A stretch of 64,000 nucleotides of DNA from a virus: the IMG/VR virus record IMGVR_UViG_3300037313_000284, positions 1 to 64,000 of that record. The stretch is one strand, 5' to 3'. The notes under the pieces were generated by a model. That model was not told the origin of the DNA. It worked only from the letters and a program-made list of their open reading frames with translations, and searched no databases. Below, one piece after another: positions 1 through 64,000 of the stretch. The translations under genes were made by a program, and so were the position numbers. Each line of letters starts with the position of its first letter. The stretch's first letter is position 1.

Positions 1-19
1 CACTTGCGATCTATCGCAA

Positions 20-1765
20 GTGACGCGACGGCAGACCGCCAACATTACTAATACCGACGTCAATTCCGAAATGATGCTCTTCGCGGAAATGCGCCGTAAG
101 GCCAAATCCCTGAAGGAATTGGAAGAGATTAATAAGACGGTAAAGGAACGAGCGGAACGCATCGCTGCCATCTTCAAGAAAGAGTCCGAGTCATGGACTA
201 AGTTCCTGCACTTCACCTGCCCGGCGGAAGAGGTTGATATCAACTGGATTCTGCAACAAGCAGAAATGAGTGACCGGGAAGTTATTATTATCGACTACGT
301 TGGTCTGTTGGCAGGCTTGAACGGTGACGACCAATGGCGGGCTATGTCCAACGTAGTCCGTCAGGCCAAGATTTGGACGAACCGGACTGGCAAGACGGTT
401 ATTATTCTGGCGCAAATGCGCTTTGAAAACGGCAAGCCGGAACTGAAGTATTCCAAGGCCATCCTTGATCACTGTAATAACGCTTGGGCTTGGCAACACA
501 TCAAGGTCAACGGCAGGGATTATCTGATCGTCACGCAGATGAAAGCGCGTGAATCGATGAAGTACCTGTTTGGCCTACGTGTGTGGCCTGAATTTAGTCG
601 CGTGGGCGATCCGGTAGACGCGGCGGACGAAGAGGTGATCCGCAACGCTCTGGAAGATATTAAGCAAGGCAAAGACCCGGATAAGCGCTACCAAAAGGCG
701 GTTAACGGGAACGAAGAGCATGGTCGACGTGACCTTGAACTGGAAGAGGACGAGCCGTTATTAAAGAATGGCGGGCTCGCCGGTGGAGTGAGGCGCACAT
801 ATGATACTTCCGCTGATGACGATGTGGAATCAACTAATGGCAGAAGTGTGGACCGGAAAGGTAATAACCGGGTCACTTCCCGAGTCCTTCTCGGAGACAC
901 CAAAACCCGAGCCATCGCCCTCTCCAAGCTCAACCGAAAAGTCGCCCACCTGACGATTGAGGAAGCCGCTATTCAAGCCGACGAAATTATTCAACGTTGG
1001 GAAGAGGCGTCTGCGGGGCATCGTATCGGTATTGACCAACTTACTAAAGAAGCACTAGGTCTGACCGATACCAGGGCGATGCTCAGTCACGTCAAACGCA
1101 TTCAAGGTGACAAGGCTGCGCAGAAGCGACTATCCCCCTCAGAGTTAGAAATTCATCGGCAACGTGTGGAAGTTATTAAGCAAGCCACACAAGCGATCAA
1201 GACCAAAGGCCGGGAGTTTATTAGCGAAGAGGACTTCTACGCAAAGGACGATCTGCAACTAGCTGTGGATCGTGGAGAAGAGCCGTTAGCCGATCCTCGT
1301 ACGCTTGATCAGCCGTGGGAACTCAACGCGGTGGCATGGGCTGATCAACCTGCAATTACGCTACCGAACTCTGCTAAGCCTACTAAGTATCGTTGGGGTA
1401 AGGGGTCTAAGGACCCCGACGCTCTCATTAACTTCCGTAATGCAGCGAAAGCCGCAGAGAAGGGAGGTAAGATCGTTAAGGGGCAACGCGCAATTCTGTG
1501 GCCGCCGCTTAAGGGTAGCGTTGAAGATTACCACTACCTCGACGATGTGCAGTTGGATAGCGCAGTTAATATCGCCGCCAAGTACGTCAGCCGTAGTTTG
1601 GACGACGTGTCTATCGATGAATTCGCTAATGATATCGGTAAGTACGTGGAACTCATGGGGCCGGGCGCGTCTCGCGTCCATAACCGCAAACGTAAACGTG
1701 TTCCACTAACTCAGGCGGCCTACAAAGCTGCGTGTGAAAAGTTCGGATTAGATCACCATGGCTAA
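20..1765 (+). CDS. DnaB-like (SF4) replicative helicase, C-terminal part, with a long unrelated C-terminal extension; probably 5'-truncated by the window edge
   Basis: Walker B IIIDYVGLL, then IILAQ and KYSKAILDH..A, and QMKARE (arginine-finger region). No Walker A is present and the frame is open back to position 2. Confidence 0.75.
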   Translation: MTRRQTANITNTDVNSEMMLFAEMRRKAKSLKELEEINKTVKERAERIAAIFKKESESWTKFLHFTCPAEEVDINWILQQAEMSDREVIIIDYVGLLAGLNGDDQWRAMSNVVRQAKIWTNRTGKTVIILAQMRFENGKPELKYSKAILDHCNNAWAWQHIKVNGRDYLIVTQMKARESMKYLFGLRVWPEFSRVGDPVDAADEEVIRNALEDIKQGKDPDKRYQKAVNGNEEHGRRDLELEEDEPLLKNGGLAGGVRRTYDTSADDDVESTNGRSVDRKGNNRVTSRVLLGDTKTRAIALSKLNRKVAHLTIEEAAIQADEIIQRWEEASAGHRIGIDQLTKEALGLTDTRAMLSHVKRIQGDKAAQKRLSPSELEIHRQRVEVIKQATQAIKTKGREFISEEDFYAKDDLQLAVDRGEEPLADPRTLDQPWELNAVAWADQPAITLPNSAKPTKYRWGKGSKDPDALINFRNAAKAAEKGGKIVKGQRAILWPPLKGSVEDYHYLDDVQLDSAVNIAAKYVSRSLDDVSIDEFANDIGKYVELMGPGASRVHNRKRKRVPLTQAAYKAACEKFGLDHHG

Positions 1766-2300
1766 AACCAAGAAAACCACCACGTGGCGGATACTAAAAG
1801 ATCGACAACGCGTGCGGCGTATGGTGCCTCCGGTAGTCATACGCCGCCGTATTGCAGCGGCGACGATGAAAGACGACCCTGGAACTGTGGTGCTCGACAA
1901 GGCAAAACGCTTATCGGGTAAGCACGCCAGAGAGTTACGGAACCTGATCATCCGCAGCAAGGGGTTAGTAGACTCGCATTTGGCAGTCAAGCGGCGCTTT
2001 GAAATCGATGGTCTGGAAGACATGGGTCTAGAACCACGAGCGCGTGCACTTATTAGTAATGCTGTCAACAAGATCAGCGAAATCTTGCTGTTCAAGATGG
2101 TGGCTAAGGAATTAGTGAACGACAAAGCCCTATGCGATGAAATGGTGGACCTGTTCCTGCATCAACGTTTCGATGCAATGCGGGCTCCCGTAAAGCCTAA
2201 CGTTCCGCCTAACGACGCGGCAAATGCTCCTGTCGATCCGCGATGGGAGAGAGAACGCAATGACTACATGGCGTTGATCCACAAGTTAATGGATAATTAG
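1758..2300 (+). CDS. hypothetical helical protein; terminase small subunit candidate by position
   Basis: 180 aa ORF overlapping the helicase stop and ending 1 nt before the terminase large subunit gene. Confidence 0.45.
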   Translation: MAKTKKTTTWRILKDRQRVRRMVPPVVIRRRIAAATMKDDPGTVVLDKAKRLSGKHARELRNLIIRSKGLVDSHLAVKRRFEIDGLEDMGLEPRARALISNAVNKISEILLFKMVAKELVNDKALCDEMVDLFLHQRFDAMRAPVKPNVPPNDAANAPVDPRWERERNDYMALIHKLMDN

Positions 2301-2301
2301 T

Positions 2302-4695
2302 ATGTCTAGTCTCAAGGGCCGTCTTCGTGCGAAGAAACTTAAGAAGCGTAGGCTAGCTATCGCTGAAGAAACCAAGCCCGTAAAGAAGAAAGGCAAGGTT
2401 AAGGTAAAAACTACGGTTCGTGAGGAAGAGAAGAAGGTATTCACGGCAGGCGAAATTATTAAGGGTACAGAAGGCGCGAATTGTCTTCTGTGCATGCACT
2501 GGCGTAAGTGTCCGCGTCCGGTGGCTAAGAAGAATAACTCGAAGGCTTGTTCGAAGCTGAAGCTCTACCCGTTGAAGAGCGGGTCGGTTGCCGAATCCTA
2601 CACGGACAAAGCTATTAACCTTATTCTCGAAAAGAAGCGGGACAAAGACGCCGGGTTGTCGAAAGAAGAGCGGGTTATCTCTGAACTGATTTCTCGCACG
2701 CTTGCGGGTTCGGGTGTGACTGCCGCAGACTCACGTATTGACGACCGTGACTTGCCTACTGCGCCTAACTTCGCGACGTGGATTAGTGACCAACGCTACA
2801 TGGGCAACCTCGTGTCGCCTTGGGCCAAGCAAATTGAGCATCCCACTAAGTTAATGGCGGAATGGTGCCCTAATAAGAAGTGCACCGACTTGGAGTATTG
2901 GACTAACGTTCCAGTTGACGCCACTACCGGTGACATTTTCGACCGGGTTACGTTTCTAGAACATGGTAAATGCCCCAAATGTCACGCTACCAAGTCTGCG
3001 TTAATAAAAGAAGGTAAGCTACTTCCGTACAACGCCCTTGCGGGTTTGGCTGGTCAGCGTCTCGCTAAGACGTTCACGGCTACCGCGATGGCAGGTTATG
3101 ATCTGCAACGGTTTCTCAAGAGCCAAAACCCCTCGGCAATGCTAGGCCTGCCGGGTACGCAGGTATTAACCGGAACGTTTGCCGCGCTGACCTTCGAGCA
3201 AGCTAAGAACATGGTGTGGACCAACATCCACAACCTGTTACTAGACAGTGCGTGGTTCCAACAGTACCACGCACTTCTGAAAGACCAAAGCTATCGCTAC
3301 GGTATCGAAGACGTGTTTACCGTTACTAACACAGCTGCAAAATATCGTCACCGCAACCTCTTCTATCACACGTCCGGTCCGTCGAAGCGGACTATGCGTG
3401 GTGCTACTCGTTGCACGGCCATGATCGACGAAATCGGCTGGTTTACGGTGGCATTGAAGGGCGGTAAGGCAGGACAAGACCCGGAGCGCCTTGACGCGCA
3501 AGGCGTGCACGACGCGCTGGATCGCTCGTTACTAACCGTTCGTGGCGCGGCGCACAATCTACTAATGTCGGGCGGCAATGAGAACACCCCTATGGGGTTC
3601 CTCTACGAAGTGTCTTCGCCGCAGTCCAAGAACGATATGATCATGAAGCGCTACGAAGCTTCGCGTGGTTCTAGGACGATCTACGGATACCGGATGGCAA
3701 CATGGGAAGGTAACCCCACTCTGCCGCGCAACAGCGAGCCCATCGTTGAAGCGTTCCGTGAAAATCCAGTTAATGCAATGCGAGACTACGGCGCTGTCCC
3801 GCCGGTCAGTGGTAACCCGTTCGTGAAGCTTTCCATGCTGAGCAATTTATTCAGCGACCGGAGAGACAACGGCGGATTGCTGAAGACGGTTCGAATTACT
3901 AATAGAGCCGGACAAGCACAGACTAGCGGCAAGATCAAAAAACTACGACCGCACAGGGGAGAACCAAGTGTATTGGCGTTGGATGCTGGTAGTGTTAATA
4001 ACAGTTTCTCATTCTCTGTACTATACGGTAGTGAGCGCACAGGCCGAGTTATCTGCCCGTTTATCGGAGAGATTTTCCCGACCCCGGAAGCACCGACCCA
4101 CTTCCCTGATCTAGCTGAAGGGGTAATGGCGCAACTGATTGAGCACTACAATGTCGGATTAGTAGTGTCTGACCGGTGGCAGAACATCATGCTGCTACAG
4201 ACGTTGTGCGAAGAGCACGGTGTGGGTTTCGTAGCTCGTAGTTTGGCTTATCCTGACTTCGACGCGTTCAGACAATCTGCTATCTTTGACGGTGCGTTGT
4301 TACTACCGAAGTTGGAAAACAAGCCGAAGAAGGCTATTAGTATGTCGGGGGACAATGGCTACCCGTACATGTACCAAAACCAGCCTGTTTCGCATCTGTT
4401 GTATCAGCTTGTGGCAGTTAATGACGTGCCCAACGTTACGGTTGCCAAACCAGACGGGCATACGGATGACCTTTTCCGTTCGCTCGTGTTGGGTTTCACT
4501 GCAATTACTGACCCTGAGTACGCCGAGTTCTTCGACAACTCGACTGCAACACAACCCGCTCTTGGGTTTATGGTCAACTCTATAGGAACTGGCGGCGGAG
4601 CGTCGGTAACTACTAACATTGGTGTGGCAGTTGGTCCGCGTAACTCCGTGGGTGGAGGAACCGGTTCAATGGGCGTCACTACAGGGAGACAGTAA
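2302..4695 (+). CDS. terL: terminase large subunit
   Basis: Walker A-like AGQRLAKT, Walker B AMIDEIGW, coupling motif VSSP, RNase H-like nuclease LALDAG...DRWQ...TDDLF, and CxxC motifs (CPNKKC, CPKC). Confidence 0.88.
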   Translation: MSSLKGRLRAKKLKKRRLAIAEETKPVKKKGKVKVKTTVREEEKKVFTAGEIIKGTEGANCLLCMHWRKCPRPVAKKNNSKACSKLKLYPLKSGSVAESYTDKAINLILEKKRDKDAGLSKEERVISELISRTLAGSGVTAADSRIDDRDLPTAPNFATWISDQRYMGNLVSPWAKQIEHPTKLMAEWCPNKKCTDLEYWTNVPVDATTGDIFDRVTFLEHGKCPKCHATKSALIKEGKLLPYNALAGLAGQRLAKTFTATAMAGYDLQRFLKSQNPSAMLGLPGTQVLTGTFAALTFEQAKNMVWTNIHNLLLDSAWFQQYHALLKDQSYRYGIEDVFTVTNTAAKYRHRNLFYHTSGPSKRTMRGATRCTAMIDEIGWFTVALKGGKAGQDPERLDAQGVHDALDRSLLTVRGAAHNLLMSGGNENTPMGFLYEVSSPQSKNDMIMKRYEASRGSRTIYGYRMATWEGNPTLPRNSEPIVEAFRENPVNAMRDYGAVPPVSGNPFVKLSMLSNLFSDRRDNGGLLKTVRITNRAGQAQTSGKIKKLRPHRGEPSVLALDAGSVNNSFSFSVLYGSERTGRVICPFIGEIFPTPEAPTHFPDLAEGVMAQLIEHYNVGLVVSDRWQNIMLLQTLCEEHGVGFVARSLAYPDFDAFRQSAIFDGALLLPKLENKPKKAISMSGDNGYPYMYQNQPVSHLLYQLVAVNDVPNVTVAKPDGHTDDLFRSLVLGFTAITDPEYAEFFDNSTATQPALGFMVNSIGTGGGASVTTNIGVAVGPRNSVGGGTGSMGVTTGRQ

Positions 4696-5063
4696 TGTCA
4701 CAAGCGGCAGAGAAGACCAAAGAATCCAAGCTGATCAACTACGTGAAGCCTACTATTAAACCAAAAATCTCCAGCGTTCGTGTAGTCTACGACGTTATGA
4801 TAGAAATGTTGGAGATTTACGTAGTTAGTATTGCGGTCAATGACGAAAAGCGTATGTCATCGGCCATCGCAGACATTGGCACGATAATCGAACACGATAC
4901 AGATCGTTATCTTATGTTCGGAGAAAATCTTCCCCGACGTGACGACAACGATGGTGTATTAAGCTTCCAAGAGTCGGTCGTCCGAGGCACACGAGAGCTT
5001 TTTGCCTTCTGTGAAGACTTCAAAGTCGTTAGTATGTCCAGTACCGCTCACGTAGGAGATTAG
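4695..5063 (+). CDS. hypothetical protein
   Basis: 122 aa ORF with a TAATG overlap with the terL stop. Confidence 0.6.
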   Translation: MSQAAEKTKESKLINYVKPTIKPKISSVRVVYDVMIEMLEIYVVSIAVNDEKRMSSAIADIGTIIEHDTDRYLMFGENLPRRDDNDGVLSFQESVVRGTRELFAFCEDFKVVSMSSTAHVGD

Positions 5064-5066
5064 GAC

Positions 5067-5570
5067 ATGATTATTAGCGCAGTATTTGGCTTCTTAGGGG
5101 GCCTTATTTCCAACCTGCTTTGGTGGGCGTTCGGGATTGCCCTGCTCGTTGTCGTCGTTTGCTGGATTATTAATCGATACTTCGGCAAACTAGCTCTGCT
5201 GATTCCAGGGTTCTCGTTGATCAGCGGACTTTCGTTAGTAATTGCTGGCGTGATTGGTGCGATCAAAGCTGCGGCGTTCATCATGTACGTGTTTACGGCC
5301 CAACAACAGATTAATAAATTGAAGGCTGAAAAGGCGGGCTTGGAGCAAACTGTAAAGAGTAAGGACGCCGAAATAAGCCGCAAGCAAAAGCAAATCGATA
5401 GCGTCGATACTGCGGATCGTAACTCGGATACTAAATACGTCCCGGTCTATCGCACGATTGAGAAGCTACGAATTCAACCTGATCTGTCTATCGCCAACCG
5501 CCTAGCGCTAGAGCTAACGACAGACTTCTACAAGCAAGACGAGGTTCCCGATGCGCCGCCTGCTAATTAG
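5067..5570 (+). CDS. inner-membrane spanin (Rz-like)
   Basis: N-terminal TM helices then a coiled coil (QQQINKLKAEKAGLEQ); overlaps a downstream lipoprotein gene; AGGAG RBS. Confidence 0.65.
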   Translation: MIISAVFGFLGGLISNLLWWAFGIALLVVVVCWIINRYFGKLALLIPGFSLISGLSLVIAGVIGAIKAAAFIMYVFTAQQQINKLKAEKAGLEQTVKSKDAEISRKQKQIDSVDTADRNSDTKYVPVYRTIEKLRIQPDLSIANRLALELTTDFYKQDEVPDAPPAN

Positions 5571-5907
5571 TGGTGTTCTACTAACTACGCTCCTGTTGGG
5601 CGGCTGCGGAACTACGCAGCTATTCCGCCAACCGGAAAAGCAAACGTCTACTGTTTGCAACAAGATCACGCCTCCTAGGGAGGTATCGTTGAAGACGTTC
5701 ACCTTTTTTCCGGTTCCGGTGGGTACCACAGGAGAAGGCGGGGTGCCGCTGGCGGCTGGAGTCACCGCTGATGGATTGGCGGTAATAGTAGAAAACCTAG
5801 CTACCTTAAAGAAGCGCGAAGGCAACTGGCAAGATCGCGCTAAGGCAATTAATAATTGCCTCGATCAAGAGGCGAAAGATAGGGGCAAGATTAATGGAAA
5901 GAAGTGA
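5551..5907 (+). CDS. outer-membrane spanin lipoprotein (Rz1-like)
   Basis: Signal peptide with lipobox LLLGGC, Pro-rich segment, overlap with the i-spanin 3' end, GAGG RBS. Confidence 0.7.
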   Translation: MRRLLISGVLLTTLLLGGCGTTQLFRQPEKQTSTVCNKITPPREVSLKTFTFFPVPVGTTGEGGVPLAAGVTADGLAVIVENLATLKKREGNWQDRAKAINNCLDQEAKDRGKINGKK

Positions 5908-6190
5908 AGCTAGTTGGATTAGTCTGGAAAGTTCTAATCCGCTGGGCAAGACTCTGGCGATGATCGGCATGTGCGTCGGTGGCGTTGGTTACGCGATCTA
6001 TAGCGTGATTAAATGGATAGTTACTAGCTTTATCGATGGGCACGAGAACTTTTTCATGAGTCTCGGCGCAGTGTACATCGCAAACACCCTAGTCAAAGAG
6101 CTTGGATGGGAGCAGTGGTCTACGTTTGCGTTAATTATTATTCTATTGGTCACGTTGGGCGTGGCAAAAGAGTTGCGTAAGTCCTCTTAA
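5894..6190 (+). CDS. small multi-TM membrane protein (holin/antiholin candidate)
   Basis: About three hydrophobic segments and a basic C-terminus; adjacent to the spanins. Confidence 0.5.
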   Translation: MERSEASWISLESSNPLGKTLAMIGMCVGGVGYAIYSVIKWIVTSFIDGHENFFMSLGAVYIANTLVKELGWEQWSTFALIIILLVTLGVAKELRKSS

Positions 6191-6229
6191 TAACCACCTG
6201 CCAACTCAACCAATTTGTGGAGGAATTCG

Positions 6230-6451
6230 ATGCGCTGGTTTCTCACTTTCGTGCAGGGCATTCTCGCAGTAATAATCGGCCCTTGTGTGGGGCTAGTTGC
6301 AAGTGCAGCCATAGTGGTCGTGCTTGTTGGCTTGGGTTTTCAATTCTCCGAAGGCTCAGTGTACTTGTTCGCAGCAATCGGGCTGTTCGGTGGCCTGTAC
6401 ATGAGTTGCGACTGGATCAAAAATCAACTTCTAACAAAGGCTGTTAAATAA
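6230..6451 (+). CDS. small 2-TM membrane protein
   Basis: GGAGG RBS precedes ATG 6230, preferred over the track start 6215; two hydrophobic segments. Confidence 0.55.
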   Translation: MRWFLTFVQGILAVIIGPCVGLVASAAIVVVLVGLGFQFSEGSVYLFAAIGLFGGLYMSCDWIKNQLLTKAVK

Positions 6452-6786
6452 TGGACTTCGCTACCTTACCCTATCCGCTCGCGCTACTAGTCTTCGCGGT
6501 GATCGGTTACTTCCAAAGCACTATCTTCACGGCGGTTTCCCGCACGCGGAACGAAGACGACGTTGGTCGCCACCGTAAGTGGTCGTATCTCTCGCATAGC
6601 ACTTTCATGATCATGCAAATCATGATCCTCGGGACGCTGCTACCTAGCCTGATCCACGGTGATTTTATTAAAGTAGCCATCACTGTTCTTGTCTACACGG
6701 TCGCCAACGCCGAAGGCTCTTGTGCGATGATGAGCCGTATGGTCAAGCAACGGTACGCTAAGGCTAAGAAGGCAGCGGAAGGTTAG
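6451..6786 (+). CDS. 3-TM membrane protein
   Basis: TAATG coupling to the upstream gene, three hydrophobic segments, Lys-rich C-terminus. Confidence 0.6.
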   Translation: MDFATLPYPLALLVFAVIGYFQSTIFTAVSRTRNEDDVGRHRKWSYLSHSTFMIMQIMILGTLLPSLIHGDFIKVAITVLVYTVANAEGSCAMMSRMVKQRYAKAKKAAEG

Positions 6787-6789
6787 TAG

Positions 6790-7248
6790 ATGGCTAGTGT
6801 CGATATGTGCGAACATGGCTGGCCTGGAACCGGCTGCAAGGACTGTAAAGCCGAAGCTGAACAGGCGACACAAGAATCATTAGAAATCACAGTGGATAAG
6901 CACGAGAGCCCTTCGCGTCGGTTACCCTTCCTGAATGACCCGAAATACATCGTGGCTAATAACCAAATCGTCAATCGCGCGACGGGTGTAGCGATCCCTG
7001 ACGACGAGCCGGTGTTCATCGTGCGGGCTAAGGATATGTTCGCGGCTGAGTTACTTGTGCACTATGCCAAGATGGTAGACAACGGCAAGCATCAGGGCGC
7101 AATTCTGGGGCGGGTTAGTGATTTCCTGGAGTTTGCTCGCGAACACCCTGAACGCATGCAGCGCCCGACTACCGCGTTAGTAGACGTCGGGGACTACCTA
7201 CGTAGCGTAGTGCTGCATAATCCTCGATCCCTCTACACAAACGATTGA
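6790..7248 (+). CDS. conserved phage hypothetical protein (DEPVFxxRAKD motif)
   Basis: Tightly packed ORF; the motif IPDDEPVFIVRAKD recurs in phage hypothetical proteins (recalled); N-terminal CEH..CKDC cluster. Confidence 0.6.
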   Translation: MASVDMCEHGWPGTGCKDCKAEAEQATQESLEITVDKHESPSRRLPFLNDPKYIVANNQIVNRATGVAIPDDEPVFIVRAKDMFAAELLVHYAKMVDNGKHQGAILGRVSDFLEFAREHPERMQRPTTALVDVGDYLRSVVLHNPRSLYTND

Positions 7249-7278
7249 CTTCCTCAAAACAAAAGGCTGGATAATAAC

Positions 7279-7488
7279 ATGACGCCGTATGACGAAATCG
7301 AAGTTCCGATGCTAGGTGGTTGCATCGCCTTGGTACTAATTACTATCGTTTGGTTGATCCTCGGCGCGCCTGAGCAAAACACAGCTTGGCTGGATCGTGC
7401 ATCGGATCGCATGCGCACGGGCAACTTCTGGTCGCGTTTTCAGGCTTGGCGCATTTGGCGGACCCTTCGCCTAGTTGAGGATTATTAA
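7279..7488 (+). CDS. small membrane protein
   Basis: One TM segment; its stop abuts the next ATG. Confidence 0.5.
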   Translation: MTPYDEIEVPMLGGCIALVLITIVWLILGAPEQNTAWLDRASDRMRTGNFWSRFQAWRIWRTLRLVEDY

Positions 7489-8070
7489 ATGCTGTTGGCA
7501 CTCACGGGGAAGCGGTACGTCGGCAAGTCTACTATAGCTGACGTGCTAGTGGCGGAATATGGTTTTACTAAGTTGCACGCCTTTGGCGCGGGCAAAGTCA
7601 TGGTGGTTGCTTACTACCAACACCTCGGTATCGATCCAGAAACCGCCTATCGATTAGTATACGGAGACTTGAAAGACACGCCCCATCCGTTGATTCCCGG
7701 CGATGGACTTAGCCGTACCTTCATGGAAAAGCTGGGTTACCACATGGGCGTAGATATGGGTTGCGAATACACGCTCGGCGCGGAATACCGTCGAGCCAAG
7801 ACACTCAATCCGGAAGCCAGGTTTATTATCGAAAGCATGGTTTACGAGGCCCCGTATTTCAAGAAGTTGGGCGGCATTCTTATCCGTGTTACTCGCGAAA
7901 GTGCGTTTAGTGTTCAGGGCATCCACACAGACGCCGCCGTCGCCGCCATCCCGCACGATGTACTATTTAATAACATCGGACCAAAATCTGAGTTAGATAT
8001 CGCGCTGCACGGTCTGTTGCATGACCCGGTAATCTATGACCACGATTGGAGCAAGTGTGGACAGGTCTGA
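7489..8070 (+). CDS. deoxynucleoside monophosphate kinase
   Basis: N-terminal P-loop LALTGKRYVGKST, K-x-x-P...R..MEKLG segment and GGILIRVTR, all typical of phage dNMP kinases. Confidence 0.8.
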   Translation: MLLALTGKRYVGKSTIADVLVAEYGFTKLHAFGAGKVMVVAYYQHLGIDPETAYRLVYGDLKDTPHPLIPGDGLSRTFMEKLGYHMGVDMGCEYTLGAEYRRAKTLNPEARFIIESMVYEAPYFKKLGGILIRVTRESAFSVQGIHTDAAVAAIPHDVLFNNIGPKSELDIALHGLLHDPVIYDHDWSKCGQV

Positions 8071-8482
8071 CGTTTACAAAGTTATTGATGGCGAACGCGA
8101 CTATCAAGACTCGATGTGGAACGCTGACACTACAGCGTCGAAAGGTCTGCACACGCCGGGTGAGTTCCTACTAATGATGGAACACTACATCGCCGAAGCT
8201 CGTCGTGCTTATTGCTCTGCTGGTGAACCTCAAGCCACGACTAAAATGCTCGACCGTATGCGTTGTGTTACTGGCTTAGGGATCGCGTGTTTCGAACAGA
8301 ATGGGGTTCCGGCTAGAGGCGAAGCTCAGTCCGTTACGGTGGCTTATAATAAACTCGTTGAGCATCTTAAGTCTGCGCCCACGGAAGCGCCGTACAACGT
8401 GTTAGCAGAAGCTTGCGTTCGGTTGCCCGACGACAGGATGCTATCCACGCCGCCACTTATTAGACCAGAAGACCAGACATGA
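8036..8482 (+). CDS. hypothetical all-alpha protein, possibly a MazG-like NTP pyrophosphohydrolase
   Basis: IDGERDYQD..W / HTPGEFLLMMEHY helical pattern inside the nucleotide-metabolism cluster. The function is a guess. Confidence 0.35.
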   Translation: MTTIGASVDRSDVYKVIDGERDYQDSMWNADTTASKGLHTPGEFLLMMEHYIAEARRAYCSAGEPQATTKMLDRMRCVTGLGIACFEQNGVPARGEAQSVTVAYNKLVEHLKSAPTEAPYNVLAEACVRLPDDRMLSTPPLIRPEDQT

Positions 8483-8751
8483 CGTGGCAGGATTGCGTCA
8501 ACGCCTGTTACGAACTCGGCGGGTCTATTGCGACGTGCTTTAGTATCATGGTGTTGCTCCGTGATCGCGTCGTGAAAGGCATACATTGGTTCCCCACGGT
8601 GTTCTTCTTCACGTGGGGAATCTGGAATATTTATTATTACTACCACATGACACAACCTATTTCGCAGATTGGCGGCGGAGCCCTCGCCGTAGCCAACGCT
8701 GTGTGGTTGTTTCTTGCGTGGCGTTTTGGAGCGTTCAAGAGAACAAAATGA
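8479..8751 (+). CDS. PQ-loop/SemiSWEET-like 3-TM membrane protein
   Basis: 90 aa, three TM segments, RDRVVKGIHW...WGIWN.YY pattern; ATGA overlaps on both sides. Confidence 0.55.
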   Translation: MTWQDCVNACYELGGSIATCFSIMVLLRDRVVKGIHWFPTVFFFTWGIWNIYYYYHMTQPISQIGGGALAVANAVWLFLAWRFGAFKRTK

Positions 8752-9785
8752 GCAAGCATCTTCCGGGTCTACTAACTGCCTCCGCTGCATTCAAACCACA
8801 TCGATACCCATGGGCGTACCAAATGTGGGAGCGACAGCAACAAATTCACTGGATGCCGCAAGAGGTTCCTCTGTCTGAAGACTTGAAAGATTGGGCTGTT
8901 AAACTAAACGACAGAGAACGCAATCTACTAACTCAAATCTTCCGTTTCTTCACGCAATCGGACGTGGAAGTTAACGACAACTACATGGAGCGCTATAGCC
9001 GCGTCTTCAAGCCTACTGAAGTCAAGATGATGTTGGCGGCGTTCTCCAATATGGAGACCATTCACATCGCTGCCTACGCTCTGTTACTAGAGACGATTGG
9101 GATGCCGGATAGCGAGTTCACGGCGTTCCTCGATTATCAGGCGATGCGCGACAAGCACGATTACATGCAACAGTTCGGTACGAAGTCCTACGCCGATACT
9201 GCACGCACGTTGGCTATGTTCGGTGGGTTTACCGAAGGCCTGCAACTGTTCTCTAGCTTCGCGATGCTATTAAACTTCCCTCGTCACAACAAGATGAAGG
9301 GCATGGGGCAGATTGTTAGCTGGTCTGTGCGTGATGAGAGCCTGCACTGCGAAGGTATTATTAAGCTGTATCACGCTTTCAACCGCGAAACCGGCTGCGT
9401 AACCAAGTCGGTGCGTGACGATATCATCGATTGCTGCAAGACTGTCGTGGACCTTGAAGATAAGTTCATCGATCTGGCCTTTGAGGCCGGTGAAGTCCAA
9501 GGCATGGAACCTGATGATATTAAAAAGTACACGCGGTTCATCGGCGATTGGCGTTGCCGTCAGCTTAAGTTAGTAGACTCTTCGAAGAATGAGACTGTGT
9601 TCGGCTACACGTCTCAATCGCAGAACCCGCTCCCCTGGTTGCAAGCGATGATCTCCGGTCAAGAGCACGGCAACTTCTTTGAGGCCCGTTCTACTGAATA
9701 CTCGAAAGCCGCCACAGAAGGCACGTGGCATGGTGATCAAGGCGTTTGGGCGGAGTTTGACCGTATGCAGGCGAAACGCGGTTAG
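8748..9785 (+). CDS. nrdB: ribonucleotide reductase class Ia beta subunit
   Basis: FFTQSD, ETIH..AY (radical Tyr), TEGLQLFSSF and RDESLH di-iron motifs, NFFE. The true start is ATG 8748, which overlaps the upstream stop (ATGA). Confidence 0.95.
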   Translation: MSKHLPGLLTASAAFKPHRYPWAYQMWERQQQIHWMPQEVPLSEDLKDWAVKLNDRERNLLTQIFRFFTQSDVEVNDNYMERYSRVFKPTEVKMMLAAFSNMETIHIAAYALLLETIGMPDSEFTAFLDYQAMRDKHDYMQQFGTKSYADTARTLAMFGGFTEGLQLFSSFAMLLNFPRHNKMKGMGQIVSWSVRDESLHCEGIIKLYHAFNRETGCVTKSVRDDIIDCCKTVVDLEDKFIDLAFEAGEVQGMEPDDIKKYTRFIGDWRCRQLKLVDSSKNETVFGYTSQSQNPLPWLQAMISGQEHGNFFEARSTEYSKAATEGTWHGDQGVWAEFDRMQAKRG

Positions 9786-9886
9786 TAAAACCTGCGACAG
9801 TCGCTGGGTACGCTAATTTATATAAACCGAACAAGCATAAGTGCCGTGCTCAGCGGCTAAGGTTAATAAGAGGACTTGTTATTAGT

Positions 9887-11827
9887 ATGTCGCAATCCGA
9901 ACGTGTTATGGCTCACCCCAAATTGAAGCTGGTCCGCCAAGTGCAAGTAGACCGCAGCCGCGATGCGTTACTAACCGATTTTGGTCGCAGCACTCTGGAT
10001 GACCGGTATCTTGCTCCCGGTGAATCCTATCAAGACGCTTTTGCTCGCGTGGCTACTGCTTTCGCCGATGACGCCGAGCATGCGCAACGTATGTACGATT
10101 ACATTTCCAAGCTTTGGTTCATGCCGTCTACTCCGGTTCTTAGTAACGGCGGTTTAGACCGTGGCCTGCCTATTTCGTGTTTTCTCAACGCGGTGCCGGA
10201 TACTATCGATGGCATTCGAGAAGTCTGGAATGAGAACATCGCGTTAGCTACTAATGGTGGTGGTATCGGAACCTATTGGGGTAGCGTTCGTTCGATTGGG
10301 GAGAAGGTCAAAGGCGCGGGTCAGACTAGCGGGATTATTCCTTTCATCCGCGTCATGGACAGTCTCACGCTAGCTATTAGTCAAGGTTCGCTGCGTCGGG
10401 GTTCTGCGGCGGTCTATGTCGATATCCATCACCCGGAAATCGAAGAGTTTCTGGAGATTCGTAAACCTTCCGGTGACTTCAACCGCAAGAGCCTTAACCT
10501 CCACCACGGTATTAATATCACCGACGCTTTCATGGAAGCCGTGCGGGCCGGTGCTGAATTCGATCTACTATCTCCGAAGACTAAGCAGCCGGTTAAGACG
10601 GTTGATGCGCGTACGTTGTGGCAGAAGATTCTGGACATTCGCATTCAAACCGGCGAACCATACCTGATTTTCTCTGATACTGTTAATAGAGGTATGCCCG
10701 AGTTCCAACGTGAATTGGGACATAGCGTGCGGCAGTCCAATCTGTGTGCGGAAATCATGCTGCATACCGGCAAAGACTATCGTAATAACGAACGCACGGC
10801 AGTTTGCTGCCTGTCGTCGGTCAACGCTGAATACTATATGGAATGGAAAGACGATCCGCGTTTCCTTGAAGACGCGATGCGATTCCTCGACAACATTCTG
10901 CAAGATTTTATTAACCGCGCTGAGACCTACGACCCGCGCTTCAAGAACGCCATCTACGCAGCAGCTAACGAACGTTCAGTTGGTCTTGGATTAATGGGTT
11001 TCCATTCGTTCCTGCAAAAGATGGGCGTGCCGTTTGAAAGCGCCATGGCTAAGTCGTGGAACTTGCGTATGTTCAAGCATATTCGCAAGGGTGCTGACGC
11101 TGCTTCGGAATTACTAGCAATAGAACGCGGTCCTTGTCCGGATTGGGTGGCGGCGCATCTGAAAGAGCGTTCGCAAATCCTAGTGAACAAGCTGACTGAA
11201 GCGGAATGCAAATTCACTACGCCGCAACGGTTCTCTCACAAGCTAGCTATCGCGCCTACCGCGTCCATTTCTATTATCTGCGGTGGGGCGAGCGCAGGCA
11301 TCGAGCCTATTCCGGCTAATATCTACACGCATAAGACGCTATCAGGGTCGTTCACCGTTAAGAACCCGTATCTAGACGCTATTATTCGTCGTTTTGCTGC
11401 CGAAAATCAGCACACAGAGACGCACGAAGAATTAGAAGCGTGGTGCGAAGCTCAATGGGAACTCATTCTACTAAACGGCGGTTCGGTTTCTGAACTTGAG
11501 TGGATGAGTGACGATGAAAAGGCCGTGTTCAAAACGGCCTTCGAAATCGATCAACGTTGGGTCATTGAACTAGCAGCGGATCGCACGCCTGAGGTTTGCC
11601 AATCACAATCGGTTAACATTTTCCTACCCGGCAATGTTAATAAGTATGATCTGCATATGCTGCATTGGATGGCTTGGGAACGCGGCGTTAAGTCTCTATA
11701 CTATCTTCGTTCGCAATCGGTTCAGCGAGCCGCACACGCAGGCGAAGACGACGTAGATGATTTGGTGGAACCGGAGATCATGACTTTCCAACCACGTGAC
11801 TACGATCAGTGTTTGGCGTGCCAATAA
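9887..11827 (+). CDS. nrdA: ribonucleotide reductase class Ia alpha subunit (no ATP cone)
   Basis: TPVLSNGG, PISCFL, SNLCAEI (thiyl-radical Cys), AIAPTAS, KSLYY and C-terminal CLAC. Confidence 0.95.
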   Translation: MSQSERVMAHPKLKLVRQVQVDRSRDALLTDFGRSTLDDRYLAPGESYQDAFARVATAFADDAEHAQRMYDYISKLWFMPSTPVLSNGGLDRGLPISCFLNAVPDTIDGIREVWNENIALATNGGGIGTYWGSVRSIGEKVKGAGQTSGIIPFIRVMDSLTLAISQGSLRRGSAAVYVDIHHPEIEEFLEIRKPSGDFNRKSLNLHHGINITDAFMEAVRAGAEFDLLSPKTKQPVKTVDARTLWQKILDIRIQTGEPYLIFSDTVNRGMPEFQRELGHSVRQSNLCAEIMLHTGKDYRNNERTAVCCLSSVNAEYYMEWKDDPRFLEDAMRFLDNILQDFINRAETYDPRFKNAIYAAANERSVGLGLMGFHSFLQKMGVPFESAMAKSWNLRMFKHIRKGADAASELLAIERGPCPDWVAAHLKERSQILVNKLTEAECKFTTPQRFSHKLAIAPTASISIICGGASAGIEPIPANIYTHKTLSGSFTVKNPYLDAIIRRFAAENQHTETHEELEAWCEAQWELILLNGGSVSELEWMSDDEKAVFKTAFEIDQRWVIELAADRTPEVCQSQSVNIFLPGNVNKYDLHMLHWMAWERGVKSLYYLRSQSVQRAAHAGEDDVDDLVEPEIMTFQPRDYDQCLACQ

Positions 11828-11828
11828 C

Positions 11829-12188
11829 ATGAGCAACAAGTACATTGCCGTGGATTTTGACGGAACGTTGTGCAAACACTTTACTAATTGGCAGGGTGTT
11901 ACAGCGGTCATCGAAGAGGAGCCCGTGCCAGAAATGTTGGCACGGGTAAAGCGTTGGATCGCAAGGGGCGTTACGGTCAAGATACTAACGGCACGCATGT
12001 CATGCGCCCCACACGAACGAGACGCCGCGCGCACTGCAATTCAAGATTGGCTTGAGAAGTACAACCTACCTCGCCTTGAAGTTACTAACCAAAAGACGTT
12101 CGGTATGATGGAATTATGGGATGATCGAGCCATCCAAGTAGAACGTGACATGGGTAGGCCAGTTGATCCGAGACAGTGGAAACGCTGA
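11829..12188 (+). CDS. small capless HAD-superfamily phosphatase
   Basis: Motif I IAVDFDGTL, motif II ILTAR, motif IV DDRA; start at ATG 11829. Confidence 0.75.
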   Translation: MSNKYIAVDFDGTLCKHFTNWQGVTAVIEEEPVPEMLARVKRWIARGVTVKILTARMSCAPHERDAARTAIQDWLEKYNLPRLEVTNQKTFGMMELWDDRAIQVERDMGRPVDPRQWKR

Positions 12189-12207
12189 GCAATTTATGAG
12201 AGACAAC

Positions 12208-12240
12208 AGGGACGGCTGTTTTCAGCCGTCCCTTTTCTTT
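12208..12240 (+). terminator. intrinsic terminator
   Basis: AGGGACGGCTG-TTTT-CAGCCGTCCCT followed by TTTCTTT. Confidence 0.8.
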
Positions 12241-12251
12241 TGGAGAATCCA

Positions 12252-12662
12252 GTGGGTTGCTGTGTTAATAACGAGCGTACGGAACGCGTAGCTTACCTAA
12301 TGAGCAATTTGGGTTTCAGTCCTGTACACACTGGCGATTACGTAACTGAATTAAAAGAATTGCTAGCGAGTAGGGTCGAAAAGCACGGCCTCATCTGGAT
12401 GGGGCGTGTGTACTACGAGCCAATTACTAAAGAGACCTGCAACGATATCGCTAAGAAATATCTTGCTTGGATTTGGGCTTGCGATAATGCTAGCCACAAA
12501 GTTGAGTGCATTGACGGCGGACCTTGGCGCAAAGTAACTAATACGCGGACTATGAAGTCTCGTATTGTTATTAAATGGCATCGCGTCCCGGCCTACCTTC
12601 GCGACCAATTTCGTAAGGTCAAATACAAGATCGGCCCTAAGCGCAAGAATCCCTACGCATAA
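12252..12662 (+). CDS. hypothetical protein
   Basis: GGAG RBS before the in-frame GTG at 12252; the ORF fills the gap. Confidence 0.55.
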   Translation: MGCCVNNERTERVAYLMSNLGFSPVHTGDYVTELKELLASRVEKHGLIWMGRVYYEPITKETCNDIAKKYLAWIWACDNASHKVECIDGGPWRKVTNTRTMKSRIVIKWHRVPAYLRDQFRKVKYKIGPKRKNPYA

Positions 12663-12670
12663 GGTTATAA

Positions 12671-12820
12671 ATGACACAAGAGAACGCAAGGCTAGACGAA
12701 TTAGATAAAGAAGAGTGGCTGGAAGTCGCTTTGGCGGTGCAGCCTAATATTACTGATGAAGAATACGACGCAATGTGGGAAGAGTTTCAAGAAACCAAGC
12801 GTCGTCACAAAGCCAACTAA
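12671..12820 (+). CDS. small acidic protein (49 aa, MTQENARLDELDKEEW...), not in the ORF track
   Basis: AAGG RBS, ATG 12671 to TAA 12820; fills the gap between its neighbours. Confidence 0.65.
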   Translation: MTQENARLDELDKEEWLEVALAVQPNITDEEYDAMWEEFQETKRRHKAN

Positions 12821-12841
12821 CAAACACGGTGGTGAATTCTG

Positions 12842-13216
12842 ATGGCTAATCAAGTACGTAAATTCAGTGACAACCGAGGCTGGTATGGCTTCGATCTGGA
12901 CGGAACAATTGCGTTCTACGATGGGTGGAAGGGGCCTACACATATCGGTGCTCCGGTGAAGCCTATGTGCGATCTTATTCGCCTGTATCTGGAACGTGGT
13001 GATCGCGTCAAAATATTCACTGCGCGAGTTACTATCCGTGAGGACGGTGAACATGAAACCGCCCGTAAGGCAATCGAGCAATGGACGGTTGATCAATTCG
13101 GGGTGGCGCTGGAAGTAACCAACGTCAAAGACTACGGGCTTATTAAACTGTATGATGACCGCGCGGTGGGTGTCGAAGAAAACACTGGCCGTATCATCCT
13201 CAATCACAAGGAATAG
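12842..13216 (+). CDS. small capless HAD-superfamily phosphatase (paralog of 11829..12188)
   Basis: GFDLDGTI, IFTAR, LEVTNVK and DDRA motifs. Confidence 0.75.
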   Translation: MANQVRKFSDNRGWYGFDLDGTIAFYDGWKGPTHIGAPVKPMCDLIRLYLERGDRVKIFTARVTIREDGEHETARKAIEQWTVDQFGVALEVTNVKDYGLIKLYDDRAVGVEENTGRIILNHKE

Positions 13217-13220
13217 TCAT

Positions 13221-13805
13221 ATGGAACTACGCATTAAGGCTAAGAAGATCGTCCAACTGTCTTGGACGACTTGGAACGATGTGTGCGCTTTAGCACCTGG
13301 ATTGGTTAGTCGCGAAAATCCCGGTAAGCAAACGTCTTACTACCATGATTTAGCTGGTAATACAGCCGGACCTCCGTACGTTAGTTTGACGGTGCCTACG
13401 GAACTGTCGGCAGTTACTACAGGAGAAGTCGATGACAGATACGGTGTATCGGTCGCCGCGATTCAGGGGGATTGGCTAGTTCTGCTTGAGAACGATAAGA
13501 TTTTAGTAATTCCTGGCGTCCCCGGCATGATCGTCGCCTTCGAACACCCCGGTGGCAACGCTGACGAAACTATGACCATGGGCGTTGAGGCTGAACCGTT
13601 TGTGTTCAACGAAGCTGACTTTCCTAAGTTTAGTATTTGGCGGCACCGCAATGGTAACGAATACATTATCATTGGTTGCAGCAATACTAACACGCCTAGC
13701 AGGCCTGGATATCCACCGCGTGTTGAATACTGCAACGTCCATACGTATGAGCCTTACTCGCGCGAAGCCTCTGATTGGCACCGCTCAATGACGAGGATTC
13801 GTTAA
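13221..13805 (+). CDS. hypothetical protein with a C-terminal DUF1653-like domain
   Basis: AGGA RBS before ATG 13221; C-terminal WRHRNGNEY.I....N.....VEY......YSR pattern. Confidence 0.5.
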   Translation: MELRIKAKKIVQLSWTTWNDVCALAPGLVSRENPGKQTSYYHDLAGNTAGPPYVSLTVPTELSAVTTGEVDDRYGVSVAAIQGDWLVLLENDKILVIPGVPGMIVAFEHPGGNADETMTMGVEAEPFVFNEADFPKFSIWRHRNGNEYIIIGCSNTNTPSRPGYPPRVEYCNVHTYEPYSREASDWHRSMTRIR

Positions 13806-14051
13806 ATGCCGGGTGCAGACGACCGACTGACCACTGTACACATGCCTGATTACAACACCACATGCGCTAATCATGAGCCTGATACGGATGCTGTCTACTA
13901 TCTAACTACCGTAGAAAGTGCGCCGGTTTCTCGCGAAGCTTACGCTCGCGAGTACGGGTTTGCGGCATTAGACAACTTGGACCGTGAAGCCGAAGCCGTA
14001 CGTCAGGAAACCGCCAATCTTCTACTAATAGCGGCAACGGCTGGTACCTAA
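13806..14051 (+). CDS. hypothetical protein
   Basis: Abuts its neighbours with TAA-ATG junctions. Confidence 0.55.
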   Translation: MPGADDRLTTVHMPDYNTTCANHEPDTDAVYYLTTVESAPVSREAYAREYGFAALDNLDREAEAVRQETANLLLIAATAGT

Positions 14052-14357
14052 ATGAACCGGCCAGCTTTCGTTATTAAAAGTGGTTCTCACGCTGGTGTTC
14101 GATTGTACAACCGGCAAGACGGCACATGCATTGCGTTTGGTGGCTTGAACAATCCTTGGCGATACCGCTCTACGATTAATAAATCACCAAAATGGGGACT
14201 GCGTACAGGTCGTGCGGTGGATTCGGAAAGTCGACGATTTTCGAATATTCAGTTTCGACGTCACCGAATTAGCGGACGTGCACGACTTGTTAGATTGATG
14301 TATTCACGCCGCAATAAGCGCGCCTTCTACCCAGGTTGCTACGATTCACAAAACTAA
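14052..14357 (+). CDS. hypothetical basic protein
   Basis: TAA-ATG junction; Arg-rich. Confidence 0.5.
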   Translation: MNRPAFVIKSGSHAGVRLYNRQDGTCIAFGGLNNPWRYRSTINKSPKWGLRTGRAVDSESRRFSNIQFRRHRISGRARLVRLMYSRRNKRAFYPGCYDSQN

Positions 14358-14377
14358 CCCCTAGGAAAAGCTCATAA

Positions 14378-14707
14378 ATGCTCGACGTTGAATCTTCGTT
14401 TGATAATAACTGGACTGAAATCGCGTCTAACGCCACGTGTCATATCGCGCGCGTCGTAGCACATTCTCCGGTTTCTCTAGTGATGGCCGGGGCTAATAAT
14501 CCATTACGTAAGCGGTTGCTGCGGGATATGCGAAAGCTTCTGAAGCGACACAACGGTACTTGCACACTGTTTGTGACTTTGACCACCAAGTCGGCAGAAG
14601 TTGGACTAGCCAAACCTAATTACGGCGCGCTTTATCAGTACGAACTCAATTTTCAACAAGGGATGCTGCGTACTATCGAGCACGCAGCAGCGGTATATAA
14701 TGGCTAA
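14378..14707 (+). CDS. hypothetical protein
   Basis: AGGA RBS; overlaps the next gene. Confidence 0.55.
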   Translation: MLDVESSFDNNWTEIASNATCHIARVVAHSPVSLVMAGANNPLRKRLLRDMRKLLKRHNGTCTLFVTLTTKSAEVGLAKPNYGALYQYELNFQQGMLRTIEHAAAVYNG

Positions 14708-15125
14708 TCTCAAGTTAATAGAGACCGATCTTTTATCGCGATATCCTATTGCTTGTCATCAGGCTATGCAGAAGTCATTAGACGACGCCGTGCGGGGTGG
14801 CGCGTGCAGTCTTCCTATTTGGGTCAATGCAGCTGACGAACGCGTCAGTTACATCGTTACTAACGAAGACGACGAGACGCAAGTCCAAGGTGTACTGCAA
14901 TTCAACCCGAAGCTCGACGAAGATTGTGAAATCTACGTCAATTGGTTGCATAGTAATGACCCGCGAGCATTCATGATGCTTGTTGGTCGCCTTCGTGAGT
15001 TCGCGAAGGAAAAGAACGCGTTGGGTGTTAACTTCTATGTGTACGGAGCCAACGAACGTATGCATAACTTCGCTAAAATAACTAAAGCCACTATGGCTTC
15101 CGTGATCTACAGGTTGAAGCTATGA
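14700..15125 (+). CDS. GNAT-fold acetyltransferase-like protein
   Basis: VQGVLQF...IYVNWL...LREFAKE..A.GVNFYV...NERM..F strand/helix pattern, as in GNAT motifs A and B. Confidence 0.5.
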   Translation: MANLKLIETDLLSRYPIACHQAMQKSLDDAVRGGACSLPIWVNAADERVSYIVTNEDDETQVQGVLQFNPKLDEDCEIYVNWLHSNDPRAFMMLVGRLREFAKEKNALGVNFYVYGANERMHNFAKITKATMASVIYRLKL

Positions 15126-15376
15126 CTAAGCGGCAAATCACGTACCTCTTCATCTGCGTCGGCTGCTTAATAATCACGCTGTCTTTGATTGTCGGGTGCG
15201 TCAGGACGACTTCGGAACCCGAACCTAAGCCGCCCGTACCCATCGAAAAGTCTGCCCCTAGGCGCGTTGGTGTGCCGTCGCAAATGATCCAGCAATGTAT
15301 TAACCAGCCGGACATTCCGTACTGCGAGAAGCGTTGCGAAGACACCGGGCTGCTTAATAAACCCAAGTGGTGCTAA
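15122..15376 (+). CDS. predicted lipoprotein, possibly the N-terminal part of a split BTLCP protease
   Basis: Signal peptide with lipobox-like LIVGC; P......C...P...C motif. Confidence 0.5.
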   Translation: MTKRQITYLFICVGCLIITLSLIVGCVRTTSEPEPKPPVPIEKSAPRRVGVPSQMIQQCINQPDIPYCEKRCEDTGLLNKPKWC

Positions 15377-15377
15377 T

Positions 15378-15797
15378 ATGCTCGACGCTAAGCAGATGTA
15401 CGCTATCGACGTAGCTGCACGAAAGAACTTCACGTACAAACACGACCCAGCGGGTAAGGATAACTGGCGATCTTATCATAAAGAAGTGGCGGCAGGTAAG
15501 GCGTGGGCGGATGACTGCGATAGTCTAGCTAGCACGGTCGTCAACTTACTAATCTTGCGTGGTTTGCCTATGGAACGGTGTTGGTTTGCGCATGTCGATA
15601 GTGCGCACACCGGTGGCGTAGACCACATGATTGCCTTCGCGGAAGCCAATGACGGTTCTATATGGGTCGTAGGCGACACGTTTGGGCCTACGTATCCAGC
15701 TAAGAACATGCGACATAGGCTGATCCAATTCTGCAAGGTTAGTAATGTAGAAGCGTGGTTTGCAGGCAGCGATTACCGACAACTCAAACTGATTTAA
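15378..15797 (+). CDS. transglutaminase-like cysteine protease (BTLCP/C93-like) catalytic domain
   Basis: Y..D....D.W, DDCDSLA (catalytic Cys), DHMIA (His), WVVGD (Asp). Confidence 0.65.
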   Translation: MLDAKQMYAIDVAARKNFTYKHDPAGKDNWRSYHKEVAAGKAWADDCDSLASTVVNLLILRGLPMERCWFAHVDSAHTGGVDHMIAFAEANDGSIWVVGDTFGPTYPAKNMRHRLIQFCKVSNVEAWFAGSDYRQLKLI

Positions 15798-15822
15798 CAA
15801 CCATCGAGAAAAGGCTACTAAC

Positions 15823-16629
15823 ATGTATTCCGATATCAAAATCGACGTCAAGAATAATTGGCAACTGAACATCCATGCGGCCACCGGCAAGCACGCGATG
15901 CGAGAGCTAAGCAACGAACAGATCGTTCTGCTAGCGATTCTCACGTGGCTATTCGCGCCTAAGAATCTGTCGCGTCGTGCTGAGTATGCTTGGCTGGTCA
16001 GCTTCTTACCGCAATGGGCCGACGCCTCGGTGTCCGGTCTACTAAAAGCGCTGGAACAAATCAGCGAAAAGACCCTGGATCGATATATTAACGCGGCTTC
16101 GTCTGCGGAACTTACGCTTCCGAATGGACGTAAGGACATGCTAGCCAACTATTTCCGCCGCAATGATACTGTCGCAATGCATGTATTTGGCAGTTATAAC
16201 GACGTGATCGGCAACGATTGGGTTCACAATGCTTTAGCTCCGGTGGCTTCCATCAATGAAGCGGTTTCCGCTCGCGCAACCTCAAACGTCCAAACCGTTG
16301 CCTACCAAGGTGTGCTCCCCGCTGGCGCTAAAGTGTCTATTAGTAATCATGTTATCAGTAACCATGGTGATAGCGCGTTCAGCATCAACGTAGGCCCAAG
16401 TCCCCATGGTGATATGATTCAAGATTTCGCCTATGAGAAGATTAATAACCTAGGGCACCAAAAAGACGAGGAGGCGGTTCCTCGTACTACCGCCGTGCCG
16501 CGAACAATGCGCGGTTCTAGCGAACAAATCGGTATGATTGACGAAGTTAACTTCATGCCGCCCTCTGCTACCAAAGTGCAACGCAAGAACATTTGGCAGA
16601 AATTCAAAGAGTTTATTACTCCCCAATAA
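15823..16629 (+). CDS. hypothetical protein
   Basis: 268 aa ORF with an AAGG RBS, ending just before the terminator. Confidence 0.6.
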   Translation: MYSDIKIDVKNNWQLNIHAATGKHAMRELSNEQIVLLAILTWLFAPKNLSRRAEYAWLVSFLPQWADASVSGLLKALEQISEKTLDRYINAASSAELTLPNGRKDMLANYFRRNDTVAMHVFGSYNDVIGNDWVHNALAPVASINEAVSARATSNVQTVAYQGVLPAGAKVSISNHVISNHGDSAFSINVGPSPHGDMIQDFAYEKINNLGHQKDEEAVPRTTAVPRTMRGSSEQIGMIDEVNFMPPSATKVQRKNIWQKFKEFITPQ

Positions 16630-16633
16630 CGAG

Positions 16634-16669
16634 AAAAGCCCCCGGCGCATAATGCGCCGGGGGCTTTTT
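16634..16669. terminator. bidirectional intrinsic terminator between the convergent blocks
   Basis: AAAAGCCCCCGGCGCAT-A-ATGCGCCGGGGGCTTTT(T): a perfect inverted repeat with A/T tails on both sides. Confidence 0.9.
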
Positions 16670-16677
16670 GTTGTCTG

Positions 16678-17229
16678 TTAGAGGATAACTCCCGGCTTGC
16701 GCTCCGTAGGCCCAACCGGAGTTGGCGGAACGGGCGGTGCGGTCATATCAGCTTGATTAACAGGTGGCTGTAAGTTGGGATCGTATCCGTAACCCTGTCC
16801 AAATTGTTGATTTGAATAAGGGCTGTAACCGCCGTACGCTCCCGGTGTGTTATTAACAGGAGGCGCGGGGATGCTTTTAGCTAAGTCAACAGAGTGCTTA
16901 CGGTAAGCATTCGTATCGGCTTGGCTGAAGCCTAAGTAACCTAGCAGAACGGTAGTGAATAGAGCGACCATTGCGTAGAAGATGGCCGTACCGAACTGCA
17001 ATAGGTTCATGGGCATGTCAGTGGTAGTGAATAGTAACTTCCATGCCCATAGCAGCATCATGAAGAAACACGATCCGCCGCTAACAATCAAAGTCCAGAA
17101 GACTGCCTTTCGGCGGTTCTTCCATTTGTCATCACCTAAACCAAAATCGCCGTCATTCAAGATACGGCCTAGCGCATCGGGAATACCGTCGGCGTTTTCA
17201 TCGGGGAGGCTCTTTAGTAACTGTTCCAT
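16678..17229 (-). CDS. 2-TM membrane protein with a Pro/Gly/Tyr/Gln-rich tail; holin candidate
   Basis: Two TM helices; directly downstream of the endolysin. Confidence 0.55.
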   Translation of the reverse strand: MEQLLKSLPDENADGIPDALGRILNDGDFGLGDDKWKNRRKAVFWTLIVSGGSCFFMMLLWAWKLLFTTTDMPMNLLQFGTAIFYAMVALFTTVLLGYLGFSQADTNAYRKHSVDLAKSIPAPPVNNTPGAYGGYSPYSNQQFGQGYGYDPNLQPPVNQADMTAPPVPPTPVGPTERKPGVIL

Positions 17230-17241
17230 AATTCGCCTCTT

Positions 17242-18204
17242 TTAATCGTCGACTTGATCTAGTACACGCCAAGTCGAAGGACCAACGATACCGTCAGCAA
17301 CTAACCCATACATGCGCTGGAACGCCACCACCGCAGCTTCGGTCTTAGGGCCGAAAGCCCCATCCGCAGTAACGTCGTGATAACCGATACGGATTAGCAT
17401 GCTTTGCATTTCCGCAACGTCAGCACCCTTGTCACCACGATCTAGAATACGTTGTGTAGTAGCCAACGCAGGCACTGGAACCGGCTGCTGCATAGTAGTC
17501 TGTTGCTGCACCGGAGCGCCGCTGTTATCAAAGTCTAGATCAGCACGACGACCATGCGCCCACACAGGCGAATTCAAATCATAGTTATTAGCGTCTAGCA
17601 GTGCCCTGAACGTATCCATTCGGTACGTGCAGCGACGAAGTAGCGGGATAGTCGGATGCGTTGCCATCCATTGACGACGGGTCTCCACGTAAGACCTAAT
17701 CCACGTGGCTTCTAGTAATCCTGGCTGTAGACGCTTGTCGATCTTGAACAACGAACCGTGAATAGTGCTGTCATACACCACAGCCATTGCTAGACCAGAA
17801 TAGAATCCCTTGGCGACGCAAAAACGTACCGCAGGATTCCAGTATTGGTCATCGAAATAACCATCCTGCACTTGTGCCATCACGGGGTCGTTACCTGCTT
17901 GGCTTAGCGCGTCGCGCAGCACCGGACTTGCGACAACTGCCGCATTCTTAGCACGGATAGCAGGCAGGAAGCGAGAAATCGCTTCCACCAACTGCCGGTT
18001 AGCATTTGGGTTAGTACAATAGCGGTTGAGCATGAGATACAGCCCACCGCTATTGATAGTAACTTGGTGCTTACCGTAAGTCAGACCGCCTGGATCGCCA
18101 CGAACATTGACGACCATCCCATAGCTTTTGGCGTTGAGACGTCCCGTTTCATGTAGTGTTACGATGTTCTCGATGACCGCCTTTTGGCGTGGCGTAACTT
18201 GCAT
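17242..18204 (-). CDS. endolysin: lysozyme-fold (GH46/chitosanase-like) domain plus C-terminal peptidoglycan-binding domain
   Basis: HETG...GDPGGLTYGKHQ and VVYDSTIHG; C-terminal L.RGDKGADV..MQ..L...ADGAFGPKTEAAV.AFQ...GL.ADGIVG (PG_binding_1). Confidence 0.85.
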   Translation of the reverse strand: MQVTPRQKAVIENIVTLHETGRLNAKSYGMVVNVRGDPGGLTYGKHQVTINSGGLYLMLNRYCTNPNANRQLVEAISRFLPAIRAKNAAVVASPVLRDALSQAGNDPVMAQVQDGYFDDQYWNPAVRFCVAKGFYSGLAMAVVYDSTIHGSLFKIDKRLQPGLLEATWIRSYVETRRQWMATHPTIPLLRRCTYRMDTFRALLDANNYDLNSPVWAHGRRADLDFDNSGAPVQQQTTMQQPVPVPALATTQRILDRGDKGADVAEMQSMLIRIGYHDVTADGAFGPKTEAAVVAFQRMYGLVADGIVGPSTWRVLDQVDD

Positions 18205-18219
18205 TTTATTAGCCTTTTA

Positions 18220-18852
18220 TTAAGTCAGCGATCCCGGTTCGCCCGTGTAGAATTCTAGCCTAACGAAACCGCTACCTGCACCGTCAGAGGTATAATCACC
18301 GGTCCAATCTCCACCGCCATCGTATCGAGGATACAATCGACCACCACCGCCGTAGTCTGAACCTTGCGATAGTTGAGGTTGTGCATAGTTATAACCGAAG
18401 CCACCTAACCCGGCAGACTTAGTATCGGTAGCGTCAGATGCAGGTGCGCCGGACGTAGCCGCCGCGCCCGCCCCGTTATAACCGTCACGTTTTACTGCGC
18501 CGGTGGAGTTTAACGCAAAACCGGGGTTACCGTTACCGCGTCCGCGATCAGCGTAGACGATGTACGTGTTATTAGCACGTCGAACAAAACTATCGCCTAA
18601 CACAGACGCGGTACTGGTTTTACCGACTTGAATGGTTAGAGTTTCGCCGGGCGTGATGGGAATCTTGTTTTTAACTAGAGCCCCACCGCCGCCTTGACTA
18701 TCACCCATGCCGCCGCAGCCTTCGGCCACGGCGACTATGTATTTGATACGCGCGTCATTAGGCACAACGTAGGTGAAGACACCCTCATCGCTGAAAACCT
18801 TAGTTAGCAACATTTCAATTGGGTCAGGAAAAATGTCGGTATAAGTTGTCAT
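18220..18852 (-). CDS. glycine-rich tail-fibre tip/adhesin-like protein
   Basis: G.GG....GGGGA, ITPGETLTIQVG, YGGGG, GAGSGFVRLEF; paralog of the next gene. Confidence 0.6.
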   Translation of the reverse strand: MTTYTDIFPDPIEMLLTKVFSDEGVFTYVVPNDARIKYIVAVAEGCGGMGDSQGGGGALVKNKIPITPGETLTIQVGKTSTASVLGDSFVRRANNTYIVYADRGRGNGNPGFALNSTGAVKRDGYNGAGAAATSGAPASDATDTKSAGLGGFGYNYAQPQLSQGSDYGGGGRLYPRYDGGGDWTGDYTSDGAGSGFVRLEFYTGEPGSLT

Positions 18853-19521
18853 TTACGTGATCCAACCTGGGTCTTTAGTCCAAAAATCAAAGCATATTAA
18901 TCCAGCGCCGGGATAGAATGCCTTCGTGTGACCTGCGTCGTCATATCCGATGTAATGAATACCACCACCACCGGGGCCAGCCGCTGGATAACGCCCAACG
19001 CGTGCACCGCGACCGCCAAACCCGTAGGAATGCGGGTCGTCAAGGTCGCCACCGGACATACCACCTTGTAATAACGCTAAACTACCGACATTACCGTCTC
19101 GTTTAATGTCGCCAATGCAATTAGCCGCAACACCGGGAGTTCCGATGTACTGTTGACCGCTATAGATTACACCAGTACCGCGAGCGGCTTTATTAACCAC
19201 TACGCTACCAGTAACACGGGTGACAATGCTGTCACCCTGCGAACTACCGGCGTCAAACGAGAACTTTGGGTTGCCGACCTGATAACTAAACGTATCAGAA
19301 TCAACAATGTTGGTAAGCTTCGTCCTAGCGAACGCCGCACCACCACCCATACGATTGTTGTTATTAGCCCAACCTCCGGCACCCACTGAACTAATAATAA
19401 GACAGCGCGTGCCTGGAGGAACGGGGATTACCCCGGTAGTCATACCCGCCGGATTACTGTTACGGTAAAACTTCCGAGACAGATTTTCCGGCGGCGAGAA
19501 AATCTCAGTGTATGTCGTCAC
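18853..19521 (-). CDS. glycine-rich tail-fibre tip/adhesin-like protein
   Basis: GAGG....GGGAAF, PGGGG, GAGLICFDFW; shares the N-terminus MTTYT.IF. Confidence 0.6.
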   Translation of the reverse strand: MTTYTEIFSPPENLSRKFYRNSNPAGMTTGVIPVPPGTRCLIISSVGAGGWANNNNRMGGGAAFARTKLTNIVDSDTFSYQVGNPKFSFDAGSSQGDSIVTRVTGSVVVNKAARGTGVIYSGQQYIGTPGVAANCIGDIKRDGNVGSLALLQGGMSGGDLDDPHSYGFGGRGARVGRYPAAGPGGGGIHYIGYDDAGHTKAFYPGAGLICFDFWTKDPGWIT

Positions 19522-20351
19522 TGCTTAACTCTCCACGAGTTAATATTAGCGTCGAACACCAACAGCAGACCAACATTGTCTTTGGTCATGATGAAATCTT
19601 CTGCCTTACGGGCGATGTTCTTACCGTTACGATTAATCGTCAGGTAACGCGTTCCAAAATCACCGAGTATTTCGACTTGGGCCTTATCAGCAGGCGCAGC
19701 CGGAAGCACAATAGTAAACGCCGCAGAGTCCGTGTTGCAGATAAGTCTGTCACCCGCCTGTACTGCGTAGTTATTATTAGTGTGGTTGATGTGCGACCAA
19801 GCGCCCGCACCGCCACCGCCACCGGTGCCCGCTGCGCGCCATGTCGTGCCATCCCACCATTCTAGAATATCTAGTGTAGTGTTATGCCAGATAAAGCCGT
19901 GCAGCGGCGTACCCGGACGTTGTGCCGTCGGACCATAGCTCATAATAACACCGCCCTGACCACTATAGGTCAGAGCACCGTTGAGCAACAGGCCGGTAGC
20001 GGTAAAGCGGGCGATCAGGATACCCTTAATGACTACACCAACGTCACCATCACCGCCCGGTTCACAGAGACCGGAAGGCGATGCAGTATTGGTATTAATC
20101 TGATAACCAGGAGCCGCTGCTTCGCTACCGCTCTTAACACTAACGATATTCTGAATGATACCGGGCGTGTTAGAGTAATCGACAACGACAGTCGTATGCG
20201 TCGTCTGCACGAGGTGCGGGCTAGAGGTACCCGTACCGATCATTAACAGATTGGTATCGGTAGAAATACCGGGTTCAGCAAAGGCTAACGACGGTAGTTC
20301 GGCAAGAGTAGGCGCGGCCCCGTTATTAAAAAGGATTCGTTTAGCGAGCAT
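19518..20351 (-). CDS. tail fibre protein
   Basis: N-terminal LAFAEPG..TD...L.IG module, central WHNTT...LEWWDG, and C-terminal AGDRLI.NT..AAFTIVLPA.P...LTINRNG fibre domain. Confidence 0.7.
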   Translation of the reverse strand: MLAKRILFNNGAAPTLAELPSLAFAEPGISTDTNLLMIGTGTSSPHLVQTTHTTVVVDYSNTPGIIQNIVSVKSGSEAAAPGYQINTNTASPSGLCEPGGDGDVGVVIKGILIARFTATGLLLNGALTYSGQGGVIMSYGPTAQRPGTPLHGFIWHNTTLDILEWWDGTTWRAAGTGGGGGAGAWSHINHTNNNYAVQAGDRLICNTDSAAFTIVLPAAPADKAQVEILGDFGTRYLTINRNGKNIARKAEDFIMTKDNVGLLLVFDANINSWRVKQ

Positions 20352-20367
20352 TTGTCAATCCTATATA

Positions 20368-20895
20368 CTAAAGCGTAGGCGCTTCGGGGAAGGCCGGGTC
20401 GAGAGTCGTTAGGTTCAACGAAATTGGCGCGTTGAACAGCGCGTTAATATCACCGATAGTCGCAGTGTTAGCCACGATTTTCCGCAACAGGGCTTTGATA
20501 TTCCACAACAGTGACATAATGGCTACCCAATGCGCGTAACCAATAACAACAGTGTCAGAACCGGCTGCGTTGCGCATCATTAGGCCGCCTCGAATCATTA
20601 CACCCGAGTTGTGCACCGCAAAAATCTCGCTAGCTCCGACCTTCCATGAAATACCAGAGGTCGTGAATTTTAAGCTATAGTTACCGTCAGAACTTACTAA
20701 CCCTGTGTCGTTATCGAACTCAAGGTCGCCCTCTGTAGTGGCTTTCGGAAACCAAACCGCCTTGTTGGCTCCAATGCCAACACCGAAGCGTTTATTAGCT
20801 GGATCAAACACCGGCTCACCGGGTAGTACGGGAGTGAACCCCGTACTACCGAAGCCTAATTGTCTAGATTGAATACGTACGCCTTGCATAGACAA
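20368..20895 (-). CDS. tail fibre-associated protein
   Basis: Shares the GEP.FD....GIG module and the C-terminal helix with 20907..22583. Confidence 0.55.
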   Translation of the reverse strand: MSMQGVRIQSRQLGFGSTGFTPVLPGEPVFDPANKRFGVGIGANKAVWFPKATTEGDLEFDNDTGLVSSDGNYSLKFTTSGISWKVGASEIFAVHNSGVMIRGGLMMRNAAGSDTVVIGYAHWVAIMSLLWNIKALLRKIVANTATIGDINALFNAPISLNLTTLDPAFPEAPTL

Positions 20896-20906
20896 ACTTT
20901 CTTTTA

Positions 20907-22583
20907 CTAAGACGCGCCACGTTTAATGTATGGGGCCGGGTAATATCCACGGTTAGCCATAAACGAACCGACATAAACGTCTTCGAGATAAACGTGGGTC
21001 GAGGTTTTGTCGCGAACATACAACCTTGTTACTAACGTGGTGTGGTCAAAGGAAGGCCCCGACACCCACAGTCGATAACAATCGTTACCCATCGGAATAA
21101 GACCGCCCTGCCAAGACGTATTTGGCATGGTCAGGGTAACGGCTAGTGTAGTCCAATTAATAAGAACAAGACCTTCCTGCGCAGGCGTTGCACCACCAGT
21201 GAAGGTCAAAGACAGCATAGACGTCGGCGACGTGCCTTTACGGACGATGACCGAAGCGCAGTATTTGTAACCTGCGATTACGGTGGCGCTCTTCTGCATG
21301 TACGCAGCACTCACCAGACTATCGCCTAGCAGATTGATTAACTGCGACATAGAAAGCTTGCTGTCGTAGTTCGCTTTCGTCTGTGAAACCAGCTTAGCTC
21401 TATTAACAGTAGCTGTGACTTGGGCCGTTGTGGTATCCACCGGCGGGTTACCAACCGTCCCGTTTTCAGCTTGCAATTCATCAAGATAGACACCGGAAAC
21501 ACCGTCGCCTAAGTAGGTGGTGTTATCGCTATCGTCTAAGAGGTTCTCGGTAAGCAGAGTAGTGGACGCCGAGTTATTACTAGTGACCACCATCGCGATC
21601 CAATACCAGCCGTTATCCAGCTTTATTACGCGAGCCGTAGCACCACCCGTCGTGCTGACTACTGAGCCGTTACCATTCAAGTTGAAGATAGCCGACGCGC
21701 CGCTAGGTGTAATAAACGTGTTGGATACCGACAGTCTATAGTGTGTGCGCCCCTTGGGTTTCACCTTACGATGGAACATGATGGGTTCGTTGGACACGAT
21801 GCCGGTAATGTTCTGCGCTATCGAGTGTGCGGAGTTAGCAGTATTTTCAATAATCTCATCAGCGGATTGGTCACCGCGCGGGGAGAACGTTACGTTCTTA
21901 TTAGAGCTAACACCAACATGCGAATAAGAAGCTACGTCGATATCACGACTACGAAGTGCTAAGTTGATTACCGATTTAGGATCAAACACATCGCCAGTGA
22001 ATAACTCTGAGTTCAGCAGCAAGTTAGAGTCGTTACCGTAGATTTCCGAGAAGACGGAGTCCAGCTTGGTTAGGTCTTTCGGCGGGTCGAAAAGTTTGGC
22101 GATTTGCGCATTAGTAAGCGTGTCGTCGTATGCCTGCTTCAGAACTTCCTGAATATTAAATAGCATAGCAACGGCGGCTTTAAGATGCCCGTGGCCCATT
22201 CGGACTAACGTAATATTCGCGTTATTCTTAACGTCGATGTAGTTCGTGGCTTTCACCATGAACGAACTGACTTGCAGAATAGGAACAGTCTGCATCGCCA
22301 TGCGATTATGGTATAGCCGATGACCAAGGGCATCCCGCAGTGGTGTCTTATCCGCCAGCAGATCGCCGTTAAAGTTTCCGCTAATAACGCTGAGACCCTT
22401 AGACGCTCCAATGCCAATAGAGAGGACGTAGTTAACCGGGTCGAACCCCGGCTCCCCTAACGAAAGCAAATCTGACCTATAGTAACCGCCGCCAACACGA
22501 ATGGCTTTAGGGCTGTTAGCATAGTGGTTGTCATGCAGCCGGAATTGAAGGGAGTAAACGTTACCGTCGATGACAGCCGACAT
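20907..22583 (-). CDS. tail fibre/spike protein with two carbohydrate-binding-like beta-sandwich domains
   Basis: GEPGFD module; NLL.NSE.F, NGWYWI, GVYL..LQAE.G, and a second copy NDCYRL...PYI. Confidence 0.6.
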   Translation of the reverse strand: MSAVIDGNVYSLQFRLHDNHYANSPKAIRVGGGYYRSDLLSLGEPGFDPVNYVLSIGIGASKGLSVISGNFNGDLLADKTPLRDALGHRLYHNRMAMQTVPILQVSSFMVKATNYIDVKNNANITLVRMGHGHLKAAVAMLFNIQEVLKQAYDDTLTNAQIAKLFDPPKDLTKLDSVFSEIYGNDSNLLLNSELFTGDVFDPKSVINLALRSRDIDVASYSHVGVSSNKNVTFSPRGDQSADEIIENTANSAHSIAQNITGIVSNEPIMFHRKVKPKGRTHYRLSVSNTFITPSGASAIFNLNGNGSVVSTTGGATARVIKLDNGWYWIAMVVTSNNSASTTLLTENLLDDSDNTTYLGDGVSGVYLDELQAENGTVGNPPVDTTTAQVTATVNRAKLVSQTKANYDSKLSMSQLINLLGDSLVSAAYMQKSATVIAGYKYCASVIVRKGTSPTSMLSLTFTGGATPAQEGLVLINWTTLAVTLTMPNTSWQGGLIPMGNDCYRLWVSGPSFDHTTLVTRLYVRDKTSTHVYLEDVYVGSFMANRGYYPAPYIKRGAS

Positions 22584-22586
22584 AGC

Positions 22587-23411
22587 CTATATGCTCCAAG
22601 TACCGCCATTAACTAAATTGGTATTATTCCCGCTCTCCCAATTGGCACCGCCCTCGATAATGTCATCGAAATCGTTGCTAGTTAAATGGAAGAAACCGCC
22701 GAAGACGACTTCAACGTTATCGACAGCATACCAGTCGCCCTGGTATCCACCGCTAATAACACCAAAGTTATGTGCATCCACAGGCCAAGAAAGCGCGAAA
22801 CCCCACCATTGGTTATCGCCTGCGCGGGCGGCGATAAGCGCAGGTGCGCCGGTGTCCGGCGTTTGCAATAGAATCTGGTGCGAGTATAGCGATGCACCAG
22901 GGTCCACTAAGTTATTAATATTGTCGACGCTAGGAATGGCAGTGAAGTGCGTATTGCCAACCGTAACGCTAGCCACTCCGATTTGCGTTTGCAGTTGAAT
23001 TACTAACTTGACCACGTAATGGCGGCCGGTTTCACCCGGCGCACCACCTAACGCTTCGTTTTTAGTCTTGTAGATCGTCTCGGGGAACATCACGACGGCT
23101 AGCAACCGTTCAGTGTCTGTAACCGGGTCGATAATCTTGAGCGCCACGTTACCGATAAAGAAATCGCCAATCGTGTCGTCTAGCACGATATTAAAAACGG
23201 CAAGGCCGTTCTCTTGCTCTAGCAACACGCGGCTAGAGCTACCGGTGTAGATCGCAGTCGGGATTGCTGAAGTGGCTCCCGAAGGAACCACCTCGTTAGC
23301 AGCCGCCCCTAACTCCCATTTGGAGATTACTATCTCGTTGCCGGAAGTCACCGCGTTGGTAATTGCGTCAAGGCCACCTTGCAACAAGGTAGCAATAGCA
23401 GTCGTAGTCAT
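22587..23411 (-). CDS. baseplate-proximal tail fibre/collar protein
   Basis: G...I.NA...G..I.I..W.LG and GDFFIGNVAL pattern of the N-terminal fibre-attachment domain. Confidence 0.6.
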   Translation of the reverse strand: MTTTAIATLLQGGLDAITNAVTSGNEIVISKWELGAAANEVVPSGATSAIPTAIYTGSSSRVLLEQENGLAVFNIVLDDTIGDFFIGNVALKIIDPVTDTERLLAVVMFPETIYKTKNEALGGAPGETGRHYVVKLVIQLQTQIGVASVTVGNTHFTAIPSVDNINNLVDPGASLYSHQILLQTPDTGAPALIAARAGDNQWWGFALSWPVDAHNFGVISGGYQGDWYAVDNVEVVFGGFFHLTSNDFDDIIEGGANWESGNNTNLVNGGTWSI

Positions 23412-25741
23412 TAGACGCTCCTAACAGTGCAATCGACAAGCAAGTCTTTCACTGAGTTTTCGGTAGTTACCCGCACAACTAGCTGCACGCGCACATCAGG
23501 ATCGGAGAACGTTGCCTTGATCCTAAAGGTATCAGCGGGAGCCACGTTACCGATATTAACCGGTGTGACGACCCCTGCTTGTGTGGCTAGAGAGAACGTA
23601 ACCGCTGCGGCCCAAGGTCCAAACTTTTCTAGCTGGATCGAGAAGCCGTTAGTAGCAGTACCAGTAACCACCAAGCCCATGATCTCTAGCGAAGTCGCCG
23701 CGTTGATCGTAGGATTGGGCGAGGCCATTAAGGTCAGCCAATCGCCAGTCATGGTATACGGGGAACCGCTACTCGGAACCGTAACTACCGATCGATTGAT
23801 CAAGTAGTTATTAGCCATGTCTCCGAACGAATGTAATCCGATGGAGTTGGTCAACGCTCCGGGGTAAGCAATAGTCGGTAACGAGCCTTTGCTTTGCGGC
23901 GTAGTATCAGGGCCGAACGTTGCCGCAAGATCGAAGACACCTTGCAAGAACTTCGTACCAAAGCTGGTAACACCCTCAACACCCAAGCTGATAGCCGGTA
24001 ATACTTCCGACATATTATAACTAGCGGCTCGACCATCCAGTCTAGCACGGAAGCTAATAATGTCGTTCTCTTTTACCGTGAACGTTACGAAGCTTTCCGG
24101 CGTCAGCGGGGTAGCAATCGAACCCATGTCTACGTCGTTTTTGTAGACCTTGAGGTAGGTATTGGCTAAACCGCTAACACCACGTCGAATAACTGTTTTA
24201 CCATCCGGATCAACGTAATCCGCAGGCAAGTAGCTAGCCGCACCCGGACTAGCCTGATTACCGAAGGTATAACCGATACCGCCCGAACCACCTAAGCTAG
24301 GCTTAACTCGGATAGTAATAGCAAGCTCTTGCGGCTCGCCATAAATGTCATAGCCTAAGCCGGTGATGCGCTGTTCCGGAGAGTATTCATCCCAGGTGTA
24401 ACCACTAATTCGGCGAGCCATTAGACCAAAGTCTAACTTGTCCGGCGTAGTAGGCACCGTGCAGCTGATGTGCATATTAACTTTGCCAATCAACCACGTG
24501 GGTTTGTTGTCCACGTCTGCGCTTACCGGAGCCTCGTTAAGTTCGGCGTAGATATAACCCGTCAATGACGAGATCGGGCCTTGCAAGGTTCCTTCCAACT
24601 GTAGCGTATCACCATGCCTAATAACAATTGGAGGTGTATTGCGCTTTACGCCACGGCGCAGCAAGTTGTAGCGCGTGGTGTTGTGGATTAAGAAAAGTTG
24701 CTGATCGCCACCGAGCAACGCCAAGTCCGCGACTTTGATGCTGCAAAGATATTGCTGATCGGTATTCGGAAGCACGCTTACAGTTACCGGCGTCGTGGTA
24801 GCCGTCCAGCTAGCCACGTCCTTTTTAGTAAAGGTCAGTGTAGGTAAGCTAGTCTGTCTAGGTTGTCCGGTAATCACCACCCCTTGTTCCACGTTATTAA
24901 TCGTGATGGGTGGTGGTGCAATGGTTCCGTAGTCTAGCAGCCCGTCATCAAGCACAGCGTCGGCTAGTGGTAGAAGCTCTTCGCGTGGTGCTTGGTAGTT
25001 ATCATGCAATGGATAAGCGAACCACCTAGCCGCCCCCAGATTGCGGTAAGCGATAGCCGGTAGTCCGGTTCGGCTATGGTGTTCAATGATGGCCGCGCCG
25101 TAAGCTTTCGCAATCGGGTCGTCGAGTTCCTTTTCCGTGTTGACGGTTAGTATGTCGACGACGGCTTCGAAAGCGAAATCACGACGGTCAAAGTTATTGA
25201 ACAAACCACCAGCAAAGATAGGGAGCCGCACGTCAAAGAAGTGCGGGTGTTCCGTCTCTAGCTTCCAGTGCACGTCAGCCACAGAGGTAAAGCCCATAAA
25301 TAGTAAGACTTCACCGCCGTGGTCATCGTCGTACACGTCTTGGTATTGCTGATAGGCTTGCGCGCCCATTGAAGCATACGGATACGGCCCGGTGTTCTTC
25401 GCATAAACGAAGATACTACCGATGGGCATATCTTCAGCCCCGTTCGGCACGCGGAAGATCAAACCGCCATCGTTATTACGAACGCGCCAATAGCCAATGT
25501 CATCCATCGTCCCGTTATAAACGACCGCATCGTTCAGGATGATGGAGTTAACATTCGGCGTCCAGGTCGGTTCGTAGTTGAGGGCACGGAACTGTTGAAC
25601 AGTTTTACCGCCTTGCTTCTGGCCGCTCAGCGTGTAGATATCCGAAGCTCTAATCTCGAAACGCGTGATTTCTAGTCGCACGTTTCGAGTTAGTGCCGCG
25701 TACCACGCCTCTTCGCCAGCCTGTGTCCAGAATAGGCGCAC
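23411..25741 (-). CDS. large tail fibre/baseplate structural protein
   Basis: N-terminus paralogous to 22587..23411; beta-rich; follows the baseplate wedge genes. Confidence 0.6.
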   Translation of the reverse strand: MRLFWTQAGEEAWYAALTRNVRLEITRFEIRASDIYTLSGQKQGGKTVQQFRALNYEPTWTPNVNSIILNDAVVYNGTMDDIGYWRVRNNDGGLIFRVPNGAEDMPIGSIFVYAKNTGPYPYASMGAQAYQQYQDVYDDDHGGEVLLFMGFTSVADVHWKLETEHPHFFDVRLPIFAGGLFNNFDRRDFAFEAVVDILTVNTEKELDDPIAKAYGAAIIEHHSRTGLPAIAYRNLGAARWFAYPLHDNYQAPREELLPLADAVLDDGLLDYGTIAPPPITINNVEQGVVITGQPRQTSLPTLTFTKKDVASWTATTTPVTVSVLPNTDQQYLCSIKVADLALLGGDQQLFLIHNTTRYNLLRRGVKRNTPPIVIRHGDTLQLEGTLQGPISSLTGYIYAELNEAPVSADVDNKPTWLIGKVNMHISCTVPTTPDKLDFGLMARRISGYTWDEYSPEQRITGLGYDIYGEPQELAITIRVKPSLGGSGGIGYTFGNQASPGAASYLPADYVDPDGKTVIRRGVSGLANTYLKVYKNDVDMGSIATPLTPESFVTFTVKENDIISFRARLDGRAASYNMSEVLPAISLGVEGVTSFGTKFLQGVFDLAATFGPDTTPQSKGSLPTIAYPGALTNSIGLHSFGDMANNYLINRSVVTVPSSGSPYTMTGDWLTLMASPNPTINAATSLEIMGLVVTGTATNGFSIQLEKFGPWAAAVTFSLATQAGVVTPVNIGNVAPADTFRIKATFSDPDVRVQLVVRVTTENSVKDLLVDCTVRSV

Positions 25742-25756
25742 GGAAACCTCATAAGT

Positions 25757-26911
25757 CTAAGTTATTTGCACTGACACGCCCGTGGTCGGCACTTCGGCTA
25801 GGAACCAAATGCCACCGTCCCATATCCCATTAGGCGGGAAACTAAACGAGTCCTCAGGATCATCACTAGGCGCGATATAAAGGCCGTGGTTCTTAACGTA
25901 ACCGACAGGATCGCTAGGATCAGCAATAGTCGGATCGCGTTCTAATATCCATACACCGTGTGGACCCATGGCCGAGATAGTTACACCGTTTGGATTCAAA
26001 TTAGGCGGCACCAAAAGCATTGGTTTATTAACAACAGCCGCAGTAAATCGATATTTTATATTCTGTGACTGAGTAGCTTTTTGCGGCCGCCAAATGATGC
26101 CTTCAATCATCCCGGTTAAGGGAACGGCAGCGGCGTAGGCGAGGCCACGCGAACGCACTGTCTCAATCATGCGTCGAAGCACAAGATGGATAGGCGCTAG
26201 CGCGTAAAAGAGACGTTGCAATTCTTCGATGTTAGTATCGGCGAACGCATCGTAATACATATCGTAATGGAAGGTGGGATAATATTTCCCGCCGTTCCAT
26301 ATTGGTGTCATGTTGTCTTGCTTACGCTCTAAGACGTCGTATTCAGTTAAGCCGTCGTCCACCGTCCATAGCTGCACCAAATCGATGCGGATATCACGGA
26401 TAAAGCCGAGGAACTTAGCGAGTTCGTCTTTCGAGCCGGACTTAGGCCAATACTGATTAATAAACAAGATAACGCGGGCGTAGTCGGCGTCGCTCAAATC
26501 GTCAGAGAAGAAATCAAAGCCTAAATGCTTGGCCTCTTGTACTAACAGCGGACGGTCGTGGAAACGATTAGCGCTAGCGGCGTAAGTGGTACCGTCTAGG
26601 TCCATATAGAGTTGCGCACCGCCGTTATCATCGTCAGGCAGGACCACGCGGACGTTAGCCACGCGTTCCCGGTCAGCGATCATTTGCGGTAGCGTCATGC
26701 CTCCGTTTTCACTAACTGCCGCAATGTCGGTGAACCCTCTAGGGTCCACCACATCGCCGCGCAGGTAGCGATACGGATTACTAATCGCGTTCATCGCTTG
26801 GTCGTTTGCCGTACCGACCGTAGTATTGATAAGGTCTTCCACCGCCTCGGCTAGACTTTTCCAAAGCGGATTGGATCGCATCTTGCGGTTTAGAAGGTTC
26901 GCGATATCCAT
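25757..26911 (-). CDS. baseplate wedge protein (P2 gpI / T4 gp7-like)
   Basis: Follows the gp6/J homolog; LGFDF...YW..SGS...F..F...LWT pattern. Confidence 0.65.
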   Translation of the reverse strand: MDIANLLNRKMRSNPLWKSLAEAVEDLINTTVGTANDQAMNAISNPYRYLRGDVVDPRGFTDIAAVSENGGMTLPQMIADRERVANVRVVLPDDDNGGAQLYMDLDGTTYAASANRFHDRPLLVQEAKHLGFDFFSDDLSDADYARVILFINQYWPKSGSKDELAKFLGFIRDIRIDLVQLWTVDDGLTEYDVLERKQDNMTPIWNGGKYYPTFHYDMYYDAFADTNIEELQRLFYALAPIHLVLRRMIETVRSRGLAYAAAVPLTGMIEGIIWRPQKATQSQNIKYRFTAAVVNKPMLLVPPNLNPNGVTISAMGPHGVWILERDPTIADPSDPVGYVKNHGLYIAPSDDPEDSFSFPPNGIWDGGIWFLAEVPTTGVSVQIT

Positions 26912-26919
26912 TCCACTAA

Positions 26920-28506
26920 CTAGGCTAAGCGGTTGGTGTTAGCGCGGGTCGCGTACTTCGTGACAACGTTAAGCGAGTTGATCGTAAAGTACCCGTTCCA
27001 CACAGCGGGTATAGTCGACACTTCGGGCGAGATAACGTCCACCCAATTGATGCCGCCTTTCAGCGCTTTGTCTTCTGACTTAATAATCACCGACTCGATA
27101 TCGTGACGGCGGAATTCCAGACCTAGCACACCTTGTTTTGGAGCGTAGGCGTTGGTCAGAATAGAGCGCGCAGCTAGACGCGTAGCTTCCAAGCCGTAGT
27201 CTAAGTTAATACCAATCTCCACCGAAATATCGATAGGGATAGGCAGCGGGTCTTCCCGCAGGAATTCAAAACCTTCCCAGCCAATACCCGAGAGGTATTT
27301 ACTAAACAGAACCCACTGTGCATCGTCCATCGGAAAGTCGGTCAACGCCGCGACCTTCAGCACGCCCATGTAGGCTTTATTATTAGGCGCGAATTCCTTT
27401 TGCCCAATCACGCGAGCGTCGTAAATCTTGAGCGGTTTATACTTCAGTGCATCGACTTCGTATTCGCGACGCGTGCTAGCCAAACGACCGCTCTTAGCAC
27501 GAATAGCTGGCGCGTTAATACGATAGAAGTCTACCGTTTCAGGTGAACCACCACCGGCAATAGGACTAACTGTCAAACCAGAAACGGTGGGGAAGTCTGG
27601 ACACAGCACCGGGATTTCAACGGTTGCGTTGTGCGCCTCGACGCCCAGCGTAGTAGCATAGCGAATACGTAGGTCGGCGTTACTAGGAGGCATCACGCCG
27701 TAGTTGCCGGAACCGGTTAATACCTCGACGTTGCCGTTCTGCAAGGTATTCTCGTAGAACACTTTGTCGTTAGCACCATACATGTAGGGCTTTTCAGTAA
27801 TTCGCGTGTACTGTTCGCCATCCACGTAGAGATAAACGTCCTCTTCCGAGATCGTGCCGTCGCCATTGCCAACTTCGTACATAGCGAAGGGGCGACCGGG
27901 CGACTTATACGAGTCGATGAAGATTTCACCTTGTACTAACTCAGCTTCTACCGGGAACAATTCGCCCTTACCGAATACGATAGCCGTACGGTTGAAAAAC
28001 TTGGTGGTACCTACGGTAAACAGTGTGAATTCCGGAATTAGTAAGTATTCACTGTCGCTACGCACTAGCGAAACCGGAACCTTAGGTGGCCGACGACGCG
28101 TAACCCGCACGCCTTGGCCGCGCGCATAGGCGTAAATCGAAGATGGCAATTGCGCGCTACCAGGGTAACGTTCTTGCGTCGTGCGTTCAGACGCGAACAC
28201 AGCGAAAGCCACCGCCGTAGATATTAACCTTAGGATAGCTTGACCACCACCTGCCGTGATCGTGTCCCGCCAAGCATCCTCATGCTCCAACATGTTTTGA
28301 AGCTGAAGGATAAGCTGGTTGTAATCAGGTTTATTAGCCGCCAGTGCGACAACTTTGGTTTGCGTGTTGTCCAACCACTCGGCACTGACCCGTTTAGTAT
28401 CGGTCAATTGCGCCTGCGTTAGCGTGACGTTGTGATTGTTCTTTAAGTTGACCGCAAGCTCATCGATGAGCGTCGCTAGCTTGTCTTTAGCCGTAATCGT
28501 CGCCAC
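26920..28506 (-). CDS. baseplate wedge protein (T4 gp6 / P2 gpJ-like)
   Basis: SA...SSIY..A...G, LVQGE, G.GNYG.MP, GG..PET....R.NAP...T..EY motifs. Confidence 0.8.
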   Translation of the reverse strand: MATITAKDKLATLIDELAVNLKNNHNVTLTQAQLTDTKRVSAEWLDNTQTKVVALAANKPDYNQLILQLQNMLEHEDAWRDTITAGGGQAILRLISTAVAFAVFASERTTQERYPGSAQLPSSIYAYARGQGVRVTRRRPPKVPVSLVRSDSEYLLIPEFTLFTVGTTKFFNRTAIVFGKGELFPVEAELVQGEIFIDSYKSPGRPFAMYEVGNGDGTISEEDVYLYVDGEQYTRITEKPYMYGANDKVFYENTLQNGNVEVLTGSGNYGVMPPSNADLRIRYATTLGVEAHNATVEIPVLCPDFPTVSGLTVSPIAGGGSPETVDFYRINAPAIRAKSGRLASTRREYEVDALKYKPLKIYDARVIGQKEFAPNNKAYMGVLKVAALTDFPMDDAQWVLFSKYLSGIGWEGFEFLREDPLPIPIDISVEIGINLDYGLEATRLAARSILTNAYAPKQGVLGLEFRRHDIESVIIKSEDKALKGGINWVDVISPEVSTIPAVWNGYFTINSLNVVTKYATRANTNRLA

Positions 28507-28521
28507 AGGTCTACCTCGTTA

Positions 28522-28983
28522 TTAAGCGGCCATTTTCTTGAGCGCGGATAGGTTACCAACGTAGATTTGTTGTACGCCGCTGACCTTGATACGGAAGGGA
28601 ATAGAAACGTAGGTGTCGCCAGACGCTTTATCGCTGACTACAGTAACGTTGAAAAAGTCTAGGCGATTGCCAAGCCACCTGCGCACTGAAGTTAGTATCT
28701 CTAACTCTAAGCCGCGATGTTCCGACGTGTTTTCGAACACGTAGTTGAGCGCTTGGCTACCAAAGGTGGGCTCGAAGGGGTCGGTACCAACCGGAGTTCC
28801 AATAACTATTTCGATCTGCCCAGCTACCGCTTCCTCATTCGTTTGAATGAGGCTGTCATTGCCCGCACCAATAGCGAAAGCGGGTGAGGCGTCTGAGTAA
28901 TAGTAACTGCGACCGACGATGATATTGTTCGGATCGATAGTGCCAACGTTTAAGGTGTTGGCAAGCTCATACGGAATAGCCAT
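28522..28983 (-). CDS. baseplate gp25-like (gpW) sheath initiator
   Basis: I..VIGTPVG..PFEPTFGS...YVFE...W..R is the gp25 signature. Confidence 0.8.
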   Translation of the reverse strand: MAIPYELANTLNVGTIDPNNIIVGRSYYYSDASPAFAIGAGNDSLIQTNEEAVAGQIEIVIGTPVGTDPFEPTFGSQALNYVFENTSEHRGLELEILTSVRRWLGNRLDFFNVTVVSDKASGDTYVSIPFRIKVSGVQQIYVGNLSALKKMAA

Positions 28984-28985
28984 TA

Positions 28986-29666
28986 CTAAAGGTCCGTTTT
29001 ATGATTAAAATCAGGAGCCTCGGGTAGTTCCGGTGGCGTTAGAGTTGGACCGGTTCCCGCCCCGCCGCCACCGCCCGCACCGTCAACAATCGTAGGATTG
29101 GTTGCAGAGATAGCAAGATCGGTAGCGGTCATGTTCAGTAACCGCGATAGAATACCTAACGTATCGCTCTCAATGGTTATGTCATTGATCCGCAGGTATA
29201 ACTGATCGGCCTCAACGCTGACTACCCCGTTACCCATACTAACGGTAGAACCGGTCTTATCCTGCATGGTCATAACGCCGTCGGTATTAACTCGGAACGA
29301 ATTCCCCAACTCGTCGCGGTAGCCATACACGTCGTCTTCGCCTTGGATATCGTTTGATTGGTTTGCAAGCTGGAAGATCACGATGCCGTTATAGCCCAAC
29401 TGGTCGTACAGCAAGACAATAACTTCGGTGCCGTGCGCTAACGTTGTGAATTTACCGCTACGTCCGTTGTGCCCGTTTAAGCCAATGCCAAATCCCACAC
29501 GAAACCAAGGAAGGTCTTCGTCTGATAACTCACGATGCTTAGCCGGGATACGAACTTTCACCCGATGTGGAGCCTCTGCCTCCTGCGAAATAACATAACC
29601 AACGGGCATGTGATCTGCTAGATTGAAGGTTCCGATTTTGCGTAGGTCGCCCGGCTCTTGCATCAT
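28986..29666 (-). CDS. baseplate central spike (gpV / gp5 OB-fold)
   Basis: RVKVRIP..H......LPW, GTEV.V and C-terminal beta-helix-like repeats. Confidence 0.75.
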   Translation of the reverse strand: MMQEPGDLRKIGTFNLADHMPVGYVISQEAEAPHRVKVRIPAKHRELSDEDLPWFRVGFGIGLNGHNGRSGKFTTLAHGTEVIVLLYDQLGYNGIVIFQLANQSNDIQGEDDVYGYRDELGNSFRVNTDGVMTMQDKTGSTVSMGNGVVSVEADQLYLRINDITIESDTLGILSRLLNMTATDLAISATNPTIVDGAGGGGGAGTGPTLTPPELPEAPDFNHKTDL

Positions 29667-29992
29667 TTCGCTCGTGGGTTAATATTAACTTGTAGGCCCG
29701 GATGCATTTTCCGCGCAGGCATTTTCACGGTATAGATTTTCTCGCCGTAGGTTTCCGTATCAGACGACAAGAAAATGTAGGTGCTAGCACCTAAACCTTT
29801 GACGCGCATGTCCCAGCCAGTCACGTTATTACAGTCAACGCGAACCTGCATTTCATTGGTGTCCGGCAGCCGCTTGAACCAAGCATCACAATGATGCTGT
29901 TTTGCGGGCGGAGGCAAAGGCTCCATTACTACGGAGGCTTGTGCTGGAGCTAATGAAACCGCAGCAATAAGACTGATCAAAGCTATACGCAT
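29663..29992 (-). CDS. predicted secreted/periplasmic protein
   Basis: Sec signal peptide MRIALISLIAAVSLAPAQA and two Cys; ATGA overlap with the spike gene. Confidence 0.55.
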   Translation of the reverse strand: MRIALISLIAAVSLAPAQASVVMEPLPPPAKQHHCDAWFKRLPDTNEMQVRVDCNNVTGWDMRVKGLGASTYIFLSSDTETYGEKIYTVKMPARKMHPGLQVNINPRAK

Positions 29993-30006
29993 GTTACTAA
30001 CTCACA

Positions 30007-31188
30007 CTAAAGGATTACGTCAGAATCTTCACCTTGATATGCAATGTTGAAACGCTCGACATAGAACCCGTTGACAATAGCCACGGTACGAGCGCTGATG
30101 ATCCCAAACGTAACCTTTGGTTCCTTCGTTCGCGGGTCCAGATAGTAAACGGCTACCGGATCGAGAAGGTCAGGCCCTTGGCGCAAGGGGTTATCATAAT
30201 CGCTGTCTTCAGCAGCGGCCTGCGTGGATTGAGCTACAACGATGGCATGTTGTCGCCCGAAAGTGCCACGGTAGCGGAGGTTTTGATATTCCGCTTGATC
30301 ATAATGCGCGTGGGTGTTTCCGCAATCGGGAGCACCTAGCATTACGCGCGAGACGCCAACCGCGTCTCGAATTTTGGAGCTAACGTTAATACGTTCGTTG
30401 TTCTGCGTAACGTTCACGCCATCCCAACGTTGGATTTCCCCGCTCATGTTTACGCGGGTACGCGTCGCGGAATAACCCAACTGCCCGATGCCTACCGTAG
30501 ACAAGTCTTCGGTCTTCATATCGTACGCAGTATAGTTATTATTTCCCTTGGGGCGATCCACGCCGTAATAGAACGAGAACTTAGGCTTAGACTTAGCTAG
30601 CTTTGCAAGGCTGCGATACCTGACTTCACCGTCTAAGGTAACTGCCACCACTGACGCTGCGCTGTCTTCACCGAACCAACCGTGCGACGCGATATTAGCT
30701 AAGAACTCTCCGTACTTGCGGCCCATAGGGAGCCACTTCATGGAGTCGTTGTCAGAGCTATCGACTTGGAAAGTTAATCCGCACTCTTGCGCTAGGCTAG
30801 CGATAGCAAACGACGACGTTCCCACCACGGCTTTCGTGCACACGCCGTGATACAGCTTCGGTTTGTTTAATATCGCAGACATGCGAATGCCGGGGCCACG
30901 TGGAGTAGCCTCGGCCATAGGCGAACCGACGTGTTGGAAATTGAAGGTGCGGGTAGGGTGTTTACTATCCCCCATCGCTATCGCTATGCGCATGCCATCG
31001 GTAGGCGTCGGCGTCATAGTCGTTCCGGTGCTGTCCAGAAGTAACACATCGAACGTTGGACCGGTCAGCCATACATTGGAAATAGCCTGCATGGCGATAA
31101 TGGAGTTAATAGGAATGTTTAGTTCCCGCCCCTCGTCACCAATGAACAGGCTATGTTCACTCTTACCCTCAACCTTCGTCGACGACAT
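30007..31188 (-). CDS. baseplate hub protein (T4 gp27 / P2 gpD-like)
   Basis: Position upstream of the spike; SS.AI..LAQECGL.F.VD..D..M.W pattern. Confidence 0.6.
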   Translation of the reverse strand: MSSTKVEGKSEHSLFIGDEGRELNIPINSIIAMQAISNVWLTGPTFDVLLLDSTGTTMTPTPTDGMRIAIAMGDSKHPTRTFNFQHVGSPMAEATPRGPGIRMSAILNKPKLYHGVCTKAVVGTSSFAIASLAQECGLTFQVDSSDNDSMKWLPMGRKYGEFLANIASHGWFGEDSAASVVAVTLDGEVRYRSLAKLAKSKPKFSFYYGVDRPKGNNNYTAYDMKTEDLSTVGIGQLGYSATRTRVNMSGEIQRWDGVNVTQNNERINVSSKIRDAVGVSRVMLGAPDCGNTHAHYDQAEYQNLRYRGTFGRQHAIVVAQSTQAAAEDSDYDNPLRQGPDLLDPVAVYYLDPRTKEPKVTFGIISARTVAIVNGFYVERFNIAYQGEDSDVIL

Positions 31189-31190
31189 TA

Positions 31191-31568
31191 CTAAATCCTA
31201 GTCACTTGGCCTCGTTTGGACTCTTGCAGTCGGCTCTTGAGGCTGCTTACGTCGGGAATATTAATCGTAGTCCCCGGCGGGATTTTCGATTGTTCCCAAA
31301 ACCCATTGTAGAGCATGATCGTCTGCCAATGGGTTTCGGTATTATAATAATCGAAAGAAACAGCGGTCATCATACCGCCTCTACGCCACTCAACAGCGCC
31401 TAGCACCGGCAGGCTTTGCACCACCCGAATGTAGGCTTCGTTCATGAAGTCAAATAGTAACGTAGACGGATCGTCTAATGCAGGAACGTCAGCGCAGTAA
31501 GCAGTTCGGCTAGCGTCGGCTTTACCGTGCGTACTAGTGCTAGCTTCCAGCTTGGTCATCGCTGTCAT
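31191..31568 (-). CDS. baseplate gp53/gpX-like (LysM-like) protein
   Basis: SFDYY....WQTIM.YN......IPPGT.INIP. Confidence 0.7.
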   Translation of the reverse strand: MTAMTKLEASTSTHGKADASRTAYCADVPALDDPSTLLFDFMNEAYIRVVQSLPVLGAVEWRRGGMMTAVSFDYYNTETHWQTIMLYNGFWEQSKIPPGTTINIPDVSSLKSRLQESKRGQVTRI

Positions 31569-31828
31569 TAGAGTTGCTCTAACGTTATGGGTTGCTTGGG
31601 GCCTAGTTCATACGATGGATTACTAAATTTGTGCGCCGCTTTAGCAAGGTCTCGTTCCGGTTCAACGGGAACGATTTCCTGGGTGTAAAATTCCTTCACA
31701 CCCGCGCCCTCAGTTAATACCATCTTCAGGTATGTGCTACCGCGTTGGTACAGGACACCAGAAGGATCACCACTACACGTGTGAAACCCTTTGCCCATTA
31801 GTTGGTGATGTGCTTCGGAAGCGTGCAT
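31568..31828 (-). CDS. hypothetical protein
   Basis: TAATG coupling to the downstream gene. Confidence 0.55.
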   Translation of the reverse strand: MHASEAHHQLMGKGFHTCSGDPSGVLYQRGSTYLKMVLTEGAGVKEFYTQEIVPVEPERDLAKAAHKFSNPSYELGPKQPITLEQL

Positions 31829-31838
31829 TTAGTAATAC

Positions 31839-32633
31839 CTATCTGGTTGACGGTACCGGTTTCATACCGGAGTAACCAGCGCGTTGCCCCGGTCCGTTCT
31901 CACGTGCGGCTTGAATGCGGTCGTTCTTATTAAAGAACTCGGCAAATGCCGAACCTGTCATGTAACTAACGTATTGCTCGAAGGTGATCGGGCCACGCGT
32001 AGACGCCTGAAACTCGACTTGCACCTTAATAGGAATACCGGGTTCAGCTAGACGCATTGCGATAGTCGGATTAACGCTCTCGACTACGATATCGTCGAAC
32101 ACAAACATGTTCCCGATGCGCAGTAAGATAGTAGAACGACCACCAATCTGTCCGCTATCCCCGGCGTCTTCCCAATAAGGAGGGCCGATGATATTACCAG
32201 CGCTGATCTTTGCACCGTTAGGTAGTTCAACGTTGGGATTGCCTAATGCCGTGGGCATAGACATAGACTGCATTAGCACTAGAGGGCGCATAACGTCCTC
32301 TAGTGCATTCTCATAGGCGTTGAATTCGGCTAGCAGATTGAAAGTTAATGGCTGACCACCGGTCCATTGCCTATTGGCAAGTGCAGTGAAACCGACGTTA
32401 GAGCCGCCCACGGTAGTTGCTAAACTACCCGCGCGCCCTATAGGGCCGGTTCCCGATGAATCCGCTAAATCGCGAACCGTGTCACCGGCAGCGTTACCTT
32501 CCCAAGTGCTACCCGTAGATAGTAACCACTCTTGCGGCAAGCGGCCGGTGACTTCAACGGCTTCACGACCTTTGCCCGGTGCGAACAGCGTGTAAGTGTA
32601 CGCCTTGTTCTCGTTAGTAATACTACCGAACAT
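31839..32633 (-). CDS. tail tube initiator / baseplate-tube junction protein (gp48-like)
   Basis: W.G..PLTF.L...F, P..., LRIGN.F....VVESV and P....V...F pattern; follows the tape-measure-like gene. Confidence 0.6.
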   Translation of the reverse strand: MFGSITNENKAYTYTLFAPGKGREAVEVTGRLPQEWLLSTGSTWEGNAAGDTVRDLADSSGTGPIGRAGSLATTVGGSNVGFTALANRQWTGGQPLTFNLLAEFNAYENALEDVMRPLVLMQSMSMPTALGNPNVELPNGAKISAGNIIGPPYWEDAGDSGQIGGRSTILLRIGNMFVFDDIVVESVNPTIAMRLAEPGIPIKVQVEFQASTRGPITFEQYVSYMTGSAFAEFFNKNDRIQAARENGPGQRAGYSGMKPVPSTR

Positions 32634-32636
32634 AGC

Positions 32637-34781
32637 CTAGCCTCTCCCGGCAAGTGTTGTCGTGATGGCTTGTAGATCAATTCGCGGCCTATCCGCCACG
32701 TCGCCAACGCTTGGTAATCCACCCGTACCGCCAGTATTAGCAGCCACCTTGGTTTGAGCAGGTTCCTTAGAAGCTGCATACAAAGCTTTCAGGTCATTCA
32801 AGGGCTTCTGCATATCCGGTTTATTAACTGGAACAACAGGTAGCTCTTGCGTTAGGGGTTCTGACACTGGCGACATGGAAGCGCGTGACGCCGAACCTCT
32901 AGCAGCAGCCATGGAAGAGGCTACTTTCATGTTACTAGGCACAGCGCTAGTCGAGGCCATCTGCACGTCAGAGCCATTACGCGAAAGCGCCAAGGCATCA
33001 TTAACTTCGCTTTGGTAGCGCTTTTGCACGCTAGCAATCTGACTAGCGGAAGCCTTGTTGCGACGCATTGCGTTAGTAGCGTATTGAGCGCGAACGCTAT
33101 AGAACGTACGAAGCTTTTGCTCGTCGCTCATTTGCGCCCAACCGGGAGTAGCGGCCGCCATAGCGAGCAGCCTTTTAACTCCACCGTGTTGCACCGAAGC
33201 GCTCCACACCGCATCCTGCATGCCTCTGTTGTTCATATTGAACCCAAGAGACGCGGCATATTTAGCAGCAGGATCGTAATGCGTCTTTTTAATAAAATCG
33301 TGTTGCGATTCAGCGAACTTAGGATCGCTTTTACCTAGCTCTCGCCACTTGGCATTGAATTCTTTCGAACCCGGAGCCAAACCCGCGAATTGCTTATCGT
33401 AACCTGAGTCCTTCAGATAACGTTGAAGCGTACCAGTTTTACTAGCTAGCTGATACTTGCCGTAACTAGCGCCGCCGGGATCGCCCTTACCGGACGAGAT
33501 AGCCATGACACCGCGATTACCGCTTTCGTATTTAGCAGACGTAGAGCCAAGACCCGCCCAACCAGCGACCGCCGAGATACCTGCACTAACCGATGTAGCA
33601 ACAGCAGCACCACCGCTGCGGACACCTTGCGCGACAGCTTTACCACCGGCTTGTACTAACTGATCAGCTTTAGCCGCGATGGCAGCAGTTGGCTTGAACA
33701 GCAGTGCACCTAACTTGCCGAGCGCACTAACCGCGCCCTTCATGTCTTTAGCTTTAACAGCAGCGATTAAGCCAGCCCCGGCTGCGGCGATTTCGTCGCC
33801 GTACTTGGTCATGGCAGACAACGATTTATTATAGACGTTGGCAACCGTGCCAAAGCCCGCGCCAATCATCTTGCGCGTGCCGTCCCAAATGCCGTTGATC
33901 TTATTAGTAAGTTGCTTCTGAACGTCGCCTAGGCCATCGACCATGAGCTTAGCGAACGATTGTCCGAACACCTTCTTAGACAAGAAATCAGGCAGGCCCA
34001 GCAGGAACCCATTAACCGCTTGCGCCATACCGACTTGGGCTTTCTCGGTACCGTTGGTTTTACGACCGAGAATATTGTCAGCGTTACGCATTCCATTAAC
34101 GCCATCGAAGATACTCATCCCGATAGCAACAGGCCATGCTAACTTGCCAAGTACGTTACCACCTAAGCGCAACCCTTGGCCCGCAATTCTACCTAACGGG
34201 CTACGCGCCGCAGCGCCAGCCATACGACCTAACGGAGACCTAGCAACCGCACCGCCTAAACGCCCAATGCGCGATTCGCCTACGCCGTTTGCTATACGCT
34301 GAAAGAATCCCGGAGGCGGAGCTTTTGAGTAACGACCCGTTACCGTGTTGCGCCAGCGACCAGAAGCATCCCTTACTAACTTAGCACGAGCCGCAGAGCG
34401 GGCATTTGATCTAGCTAGTAAGCGGCCTAGTGCAGCACCGCTAAGCACACTACCTGCGGCATTACCTAGACCGCCGCCACGATCTAAATTCTCAAGGCGG
34501 TTGGCGATCTTCTCTAGTAACCCGATGACCTTACGGCTATCGCGTTGTTCTCCGAGCCTTTCGGTGGAGCGTTTTGTGTCTTGCTGCTTTGCCCGTTGCG
34601 ACTCTTGTTTCGCAGCGATTTGAATAGCGTCTTGCAGCGCACGGTTATTACTAGCCGTGCGCCGCTCAAGCATAAGATCACGGCGCGAATTAAGCGCCCT
34701 AGTCATTGGGCTGTTTCCGCGCCGGGAGTCAGTACGTTCCATAGAACGCGAAGTAGAACTACGAACACCAAGCATGCGCAA
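32637..34781 (-). CDS. tape-measure-like protein with a C-terminal lysozyme-fold peptidoglycan hydrolase
   Basis: Ala/Gly-rich helical body with a hydrophobic segment; SAKYESG...GDPGGASYGKYQL...Q.DFIK.THY...WS.SVQHG lysozyme domain. Confidence 0.75.
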   Translation of the reverse strand: MRMLGVRSSTSRSMERTDSRRGNSPMTRALNSRRDLMLERRTASNNRALQDAIQIAAKQESQRAKQQDTKRSTERLGEQRDSRKVIGLLEKIANRLENLDRGGGLGNAAGSVLSGAALGRLLARSNARSAARAKLVRDASGRWRNTVTGRYSKAPPPGFFQRIANGVGESRIGRLGGAVARSPLGRMAGAAARSPLGRIAGQGLRLGGNVLGKLAWPVAIGMSIFDGVNGMRNADNILGRKTNGTEKAQVGMAQAVNGFLLGLPDFLSKKVFGQSFAKLMVDGLGDVQKQLTNKINGIWDGTRKMIGAGFGTVANVYNKSLSAMTKYGDEIAAAGAGLIAAVKAKDMKGAVSALGKLGALLFKPTAAIAAKADQLVQAGGKAVAQGVRSGGAAVATSVSAGISAVAGWAGLGSTSAKYESGNRGVMAISSGKGDPGGASYGKYQLASKTGTLQRYLKDSGYDKQFAGLAPGSKEFNAKWRELGKSDPKFAESQHDFIKKTHYDPAAKYAASLGFNMNNRGMQDAVWSASVQHGGVKRLLAMAAATPGWAQMSDEQKLRTFYSVRAQYATNAMRRNKASASQIASVQKRYQSEVNDALALSRNGSDVQMASTSAVPSNMKVASSMAAARGSASRASMSPVSEPLTQELPVVPVNKPDMQKPLNDLKALYAASKEPAQTKVAANTGGTGGLPSVGDVADRPRIDLQAITTTLAGRG

Positions 34782-34788
34782 CCCTTTA

Positions 34789-34947
34789 CTAACGGTTGGT
34801 CATCGCCTCTAGTCTGTCGTGGTCCAGTTTCTTTCTAAGCAGCGAATGCTTAGTCTGAAGCCAAACCACAGGCCAGTCGATAGGGGCTGATAAGTTATTC
34901 ATTTCCAATTCGGTCGTCATCTTGACCAAATCGAATTCAGAGAACAT
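34789..34947 (-). CDS. small ORF (52 aa, MFSEFDLVKMTTELEMNN...), second tail assembly chaperone or frameshift extension; not in the track
   Basis: Fills the gap between the chaperone and tape-measure genes and overlaps the chaperone 3' end in the +1 frame. Confidence 0.6.
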   Translation of the reverse strand: MFSEFDLVKMTTELEMNNLSAPIDWPVVWLQTKHSLLRKKLDHDRLEAMTNR

Positions 34948-35965
34948 AGGGAAAAAAGTTACTAACGTCGAGAGGGATCATAACCTCTTCCTCTACAGCC
35001 TTAGCCTCTGACAATTTGTCAGCTGCTTCCAGCTTGCGCAGAGCCGCTAGTTCCTTAATCAGCGACGTCGATTGCGTATGCATTTCATCGTCAAACTCAC
35101 CCATGGAGGCGGAGGCGTCGAGCATAGCCAACGATTGCTGAATGTCGTTAATAGCCGTAGTCGGATCGAATTTGGTGCAGGTTAACAACGTACGAGTCTT
35201 GATGCCGTGATCAGCAACCGTACGCCACTCATGCAAGCCTTCGTAGAAATCCAGGCTATCGGTGTCGGCCCTAATCTTCGCCAGCTTGGCTTCGAAGTTA
35301 GTAGGATCATCCACCATCGCGTAAGAAGCTAGTGCGAATTCCGTCTCGTTGTCAGGATCATTAAACTTGCCAGCATCAACCATGTGCAGACGCCACAGTT
35401 CATCCCCAACGCGCGGGAAGTCGTAGCCCTTGGCTAAGAGTTCTTCGACCCGAGCAACGTTTTCGATATTAATCGTTTCACGCGTCGTTTCGGTCACCGT
35501 AACTTCGTTGACGTGACCATAACGCGAAGTCCAACGTAGCTTCTTAGTGCTCTTCGGCAACGAGTTGATCTCGTGCCAATTCATGATGTAGTCCAGATCG
35601 CCATGCGTTAGTAATTCAACAGGCATGCCGTGCAGTGTTTTGCCAATAGCAGACACCGTGTGCGAATAGCTATTTAGCTTGCGCGCTCCGCCTAACCGCG
35701 TCAGGTCCGGCAAACCAAACTTGCGCACGTAAATGCGAGCGGGATAACCTGCGAGGCCCATTGAAGGTAGATCGATAGGCATCCACACCCCGTTGTCCGG
35801 TGTGTCTTCTGCGCCGCTTATTAACATACGACGTTTAGATTGGCCGCCTTCGCGCGCCGCTCGATGTTCATTCATTTCTCTATCGATAGCGATATCAGTT
35901 TCCGCGATAGGAACACGTGAAACCTGATGGGGCGCGGGAGCCCCTAGAGAGAAGGGAGTATCCAT
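34937..35965 (-). CDS. tail/baseplate-hub assembly chaperone (T4 gp26-like)
   Basis: IDLPS.G..Y, L...DLDYI..W..INS and C-terminal L....FFP; lies upstream of the tape-measure-like gene. Confidence 0.6.
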   Translation of the reverse strand: MDTPFSLGAPAPHQVSRVPIAETDIAIDREMNEHRAAREGGQSKRRMLISGAEDTPDNGVWMPIDLPSMGLAGYPARIYVRKFGLPDLTRLGGARKLNSYSHTVSAIGKTLHGMPVELLTHGDLDYIMNWHEINSLPKSTKKLRWTSRYGHVNEVTVTETTRETINIENVARVEELLAKGYDFPRVGDELWRLHMVDAGKFNDPDNETEFALASYAMVDDPTNFEAKLAKIRADTDSLDFYEGLHEWRTVADHGIKTRTLLTCTKFDPTTAINDIQQSLAMLDASASMGEFDDEMHTQSTSLIKELAALRKLEAADKLSEAKAVEEEVMIPLDVSNFFPYVL

Positions 35966-35987
35966 AATTCAGCCTTTATTAAAGCGC

Positions 35988-36524
35988 TCACCCCACGCGA
36001 GCGCCGGTTAGGATACGGTCAGTTGAGAACGTACCTGTAATAATCATTCGGTCGTCTTCTGTATAGCTAAGGTCTAACTGCCCCGCGTCGGAAGGCCAAA
36101 CACCTTCGAAACTATAGGTATAGACCGGCTGCACGTTGCTTTGGTAACCGAATAGATTGACGATTAATCGACACTTGTATTCCACCGGAAGGCCGTACCA
36201 TCCCTCTTGGGACTTCACTTTTTCCTTCCAGTTGGCTAATGATAAATTAGCCGCGCCAGCATCGTTTTCAAAGATAGACAGAGTTATTGGACCGCTGTCT
36301 GGAAAGCTAGGGAAGTACGTTGTGCGGCCTCCACCGAAGCTGCTATCGACTTGCAACGTCTCCCCGTTGGGAGCCCCGACTTTCTCGATTAGTAATGCTT
36401 CGAAGTCCACACCGGGGATATCCGGCCCAAAGAACTTGGCAACCCAACGCCATTTAGGCATCGGGTTGTCGAGTGTGTAGATGAAGTTCTGATCGAATCG
36501 ATTTACATCTATGGCTTTGACCAT
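35988..36524 (-). CDS. tail tube-like protein (gp19/gp54 family)
   Basis: P....RW, ITL...E, W...V, Y..P.EYK, GVWP.....LDLSY and TF..D. Confidence 0.7.
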   Translation of the reverse strand: MVKAIDVNRFDQNFIYTLDNPMPKWRWVAKFFGPDIPGVDFEALLIEKVGAPNGETLQVDSSFGGGRTTYFPSFPDSGPITLSIFENDAGAANLSLANWKEKVKSQEGWYGLPVEYKCRLIVNLFGYQSNVQPVYTYSFEGVWPSDAGQLDLSYTEDDRMIITGTFSTDRILTGARVG

Positions 36525-37273
36525 GATTGACCTTTCCAGTTTACTAAAGCTCGATAGACCTTCGGGTCTAGATCGGTCTTGAATGCTTTAGCCAAGGTTT
36601 TTAATCGTGCAGCCTTGGCAATCAGATACAAAGCATGTGCCTCTTGAGGGGTATCACAAGTTCCCAAGTGCTTGAATTTACGATCAATCATAATTCTAGC
36701 CACAAAATTTCCGCTTTTAGTTAATACAACACCAGCGGGTAGTCGCGAGTTTACAGGCTTGCTGCGGTTGCTACTGCAACCAACACCAAGCAGTGTGGCG
36801 TTTATAGTATGTGGCACGAAGCAACAGTTACGAAGTGAATATTCCTTAGATGTAGGATTTAGTAAATCTTTGTCTAAGTCCCAACCTTCTTTGTCGTATC
36901 CGCGTAGCGTCTCAATGTCAGCCGCAAATTTTTGGAAATTATGCCATTTGGTATCAACCAATACACCATCATACGGCTTTAGTCTTAAGTCTGCATGATC
37001 GTAGCAGCGAATTAGCATATTTCGCCATAGAGAATAGATTCGGGAAATCTTTTTACCTTCCATTACCGCGTAGGGGCCTTCACCTAAGTACCCCGTACCC
37101 GCCACTGTCGGGTAATAAAGATCACTTACTTTGCCCTTGCGTATATTATTAGCAGCCGCGTAAGTCTTGCGTCCTGTGGTTAAGAATTTGACTCTAACCT
37201 TATGGCAATTAATATATTTTAGTATCTTAATGTCGCCACATACATTTGTGGAATAGATTGAACCCACTTCCAT
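36509..37273 (-). mobile_element. free-standing homing endonuclease (HNH-like) with a C-terminal AP2-like DNA-binding domain
   Basis: Y.LW.NM..RCY, W.NFQ.F..D, LDKD.L....K.YS..NC.FVP..IN, LPAGV...FVARI.....KHLG....EAH..Y; visibly more AT-rich than its flanks. Confidence 0.85.
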
Positions 37274-37308
37274 GATCTTACTTTCGACGCCTTGACCATG
37301 ATGCTATC

Positions 37309-38160
37309 CTAGAACAGGGAGCGAATGCCGCTAAGCGACTTCAGATTGTTGGCTAAGGATTGGTAGTCCTTAGTTTTTACAGCCATCTTGATCCGGCTGT
37401 ACTTGCTTTCGAAGCCGCTAGTAGCACTACGGACCGACGAGATAATATCACTCATACGTCCCAAATCGTCCGCCGTTAGGCCAACGTAACTGGCGAGTGC
37501 CGAGCGCTTGGACGTTATTAAGTCGAGCGGGCTTTTACCTGCCAAACCTTGACTGATATTCATCGTAGTGTAGCCGCCGTAGCGATCAGTTTCACTACCC
37601 ACGTTGATCGGCTGATCGGTGATACGGTTAATAATCGTAGCAATAATCGAGTCGGCGACGCTACCCATACCGGTAAACCGATAGCTAGTAGTCGAGTAAC
37701 AGAACACGCAGGGGCAGATGAGGATTTGCGCCTCGGCGCTACCTTCTAAGGTGTAACCGCCCACTTCGGCTAACCAGCAATCGTGGAAGGTAATAACCAT
37801 GGCCTCACGACCGATTTCGTCGTAGTGAATAGCACGAATGTCGAAGGTTCTACCGACGATATTGCCAGTGCTACTTTCAGAGAACGAGTCTCGAATAGCC
37901 ATGAGTTGCTGATAGGTCTGCGTACGCCTGTTCAGCGTAAACGTCATATTAACTTCGTTGCTACTAGAAAGCCTACGGCCCGGCCACGCCTTGGATTTAC
38001 CCATAAGCTCGACCCGGTATCTATTAATACCGGCGGAAGGGACTTCCAGCGTTGAAACCATTGGGCCTAGGTCTGGATAGTTGGCGATGAGGACGCAATA
38101 GTCAGCAGCACTCAGCGGAGAGAAGTTATTGTCGTAGTAGTCCAACGTAGCTTTAGGCAT
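37309..38160 (-). CDS. tail tube-like protein with a C-terminal extension
   Basis: N-terminus MPKATLD identical to the main tube protein; ITFHDCWLAEV...L motif. Confidence 0.65.
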   Translation of the reverse strand: MPKATLDYYDNNFSPLSAADYCVLIANYPDLGPMVSTLEVPSAGINRYRVELMGKSKAWPGRRLSSSNEVNMTFTLNRRTQTYQQLMAIRDSFSESSTGNIVGRTFDIRAIHYDEIGREAMVITFHDCWLAEVGGYTLEGSAEAQILICPCVFCYSTTSYRFTGMGSVADSIIATIINRITDQPINVGSETDRYGGYTTMNISQGLAGKSPLDLITSKRSALASYVGLTADDLGRMSDIISSVRSATSGFESKYSRIKMAVKTKDYQSLANNLKSLSGIRSLF

Positions 38161-38180
38161 AACTATCTCCTAAACCGACG

Positions 38181-38210
38181 AAAGGGCGGCGACTTGCGCC
38201 GCCGCCCTTT
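38181..38210 (-). terminator. intrinsic terminator after the tail tube gene
   Basis: Minus strand GGGCGGCGGC-GCAA-GTCGCCGCCC-TTT (GNRA loop, one G-U pair). Confidence 0.7.
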
Positions 38211-38216
38211 GCCTTA

Positions 38217-38756
38217 TTAACCGAGTGCTTGACCGGTAACTTTCCACCAATCGTAGCTAAACGGAACCATCCAGAGCGCACCTTGAGCATCCGACGTGGT
38301 ATCGAACTGAAGCTCAGGCATTTCCTGCGGCCACATGTTATGAATAGTAATCTCGATAGCGGTACGACCGGTGCTATCGAACACCTCCAAACGTCCAGTG
38401 GTCGAGTATTCCTTTTTATAACCGCCAGCGTTACCGGTACGCGTACCTTTAACGAATTCTTGCCACGGACGAAGCCAAGCAAGCACGCTAGCGTCAACGC
38501 GTTCAATAAACTGACCAGCAGCAGTGCCCGCGTGCGTAACAGTCGTACCGTAGTTCAACTTGTGACCGCCAGCGAAGCGTTGTTCAAACTTATTAATAGT
38601 GATGCCGGGGATGACGAATTGAGTGCAGTTAAGCGCAACGTCGCGTTCAATATCCAGGCCGGGCGAGCCGGGGACATTGGCTAACGTCAGCTTGAACGAC
38701 TCAAGCGTCAACGGGTCCGGCATATTGTCTTGTTGATCAAGGGTTGCCTTAGGCAC
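38217..38756 (-). CDS. major tail tube protein
   Basis: Directly follows the sheath; PDPL, IPG, F.E, W, YK.EY, NMWP.E..EL.FD and FSYD motifs. Confidence 0.8.
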   Translation of the reverse strand: MPKATLDQQDNMPDPLTLESFKLTLANVPGSPGLDIERDVALNCTQFVIPGITINKFEQRFAGGHKLNYGTTVTHAGTAAGQFIERVDASVLAWLRPWQEFVKGTRTGNAGGYKKEYSTTGRLEVFDSTGRTAIEITIHNMWPQEMPELQFDTTSDAQGALWMVPFSYDWWKVTGQALG

Positions 38757-38783
38757 AGGGCTCTCCTACTAAAATTGGGAAGG

Positions 38784-38808
38784 AGGGGAGGGTTAGTAAC
38801 CCTCCCCT
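38784..38808. repeat. perfect inverted repeat between the sheath and tube genes
   Basis: AGGGGAGGGTTA-G-TAACCCTCCCCT; no U-tract on the sense strand. Confidence 0.7.
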
Positions 38809-38813
38809 TTAGC

Positions 38814-41081
38814 CTAATCGATTTCGTTGACTTCGATACTAGCAATTCCGCCCGTGGACGTAACCGTCGTGCGAACCAGAATACGACGCATAGTACGAAC
38901 CGGATCAAGGATCACGTCAACGATGCGATTACCCTGTTCGATAATACCTGCCGGGTTATTATCGCCGTTAGAAACGATCTCGTACTCGGCAAGATCGCTC
39001 GGCTTATACGGCAGGAGGAACTTATCGATTGCCTGCGTTAAGGCAAACACTTCCACATCGGTGTTACCTTCGAAGACTTTCGTCTTAGAAAGCTGACGAA
39101 TCTTACCTTCGAGGAAACCAACGAGCCTAGTAATCGAGATAAACGAGAAGCCGCTGTCTTTGAACTGCGCCGTGGTGTCACCCCAAACAACAAAGGACAC
39201 GCCTTCGCGTTTAATGATGTTCATCTTCAGGCGAGCGAACAGATGCCCCTCTTGAGTCTCGTCATACTCGTAACGAACGTCAGTGGTATCGATTTGGCCG
39301 CGAGTTAATCCAGCCGGAGCCTTACCAACGCCGCGCGATTGATCGTTTTTACCGTAGACAACAGCAACGTGAGCCGAAGGCGGAACCCAAAGGTCCATAC
39401 CGGTGTACGGGTCTTGTTGCTTAACGTCAGGGAAGTAAATAGCGCCGAATTCACTATCCACCGCTAACTGTTGCAGGCGATAGTTAACAAGCGCTGCGTA
39501 CTTCTGATGCTCCGGAGGAACGTCGAGAATGGCTTCAGTGCCGTCATAACGCGTCTTAGCAACTTCGACCATAGCTTGTTGAATGCTAACGGCCGTATAG
39601 CCGGTATTAACAAGCACGTTGCAGGGATACTTCTGCGTGTTCTCAAACACCTTCCAGGCTTCAGCGAATTGCGCAGCCGAAGGAAGCGTGCCGTCCGAAC
39701 CTGCCGACAACCAAGTGATGCCCGTAGAAATCGCGCCATTGGCAGGATTAAACGGGATAACAACCGAACCGTCATCCGGAGCGTTAGGAATAACGCGGAT
39801 GATGCTCGAAGCGTTGGCACCTTTATTAACCACGTAGTCGATCTTTTGCTGCACGCCAAAAGCGTCGGCGACTTGCGCGAGATTAACGCGGTGACGTTCA
39901 GCGGCAACCGTGGGGTTATCCGTCGTATAGACTTCCAGATCGAAAGCGCCCGACGGACTAACACCCTTCACTTGTTGCGTGAAGGTAACCGCAGGCATCG
40001 AACCGGTAGAAGCAACGGAGAACACCGCGTCGGTCGAGGAACCACGCAGCATCGTAATAACGATTTCACGGTCGTTAGATTCGCCTAACGGACGCTTAGT
40101 AACCACAGCGGTATCAATGTCAACGTGTGCGGTCAGGGCCGCAGCAAGTGCCACTAGGAACGCGTCGCTCGGGGTGATGTTAGACACCGCGCTACACGCG
40201 ACGCCGTTAACAGTAACCGTCGTAGACGAAACGCTACCGACTGCACCAGCAAGCGTCATACGCACGACTTCTTTCGTGCCGACGTCTGCGTTAGTAAGCT
40301 TGTAGCCAATGCCCTTCGAATGCGCACCGGGGTTTTCAGCTTGCACGTAAAACAGCGGGGTTTGCTGCGAAGCGGCAGGCTGCGAAGCACCTCCAGTAAC
40401 CGTAACTCCACTAATTGCAATCTGTTGACCGGAGGGGCCGTAGATGCCAATCGTGCGAGCGTTCGTGCTACTAACTGCGTCCGTATCCATGACGGTGGCT
40501 TTACCGTCGCTACCCAACGAAGCAAGGCCAGCTTCAATAGCAGTAGCTAACGCGGCTAGCGTGGCGTCGTTATTGGTCGCGAAGTTAACCGGACCAACCG
40601 CCACAACTTGGCTATCAGCAATGATATTCAAGTTGATCACGTTGCTGGTAACCAGAGGACCATCGAACGTTAAGGCAATATAGCTAGGGCCGGTCGGAGT
40701 AATGCCGGTCGAAGGATCACTTTCCGCAGGGAAAGCCGAACCCGTCGAAGGGTACTTGTCAGCCGTGACCGTGTTATTAGCAGCGTCCGAGAGAATCGCC
40801 GCACCGCCGTATTTGGCGTTATTAACAACACGATTGAAGATTACCGGGAAACCAGCCTTCAGGATCGTGCGCGCGCCGTAGTGAGCGTAGCTAACCTTAG
40901 GGTTAGGACGACCGAACATGGCGTCAAGTTGTGCCGGACTCGTCAGCATGACGGGCTTGGTAGGACCCTTAAGCGAATAACCGGTAATGGCCGCAACCAT
41001 TCCACCGGTAGCCGAGATAAACGAAGATTGATCCCGACGTTGGCTATAAGCGCCCGCAGCCTCAGGAAAAAGAATAGTCAT
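38814..41081 (-). CDS. tail sheath protein
   Basis: G.S.KGP..PV.LTS......FG.P, AENPG, VPPSAHVA, APAGL.RG, VWGD.T and RL..F.E. Confidence 0.92.
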   Translation of the reverse strand: MTILFPEAAGAYSQRRDQSSFISATGGMVAAITGYSLKGPTKPVMLTSPAQLDAMFGRPNPKVSYAHYGARTILKAGFPVIFNRVVNNAKYGGAAILSDAANNTVTADKYPSTGSAFPAESDPSTGITPTGPSYIALTFDGPLVTSNVINLNIIADSQVVAVGPVNFATNNDATLAALATAIEAGLASLGSDGKATVMDTDAVSSTNARTIGIYGPSGQQIAISGVTVTGGASQPAASQQTPLFYVQAENPGAHSKGIGYKLTNADVGTKEVVRMTLAGAVGSVSSTTVTVNGVACSAVSNITPSDAFLVALAAALTAHVDIDTAVVTKRPLGESNDREIVITMLRGSSTDAVFSVASTGSMPAVTFTQQVKGVSPSGAFDLEVYTTDNPTVAAERHRVNLAQVADAFGVQQKIDYVVNKGANASSIIRVIPNAPDDGSVVIPFNPANGAISTGITWLSAGSDGTLPSAAQFAEAWKVFENTQKYPCNVLVNTGYTAVSIQQAMVEVAKTRYDGTEAILDVPPEHQKYAALVNYRLQQLAVDSEFGAIYFPDVKQQDPYTGMDLWVPPSAHVAVVYGKNDQSRGVGKAPAGLTRGQIDTTDVRYEYDETQEGHLFARLKMNIIKREGVSFVVWGDTTAQFKDSGFSFISITRLVGFLEGKIRQLSKTKVFEGNTDVEVFALTQAIDKFLLPYKPSDLAEYEIVSNGDNNPAGIIEQGNRIVDVILDPVRTMRRILVRTTVTSTGGIASIEVNEID

Positions 41082-41105
41082 TAGTATCTCCTGATGGGAT
41101 AATAT

Positions 41106-41369
41106 TTAGTCGTCAGCGCGGGCAGATTTGCCAGACGAAGGCGACGGGGCGGGAGCGGGTTCAGGGGCCGCTACAGTTTTCGGCGCAAGGTGCGCTGCGT
41201 AGTCGAAACCCAACACTTCAGCGTGAGAAAGCGGCGGCAATTGGAATTCAATAAAACGCGCCTCAACTTCGTGCGTGCTAAGCGGGGGAACTTGAGTGGA
41301 GTCACCGGCGGCATCGAACAGATGCAGCGCGACGACGAGCTTGTTTTTCACAGGATAAGTAGTGGGCAT
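41106..41369 (-). CDS. small virion-associated protein
   Basis: 87 aa with a Pro/Ala tail; N-terminus (Y.VKN) weakly resembles the anchor family. Confidence 0.55.
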   Translation of the reverse strand: MPTTYPVKNKLVVALHLFDAAGDSTQVPPLSTHEVEARFIEFQLPPLSHAEVLGFDYAAHLAPKTVAAPEPAPAPSPSSGKSARADD

Positions 41370-41372
41370 TTA

Positions 41373-41747
41373 TTAACTCCAAACGACCAAAACGTTTGTG
41401 TTGAAGGTTTCGGCAGTAGTAAGTTCTATCGTAACTGGAGCGTCCAGGCTCATCATAAATACACGGTCTACAACTTGCGTGTAGAAAGTCGTATCTGCGC
41501 GAATGACTTTAACAGTCACTTTGCCGGACGTGCGTAACCACACGAAGCTCTTAACTACTAATTCGATAATGGTTGCGGGTGGATTATTCCCGACGCCTGC
41601 CGGTGACAACACCGCCTCTTGTCGGTTACCGCTAGGTGTCGCTGCAAAACCAATACGCGTGCTATCTAGCTTGCGGCGGCTACCTTGCGACACCCCGAAT
41701 AGCTTAATATCTAAGCCAATTGCATTGGTGGTGTTTAGTCTAGCCAC
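41373..41747 (-). CDS. hypothetical beta-rich structural protein
   Basis: GGAG RBS with a GTG start; lies in the structural operon. Confidence 0.55.
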   Translation of the reverse strand: MARLNTTNAIGLDIKLFGVSQGSRRKLDSTRIGFAATPSGNRQEAVLSPAGVGNNPPATIIELVVKSFVWLRTSGKVTVKVIRADTTFYTQVVDRVFMMSLDAPVTIELTTAETFNTNVLVVWS

Positions 41748-41758
41748 TTAAGTAACTC

Positions 41759-42460
41759 CTACGGCCAGTCGTCTACATCAGCAGCGGGGATAGTGATCTC
41801 TTCCTTCACCGTGTCGGGCTCACCTTCAACCTGCACACGTTCAATGATTGCTTTGAACTTCGGCACACTACTAATTCGAGCAGCAATCGTGGTGATTGTT
41901 ACCGATACTGCGGTGCTATACATGCGATTGATAAAGCTAGAAGAAGATTCGCTTTGCTCTATTGGATCAGTCCAGTCAAAGCGCGGCTCCACACTGACTT
42001 TAATATCGAAACCTTTACCGTCATCCGTTAGCATGCAACGCCCACGTATGACAGGTGTCTCAATAGCCGAAGTAATCCAAAACAATAAATCGTCTAGCTT
42101 TTCAGCGTAGACGTTGGCTTGGCATTGCACTTCAACATAGGCCCCGCTAAGCCGATATCGTTGCCCGTTACTATCAGTTAAATTAACACCTGCCCGTAAC
42201 GCAGCTTGGTTACCGCCTTGAATATTAGTAGGTTTACCTAGGCTCGTGAACGTCGCTAAGGCGAACATATCCGGGTGTCGACCACCGCCTAATAGTAATA
42301 ACTTCTTTTCTTGGCTGTCTTCCTGCCAACGTCTACGTAATGCTGGAAAACGAGGTTGGTTATAACGGATAGGTATAGCGCCTAGAGAGGCGATGCCGAA
42401 AGCAAGACTGGACTTCAATGAAGTCGTCTCAACTTTAATGCTAGGTTGGGGATTGGACAT
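41759..42460 (-). CDS. tail terminator / head-tail joining protein candidate
   Basis: Lies between capsid and sheath; AAGGGG RBS before ATG 42460. The track start 42490 falls inside a terminator. Confidence 0.5.
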   Translation of the reverse strand: MSNPQPSIKVETTSLKSSLAFGIASLGAIPIRYNQPRFPALRRRWQEDSQEKKLLLLGGGRHPDMFALATFTSLGKPTNIQGGNQAALRAGVNLTDSNGQRYRLSGAYVEVQCQANVYAEKLDDLLFWITSAIETPVIRGRCMLTDDGKGFDIKVSVEPRFDWTDPIEQSESSSSFINRMYSTAVSVTITTIAARISSVPKFKAIIERVQVEGEPDTVKEEITIPAADVDDWP

Positions 42461-42478
42461 TGTTAACCCCTTAAACGC

Positions 42479-42511
42479 AGAAAGGGTCAAGGGCGGGGAG
42501 CCCTTGACCCT
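42479..42511 (-). terminator. intrinsic terminator downstream of the capsid gene
   Basis: Minus strand AGGGTCAAGGGC-TCCCC-GCCCTTGACCCT followed by TTCT. Confidence 0.7.
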
Positions 42512-42565
42512 CTTAACTCAATAACACGTCTCCGCAGCCGTATTAATAAGCTCTGACAAATTGGT

Positions 42566-42674
42566 GTTGGGACGAGAGGGTAACGACAACCTAAAGGTAT
42601 TCAGCGCGGCATACTGATCCGCATTTACTATCCTTTAAGCTCTCAAAAGATCGTTACCCTCTCACTTCCCCAAC
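42566..42674 (-). ncRNA. candidate structured RNA (rod-shaped) in the capsid-gene 3' region
   Basis: Perfect 13-bp helix 42574-42586/42651-42663, plus outer and inner helices whose G-U pairs work only on the minus strand. Confidence 0.5.
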
Positions 42675-42682
42675 GGAAGTTA

Positions 42683-43771
42683 TTACAGCTTGGCCGCGTA
42701 GGAAACGGCTCGGGCGTTGTGCATCACCATCGAGACAGTTTCTTCCATGTACCAGCCCTTACCGCTAACGCCTTGCGAGTTAGCAGCGTTCAGCGGCAGC
42801 GAAGTCACCGGACCACGGTCGGTATAACCACCGAGTTGATCCGGAGCGCCGAGCGCGAACACGTCGCCCTTCGACAGCACGCGCATCTTAGGATGGCGAT
42901 AAGCGTCAGTGATCAGGCCGAGGCCGAAGATCGAGCCAATGCGGCCCGTCTGAATGATTTCCAGCTTAGTAACCGGATCGAAGAAGTTATCCGGGAACTG
43001 ACCTTGGACCGTAATATCATTCAGGATATCGGTAGCCATCAGCAGGGTCGAAGCGGTAACGCCCCAAGCTTGCAGCGCGCCAACCAGATCGCCAAGATAC
43101 AGGTTGGAGAACGCACCCGACATATAGATCGTCGAGTTAGCAGCAGCCGAACCGGAAGCGGCGCGAGCCATCGCGTAGAACGTAGCATCTTCAGTCTTGA
43201 AGATTTGTTCCAGCGCGTCGAGATACGCGTTATCCAGCAGGTCGCCGGAACCTTGGTTCAGATCGTTAGTATAGACGTACGGCGACGCCTTAATCTGGAA
43301 CTCGTCGGTTTCGATGTACTTATCGCGAACGATGGACAGCGAGGTTTGCGTCGGACCCACGGCTTTAATAGCGCGAGCGTCTTTAACGCGAACTTCGAAG
43401 CGCGGGCGCGAGCCTTGCGCCACTTCACCGCGCAGCAGCAGATTGCGCATGAAACCTTCACGGTCAGCATGCTCAGTCAGCTTACCAGCGATAGTAGCGC
43501 CGATTTCACGCCACGCGACTTGATCGTCGTCAGCGTAAGCGGCGGCCAGCATTTCACGACGGCTTTGAGCGGTAGCAGCGGTCTCTTCCGAGTCGAGCAG
43601 CGCTTGTTCCGTAATAACTTGACCACTCGACATTTGGCCGAGCAGCGACGCAATCATGCGCAGGGCATCTTGCGGATTAGCAGCGTTCAGTTCATTTTGG
43701 TTGTTGAACATGCGCGAACCACGGAACAGTGCGTTCGGCGCAACAGTGGAACCAAGAAGACGGGGCTTCAT
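42683..43771 (-). CDS. major capsid protein
   Basis: 362 aa with strongly biased codons, downstream of the scaffold and decoration genes; REGFMR.LL..G..PRF, E.I...ED and G.IG.I.G...ITD HK97-fold-type pattern. Confidence 0.85.
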   Translation of the reverse strand: MKPRLLGSTVAPNALFRGSRMFNNQNELNAANPQDALRMIASLLGQMSSGQVITEQALLDSEETAATAQSRREMLAAAYADDDQVAWREIGATIAGKLTEHADREGFMRNLLLRGEVAQGSRPRFEVRVKDARAIKAVGPTQTSLSIVRDKYIETDEFQIKASPYVYTNDLNQGSGDLLDNAYLDALEQIFKTEDATFYAMARAASGSAAANSTIYMSGAFSNLYLGDLVGALQAWGVTASTLLMATDILNDITVQGQFPDNFFDPVTKLEIIQTGRIGSIFGLGLITDAYRHPKMRVLSKGDVFALGAPDQLGGYTDRGPVTSLPLNAANSQGVSGKGWYMEETVSMVMHNARAVSYAAKL

Positions 43772-43819
43772 TGTATCACCTTATAAATGGGTCGGTTACT
43801 GATTGCGAAGTTAGCGCTA

Positions 43820-44539
43820 TTACAGCACCGAAATGTCGAGACCCAGGAACGGGATATCGACAGACGGAGCACTAATAACTCGACCCTTCACGGTCGCGCC
43901 GGTGCCGCCGATTTGGAAGACGCCGTTAGCGCCAACCTTAATGGAGGAAGCCGGAGTCCAGCCAGCCCAATCGGCAGACGGATCGTAGTTGGTCGTGAAG
44001 ACCGTACCTTCTTCGATCACGCCGGTAACGCCGATAAGCGTCGGCAGGGTAGCAAACGTGGTCGGCGAGTTATCACCACCAAGTTGATACAGGTCAGCGA
44101 CAGTCGGGGCGTAGGTATAGGTAACTTCGAGTTCCTTACCCAGGTCAGCGGTGTTCACTTCAATGATGTTATTAGTGACAACACGATATTGACCGGCGGT
44201 GGGAGCACCACCAGCAGCCGTAAGCGCAACGCCCGTAGCCGTATAGATCACGCGCGGGGTACCCACGACGTTACGGTTAAGGACAATGCCCCACTGGCCC
44301 GAAGTAACCAGCACGACCTTAGCGCGGTAAACCAGCGGCGCGAGGGTAGGCGCGGTACGCTCGTTAAGAGCAACGCCAGCGAATTCTTCAGTGTTAGCAG
44401 AACCAACACCCGGCTTCACGGTCGGAACACCGTTAACGCGCACCGCGATCAGGCCAACGCCTTCTTCGATGCTAGTAACGCCAGAAGCGACGTCACGGTT
44501 ACGGGAGACGCGGATGCCGCACAGCGACAGATTAAGCAT
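43820..44539 (-). CDS. capsid decoration/cement protein
   Basis: Immediately upstream of the MCP; EEG..L, FAGVA, beta-rich, with the same codon bias. Confidence 0.65.
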   Translation of the reverse strand: MLNLSLCGIRVSRNRDVASGVTSIEEGVGLIAVRVNGVPTVKPGVGSANTEEFAGVALNERTAPTLAPLVYRAKVVLVTSGQWGIVLNRNVVGTPRVIYTATGVALTAAGGAPTAGQYRVVTNNIIEVNTADLGKELEVTYTYAPTVADLYQLGGDNSPTTFATLPTLIGVTGVIEEGTVFTTNYDPSADWAGWTPASSIKVGANGVFQIGGTGATVKGRVISAPSVDIPFLGLDISVL

Positions 44540-44586
44540 TTGTGTGCTTCCTACAATTAATAGGGTTTGTGACTAGTTGCTAACGC

Positions 44587-46464
44587 TTAACGCGGAACGA
44601 AAGCGCGAGACTGACGACCGAGTCCAGCAGTTAGTGCAGCAACGTCAATGCGGGGCTTTGCCGGAGGAGCAATAGCCGCCGTCTCAGGAGTCGGCGTAGT
44701 CGCCGGTTCAGCAGGAGCAGCAACCACCGGAACCGCGTTAATAAATTCCGCGTTACCGATAAGTTCAGCTTGCGCCGTACGCACTTCGTCGCTCGCATCC
44801 GCCAATTCCGAAGCTTTCTTGAACATGCGTTCAAGCAACGTCGGCATCGAAAGGATCATGCTAGCTTCAACGATAGCCGCCGGTTGACGGACGCCGTTGG
44901 TTTCCAGCACTTGAGCGAGTTCAGCAGCGACCGGGTTAGTAAAGTCCTTACCGAACATACCCTTCGCGATACCAAGCGCCGCCAGTTCAAGGCATTGCTT
45001 AAAGGTATCAGTGAACGAAGCACGTTCAGCAGCGATTTCGCTAGCCGCAGCCGTTTCTTGAGTCGCAACGCGTTCCGCAATAACCGTCGCGACTTTAGTC
45101 GAATGGCGCAGGATAGAGCCACCGAGTTGAGCCAGAGCAGTTTCACGGTTAGCACCGCTAATAGCAGCACGATACGTGTTACGAATTTCGGAGGGCTTAC
45201 CCCAAAGCGTTTGCACGCCAGCAGAAGCACTTTCCTTACGAAGAACCGCTACCGGTGCGTTATCTTGAATAACGTAGTAGGCAGTTTCTCCGACCGGAAC
45301 GATTTCCGCATCAGGGCTAAGTTCCGCCGGGGTAGTAGCCACATACTCAATAACCGTATCGTCGCTAGCGACGACCGTATTATCAGCAGCAGGCACACCA
45401 GCATCTGCCGCAGGCGCGTCTTCAACCGTAACGGTTTCAGCAGCGACCGGGGCTTCTTCCGCAACTTCAGCCGCAGGGGCCTCAGCAGCGGGAGTTTCAA
45501 TAACTTCAGCAGCCGGAGCGTCAGCCGGGGTATCCACGGCATCAGCGACGACAACATCAGTCACATTAGTATCAACGGGGGCGTCAGCCGCAGGAGCGTC
45601 AACCGCCGTATTGTCGGTTTGCGTTTCAGCAGGCGTAGACATATCGCTCGCCCCTTCTTTGTTTTCATCGACCGATTCAGCAGCAGGCGCGTCAGTAATA
45701 ACTTCAGCCGCTTCTTCCTCGGAGGAATCATCCTCATCGTCACCATCTTCTTCCGAATCTTCGTCCTCTTCGGACTCATCTTCGTCTTCTGACGGATCGC
45801 TCTCATCCATATCCATGACTTCTAACGAGTCACCGTCTTCACTATCTTCATCAGCAGCGAAGTCGTCATCTGAAGCCGTAATAACCGCTTCATCCGAAGT
45901 GTGTTCGTCAATAGTCCGCATAGCTAGAGCGACACTAGCGAGAAGCGCACGACGCGCTTGCGTATTGCTCATGTCGTTTTCCTCAAGCGTGTTGGGATCA
46001 ACTGTGTTAAGCTCCCCAAAGTCGAAGAAATTTGCTAACTCCGACCTAGTTTGCTCATTGGTTTTTGTATCGATAGCGATATCCATCGACACGCCCGAGT
46101 TAACATAGCTAACCGGGACGCCACACATAACACAAGCACCGGGATGCTCATCCGTGATGACGTTTGCCGTCACAGTGTCGCAATACAAATCACTAGAGCA
46201 ATTTGCACACTCACCAATCTTAATAAGTGAATCCACTTTTGGTGGAGCAACATCGTTAGGCTCAAGGTTAGAACCATCAACAGGCGAAAGCGCGCCAATG
46301 GAGCCGACCTTGTTTGACACTACAGGGGCGGTTAGCCCAGCGTCATAGGTAGCAGTAATCACACTGGAAGGTTGATGCCCTGCCGGAACAGCGACAATAA
46401 CTGAGGCCGTTTCTTTTAAAGCTAGCAAACTTCCTAGCGGTTTCTGCGTATTGCGAAGGCTCAC
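44587..46464 (-). CDS. prohead scaffold/core protein with N-terminal CxxC motifs and an acidic low-complexity centre
   Basis: CANC and CVMC motifs, D/E and A/P-rich tracts, C-terminal helices; upstream of the decoration and MCP genes; GGAGAG RBS. Confidence 0.65.
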   Translation of the reverse strand: MSLRNTQKPLGSLLALKETASVIVAVPAGHQPSSVITATYDAGLTAPVVSNKVGSIGALSPVDGSNLEPNDVAPPKVDSLIKIGECANCSSDLYCDTVTANVITDEHPGACVMCGVPVSYVNSGVSMDIAIDTKTNEQTRSELANFFDFGELNTVDPNTLEENDMSNTQARRALLASVALAMRTIDEHTSDEAVITASDDDFAADEDSEDGDSLEVMDMDESDPSEDEDESEEDEDSEEDGDDEDDSSEEEAAEVITDAPAAESVDENKEGASDMSTPAETQTDNTAVDAPAADAPVDTNVTDVVVADAVDTPADAPAAEVIETPAAEAPAAEVAEEAPVAAETVTVEDAPAADAGVPAADNTVVASDDTVIEYVATTPAELSPDAEIVPVGETAYYVIQDNAPVAVLRKESASAGVQTLWGKPSEIRNTYRAAISGANRETALAQLGGSILRHSTKVATVIAERVATQETAAASEIAAERASFTDTFKQCLELAALGIAKGMFGKDFTNPVAAELAQVLETNGVRQPAAIVEASMILSMPTLLERMFKKASELADASDEVRTAQAELIGNAEFINAVPVVAAPAEPATTPTPETAAIAPPAKPRIDVAALTAGLGRQSRAFVPR

Positions 46465-46548
46465 ATTAACCTCTCCTACCGCTAGAAACCTGATTGGTTA
46501 TACGTATAGAAATTACTTTAAACGCTTTTGATAACCTTAGCTGTAGGC

Positions 46549-46586
46549 AAAAGAAAAGGCGCTAGGGATTATCCCTAGCGCCTTTT
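46549..46586 (-). terminator. intrinsic terminator, probably bidirectional
   Basis: AAAAGGCGCTAGGGAT-T-ATCCCTAGCGCCTTTT with T tracts on both strands. Confidence 0.85.
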
Positions 46587-46588
46587 TG

Positions 46589-47416
46589 CTATTTAAGTCC
46601 GTAAAGCATGGTGCGTAAGTTATAACCGCCAACACCGCCTTCCAAACGTAGAGAGATTCTTTGGTTAGCCGCGAAGGGATATTCCACTATAAGGTTGTCA
46701 CGAGTGATGATTAACACACCAGACGCGCCGACAAACATTGGAAACTTCGCGATAAGCACTTCAGTGTCAGCAGCCGCACCTTGTGTAGCAACACCGACAT
46801 GCATAACTAGCGCGTCGGCAACTGGAGCCGCCGTGCTATCGGTCGGTAAAATCATTAATGCGTTATAAGTGGTGGATAGGTTATGTACCACAGTCCACGA
46901 ACCACTGCCGCTAGCAACCGCCGGAATATCCGGAAGGTCTGCGCGAGTGTTAGAAGCCGCGCCAGTTAGCGTCGTCATCGTAGTGAAGCCAGGCGGGTCT
47001 TGTGAGTTAGCAACATACCCGTCTAGGAAAGCTTCAATACCAGTTGAGGTAGCGCCGGTGGTCTGCGCCCTCATAACAATCGTCGAGTTAGCAGGAACCG
47101 CTAACGGAACGTCAATAGTTTGATAGCCGCCTAAGTTAAGGAAACCATATAGGTTTAGACAGTGCCACGTTGTTCCGTTATTAAACGAAATATCGAACAA
47201 CGTACGGCTGCTACTAGTGCCAAATAAGTTGACGAAAAGTTTGAACCCGCACCAAGCTTGCGTGTTCGAACCCATCGAGACAGGAGTAACAGTCTTTGAG
47301 CTCGAACCGCCCGTCGCGATCTGTGTTCCACGGGCGTTAGCTAATTGGCCTAAGATTTCACGTGAACGTTGCGGGTTCCTGGGGGCGCTGCCCCCAGGGG
47401 TTATTAAATAACTCAT
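46589..47416 (-). CDS. virion appendage protein with two beta-sandwich domains
   Basis: Beta-rich with an internal duplication (PLAVPANSTIVMR / YPFAANQRISLR); TAATG-coupled to the upstream anchor-family gene. Confidence 0.55.
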   Translation of the reverse strand: MSYLITPGGSAPRNPQRSREILGQLANARGTQIATGGSSSKTVTPVSMGSNTQAWCGFKLFVNLFGTSSSRTLFDISFNNGTTWHCLNLYGFLNLGGYQTIDVPLAVPANSTIVMRAQTTGATSTGIEAFLDGYVANSQDPPGFTTMTTLTGAASNTRADLPDIPAVASGSGSWTVVHNLSTTYNALMILPTDSTAAPVADALVMHVGVATQGAAADTEVLIAKFPMFVGASGVLIITRDNLIVEYPFAANQRISLRLEGGVGGYNLRTMLYGLK

Positions 47417-47925
47417 TACGCCACCCGATAAGTTAGGCGTCCATGGATTTGACCCGCCAACGAAGCCTTCAACACGAAGCTTTTACTAAGTTGCGACGTG
47501 TAATAGGCCGGTGAGTCTTCAAACGCCAGAACGATACCGCCACCAGCAGCTAACGGAATCGTTTCTAAGACGGCAGGTGAACCTTCCGCCGTTGTAGCAT
47601 CCATCACATCAATAGTAATCACGCTAGCGCTCGTATTATAGAGACGCAGACGTGGAACATGAATGATCTTACCCGCTTGTGCAGGCACAATGGCTTGTTC
47701 AGCGGTGCTGTTGAAGTTAATACGGCTACCGAAATAAGTGAAAGCTGTTACGCCGCCGCCTCCCGTACCGTTTTCGGTTATCGTGATATGCTGATCTTGA
47801 ATCCACTGTGCCAGCTTACCCACATCGTAGGCGTCAGGCATCGTGATAGCTTCGCCAGGAGCCAACCTAAGATCGGGCGGAATGCGCAGCGCGTAGGCGC
47901 GTAAGTTAGTAATGGTATAAGACAT
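47416..47925 (-). CDS. anchor-family virion protein
   Basis: N-terminus MSYTITN...LAPGE.ITMP, poly-Gly linker, beta-sandwich. Confidence 0.6.
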   Translation of the reverse strand: MSYTITNLRAYALRIPPDLRLAPGEAITMPDAYDVGKLAQWIQDQHITITENGTGGGGVTAFTYFGSRINFNSTAEQAIVPAQAGKIIHVPRLRLYNTSASVITIDVMDATTAEGSPAVLETIPLAAGGGIVLAFEDSPAYYTSQLSKSFVLKASLAGQIHGRLTYRVA

Positions 47926-47938
47926 TTGTCCGCCTTCC

Positions 47939-49111
47939 TTACGTCGTGGTCTTTAGATTAATACCGGTAAGTTGGCCGGTATTGGCGATTTTACGTCGCC
48001 ACCGCAGTGGAATGTCTTTGGTCGTACCGGCAGGAGCACCGACCGTAACGATTTGCAGCGTTGCGGCTTGAGCCTTAGTTAATACGACTGACTGACCTTT
48101 AGTCACATTGACGTAAGGAGTACCAACGTCAAAGGCGATATCTACAGGGTTGTCATGTCCACCGTTATTAGTAAACGATAGCGTATGCTTGTCCTGTTCC
48201 GTAGGCGTGAAGGTGACCACCACGCCATTAGAGTTTTCCACCATAGTAACGGTGGCAGAAGGTGAGAACGAACCCGCAAACGTACTAGCCACAGTCACGG
48301 TAAACGGTGAGAACACAATACCGTTAGGGCTTAGCAGTATGTCAATCGGCGAACCGACTGGATGCGGCCCTGGAGTTAATACTTGCGCTGTTAGCGTAAG
48401 TTTCGGAGGCCACTGGTTAGTGTCAGCGTCAGTGACGTTAGCTCCACCGGAGTTCTTAGCCCACGCTTGACCGGAACCCCGATTGGGGTTGCCGGTGTTC
48501 CAAGTCGTAGCCTTTCCTAATAGGAAAACAGGTGGCGTGACACTGAATGGACGTTCGGCGTTGAGTCCAATATATTCTGCCCGGAATTTATCTAAGTTCG
48601 TAGGATCACTAAGATTAGTCCATTGGCCCGGCCACAGGATAAGCGTACCAAATACTAACGATTGCGGGTTTGGCGTGTTAGCAGAACCCATGAACTGTTG
48701 TGTGGTAGTAACACTCGCCCAATTCGCCGACGCGTTTTGGGTATAGGTACCTTGCACAAATCCAACCGCAGGCACGTAGTCGATATACAACTGCATGCCT
48801 TGCGCCGAAGGTAACGAGGAGTCAACCACCAGAAGATAAGTGTGGTTGACTCCGTTCATTAATCCGGTAGGTGTGTCCATCCGGCCGCAGAAGGTATTGA
48901 ACCTAATGCGGCCGGTGTTTAGCACTTGGATACTACAAATAGCAGAACCCGCCGAAGCTCCCATCAAGTTATAAGTGGCCGACGGAACCGATGGGATAGC
49001 TAAGTCTAATAAGTACACGGCTTTAGTGCTAGTCAGGTTTTGGATGCCGCCCGTAGTGGATTGCGTCCATAGCTGACTAGCGTTGGTTTGAATATGAGGA
49101 AACTTACTCAT
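47939..49111 (-). CDS. LamG/ConA-like lectin-domain appendage protein
   Basis: GRIRF...NG.NH..LLVVD...LYID pattern; paralog of the C-terminal part of 49108..52485. Confidence 0.6.
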   Translation of the reverse strand: MSKFPHIQTNASQLWTQSTTGGIQNLTSTKAVYLLDLAIPSVPSATYNLMGASAGSAICSIQVLNTGRIRFNTFCGRMDTPTGLMNGVNHTYLLVVDSSLPSAQGMQLYIDYVPAVGFVQGTYTQNASANWASVTTTQQFMGSANTPNPQSLVFGTLILWPGQWTNLSDPTNLDKFRAEYIGLNAERPFSVTPPVFLLGKATTWNTGNPNRGSGQAWAKNSGGANVTDADTNQWPPKLTLTAQVLTPGPHPVGSPIDILLSPNGIVFSPFTVTVASTFAGSFSPSATVTMVENSNGVVVTFTPTEQDKHTLSFTNNGGHDNPVDIAFDVGTPYVNVTKGQSVVLTKAQAATLQIVTVGAPAGTTKDIPLRWRRKIANTGQLTGINLKTTT

Positions 49112-52100
49112 GGCTGTTCGAACCTAACCGTGTACGGCGCGTCTGCCGGAACGTTAATAGTGATAAGATTGCCGGTCGGGCAAGTGCTGAGGTCTAGGTT
49201 TAGGTTAGTCTTCGCCGTTAGCGGCAGCGCCTTAGTCACCGGCTTGAACGAGTTGACCGGGTTAATATTGTACCCGCTACCCGAACCATCCGTTGCACGA
49301 ACCTGAATGTCAGGTAAGTCAACGTCCAGATTTTGCGCCGCAGCGATAACGCGAAGCGATTCAGCACGAGAACGCGTAATCGTTACCGTCGATCCGGCAG
49401 GAATATCAACGTAGTTATCAATCGCCGTAAACGACAGACCCGTTGGGTTGAAATATCCACCAGTATTAGTAATCGAAATGTTGTGAACGCCGGGGGCAGT
49501 GGGAGTAAAGCGAAGCACCACACCGTCACGCCCAACGGGCATTGGCGCGGGATTAACTTCCCAAAATCCTGCCTTATCACTTACCGGTATTACGTCTAAC
49601 GATTTCGACGTGCCGATAGGTTGCACAAGGATTTCTACGGGCTGGTACCCGTAGTGAACACCTTGCGTTAGTTTCTCCATCGACATGTATAGGTTAGGCG
49701 GCCAAACACTAGTATTACCTGTCGCATTGGTGAAGGGGTTAGTACCACCTTTGATCCAATTGTTAGGCGACGTCGTACCACGTTGTGCGATGCTGTTATT
49801 AAAGTCAGCAGCAGCACCAGTAATAAAGATCGGAGCGGGTTCACCGAACGGACCTTCGCCGCGAGGGCCAAGGTTAGCTGCACGGAACAAGTCAATGTTC
49901 TCTTGCACGTCCAGATCAATCCACTTGCCGGGCCACAGAGCGTAAAGACCGATACCGCCAACAAACTTATCACCCGTACCACCACCAATAGTTTGCGGCG
50001 GACAGATAGTAAGCGTTCCAGCGACGTCGACATTAGTCCAGTCGGCGATTTCGTCTGGCCTCCAAGTAGACCCGGTAAAATCGGGGTCCACGCGCTGGAA
50101 GTCCACGGCGAGGCGAACACCTAACGCGTTAGTAGGCTGAGACGTATCGATAGTTATCAGAATGTGGTGCGGTTGACCATCCAAGACGTTTAGTACGTCC
50201 ATACGCGTACCGGGAGCGTAGAAACGAAGCTTACCGGTAGATGTAACCGTGCAGTTGAATTGGTGGCTACTAGAACTCGCGCCGCCCGTAATGCGGACGT
50301 CTTTGGTACCGTTTAGCGCGACAGTCGAAGAGACCACCATTGCAATGGTTAGTAACTTCGATTGAACGCCGGGGGCGAGACCGCCTGAAACGTTTTGCGC
50401 TAGGTAGTTAGTGCCGTCGAAGTTAACCAGCGGGAAGCCGATAGGGTCAATCGTCGTGGCTTTCCACGAGAAACTATCAGAGCCAACCGTAACTGTGACA
50501 AGCTTAGAAGTAGCCGGAGTAACTGCGGTGGTCGTACGCAATTGGATAAAATTGCCGTGCGTAACGTTCCCCGGAGCCGAAGTCCAATCTTGTAAGATCG
50601 TGGTCCCGTTCTTATCACTGGAAAGACGATACTCGCCGCCGGTGATACTAATCGACCGAGTCTGCCTGCCGCAGTTCACGAAGTGGAAATCACTTCGTTG
50701 ATCAGCGGTATTAACAGGTAGACCAACCTTGTGCGCGAAACCAACGAACGCCGGTAATTCGGAATACGGCTTAACGGTACCAGACCAACGCGCGAGGAAC
50801 GTAGACAACGTGTCGCCGAAACGCACCGGCCCGTAATTGGCGTACTGCGCTTTGGGGACGAAGGTTTCTACTAACTTGGCAGGAGTATCCACCAAGTTCC
50901 AGTCAGCAGGCGTGTTATAAACCTGCGAATACGCGTCAAGCGTCTGCGGAGTTCCGGTGAGCACCTGAATGTTCGGGGCGGTGTTAGCGTCTAGCGACTT
51001 GCCGCTAGAGACTGATTCCGCGATATTGTAACCAGCATAGCTACGACCTGGGTAGAACGGGTCGGAGGTTACGCTAATCCGAGAACCGGAAACGTTGGCG
51101 GCGGTGACACCCGTAATAGGGTTAGTAACTTGCTCGTTGTCTTTGGCAACGTTGGAAATGGGGTTGGCTAAGAACGCGTTACGGAAAATAACGCACCCAG
51201 CCGCTCCGGTGTAACCATCGTTGGAAATAATACAAGCCGTACTAGACACGCGACTTAAAGCTAGGTTGTCGGCGATAATAACACCAAGGTGAGGTGCGCC
51301 GGGCGGAACGTCCGATAGGAAGAAACGCTGATGCTGACCGCGCGCGTTAGGTTGCATGCCAGTAATATTACCAGCGATGATCAGGTTTTCGATGGGCGTA
51401 GTCGAGTCGGTTGGGCCAGGGGTGATTTGTTCAGCTTTAGTAATCGTAGCCGTGGCAACCGTAGCGCCTGAACTGTTAAGGAACGTAGCCGCACTTGCCG
51501 TCGGGACGTTGCTAGGAGCAATAAGCACGTATGCTTGGCCGGGTCCGACAACGTAGATATTAGCTCCGTTAGCCTTACCAGTAGAGTCAGTGTAGCCAAC
51601 AACACCATTCGACGTGGGGATAGTACCGGTGACGCCTGACAGCCAGAGTTTATAACCGCCAACGTCGCGGCTGAAAATCTGCACGCAGTCGCCGTGTGGG
51701 TTGAAGTAGTCTTGTGGCTGAGCGAACGAATCCCAAAAGATATTACCAGTGATTTCGATTAACGGCACACGTGGGAAAGCCCCACCGTTAAAGCCGAACG
51801 AAATGAAATCCTGGTAGAAACGCTGCATGATATTCTTGCGGAAAACGATATTAGCGTTACCGTTGTGCGAGAATTTAATACAGTCGCCGCCGTCTTCGAA
51901 CAGGCAGTTTTCCACCCACATAGAGCCAGTAATAGAACCGGCTAGCGCTTCCGCCGTCGACATACAGCCGATCATGCGCGGATAACAACCGAAACCTCTG
52001 TGATAAGGCTCTTGTCCGCCAGCCCCGTCGGAACGATAGCCTTCAATTACCGGCTGTTGATTAGTAGCGGTATTACCGACGTAGGTGCGGTACTTGGTAG

Positions 52101-52485
52101 CGTCCGTCACGTCGATAGGTGCGTAGTTGTCTTCGTAAAGACCGCCACGAGCATGGACGTTATTAATGATCAAGCCGTCAGTGTTGTACTGCAACGAGAT
52201 CAGGTCGCCCTTACGACGAGACGAATACTGCGCGTAAGGCTGCGGGTTACCAACCATCTGGATTTTGAAACCATCCAGTGTGATGTTAGTAGAAGCGCCA
52301 ACCCAGATACGCGGAATCTTCGGCAACCGAGGGGTTTGGCCGAAGATAGTAATGTTGTTTTTGCTAGGGACGGTTAACAAAGTGTCGAAGACCCCATCGT
52401 CTAACAGACGAATGGAATCCCCGCTCACCGATTCATTAATCCGCTGTTGGAATTCAGCAGAAGTACCCGCATTTCTAACAGTCAT
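49108..52485 (-). CDS. large appendage protein: right-handed beta-helix (lyase/depolymerase-like), LamG-like and Ig-like domains
   Basis: GDSIRL..G.F, NITI.G, NITLDGF, VENCLF, ITGNIF and PHGDCVQ beta-helix signatures. Confidence 0.7.
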   Translation of the reverse strand: MTVRNAGTSAEFQQRINESVSGDSIRLLDDGVFDTLLTVPSKNNITIFGQTPRLPKIPRIWVGASTNITLDGFKIQMVGNPQPYAQYSSRRKGDLISLQYNTDGLIINNVHARGGLYEDNYAPIDVTDATKYRTYVGNTATNQQPVIEGYRSDGAGGQEPYHRGFGCYPRMIGCMSTAEALAGSITGSMWVENCLFEDGGDCIKFSHNGNANIVFRKNIMQRFYQDFISFGFNGGAFPRVPLIEITGNIFWDSFAQPQDYFNPHGDCVQIFSRDVGGYKLWLSGVTGTIPTSNGVVGYTDSTGKANGANIYVVGPGQAYVLIAPSNVPTASAATFLNSSGATVATATITKAEQITPGPTDSTTPIENLIIAGNITGMQPNARGQHQRFFLSDVPPGAPHLGVIIADNLALSRVSSTACIISNDGYTGAAGCVIFRNAFLANPISNVAKDNEQVTNPITGVTAANVSGSRISVTSDPFYPGRSYAGYNIAESVSSGKSLDANTAPNIQVLTGTPQTLDAYSQVYNTPADWNLVDTPAKLVETFVPKAQYANYGPVRFGDTLSTFLARWSGTVKPYSELPAFVGFAHKVGLPVNTADQRSDFHFVNCGRQTRSISITGGEYRLSSDKNGTTILQDWTSAPGNVTHGNFIQLRTTTAVTPATSKLVTVTVGSDSFSWKATTIDPIGFPLVNFDGTNYLAQNVSGGLAPGVQSKLLTIAMVVSSTVALNGTKDVRITGGASSSSHQFNCTVTSTGKLRFYAPGTRMDVLNVLDGQPHHILITIDTSQPTNALGVRLAVDFQRVDPDFTGSTWRPDEIADWTNVDVAGTLTICPPQTIGGGTGDKFVGGIGLYALWPGKWIDLDVQENIDLFRAANLGPRGEGPFGEPAPIFITGAAADFNNSIAQRGTTSPNNWIKGGTNPFTNATGNTSVWPPNLYMSMEKLTQGVHYGYQPVEILVQPIGTSKSLDVIPVSDKAGFWEVNPAPMPVGRDGVVLRFTPTAPGVHNISITNTGGYFNPTGLSFTAIDNYVDIPAGSTVTITRSRAESLRVIAAAQNLDVDLPDIQVRATDGSGSGYNINPVNSFKPVTKALPLTAKTNLNLDLSTCPTGNLITINVPADAPYTVRFEQP

Positions 52486-53357
52486 TGGATATACCTCACT
52501 GTCAGCGGGAAGCCCGCCGGGACAGTTACTTGCACTGTGTCGGTAAGATTATCGAAAGCGAACGATAGATCGTTCGCACTATCGTTGATGACCGGCGCAT
52601 CAATGGTCTGCACAGTAGGCACAACTACGTCGGGGATAATATCAAACCTGATGCGAAGCGACTTAATAATCGTTCCTTCAGTCCAATAAACTATCATGCT
52701 GCCAACGTCATCGCCGGGAGCGTCGCTAGCAGTCACCGCCGCAAGGCTAGCGGCTTGCGCCTGAGAAAGCACTGCGGATTGACCTGGATTAATCGTGCTA
52801 GAGTTGGAAGTCACTAACAACGAAACTGTGCTGCTGGCGTCAACCGAAACTGTTACTGCTGGATTGCCGCTTTGAATAGCAGTTAGTAAACTCGATAATG
52901 CGGCCTGCCCGGTTTGCGCCAAAGTAGTTTCCACTGACGCTACCGAAAGGGTACGAACGTTAACTCCGTTCAGTGATCCACTTTCCCCAATACTAGCGCG
53001 CCAACGAAACTGCACAGTGCGGTCATCGTTCGGCGGAGCCGCCGAAGACTTAATCCGTAGTGTCGCAGCTTGGACTTTAGTGATTTGGGTTTGCAGACCC
53101 GGCAAGAGCGCTACGTAGCTAGCACCTGACAGATATTCAATATCGTAGTACGGCGTACCATTCGGCAGCGTAACTGTAACCTTATTATTAGTAGGAACAG
53201 AAGTCAGGTCCAAGTTTAGCGGAATAACAGCTACGTCCGCCACCTGCACCAGCATGTTCGTAATGACACCCGGAGGAATCGGCACAGACTGCCTCTTCGC
53301 CGTAGTGATGAACTTGTTATTAGTGCCAGCATTGCCAACACCACCAAGCAGTGACAT
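52482..53357 (-). CDS. repeat-domain appendage/adaptor protein
   Basis: About 2.5 copies of a beta module that also occurs at the ends of the two downstream genes. Confidence 0.6.
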   Translation of the reverse strand: MSLLGGVGNAGTNNKFITTAKRQSVPIPPGVITNMLVQVADVAVIPLNLDLTSVPTNNKVTVTLPNGTPYYDIEYLSGASYVALLPGLQTQITKVQAATLRIKSSAAPPNDDRTVQFRWRASIGESGSLNGVNVRTLSVASVETTLAQTGQAALSSLLTAIQSGNPAVTVSVDASSTVSLLVTSNSSTINPGQSAVLSQAQAASLAAVTASDAPGDDVGSMIVYWTEGTIIKSLRIRFDIIPDVVVPTVQTIDAPVINDSANDLSFAFDNLTDTVQVTVPAGFPLTVRYIQ

Positions 53358-53374
53358 AGCTATATCCTTAAATA

Positions 53375-53821
53375 CTAACCTGTAATCGTCGGGACGATGA
53401 ACAGCTTTCCGTTTTCCGACATTTGGACGTAGCCTAGTTTTTGTCCGGGCACGATTTGCAAATGCATCTTCTCGCCACCTAGTAACGGAATGCAGCCCGC
53501 CACCGCGCCGATACCCGTGGCAGTATCCGGGTCCGCTTGGATAGTAATAAACATATCCTTAGTAGCGCAGACCAAAATTTCACGCGAAGTCAAGGCGGGA
53601 GTCTTTTGCGGCGTATCAGTAACGTCTAACGCAAAGCAATTGGCGGGCGTGAAGTTGTATTGACGGGTCGTAGCATCAAACGAACTAACTTCAACCAACC
53701 CTTGAGTAACGGCGTCATTAAGTTCTACCGGAAGGATGGGGAAAAGCCGCGTTTCATGCGGACCCATAACGAACGTGCCACTACCAATCGTGGTGTCAGT
53801 TCTGTTCCAAACAACGTACAT
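53375..53821 (-). CDS. anchor-family virion protein
   Basis: Full-length paralog of 54463..54897 (GEKMHLQIVPG / GERFHLQITPG). Confidence 0.65.
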   Translation of the reverse strand: MYVVWNRTDTTIGSGTFVMGPHETRLFPILPVELNDAVTQGLVEVSSFDATTRQYNFTPANCFALDVTDTPQKTPALTSREILVCATKDMFITIQADPDTATGIGAVAGCIPLLGGEKMHLQIVPGQKLGYVQMSENGKLFIVPTITG

Positions 53822-53844
53822 GTTATTAACCTCTTAAACGTGTT

Positions 53845-53875
53845 AAAACAGCGTAGTGTCAGACACTACGCTGTT
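53845..53875 (-). terminator. intrinsic terminator / perfect inverted repeat
   Basis: AACAGCGTAGTGTC-A-GACACTACGCTGTT; TTTT tail on the minus strand. Confidence 0.7.
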
Positions 53876-53878
53876 GTT

Positions 53879-54442
53879 TTAGATCAGGGGATCGCTATTC
53901 GACATGGTTAGCGACCAAGCAAAAGCCGACGCCGCCGGGGCACCGGTCACCTCGCATTTAATAATCAACGGTTCCATATCATCTACTTCGATAAGCGACG
54001 ATATGCGTTGCCGTCCTGACACAGCCGCACCGAAGGCGAGAGTTAGCGCTGTCGCGACGTTATTCTTCATAACGGTAAACGTGCGCGAAGTACCCGCACC
54101 CGGAACAACTGCCAACACGCATTGTAGGTTATAAATACGCTTCTTTCGGTTTGGGTAAATTTGCTGGTTAGCGGTAGCGCTCGGAACCACGTTAGCGCCG
54201 AATAACGGCAAGTATTGCGTCACCGTTCCGAGCAACGAACCTGCCGCTACGTATCCATGCATATCATACGTTAATAGCGGCGGTTCATCGAGACTTGCCG
54301 CCGAAAGTTGTCCCGACACTAAACCAGGACTTAAGTCTACCGGCAGGGTAACGGTGTTCATCACGACGCCACGGCCTGCCGCTAAAGACAGAGACGCAGA
54401 ATTCCAAGCAGAAGGACCTGCGTTAGTAATATAGTACGGCAT
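53879..54442 (-). CDS. anchor-family virion protein
   Basis: MPYYITNAG...SLSLAAG.....TLPVDLSP.L..GQL, then a beta-sandwich. Confidence 0.65.
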   Translation of the reverse strand: MPYYITNAGPSAWNSASLSLAAGRGVVMNTVTLPVDLSPGLVSGQLSAASLDEPPLLTYDMHGYVAAGSLLGTVTQYLPLFGANVVPSATANQQIYPNRKKRIYNLQCVLAVVPGAGTSRTFTVMKNNVATALTLAFGAAVSGRQRISSLIEVDDMEPLIIKCEVTGAPAASAFAWSLTMSNSDPLI

Positions 54443-54462
54443 CGCTCACACTACCCTAATAA

Positions 54463-54897
54463 CTACACGATCGACTTGACGGGAACGACGAATAGCGCGC
54501 CACTGGTAGTGAACTGAAGCACCGAAACTTTGTCACCGGGCGTGATTTGCAGATGGAAACGTTCACCAGCTGGAAGGTAAGTGCTACCAGCCACGTCCGC
54601 TGCGTCAGGCGTTGCGCCGACGGTGAAATAACAAGCGACCGTAGAGATCACCATAATCTCAAAAGCGTTAATAGCAGCCGAATCATTATTAGACGAGCCG
54701 ACGGCGACACGTTGACCGTTAGACCACTCGTACGTACGAGTGGTGTTACCAAGGTCAATGATTTCTACCGAACGCGAACGAACAAGTTCATCCATGTCTT
54801 CCGGAAGCGACGGAAGAATAAGCGTTTCGCCAGCCGCTATTTCAATCGAACCCGCACGGCGACTGCCTGCGGAAATATTAGTGATACGATATGACAT
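54463..54897 (-). CDS. anchor-family virion protein
   Basis: MSYRITN.....SIEIAAGETLILPSLPEDM. Confidence 0.65.
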   Translation of the reverse strand: MSYRITNISAGSRRAGSIEIAAGETLILPSLPEDMDELVRSRSVEIIDLGNTTRTYEWSNGQRVAVGSSNNDSAAINAFEIMVISTVACYFTVGATPDAADVAGSTYLPAGERFHLQITPGDKVSVLQFTTSGALFVVPVKSIV

Positions 54898-54925
54898 TGT
54901 TTACGCTCCGGGTAAGCGGTGATTA

Positions 54926-55705
54926 TTAACTGTCGCCTAAGTGAAGTAGATGCTCAGGCGACACGTGTGCCGCTGCCCAAGCCGGGGTGGGGTGGACGCA
55001 ACTAAGCTCGAACCCGCGAATGAAATCGCAAATGTAGTGAGCTAAGACCGGACCGCGGTCCGGAGTATTGAAAATGCGCATCGTCCTATTATCAAGGCTA
55101 ATGTGCTCACAACCGTTTTGTGCTTTGGTTGGGCGATGCCCGCACACTGCGCATTCGTAACTACCGACCGAAGCACCCATCGAATAGTGAGAGTATTCAC
55201 CGGTTAGGATGTTATTAGCTAAAACCGGATCACGAGTACGGTCACAGCCATAAAGCGCAACCGCCTTCCACACTTTCTGATTAGTACCAGCTAGCGGAAG
55301 CATGCGGGTATCGAACACCGCGCCCTTAGCGTTAGTCGGGTCATCATTAACGTGATTGAAATGCGTAGGCCTACGCTTCCACGTTTCATAACCCAAGCAC
55401 GCTAGGTCCAGATCGAACCGACCCATGCTAGCTAGTGAGAACGCCACGCCATTACGATTAGGTAGCGCCGTAGGAAACATAATAACCGGAGTGATTACGT
55501 AATCTCTAATGTCCCTAGAGATATTGTATTCAGCGGCGGCGGCTTCCAACCAACCGGTTCCCAATTCTCGACCTAGGTTAGTATCTAGTCCCGCCGTTTC
55601 AAAAGACATTCTGGCACGCGACTCATTGCCCTTAAGAATGTCGTGCATTTCAAATGCTTGTAACCCAGGTTCCTCACAGAACCCTAGTTCGATAGACCTT
55701 TCCAC
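54926..55705 (-). CDS. prohead maturation protease with a Zn-finger insertion
   Basis: PNRNG.AF, HFNH, YSMGA (catalytic Ser-like), CAVCG...CEH and FELSCV..PA; AGGAG RBS 8 nt before the in-frame GTG at 55705. Confidence 0.75.
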   Translation of the reverse strand: MERSIELGFCEEPGLQAFEMHDILKGNESRARMSFETAGLDTNLGRELGTGWLEAAAAEYNISRDIRDYVITPVIMFPTALPNRNGVAFSLASMGRFDLDLACLGYETWKRRPTHFNHVNDDPTNAKGAVFDTRMLPLAGTNQKVWKAVALYGCDRTRDPVLANNILTGEYSHYSMGASVGSYECAVCGHRPTKAQNGCEHISLDNRTMRIFNTPDRGPVLAHYICDFIRGFELSCVHPTPAWAAAHVSPEHLLHLGDS

Positions 55706-55775
55706 AGTCGCAACTCCTAACCTATGGGCGACGTTTGGTTCGCTTATTAAATTAGCGTTAGGCGGCATTTTAGAC

Positions 55776-55809
55776 AAGAAAAAGCCCCGTAGCGCGGGGC
55801 TACGGGGCT
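55776..55809 (-). terminator. intrinsic terminator
   Basis: Minus strand AGCCCCGTAGC-CCCGC-GCTACGGGGCT followed by TTTTCTT. Confidence 0.8.
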
Positions 55810-55820
55810 GTCTAGATCGT

Positions 55821-57215
55821 CTATAACTTAAAGATCATTGAGTGCTTAGGATCATGATCTTGAGCTATCGCAGCGGCCGCTGCTATCACTTTAGGCGGTG
55901 CACTATCACGAATCATTTTAATATCGCAACGATGCCGTTCAATCTCACCGTATTCTTTGTGGTGAACAATGCAGCGCATATCTTGACCTGAGCGATAACC
56001 GCTACTAAAATGCCAAGCATCCGAGCCTGCTAGCGTGCGGAATATTTCGCACGTCACTCCATCCTTTTCTTCTACCTTGTCATGGTGCAAATGCCCTTGA
56101 TAGAAGTAGAGGAACTCAGACGAAGAGATTAACGAACGGCAATCGGTGTACATGATGCCCGGCAGATTAGCGGGCTTCGTCGTGTCACCGTGCGTAGCGC
56201 CAATTAGTACCTTACCGAATTGGAAGTACCAGAAGGCCGCAGGTGAAAGCGAAATGTGCACGCGTGGATTGTTTTTATAATACATATCCAGCGACAAAGC
56301 TAGCGCGTATGACGAACGCTTGTCGTGGTTGCCTCGCACGTTTCTAACAATAACCGTCTCATGCTTTTCAAGTGCACGTTCGATGCACCAGATCATAGCC
56401 CGCAGGCCGACTTGCATGATTTCGGTCCAGCGACCAGACACATCTAACGAATTATTAGAACGCTCAGTGCGGTTCTCTTCGTTGTCAGTGTGAAAGAAAT
56501 CTCCTAGGTTAAGGATGACACCGATCTTAGCGTTAGGTGCACTAGCAACCAACCTATCGATGGCAGTAATAGTTACTAATTCGGCGGTGTGTAGACTGAA
56601 GTCCTCACCGGCTTCCCTCGCCCATGCGTGCATGCCGAAGTGTGGGTCTCCCATAGGGTAGACGCACATAAGGTCTTCGTCGAAATTCTTTGGCGGTTTA
56701 ATAAGCGGCGACTTACTCTTGGCGCGCTTTGTCAGCCAATGCACCCACTCTTCAATCGCCTTGTCGGCTTCTTCTCTGTCAAGCTCGGATTTAACCCATT
56801 GTTGGGTAACGGAGCCTGTCGAATCGTATTGCGTAGTAACTCCCTTAACGCGATACGGTCGAGGAACACGCTTAGTCATATCGAAGTCGGGAGCATGCCC
56901 GGTAAGGGCGGCTTTCTTACTCAGCGCTTCGATAGCGTCATTCAATTCCGGCAGGGTAATACCTAGGGCGTTACACGCCGCGATTTTGGCAGATTGCAGT
57001 AACCCGAACACCGCGCGTTCGGTGATACCTAAGGCAGCGCCTGCCGCTAAGCGTGTGCCGTATTTATTAACAGCGTCAATAGCCTCACATTGACGTTCAG
57101 TAGCCCAATTCTTCAAAGTAGGGTTAATTGGCAGCCTTACCAATGTATCCTGAATTCTAAAATCTTCGTCCAAACTCTTCATCGTGCCCAACCACTCGCT
57201 TACTAAATGATGCAC
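55821..57215 (-). CDS. calcineurin-like metallophosphoesterase with an N-terminal HTH-like segment
   Basis: GDPHFG, NLGDFFH, RGNHD, THGD and GHLHH. The start is uncertain (ATG 57182 is possible). Confidence 0.85.
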   Translation of the reverse strand: MHHLVSEWLGTMKSLDEDFRIQDTLVRLPINPTLKNWATERQCEAIDAVNKYGTRLAAGAALGITERAVFGLLQSAKIAACNALGITLPELNDAIEALSKKAALTGHAPDFDMTKRVPRPYRVKGVTTQYDSTGSVTQQWVKSELDREEADKAIEEWVHWLTKRAKSKSPLIKPPKNFDEDLMCVYPMGDPHFGMHAWAREAGEDFSLHTAELVTITAIDRLVASAPNAKIGVILNLGDFFHTDNEENRTERSNNSLDVSGRWTEIMQVGLRAMIWCIERALEKHETVIVRNVRGNHDKRSSYALALSLDMYYKNNPRVHISLSPAAFWYFQFGKVLIGATHGDTTKPANLPGIMYTDCRSLISSSEFLYFYQGHLHHDKVEEKDGVTCEIFRTLAGSDAWHFSSGYRSGQDMRCIVHHKEYGEIERHRCDIKMIRDSAPPKVIAAAAAIAQDHDPKHSMIFKL

Positions 57216-57218
57216 GTT

Positions 57219-57244
57219 GCCCCTGCGGTTGATTCCGCAGGGGC
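57219..57244. repeat. intergenic inverted repeat (hairpin)
   Basis: GCCCCTGCGG-TTGATT-CCGCAGGGGC; no clear U-tract. Confidence 0.6.
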
Positions 57245-57257
57245 TTATGTGGTCGGG

Positions 57258-59570
57258 CTACTTAGGCCCGCCGTGTTTATCAGCCCAATCACGCATCATC
57301 TTTGCAGTTCCGATTGCGTCTTCGGGATCATTAGTACCATAGGAAGTAGCCTCACGCCGTTCAGCGCTAGGTAGTTCCTTTTTACTAAACGTCACGATGT
57401 ATTCACCATCGACGACGTTACAGACCAAGCCAAGTTTACGAATTTCTTCCTTCACTTGTGCTTGAGTTAGTGCAGTCTCAACGGCTGCACGTTCGATGCT
57501 ATTATGATGATCGATCAATGCTTCAATCGTGTCAGTTTGGCACCGTCCGGTAGTGCCCCTAGTAACTCCAGGCACCGCACGGTCGAACCAATAACTGTAT
57601 CCGCCGTTGTCTTTAACACAGTCAATTGTCACGCTATTGCGTAAGAGGTACCTAGTACCGTGGATACCAGCAGCTAAGGCTTCTCGCGCAGACTTCTTGA
57701 AATCCTTGAGACTGAAAGGTTGTGGCGCAATTTTCACCACCGCCGTTTTCATATCTTTATAGTGATTAGCAGTCTCGCGAACAGTACCGTCAACCGATTG
57801 CTTAGCTTTCGGTTCTGACTTACCGTCGTAGCCGACCTTAACCGCCATCTTCATTAACTCATCGGAGAAGCGACGCGGCTTCTTACCGTCAAGCATCAAT
57901 GCGTCAGGATGCGCCATCGAGCCCAGCATAGAAGCGATCTTCGCTAACGCTGCGCCGATAGTAACCATGTAGTCAGCTTTGAACTTACCAAGCTTACGTT
58001 GCAGGCCGCACATATCGGCGGTGACTTCAACTTGATAACCGGTACCTTCGTTTTCGTAGGTGTAGGCGATCTTGTACTCAACAGCACCCATGCAGAAGCA
58101 ATAGGTTTTATTAGTAACCTTACCTGCCTTCACACCGACCAACTTACGAAGCTCTTCGCAGTAGTCTTGCAGGGTCTTCTTATCGCCGTCCTTACCGAGT
58201 TCGTCAGCAATGGAATCAAGCAAGCGAAGCACGCGGGTCATATCGTTGTGATTAACCTTGGCGAATTGCTTCAGCATCTTGTTGTAAACCGTCAAGAGTT
58301 TGGCTGATTCCCAACCGCTCTTGCGCTTGACCTTAACGCCCTTGTTGATCGTACCGTAGTGCAACTCCACTACGGGTTTCTTGCGACTTAAATTAATCAC
58401 GATGTGCGCGCCACCTAGGACGCACGTCTCGTTCTCTTTCTTTTTGCCGCCGAGCGCCGCCATCAGGCGTCCCGCGTTGAAAGCCTTAGGCTCTTTCGCG
58501 GTTTCCACCATGTGGTTAATAATACCGTCAACGTGCTCTTTCATGAGCGCGAGTTCGTCTTCGCTCAAGTCCTCTTCTTCGAGCGTGCACTCGCTAGGAC
58601 CGTCGTGAAGCATACCGTCGTCAGCTAGCTCGCTGCCAGACTTGAACTTCCCGATCTTGGTTCCGGTTCGTTTAGCATCTTTTATTAATGCCTTAACAAT
58701 ATCGTCGTAACCCTTAGCGTCGTTCTTCGCGCCCCAAATATCGTCGGCGTGTGTACCGTCCTGATATATTAACATGAGGCCGGGTTCGTCTTTAGTAGGC
58801 ATCTGAATCATGTACGGTAACAACAAATCGTTATTACCATATAGCATGATATAGTCGTAGTCTTCTTTCGAAGCTCTAGAGTGGAACTTGACGGTAATCT
58901 TCAGCTTAGCTTTAGCTAAGGCTGCCAAGATACCTTTTAACTTAGCCCGTGAGGCCGCCGTCTCAACCGAGGCTTCCTCTTCGGAGTCCTCATCGTCTTC
59001 GTCGGTGTTATTATCGAGTTCGTCTAGCTCGTCTTCGTGCTCAACGTCCTCTTCCTCGTCGTCTTCGTCTTTAGCCTTGCCTTTCTTTTTCTTCTTTTTA
59101 GGCTTAGCCTCTTCCTCTTCTTCCTCGTCGTCGGACTCTTCTTCGTCCGAGTTATCATCATCTTCCGCTTCCGCAGAGTCGTCATCTTCATCGGACTCTT
59201 CGTCCTCAGAATCTTCCTCTTCGTCGCCATCCTCTTCGGTGTCTTCTTCACCGTCGAACATATCGGATTCGATGATCTTAATTAGTGCGTCCGACTTGGC
59301 GTCGAGATTGTCTTCATTGAGAGCTTCAGCGAGAGCCTCAAACATACCAATGAATTCTTCTTCGTCATTGGAGTCGAAATTAGTCTCTTCACCACTCACC
59401 ACTAACGTAACGCGGCCACCGGGACGCACGATGATAGTAATAAGGCTCGAACTGTCGATGACGATGTACGCGTAGTTACCTTGTCTGTCCTTGCCGCCGG
59501 TAATGATACCTTGTTTCTCGGCGAGGGCTAAAATTTCAAGGATCACTTCCATAGCAAGACTATCCTTCAA
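57258..59570 (-). CDS. large multidomain protein with a D/E tract and a poly-Lys patch; candidate internal-head polyprotein
   Basis: Acidic tract, KPKKKKKKGK, and four (V/R)ETA motifs that separate compact segments. Confidence 0.6.
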   Translation of the reverse strand: MKDSLAMEVILEILALAEKQGIITGGKDRQGNYAYIVIDSSSLITIIVRPGGRVTLVVSGEETNFDSNDEEEFIGMFEALAEALNEDNLDAKSDALIKIIESDMFDGEEDTEEDGDEEEDSEDEESDEDDDSAEAEDDDNSDEEESDDEEEEEEAKPKKKKKKGKAKDEDDEEEDVEHEDELDELDNNTDEDDEDSEEEASVETAASRAKLKGILAALAKAKLKITVKFHSRASKEDYDYIMLYGNNDLLLPYMIQMPTKDEPGLMLIYQDGTHADDIWGAKNDAKGYDDIVKALIKDAKRTGTKIGKFKSGSELADDGMLHDGPSECTLEEEDLSEDELALMKEHVDGIINHMVETAKEPKAFNAGRLMAALGGKKKENETCVLGGAHIVINLSRKKPVVELHYGTINKGVKVKRKSGWESAKLLTVYNKMLKQFAKVNHNDMTRVLRLLDSIADELGKDGDKKTLQDYCEELRKLVGVKAGKVTNKTYCFCMGAVEYKIAYTYENEGTGYQVEVTADMCGLQRKLGKFKADYMVTIGAALAKIASMLGSMAHPDALMLDGKKPRRFSDELMKMAVKVGYDGKSEPKAKQSVDGTVRETANHYKDMKTAVVKIAPQPFSLKDFKKSAREALAAGIHGTRYLLRNSVTIDCVKDNGGYSYWFDRAVPGVTRGTTGRCQTDTIEALIDHHNSIERAAVETALTQAQVKEEIRKLGLVCNVVDGEYIVTFSKKELPSAERREATSYGTNDPEDAIGTAKMMRDWADKHGGPK

Positions 59571-59585
59571 GAACTCAATTAGAAA

Positions 59586-60578
59586 TTAACTCAACTTCGG
59601 TTTGGCTTGTTGGCCTAAAGCAGGCAATCCATGTCTACTGGAACTCATTACAAAATCACGGTAGCGATCCGGCATATATTCATCGACGGCGCGCTTACGA
59701 GTAGCTCGCAATTGCATGGCCGTATCAAAATAATAAGCGATCTTCTCACGAAGTTGCGGGTCATCGGGATGAAGAAATCCCGACAGCGGAGAATTTAATA
59801 ATCTCCGCAGTATCCGCTTGGCTTCATGTGGTTCTTTGCGTAAGATCAGCCGATAAAATGGTGTAAACGAACCACGGGCTTCGAAATGATATCGCGTCAG
59901 GTTGTATACGCGCTTACTTAACAGTGCCGCGTACAATCCCATTTCTGTGGCTGTCGTGACGTACACCACATCTGCATTATTTAATAATTCGATACCGCTG
60001 CAATCGCGATCAAATACGCGGTTATAACCAAACGTCTGGCCAAGTTTGCGCGTAAGTTCCGGCGCAGTAATCGGATGCAGTTTAATAAGCACGTCTTCGT
60101 CCTCATGCATCAGACGCATGAGGTTTTCGGCGCTTACTGCTTCATCGAAAACATTGTGCCCTGGTAGAAAGATTATTTTCTTAGGCACAAAATCGATTGG
60201 ACGGTCATGGACCAAACATAGAGGTTTAGTTAATACATACTTGTCACGGAGGGGTAGGTGATCCACAGGGTGGAATTCCCATCGACTTACGTCGTCATCC
60301 AGGGCTTTTTCCACCATCAACGCAGTCATTTCGTTAGACTGCGGCTGCAACCACATATTTCCTAATAATTCAGTGTAGGTGAATTCGTGAAAATAATCGG
60401 GTTGCAATCGAGACACATCATAACTACAGGGCAACGGTGTCAGTTCACGAATAATTTTCTCGATTGTGCCCAGACGTTTTAGGTGCGGCGCCCGCTTTTC
60501 CCAGCTTTCCTTACCGATTTTGTCGATTTGGAAAACTTCATCCGTCATGAGTTGATCGTGTATGAGTGTAGTTACCAT
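59586..60578 (-). CDS. GT-B glycosyltransferase-like protein (KpsS/KpsC capsule-biosynthesis type)
   Basis: IIFLPG, VLIKLHP, ELL..AD.VY.T..TEMGLYAALL.K.V match the HP motif and the S/T-x-G-x-E/Y-A-L-L motif recalled for KpsS/KpsC-like enzymes. Confidence 0.6.
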   Translation of the reverse strand: MVTTLIHDQLMTDEVFQIDKIGKESWEKRAPHLKRLGTIEKIIRELTPLPCSYDVSRLQPDYFHEFTYTELLGNMWLQPQSNEMTALMVEKALDDDVSRWEFHPVDHLPLRDKYVLTKPLCLVHDRPIDFVPKKIIFLPGHNVFDEAVSAENLMRLMHEDEDVLIKLHPITAPELTRKLGQTFGYNRVFDRDCSGIELLNNADVVYVTTATEMGLYAALLSKRVYNLTRYHFEARGSFTPFYRLILRKEPHEAKRILRRLLNSPLSGFLHPDDPQLREKIAYYFDTAMQLRATRKRAVDEYMPDRYRDFVMSSSRHGLPALGQQAKPKLS

Positions 60579-61069
60579 CCGGTGAATCTCGTCGTATTAA
60601 CGGAAGTAGGTTGTGAAGTAGTGTGCGCGTCTGTGTCACTCGTAGAAAAAGATTCGGTAGTGGTGTGCGTTTCTGAAGTAGTATACGTATCAGACGTCGT
60701 GTGCGATTCTGACGTTAAGAATGTAGAGCTAGTAACGTGACTTTCAGACGTAGTGTGAGTTTCTTCGCCGCTCGTTACTCGGCTAGTGCTGCGAGTATCG
60801 GTACCGCCATTAATAACAGTCTCGAATTCCGTACTGTAGCTGTACGGCGAAGTGGTATTAAAATAAGACGTGGTGGTAAAGGAACCCGAGGTGTAGAACG
60901 AGGACGAAGTGGTGTACGAATTCGTCGTATTGAAATACGAAGTGGTTGAATACGAAATAGACGTAGTATGCGAACCCGAGGCACCGGTGAGAAAGCTAGT
61001 CGAATAACTGCTAGCGTAAAAAGTAAGGTGAAACCGGTGCGCATTATACGGACGATACAGAAACAGCAT
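60572..61069 (-). CDS. Ser/Thr-rich (82 of 165 residues) periodic repeat protein
   Basis: (H/Y/F)-x-T-(S/T)-x-x hexads; abuts the upstream stop (TAG-ATG) and overlaps the downstream GT start. Confidence 0.75.
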   Translation of the reverse strand: MLFLYRPYNAHRFHLTFYASSYSTSFLTGASGSHTTSISYSTTSYFNTTNSYTTSSSFYTSGSFTTTSYFNTTSPYSYSTEFETVINGGTDTRSTSRVTSGEETHTTSESHVTSSTFLTSESHTTSDTYTTSETHTTTESFSTSDTDAHTTSQPTSVNTTRFTGW

Positions 61070-61621
61070 CTAGTCCCAGCCCGCGCTTGGATCGAAAGCA
61101 TTCAATCCACCAGCGTCTTCAGGAAGGGCGGCTTCTAATTCATTACTGCGGGTTCGGATAGCAATGATCTGTGCGTATTTATCCAGGGTCGCAGCTAACT
61201 CAGCTTGTTTGTCTTCCGGCCACACGCTAACGTCGCTGCCGTAAGCCGCTAGAGCCGCGAAACCCGCGCCCGCCGCATTTAGTTGTTTGTGCAGAGGCAT
61301 TAACTCGTAAATGCGGCGTTGCGCTTCCGCTTTGATTTGCGAAATACGCTTGAGGTAGATTTCAAGCACTTCCTCTTCGTTCCATGGGCGAATATTAAAC
61401 GTCCATGTGACTTCGGTAAGCGTTACCTCTTCCGTCGGAATAGGGTCTTTCTTATGTGTGGTTTCGTCGAACGGGACGTCATTAACACGTACGACAGGTA
61501 CCCACTGTGCCCGCTTTTCAGGTTGCAGAGTGGGTACCGCTTCGGTTTCAGAATCGAAGAGCTTAGTCTTAATAAGCACCAACTCTTCGGTATCGATCAG
61601 GGCGTAACGTTGAAGGCTCAT
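61070..61621 (-). CDS. fibre assembly chaperone-like protein
   Basis: WVPV....PFD..TH.....V....VT.T...R, IKAEAQRRI....P..KQLN, I.AIR..SN.LE; follows a tailspike. Confidence 0.6.
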   Translation of the reverse strand: MSLQRYALIDTEELVLIKTKLFDSETEAVPTLQPEKRAQWVPVVRVNDVPFDETTHKKDPIPTEEVTLTEVTWTFNIRPWNEEEVLEIYLKRISQIKAEAQRRIYELMPLHKQLNAAGAGFAALAAYGSDVSVWPEDKQAELAATLDKYAQIIAIRTRSNELEAALPEDAGGLNAFDPSAGWD

Positions 61622-61635
61622 AGAAGTATTCCTTA

Positions 61636-63477
61636 CTAGGCGTCGTTCTCAGCCTTCAGGTTAATGTAAAGGCGAACTTCTTCGAGACGAACGTCTTGGT
61701 TCAATGTATCCGCTGCGTCACCCACAACGCGGGTAATCGTAATTATCAACGTGATCTTGCCGGACGTAGCGCCCGCTGCTGTAACGGCTGTGCTTTCCGG
61801 AGTGTAGTATTCGTTATTGCCCGTACCTGCTGTTTTAGTAACTACGACTTCTGTTCCACTAGCAGCGTCCTTAGCATAGTTATCAGCTAAGGCTACTGCC
61901 TTTAATCCCCACGCGACGCCACCAGCGCCCGTAGTTATTTGCGAGAACTTGACGTCGAACGTAAAGGGGCCGCCGTCCCAGCTAGACGGCATGGGGACAC
62001 GAGCTTGGGCTCTTTCTGGTGTCGTAGGGTCGAAATTGAGCGTCGACACCATGATTTTATTAGTCGGCAGTTCAACTTCTACAGCTTCAGGCCCGTTAGT
62101 TAACTGCCGGAAGAATTGCGACACATGAATTGGAAGCATGTGTTTATCAGGTGAGATTTGCTCACCGTTAACACGCACAGTGTTGCCCGTACCGGACGTA
62201 GCTCTACCGATTGTACTAGGGGAAGCTGAATTCTTATCGGTATCAATACGGCCAGTGTTATTAGATGACGTATTGCCGATATAGAACCCGTGAGTAGAGT
62301 AGTTAGTAGTACCGTGCGAACCGACACCAATAGAACACCCGTAGAATCGGTTATCATCCGATGCCCCGGATAAACACCAACCCGCACGAGTCTGTGCGCT
62401 GTTGTCAGAGCCAAGACCATCAGCCGGATACAGACACCCAGCGTCTGTAGCACGACAGCCAGTAAAATTGTTGCGCTTTGCGTCAAACAGATACCAAACG
62501 CAACCCCAACTTTCAGCACCTTCGCAATTCACAAAGTGATTGTTAGTAGCGCCGTTTAGCGACCAGCAGCAATACTCAGAAACAACGGCGTTGACCGGAG
62601 CGTAACCGCACCTAAAGCCTCGACAATTACTAAAGAAATTGCGAGTCGCACTAGTCCACAGATAAAACGCGGGGCCGTATGCTTGCGCGGTAACGTTAGA
62701 GAACGTGTGATCGTTGGAGTTAAGGTCGATCCCGTAGCCGCAATTGAAAATCGCGACGTCACTAACTGTCGTACGGCTGATGCCGAGTAGCTTAATCGCC
62801 GCTCGGCCGTACTCACGGATGACCAGATTATCAAGACCAGGCCTGTTATTACTAGTAGCTCCACTATAGTCTAGATTGATGCAGTCAATGTCTTTGAGAA
62901 CGTTGCCGCTTCCATCCGTGTGGAAATCACGCATGCCGTGGAAGATAACATTCTGGATATTGACTGAATCGAATAAAGACGCGGGTTTGACATGGTATTT
63001 ATTAACAGTAGCTGAGCCGGGCTTCAGGACTAACCCTGAAGCATTACGTCCGATACCAACAATCGGAGAAAAGCCATAAACCGTAAGCGGTCCGGTGATG
63101 TAGTAGTCATCCAGTAATACTGATCTGGAGTTGTGTGCGGCAGCGTAATTAATAGCGTTCTGCACTGCAACCGTATCGTCTTCGCCGATAAGCACCTGCG
63201 CGGTACCAGTCAACGCCAACACGGCGGGGGTAGCCAACGTAACTTGCGTAGCAGACGTGTAAGCTTGAATGGTGGTCGTAAGTACCTGACCGCTAGTATT
63301 AGCCACGGCTACGTAAATGGGGCGACCCACGTCAGTGGGTTTGAACGAACCAGCCGGGCCGGTAAGGACAGCAGAACCCGCTGTAGTCGTAGCGCCGGAA
63401 ATACGGCGCGCGCCGCCTACGGCACCAAACCGTTTCGGTGTAATAATACCTAAACGCTCAGTCGTGATCGTAACCAT
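61636..63477 (-). CDS. tailspike/depolymerase with a pectate-lyase-3-type beta-helix and a C-terminal beta-sandwich
   Basis: P..FGAVG [inserted domain] DDT.AVQNAIN, G.GRNASGL and repeated N.F.NC/GC rungs. Confidence 0.75.
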   Translation of the reverse strand: MVTITTERLGIITPKRFGAVGGARRISGATTTAGSAVLTGPAGSFKPTDVGRPIYVAVANTSGQVLTTTIQAYTSATQVTLATPAVLALTGTAQVLIGEDDTVAVQNAINYAAAHNSRSVLLDDYYITGPLTVYGFSPIVGIGRNASGLVLKPGSATVNKYHVKPASLFDSVNIQNVIFHGMRDFHTDGSGNVLKDIDCINLDYSGATSNNRPGLDNLVIREYGRAAIKLLGISRTTVSDVAIFNCGYGIDLNSNDHTFSNVTAQAYGPAFYLWTSATRNFFSNCRGFRCGYAPVNAVVSEYCCWSLNGATNNHFVNCEGAESWGCVWYLFDAKRNNFTGCRATDAGCLYPADGLGSDNSAQTRAGWCLSGASDDNRFYGCSIGVGSHGTTNYSTHGFYIGNTSSNNTGRIDTDKNSASPSTIGRATSGTGNTVRVNGEQISPDKHMLPIHVSQFFRQLTNGPEAVEVELPTNKIMVSTLNFDPTTPERAQARVPMPSSWDGGPFTFDVKFSQITTGAGGVAWGLKAVALADNYAKDAASGTEVVVTKTAGTGNNEYYTPESTAVTAAGATSGKITLIITITRVVGDAADTLNQDVRLEEVRLYINLKAENDA

Positions 63478-63974
63478 TATTGATACACCCTAACGATAAT
63501 AGTACCACTAGCGATTTCGCAGATCGCTTGCACGGCTCCCAGATAATCCGCCGCGATTGCAGCCTCTTCTTCTGGACCAATAATAACGTCGTACGAACCC
63601 GACGTGAAAGCCGCTGGTGACGTAGAGGCCGCGCAACGAATAGCAATGTCCCCAGGTGTCTTGTTAATAATTTGAACGCCCGGTGGTAGGCGGGAGGTTT
63701 GCTCGATGACGAGTTCTTGAGAACTAGTTGAGGCCGCTACCGACGATGCAATAACATCGGTTACCACATCAACTGAACCCCCACCGCCACCTCCGCCGCT
63801 GGGAGCGGTTACGTTACTACCGAGTTTAACCACTACTAATTGCTCAGTAAGGATTGCGGGATTCAAATCCGCAGGCAGCGACGGTAGGTTGAGTACCGTT
63901 GTCGCGCCTGCGGCTAGCGTAAGCGAAGTAGATGAATAATTAGCACCGTTATTGGTGACTTGATAGTAAGGCAT
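63477..63974 (-). CDS. anchor-family virion protein
   Basis: MPYYQVTNNG....SLTLAAG.....PSLPADLNP.I..EQL and a poly-Gly linker; TAATG-coupled to the tailspike. Confidence 0.65.
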   Translation of the reverse strand: MPYYQVTNNGANYSSTSLTLAAGATTVLNLPSLPADLNPAILTEQLVVVKLGSNVTAPSGGGGGGGSVDVVTDVIASSVAASTSSQELVIEQTSRLPPGVQIINKTPGDIAIRCAASTSPAAFTSGSYDVIIGPEEEAAIAADYLGAVQAICEIASGTIIVRVYQ

Positions 63975-64000
63975 ATGTCCACCTACTAAAGATTGAGCTT

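What the first reader, a model, noticed from the sequence alone, without database searches (positions are those of the whole stretch)
47939..53357. One repeated domain split twice at the same loop across three genes: a possible fold-complementation chain for appendage assembly
Seen: define half B as LNLDL...VTVTLP..TPY.I.Y and half A as YV....G....ITK.QAATL.I. Gene 52482..53357 has B-A contiguous (LNLDLTSVPTNNKVTVTLPNGTPYYDIEY-LSGAS-YVALLPGLQTQITKVQAATLRI), a second more degenerate B-A, and ends on a lone B (VQVTVPAGFPLTVRYIQ*). Gene 49108..52485 starts by ATGA overlap and carries about 1000 aa of cargo, then a lone A (YVDIPAGSTVTITRSRAESLRV, near 49413), and ends on a lone B (LNLDLSTCPTGNLITINVPADAPYTVRFEQP*). 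Gene 47939..49111 also starts by ATGA overlap, carries cargo, and ends on a lone A (YVNVTKGQSVVLTKAQAATLQI...LRWR...GQLTGIN, matching FRWR...GSLNGVN in gene 1). With both cargos removed, the parts read as a clean (B-A)x4 protein. Inference: each split domain is completed in trans, so cargo modules plug in through the B/A loop and the three proteins link in fixed order, like donor-strand complementation. Such a split pair could also serve as a protein-coupling tag.
Basis: partly seen in the sequence, partly recalled or inferred. Interest (0 to 1): 0.75.

Follow-up and report, generated by a model that had tools for sequence, protein, structure and literature searches.

The report
Split Ig domain links phage fibre proteins
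Three neighbouring genes of an uncultured large phage share one small Ig-like domain cut at the same hairpin into two halves carried by different proteins. The same cut recurs in eight unrelated metagenomic phages, so the halves most likely snap together to join successive host-binding proteins into one branched appendage.

Summary
All four A halves and all four B halves in genes 52482-53357, 49108-52485 and 47939-49111 (minus strand) are significantly similar, including the "degenerate" second B. Nothing else in the 141-kb phage record carries either half.

AlphaFold2 folds the contiguous B1-A1 of gene 1 as one nine-strand Ig-like sandwich (pLDDT 83-94). B supplies strands 1-4 and A supplies strands 5-9. 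It did not fold the downstream B2 back onto A1.

The strongest evidence is comparative. In eight independent metagenomic loci, every gene whose product carries A is immediately preceded by a gene whose product ends in B. Three of these upstream proteins are only 48-62 residues long and are little more than a lone B. A sits after the cargo or, in one case, before it. The cut always falls in the strand 4-5 hairpin.

Best reading (about 0.6): a non-covalent split-domain connector that joins P1 to P2 to P3 in gene order. The result would be a four-bead stalk with two host-binding branches.

Main rival: the middle protein closes its own A-B in cis, and only the outermost halves pair in trans. The single complex prediction gave no answer. 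No biochemical evidence exists. No such connector turned up in the families or papers searched.

The parts
53259..53357 (-). P1 residues 1-33: N-terminal peptide ahead of the first strand; candidate anchor of the whole chain
   Evidence: Residues 22-69 of P1 align to the 59-aa and 62-aa lone-B proteins of loci L009 and L007 (E 5e-4 and 6e-6). pLDDT is low in the model. The anchor role is inferred.
53121..53258 (-). P1 B1 (res 34-79): strands 1-4 of the first intact Ig-like domain
   Evidence: AF2 strands at model 9-14, 17-21, 34-38 and 46-52, pLDDT 83-94. 32.3 bits against an HMM built from other loci only.
52944..53120 (-). P1 A1 (res 80-138): strands 5-9 plus a short helix, completing domain 1 in cis
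   Evidence: AF2 strands at model 55-59, 64-68, 76-80, 87-97 and 101-113. Structural matches span model 4-115 as one domain. 44.6 bits.
52800..52943 (-). P1 B2 (res 139-186): degenerate B, first half of the second domain
   Evidence: 22.7 bits against an HMM from other loci; best of 1000 shuffles 9.2. Closely resembles the terminal B of relative P0038. Coil in the truncated AF2 construct, which lacked A2.
52620..52799 (-). P1 A2 (res 187-246): second A, contiguous with B2
   Evidence: 45.2 bits. BLASTP to P3 A gives E 1e-3.
52485..52619 (-). P1 B3 (res 247-291): lone B at the extreme C-terminus; proposed donor to the A of P2
   Evidence: 18.8 bits against a best shuffle of 14.3. Ends 2 residues after the conserved aromatic, as every free B does.
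50437..52485 (-). P2 res 1-683: cargo, a right-handed beta-helix region resembling a polysaccharide lyase or hydrolase
   Evidence: A profile of 40 family members hits the PL6 alginate lyase 7dmk (E 6e-6) and weakly a GH28 enzyme. One relative hits Pfam Beta_helix. P2 itself has no Pfam, PHROG or NCBIfam hit.
49705..50436 (-). P2 res 684-927: cargo region shared with P3 (ConA/LamG-like by a relative's hit)
   Evidence: P2 684-1074 aligns to P3 4-386, 31% identity, E 4e-39. One relative hits Laminin_G_3.
49420..49704 (-). P2 res 928-1022: complete Ig-like (intimin/Big-type) domain directly before A
   Evidence: AF2 pLDDT 89-97. VIA-align Z about 10 to intimin, invasin and GH2 Ig domains over model 1-97.
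49243..49419 (-). P2 A (res 1023-1081): lone A half; proposed acceptor of P1 B3
   Evidence: 28.8 bits against a best shuffle of 8.0. In the P2 monomer model the first three strands have pLDDT 85-93 and the last strands 47-68.
49111..49242 (-). P2 B (res 1082-1125): lone B at the extreme C-terminus; proposed donor to the A of P3
   Evidence: 36.3 bits. BLASTP to P1 B1 gives E 1e-4.
48416..49111 (-). P3 res 1-232: cargo, paralogue of the P2 684-927 region
48122..48415 (-). P3 res 233-330: Ig-like domain before A
   Evidence: Aligned with the P2 Ig domain and with relatives through the conserved FTPT..G.HT.SFTN motif. Weak Filamin hit.
47942..48121 (-). P3 A (res 331-390): lone A that ends the protein; no B follows, so the chain stops here
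   Evidence: 60.1 bits. 38% identical to P1 A1, E 6e-12. The same 'A ends the protein' form occurs in P0037, P0029, P0039, P0079, P0030, P0044 and P0059.
52482..52485 (-). ATGA stop/start overlap between P1 and P2
   Evidence: Sequence read.
49108..49111 (-). ATGA stop/start overlap between P2 and P3
   Evidence: Sequence read.

Best explanation
B (about 45 aa, strands 1-4) and A (about 60 aa, strands 5-9 plus a short helix) are the two halves of one roughly 105-aa Ig-like beta-sandwich. The cut lies in the tight strand 4-5 hairpin.

P1 is an adaptor made of a short N-terminal peptide, two intact B-A domains and a free B at its C-end.

P2 is a beta-helix (polysaccharide-lyase-like) plus lectin-like plus Ig cargo, followed by a free A and then a free B. 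P3 is a shorter paralogous cargo that ends in a free A.

A half sandwich cannot bury its core alone. So each free A is completed non-covalently by the free B of the protein encoded just upstream: P1-B3 with P2-A, and P2-B with P3-A.

The result is a stalk of four Ig beads, two intact and two composite. The two cargos branch off at the split hairpin. P3 has no B, so it ends the chain.

Translational coupling (ATGA overlaps) would make the partners together.

Shown:
- The halves, their significance and their placement.
- The one-domain fold of contiguous B-A (model only).
- The gene-order rule in other phages.

Inferred:
- Actual binding.
- Sequential rather than skipping pairing.
- The role as a branched receptor-binding appendage, probably on the tail.
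- Anchoring through the P1 N-peptide.
For: (1) Counts close exactly. There are four A and four B in the window and none elsewhere in the 141-kb record.

(2) AF2 of P1 26-188 gives pLDDT 83-94 for B1+A1, with nine strands. B2 stays coil at about 68-70, although all B-only alignment rows sat on B2.

(3) All VIA-align matches cover model 4-115, in B-then-A order, as one Ig-like domain (Z up to 7.5).

(4) Gene-order rule: 11 of 11 links, in the window plus loci L003, L004 (two links), L005, L007, L009, L011, L013 and L014.
- The B-ending gene lies directly upstream on the same strand, with gaps of -4 to +107 nt.
- These B and A copies all beat 1000 shuffles in leave-one-locus-out HMMs.

(5) Lone-B proteins of 62, 59 and 48 aa (L007, L009, L014) are too small to fold as a domain. 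Each sits right before a protein of about 1030 aa that ends in a lone A.

(6) In L004, a protein ending in B is followed after 8 nt by a protein that starts with A at residue 3. This reproduces across a gene boundary the contiguous B-A junction of P1.

(7) Every free B ends 1-5 residues after the conserved aromatic, so the cut is always in the same hairpin.

(8) AF2 of P2 928-1125 alone does not form a complete cis domain. The last A strands, the junction and the first half of B have pLDDT 43-68.

(9) Tail-fibre context.
- The closest full-length relative of P2 sits directly after Mu-type baseplate genes.
- The P2 family profile hits a PL6 lyase beta-helix.
Against: - There is no experimental or confident in-silico evidence of binding.
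- In the P2 monomer model, the last two strands of its own B are confident (pLDDT 81-86). They may pack on its own A, so partial cis closure is not excluded.
- No model coordinates were available. The argument that a linker of about 4 residues cannot span from strand 9 back to strand 1 is inference from strand count and Ig topology.
- The alignments behind the models are shallow (17-18 rows of fragments).
- The 48-aa lone-B protein of L014 has almost no extra sequence. In such minimal systems complementation cannot by itself attach the cargo to anything else, so linkage may not be the only role.
- The three genes lie between the prohead protease and the major capsid gene, so a head appendage is not excluded.
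- In L005 the gene after a B-ending protein is cut off before any A could be seen.
Confidence: 0.6

Rival explanations
1. Cis-permuted middle links. Wherever A is followed by B in one chain (P2; P1 A1-B2 and A2-B3; relatives P0038, P0032), the domain closes in cis as a circular permutant. Only the first free B (P1 B1, or a lone-B mini-protein) and the last free A (P3) pair in trans. P2 is then not held by this module.
For: - In the P2 monomer model the last two B strands are confident, pLDDT 81-86.
- A and B abut with short, length-conserved junctions on both sides.
- Both phases leave exactly one free B and one free A in the window.
Against: - AF2 chose B1-A1 and left B2 unfolded despite an alignment biased towards B2.
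- The cis model of P2 leaves strand 9 and strands 1-2 unformed, pLDDT 43-68.
- B-then-A is the canonical Ig strand order in all structural matches.
- The model would leave P2-type proteins unattached, and would require partners to skip one or more genes in L004 and the window.
- The P0038/next-gene boundary places B and A exactly as in contiguous B-A.
Confidence: 0.2
2. Complementation occurs, but its role is control of folding or assembly rather than linkage. The upstream B acts as a small, separately made clip that licenses folding or oligomerisation of the big protein's C-terminus. Attachment to the virion uses other surfaces.
For: Lone-B proteins of 48-62 aa carry little or nothing besides B. 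Small assembly factors encoded next to fibre genes are common in phages (general knowledge).
Against: - In the window, and in L003, L004, L005, L011 and L013, the B donor is itself a large structural-looking protein. These carry Ig repeats, collagen-like repeats, or cargo plus A.
- P1 carries two further intact beads.
- Proteins with both A and B followed by another A-bearing gene are hard to explain without chaining.
Confidence: 0.12
3. No trans pairing. The halves are remnants of gene fission, decay or assembly error. Or the genes are fused by recoding at the ATGA overlaps, so that the cargo is a loop insertion within one polypeptide.
For: ATGA overlaps would allow a -1 shift from P1 into P2 and from P2 into P3.
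Against: - The same split occurs in nine loci from different samples with intact ORFs.
- Both halves are conserved.
- Junctions in relatives include gaps of +8, +9, +61 and +107 nt and a double stop codon, which rules out a general fusion by recoding.
Confidence: 0.05

Closest known systems
Donor-strand complementation/exchange in chaperone-usher pili (Fim, Pap, CFA/I)
   Same: An incomplete Ig-like fold is completed in trans by the neighbouring subunit, giving an ordered non-covalent chain. Pilin domains of FimH, CupB6 and CfaE are among the structural neighbours (Z 6.3-7.2).
   Different: - Four of nine strands (about 45 aa) are donated here, not one.
- The donor is a C-terminal half domain, not an N-terminal extension.
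- No chaperone or usher genes were seen.
- The parts are phage structural proteins.
- The Z values are generic for Ig-like folds, so homology is not indicated.
Chain-like fibres of podophages GP4, VP1 and A1002 (rope protein plus fibre dimers)
   Same: Small Ig-like fibre units are strung together because a separately encoded 'rope' segment forms an augmented beta-sheet with each unit (PMC13730344). GP4 fibre chain 8jou_D is a structural neighbour (Z 6.2).
   Different: There one rope carries many identical dimers by strand augmentation. Here each junction is a heterotypic half-and-half domain between successive, different gene products that carry large cargos.
Branched tailspike complexes (CBA120 TSP1-4, G7C gp63.1/gp66, Klebsiella phage RBP systems)
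   Same: Several depolymerase-type receptor-binding proteins encoded side by side are assembled into one branched appendage (PMC7506556 and PMC6872550, listed).
   Different: Those use folded N-terminal anchor/adaptor domains (T4 gp10-like, XD domains). Here the connectors are C-terminal, or in one case N-terminal, halves of a single Ig domain. No Pfam or PHROG family matches.
T4 long tail fibre gp34-gp35-gp36-gp37
   Same: Consecutive genes encode proteins that join end to end in gene order (general knowledge).
   Different: There is no evidence here of trimeric fibre shafts or of the T4 junction domains, and no sequence similarity was found.
SpyTag/SpyCatcher and other engineered split Ig-like (CnaB) domains
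   Same: An Ig-like domain cut in two reassembles and couples two proteins.
   Different: That system is engineered and covalent (isopeptide). No invariant Lys, Asp/Asn or Glu is present in the A or B alignments, so a non-covalent natural pair is expected here.

Membership tests
Ig-like beta-sandwich fold (for contiguous B-A) | Two-sheet antiparallel sandwich of 7-9 strands matching solved Ig-like domains over the whole unit | tested here: met
   AF2 gives nine strands at pLDDT 83-94. VIA-align Z 6-7.5 over model 4-115 to many Ig-like domains. Foldseek hits FimH/FmlH-type domains, E about 1e-4. This is a model only, and the Z values are in the generic range.
Chaperone-usher pilin (donor-strand complementation) | Fold lacks only the last (G) strand, which is supplied by an N-terminal extension of the next subunit | tested here: not met
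   The missing part is the first four strands. It is supplied by a C-terminal segment of the preceding gene's product.
Chaperone-usher pilin (donor-strand complementation) | Dedicated periplasmic chaperone and outer-membrane usher genes in the operon | tested here: not met
   No such Pfam or PHROG hits among 20 neighbouring proteins of the window. The context is a phage structural module.
Branched tailspike adaptors (T4 gp10-like / CBA120-type N-terminal modules) | Folded N-terminal anchor or gp10-like docking domain on each spike | tested here: not met
   The shared connector modules are C-terminal in P1, P2 and P3. P1-P3 have no Pfam, PHROG or NCBIfam hit. The HMM absence alone would be inconclusive.
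Rope-and-dimer chain-like fibre (GP4/VP1/A1002) | One rope protein augmenting the sheets of many copies of a small fibre dimer | tested here: inconclusive
   Only a generic fold match to 8jou_D (Z 6.2). The gene content differs, with large and different cargos and no repeated small fibre gene. Oligomeric state is not testable here.
Split intein | N-part at the C-end of one extein, C-part followed by a C-extein starting with Cys/Ser/Thr, and catalytic Cys/Ser and His-Asn motifs | tested here: not met
   A usually ends the protein with nothing after it (P3 and seven relatives). No such motifs appear in the alignments. The fold is Ig-like.
Isopeptide-forming split CnaB-type domain (SpyCatcher-like) | Invariant Lys, Asp/Asn and catalytic Glu | tested here: not met
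   There are no invariant Lys, Asp/Asn or Glu columns among 15 A and 14 B copies (alignments printed).
Polysaccharide lyase family 6-type beta-helix (P2 cargo) | Right-handed parallel beta-helix with the PL6 catalytic and Ca-binding residues | tested here: inconclusive
   The family profile hits 7dmk at E 6e-6 over profile positions 21-202. One relative hits Pfam Beta_helix. Catalytic residues were not examined and P2 alone gives no hit.

The most novel reading that the evidence does not exclude
Phages carry a natural, portable, non-covalent split-Ig 'plug and socket'.
- Any protein ending in B captures the next gene's A-bearing protein.
- Receptor-binding cargos can therefore be daisy-chained in gene order and swapped as cassettes at gene boundaries.
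- Several B/A pairs within one virion are specific enough to fix the order.

Such pairs would be ready-made orthogonal protein-coupling modules.
Probability: 0.45. Interest if true: 0.85.

Novelty: new variant of a known kind. Interest (0 to 1): 0.72.

Why it matters
If the halves do assemble in trans, this is a simple and so far undescribed way for phages to build multi-protein host-recognition appendages. A single small domain is cut at one hairpin and serves as a universal joint, with the cargo hanging from the joint.

It would explain how depolymerase and lectin modules are added, removed or exchanged by recombination at gene boundaries without redesigning interfaces. That bears on host-range evolution and on engineering phage receptor-binding proteins.

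It would also give annotators a rule. A C-terminal B predicts a partner gene downstream, and A marks the partner. The rule covers a family that today has no Pfam, PHROG or NCBIfam model and no cultured representative.

The natural half-domain pairs could be tested as non-covalent coupling tags.

Tried and rejected
- Complex prediction: P2 928-1125 with P3 233-390, own alignments. Verdict 'no answer' (ipSAE 0.00 in both runs; controls not run). This counts neither for nor against binding.
- Database searches that found no relatives:
  - Nothing related in the INPHARED phages for the DNA, P0001, P0002 or P0029.
  - Only self-hits for P0001 and P0003 in the 5.8-billion-protein search.
  - The profile search for longer proteins returned only P0001, P0079 and the L004 upstream protein, because candidates were crowded out.
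  - The search for related loci with the Ig+A alignment found nothing in viral or metagenome contigs.
- No Pfam, PHROG or NCBIfam family for P1-P3.
- The ESM Atlas's own model of P1 is unusable (pLDDT 0.33), and its feature hits are only generic viral clusters.
- BFVD and Atlas fold searches gave only generic Ig-like matches.
- Alignment limits: MAFFT could not make a clean alignment with full-length P1 or in B-then-A order. It split B rows between repeats or laid the second half of B on A. I therefore folded a B1-A1-B2 construct instead of whole P1.
- Rejected ideas:
  - Split intein and isopeptide chemistry. No motifs were present and A often ends the protein.
  - Fusion by recoding. Relatives have intergenic gaps and a double stop.
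  - Kinship between A or B and the N-terminal motif of five small neighbouring proteins (hhalign probability 1.3% and 0.2%).
- Literature searches for donor-strand or fold complementation in phage fibres found no description of this arrangement. The library is partial, so this is weak evidence of novelty.

Full report
**What the window is.** The window is the first 64 kb of a 140,864-bp IMG/VR virus record that CheckV rates 68% complete. It encodes:
- a tail sheath (38814-41081);
- a tail tube (38217-38756);
- a major head protein (42683-43771);
- a prohead protease (54926-55777), all on the minus strand.

The nearest cultured capsid relatives are the roughly 193-kb Rhizobium phages of the RHEph12 group (38% identity) and Erwinia/Xanthomonas jumbo phages at 34%. 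So this is a large, uncultured myovirus.

The three genes of the finding lie between the protease and the capsid gene:
- P1 = 52482-53357 (291 aa);
- P2 = 49108-52485 (1125 aa);
- P3 = 47939-49111 (390 aa).

They are joined by ATGA stop/start overlaps. None has a Pfam, PHROG or NCBIfam hit.

**Check of the observation.** The repeated segments are real.
- BLASTP gives E 6e-12 for P1-A1 vs P3-A, 1e-3 for P1-A2 vs P3-A and 1e-4 for P1-B1 vs P2-B.
- Leave-one-out HMMs from window copies separate every copy except B2 from 2000 shuffles.
- With HMMs built solely from other loci, all eight window copies pass, B2 included at 22.7 bits against 9.2 for the best shuffle.
- No other A or B exists in the 141-kb record.

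Two refinements apply. P3 as a whole is a paralogue of P2 residues 684-1074 (E 4e-39), so gene 3 is a shortened copy of the distal part of gene 2 without the terminal B.

**What the unit is.** I folded P1 residues 26-188 (B1-A1-B2) with an 18-row alignment in which all B-only rows lay on B2. The alignment therefore favoured the A-B phase.
- AlphaFold2 nevertheless made B1+A1 the compact unit. It has nine strands and one short helix at pLDDT 83-94, and B2 stayed coil at about 68-70.
- All VIA-align neighbours span model residues about 4-115, in B-then-A order, as one Ig-like sandwich (best Z 7.5).
- The neighbours include pilin domains of FimH, CupB6 and CfaE, MSP and intimin domains, and a fibre chain of phage GP4.
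- The Z values are in the generic range, so this assigns a fold, not a family. Foldseek, BFVD and Atlas searches agree on a generic Ig-like fold.

B thus supplies strands 1-4 and A supplies strands 5-9. The junction is a two-residue hairpin turn between strands 4 and 5.

**Relatives.** An exhaustive HMMER search with P2 found 220 relatives.
- In seven of them (P0037, P0029, P0039, P0079, P0030, P0044, P0059), A ends the protein, as in P3. It comes right after a conserved Ig-like domain.
- In two of them (P0038, P0032), A is followed by a terminal B, as in P2.

I fetched the contigs and scanned the neighbouring genes. In every locus where the upstream gene is visible, its product ends in B:

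| Locus | Upstream B-ending protein | Downstream A-bearing protein |
|---|---|---|
| L003, L011 | Ig-repeat proteins | P0037, P0079 |
| L004 | a 356-aa protein | P0038 |
| L005 | a protein of more than 1023 aa ending in A-B | P0032 |
| L013 | a 290-aa collagen-like protein | P0030 |
| L007, L009, L014 | mini-proteins of 62, 59 and 48 aa, little more than B | P0029, P0039, P0044 |

- In L004, P0038 itself ends in B. The next gene starts 8 nt later and begins with A at residue 3, followed by a beta-helix cargo.
- Counting the two links in the window, this makes 11 links out of 11.
- Every free B stops 1-5 residues after its conserved aromatic residue.
- The first 79 residues of P1 align to the 62-aa and 59-aa mini-proteins (E 6e-6 and 5e-4). 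P1 therefore reads as such a starter fused to two cargo-less links.

**Mechanism.** A five-strand half sandwich at the end of a 390-1180-aa protein, or a 48-aa four-strand fragment, cannot be a stable domain alone. The only complementary pieces in each genome are in the adjacent gene. Trans completion of the fold is therefore the simplest reading for at least one pair per locus (my estimate about 0.85).

For the window I favour the sequential chain P1-B3 with P2-A and P2-B with P3-A, for these reasons:
- It keeps all partners adjacent.
- It attaches every protein.
- It matches the B|A gene boundary of L004.
- AF2 did not fold B2 back on A1.
- AF2 of P2 928-1125 alone gave only a partial closure. 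The last A strands, the junction and the first half of B have pLDDT 43-68 (segment 145-157 below 50). Only the last two B strands are confident at 81-86.

With nine antiparallel strands, the end of strand 9 and the start of strand 1 should lie at opposite ends of the sandwich. A junction of about four residues then could not close the domain in cis. This is inference, because no coordinates were available.

The product would be a four-bead stalk with two branches leaving at the split hairpins.

**What the cargos are.**
- A profile of 40 family members hits a PL6 alginate lyase beta-helix (E 6e-6) and weakly filamin Ig domains.
- Single relatives hit Pfam Beta_helix and Laminin_G_3.
- P2 928-1022 models as a complete intimin/Big-type Ig domain (Z about 10).
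- The closest full-length relative of P2 (P0004, 37% identity, without A or B) sits directly after Mu-type baseplate genes.
- The window gene 46589-47416 is homologous to the gene just upstream of P0004 in that locus.

This points to host-surface polysaccharide-binding or -degrading appendages, probably on the tail. The position between protease and capsid genes leaves a head appendage possible.

**What failed or remains open.**
- The single complex prediction (P2 928-1125 with P3 233-390) returned no answer and is not evidence either way.
- No cultured phage carries the family.
- Pattern-based locus searches found nothing.
- The 48-aa lone-B protein has no obvious anchor, so in minimal systems complementation may serve folding or assembly control rather than linkage.
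- How order is enforced among four similar pairs is unknown.
- The downstream genes of L004 and L005 are cut off before their ends.

**Comparison with the known.** The logic is that of donor-strand complementation in chaperone-usher pili. Within phages it resembles the sheet augmentation between a rope protein and fibre dimers in GP4, VP1 and A1002 (PMC13730344). The outcome resembles the branched tailspike complexes of CBA120-type and Klebsiella phages (papers listed).

It differs from all of them in these ways:
- Nearly half a domain is exchanged.
- The donor is C-terminal.
- The junctions are heterotypic and follow gene order.
- The cargo hangs from the cut hairpin.

No intein or isopeptide features are present. 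I found no description of this arrangement in the searchable literature. I rate it a new variant of a known kind, well supported by comparative genomics and modelling but untested biochemically.

Noticed in passing
window 63477-63974, 54463-54897, 53879-54442, 53375-53821, 47416-47925 (all minus strand): Five small proteins (144-187 aa) share an N-terminal motif of about 50 aa (M-x-Y-x-I-T-N ... L-x-x-A-x-G ... L-P-x-D/E-L). Pairwise BLASTP E values range from 8e-22 to 3e-5. Three of them sit directly upstream of P1 and one directly downstream of P3. hhalign finds no kinship to A or B (probability 1.3% and 0.2%).
   Followed up: partly
window 46589-47416 (-): This 275-aa protein is homologous (29% over 272 aa, E 4e-19) to the gene that sits directly upstream of P0004, the closest relative of P2, in locus L012 (6964-7872). 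That hints at a conserved fibre-associated partner.
   Followed up: no
proteins P0025, P0035, P0011, P0005, P0007 (relatives of P2 without A or B): These relatives end instead in a short amphipathic strand after an Arg, for example ...RTLSLGLSLSL, ...GSLAMRIGIGL and ...SMSLGLTLQL. This could be a different, single-strand docking signal in the same protein family.
   Followed up: no
L007:7570-8001, L009:1856-2110, L014:4691-4882: The lone-B mini-genes follow proteins of 314-407 aa with Gly-rich tails (ending ...MMLGGLG, ...MTMMGVG, ...AMLMGV). The B reading frame stays open 16-82 codons upstream of the called start and overlaps the end of that gene. Whether some B is made as a fusion by frameshifting was not examined.
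   Followed up: no
L012:1-3949: The locus of P0004 carries a full Mu-type baseplate set (Pfam GpP-like, Phage_Mu_Gp45, GP46, Baseplate_J, Phage_Mu_Gp48), then four unknown genes and then the P2 homologue. This places the family in the tail-fibre position.
   Followed up: partly
window 61636-63477 (-): A second spike-like protein (613 aa) whose N-terminus hits a PHROG annotated 'pectin lyase activity' (E 7e-19). It lies in a tightly packed five-gene unit led by one of the small N-motif proteins.
   Followed up: no
window 36509-37273 (-): An HNH homing-endonuclease-like gene (PHROG E 1e-48) is inserted among the tail genes just downstream of the tube gene region.
   Followed up: no
alignments of B and A copies: MAFFT repeatedly laid the second half of B (VTVTVP...P..Y) on the strand 7-8 region of A (..I.T...P.G...V.LRW). 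This may reflect an old internal duplication within the sandwich, or just strand-like composition.
   Followed up: no
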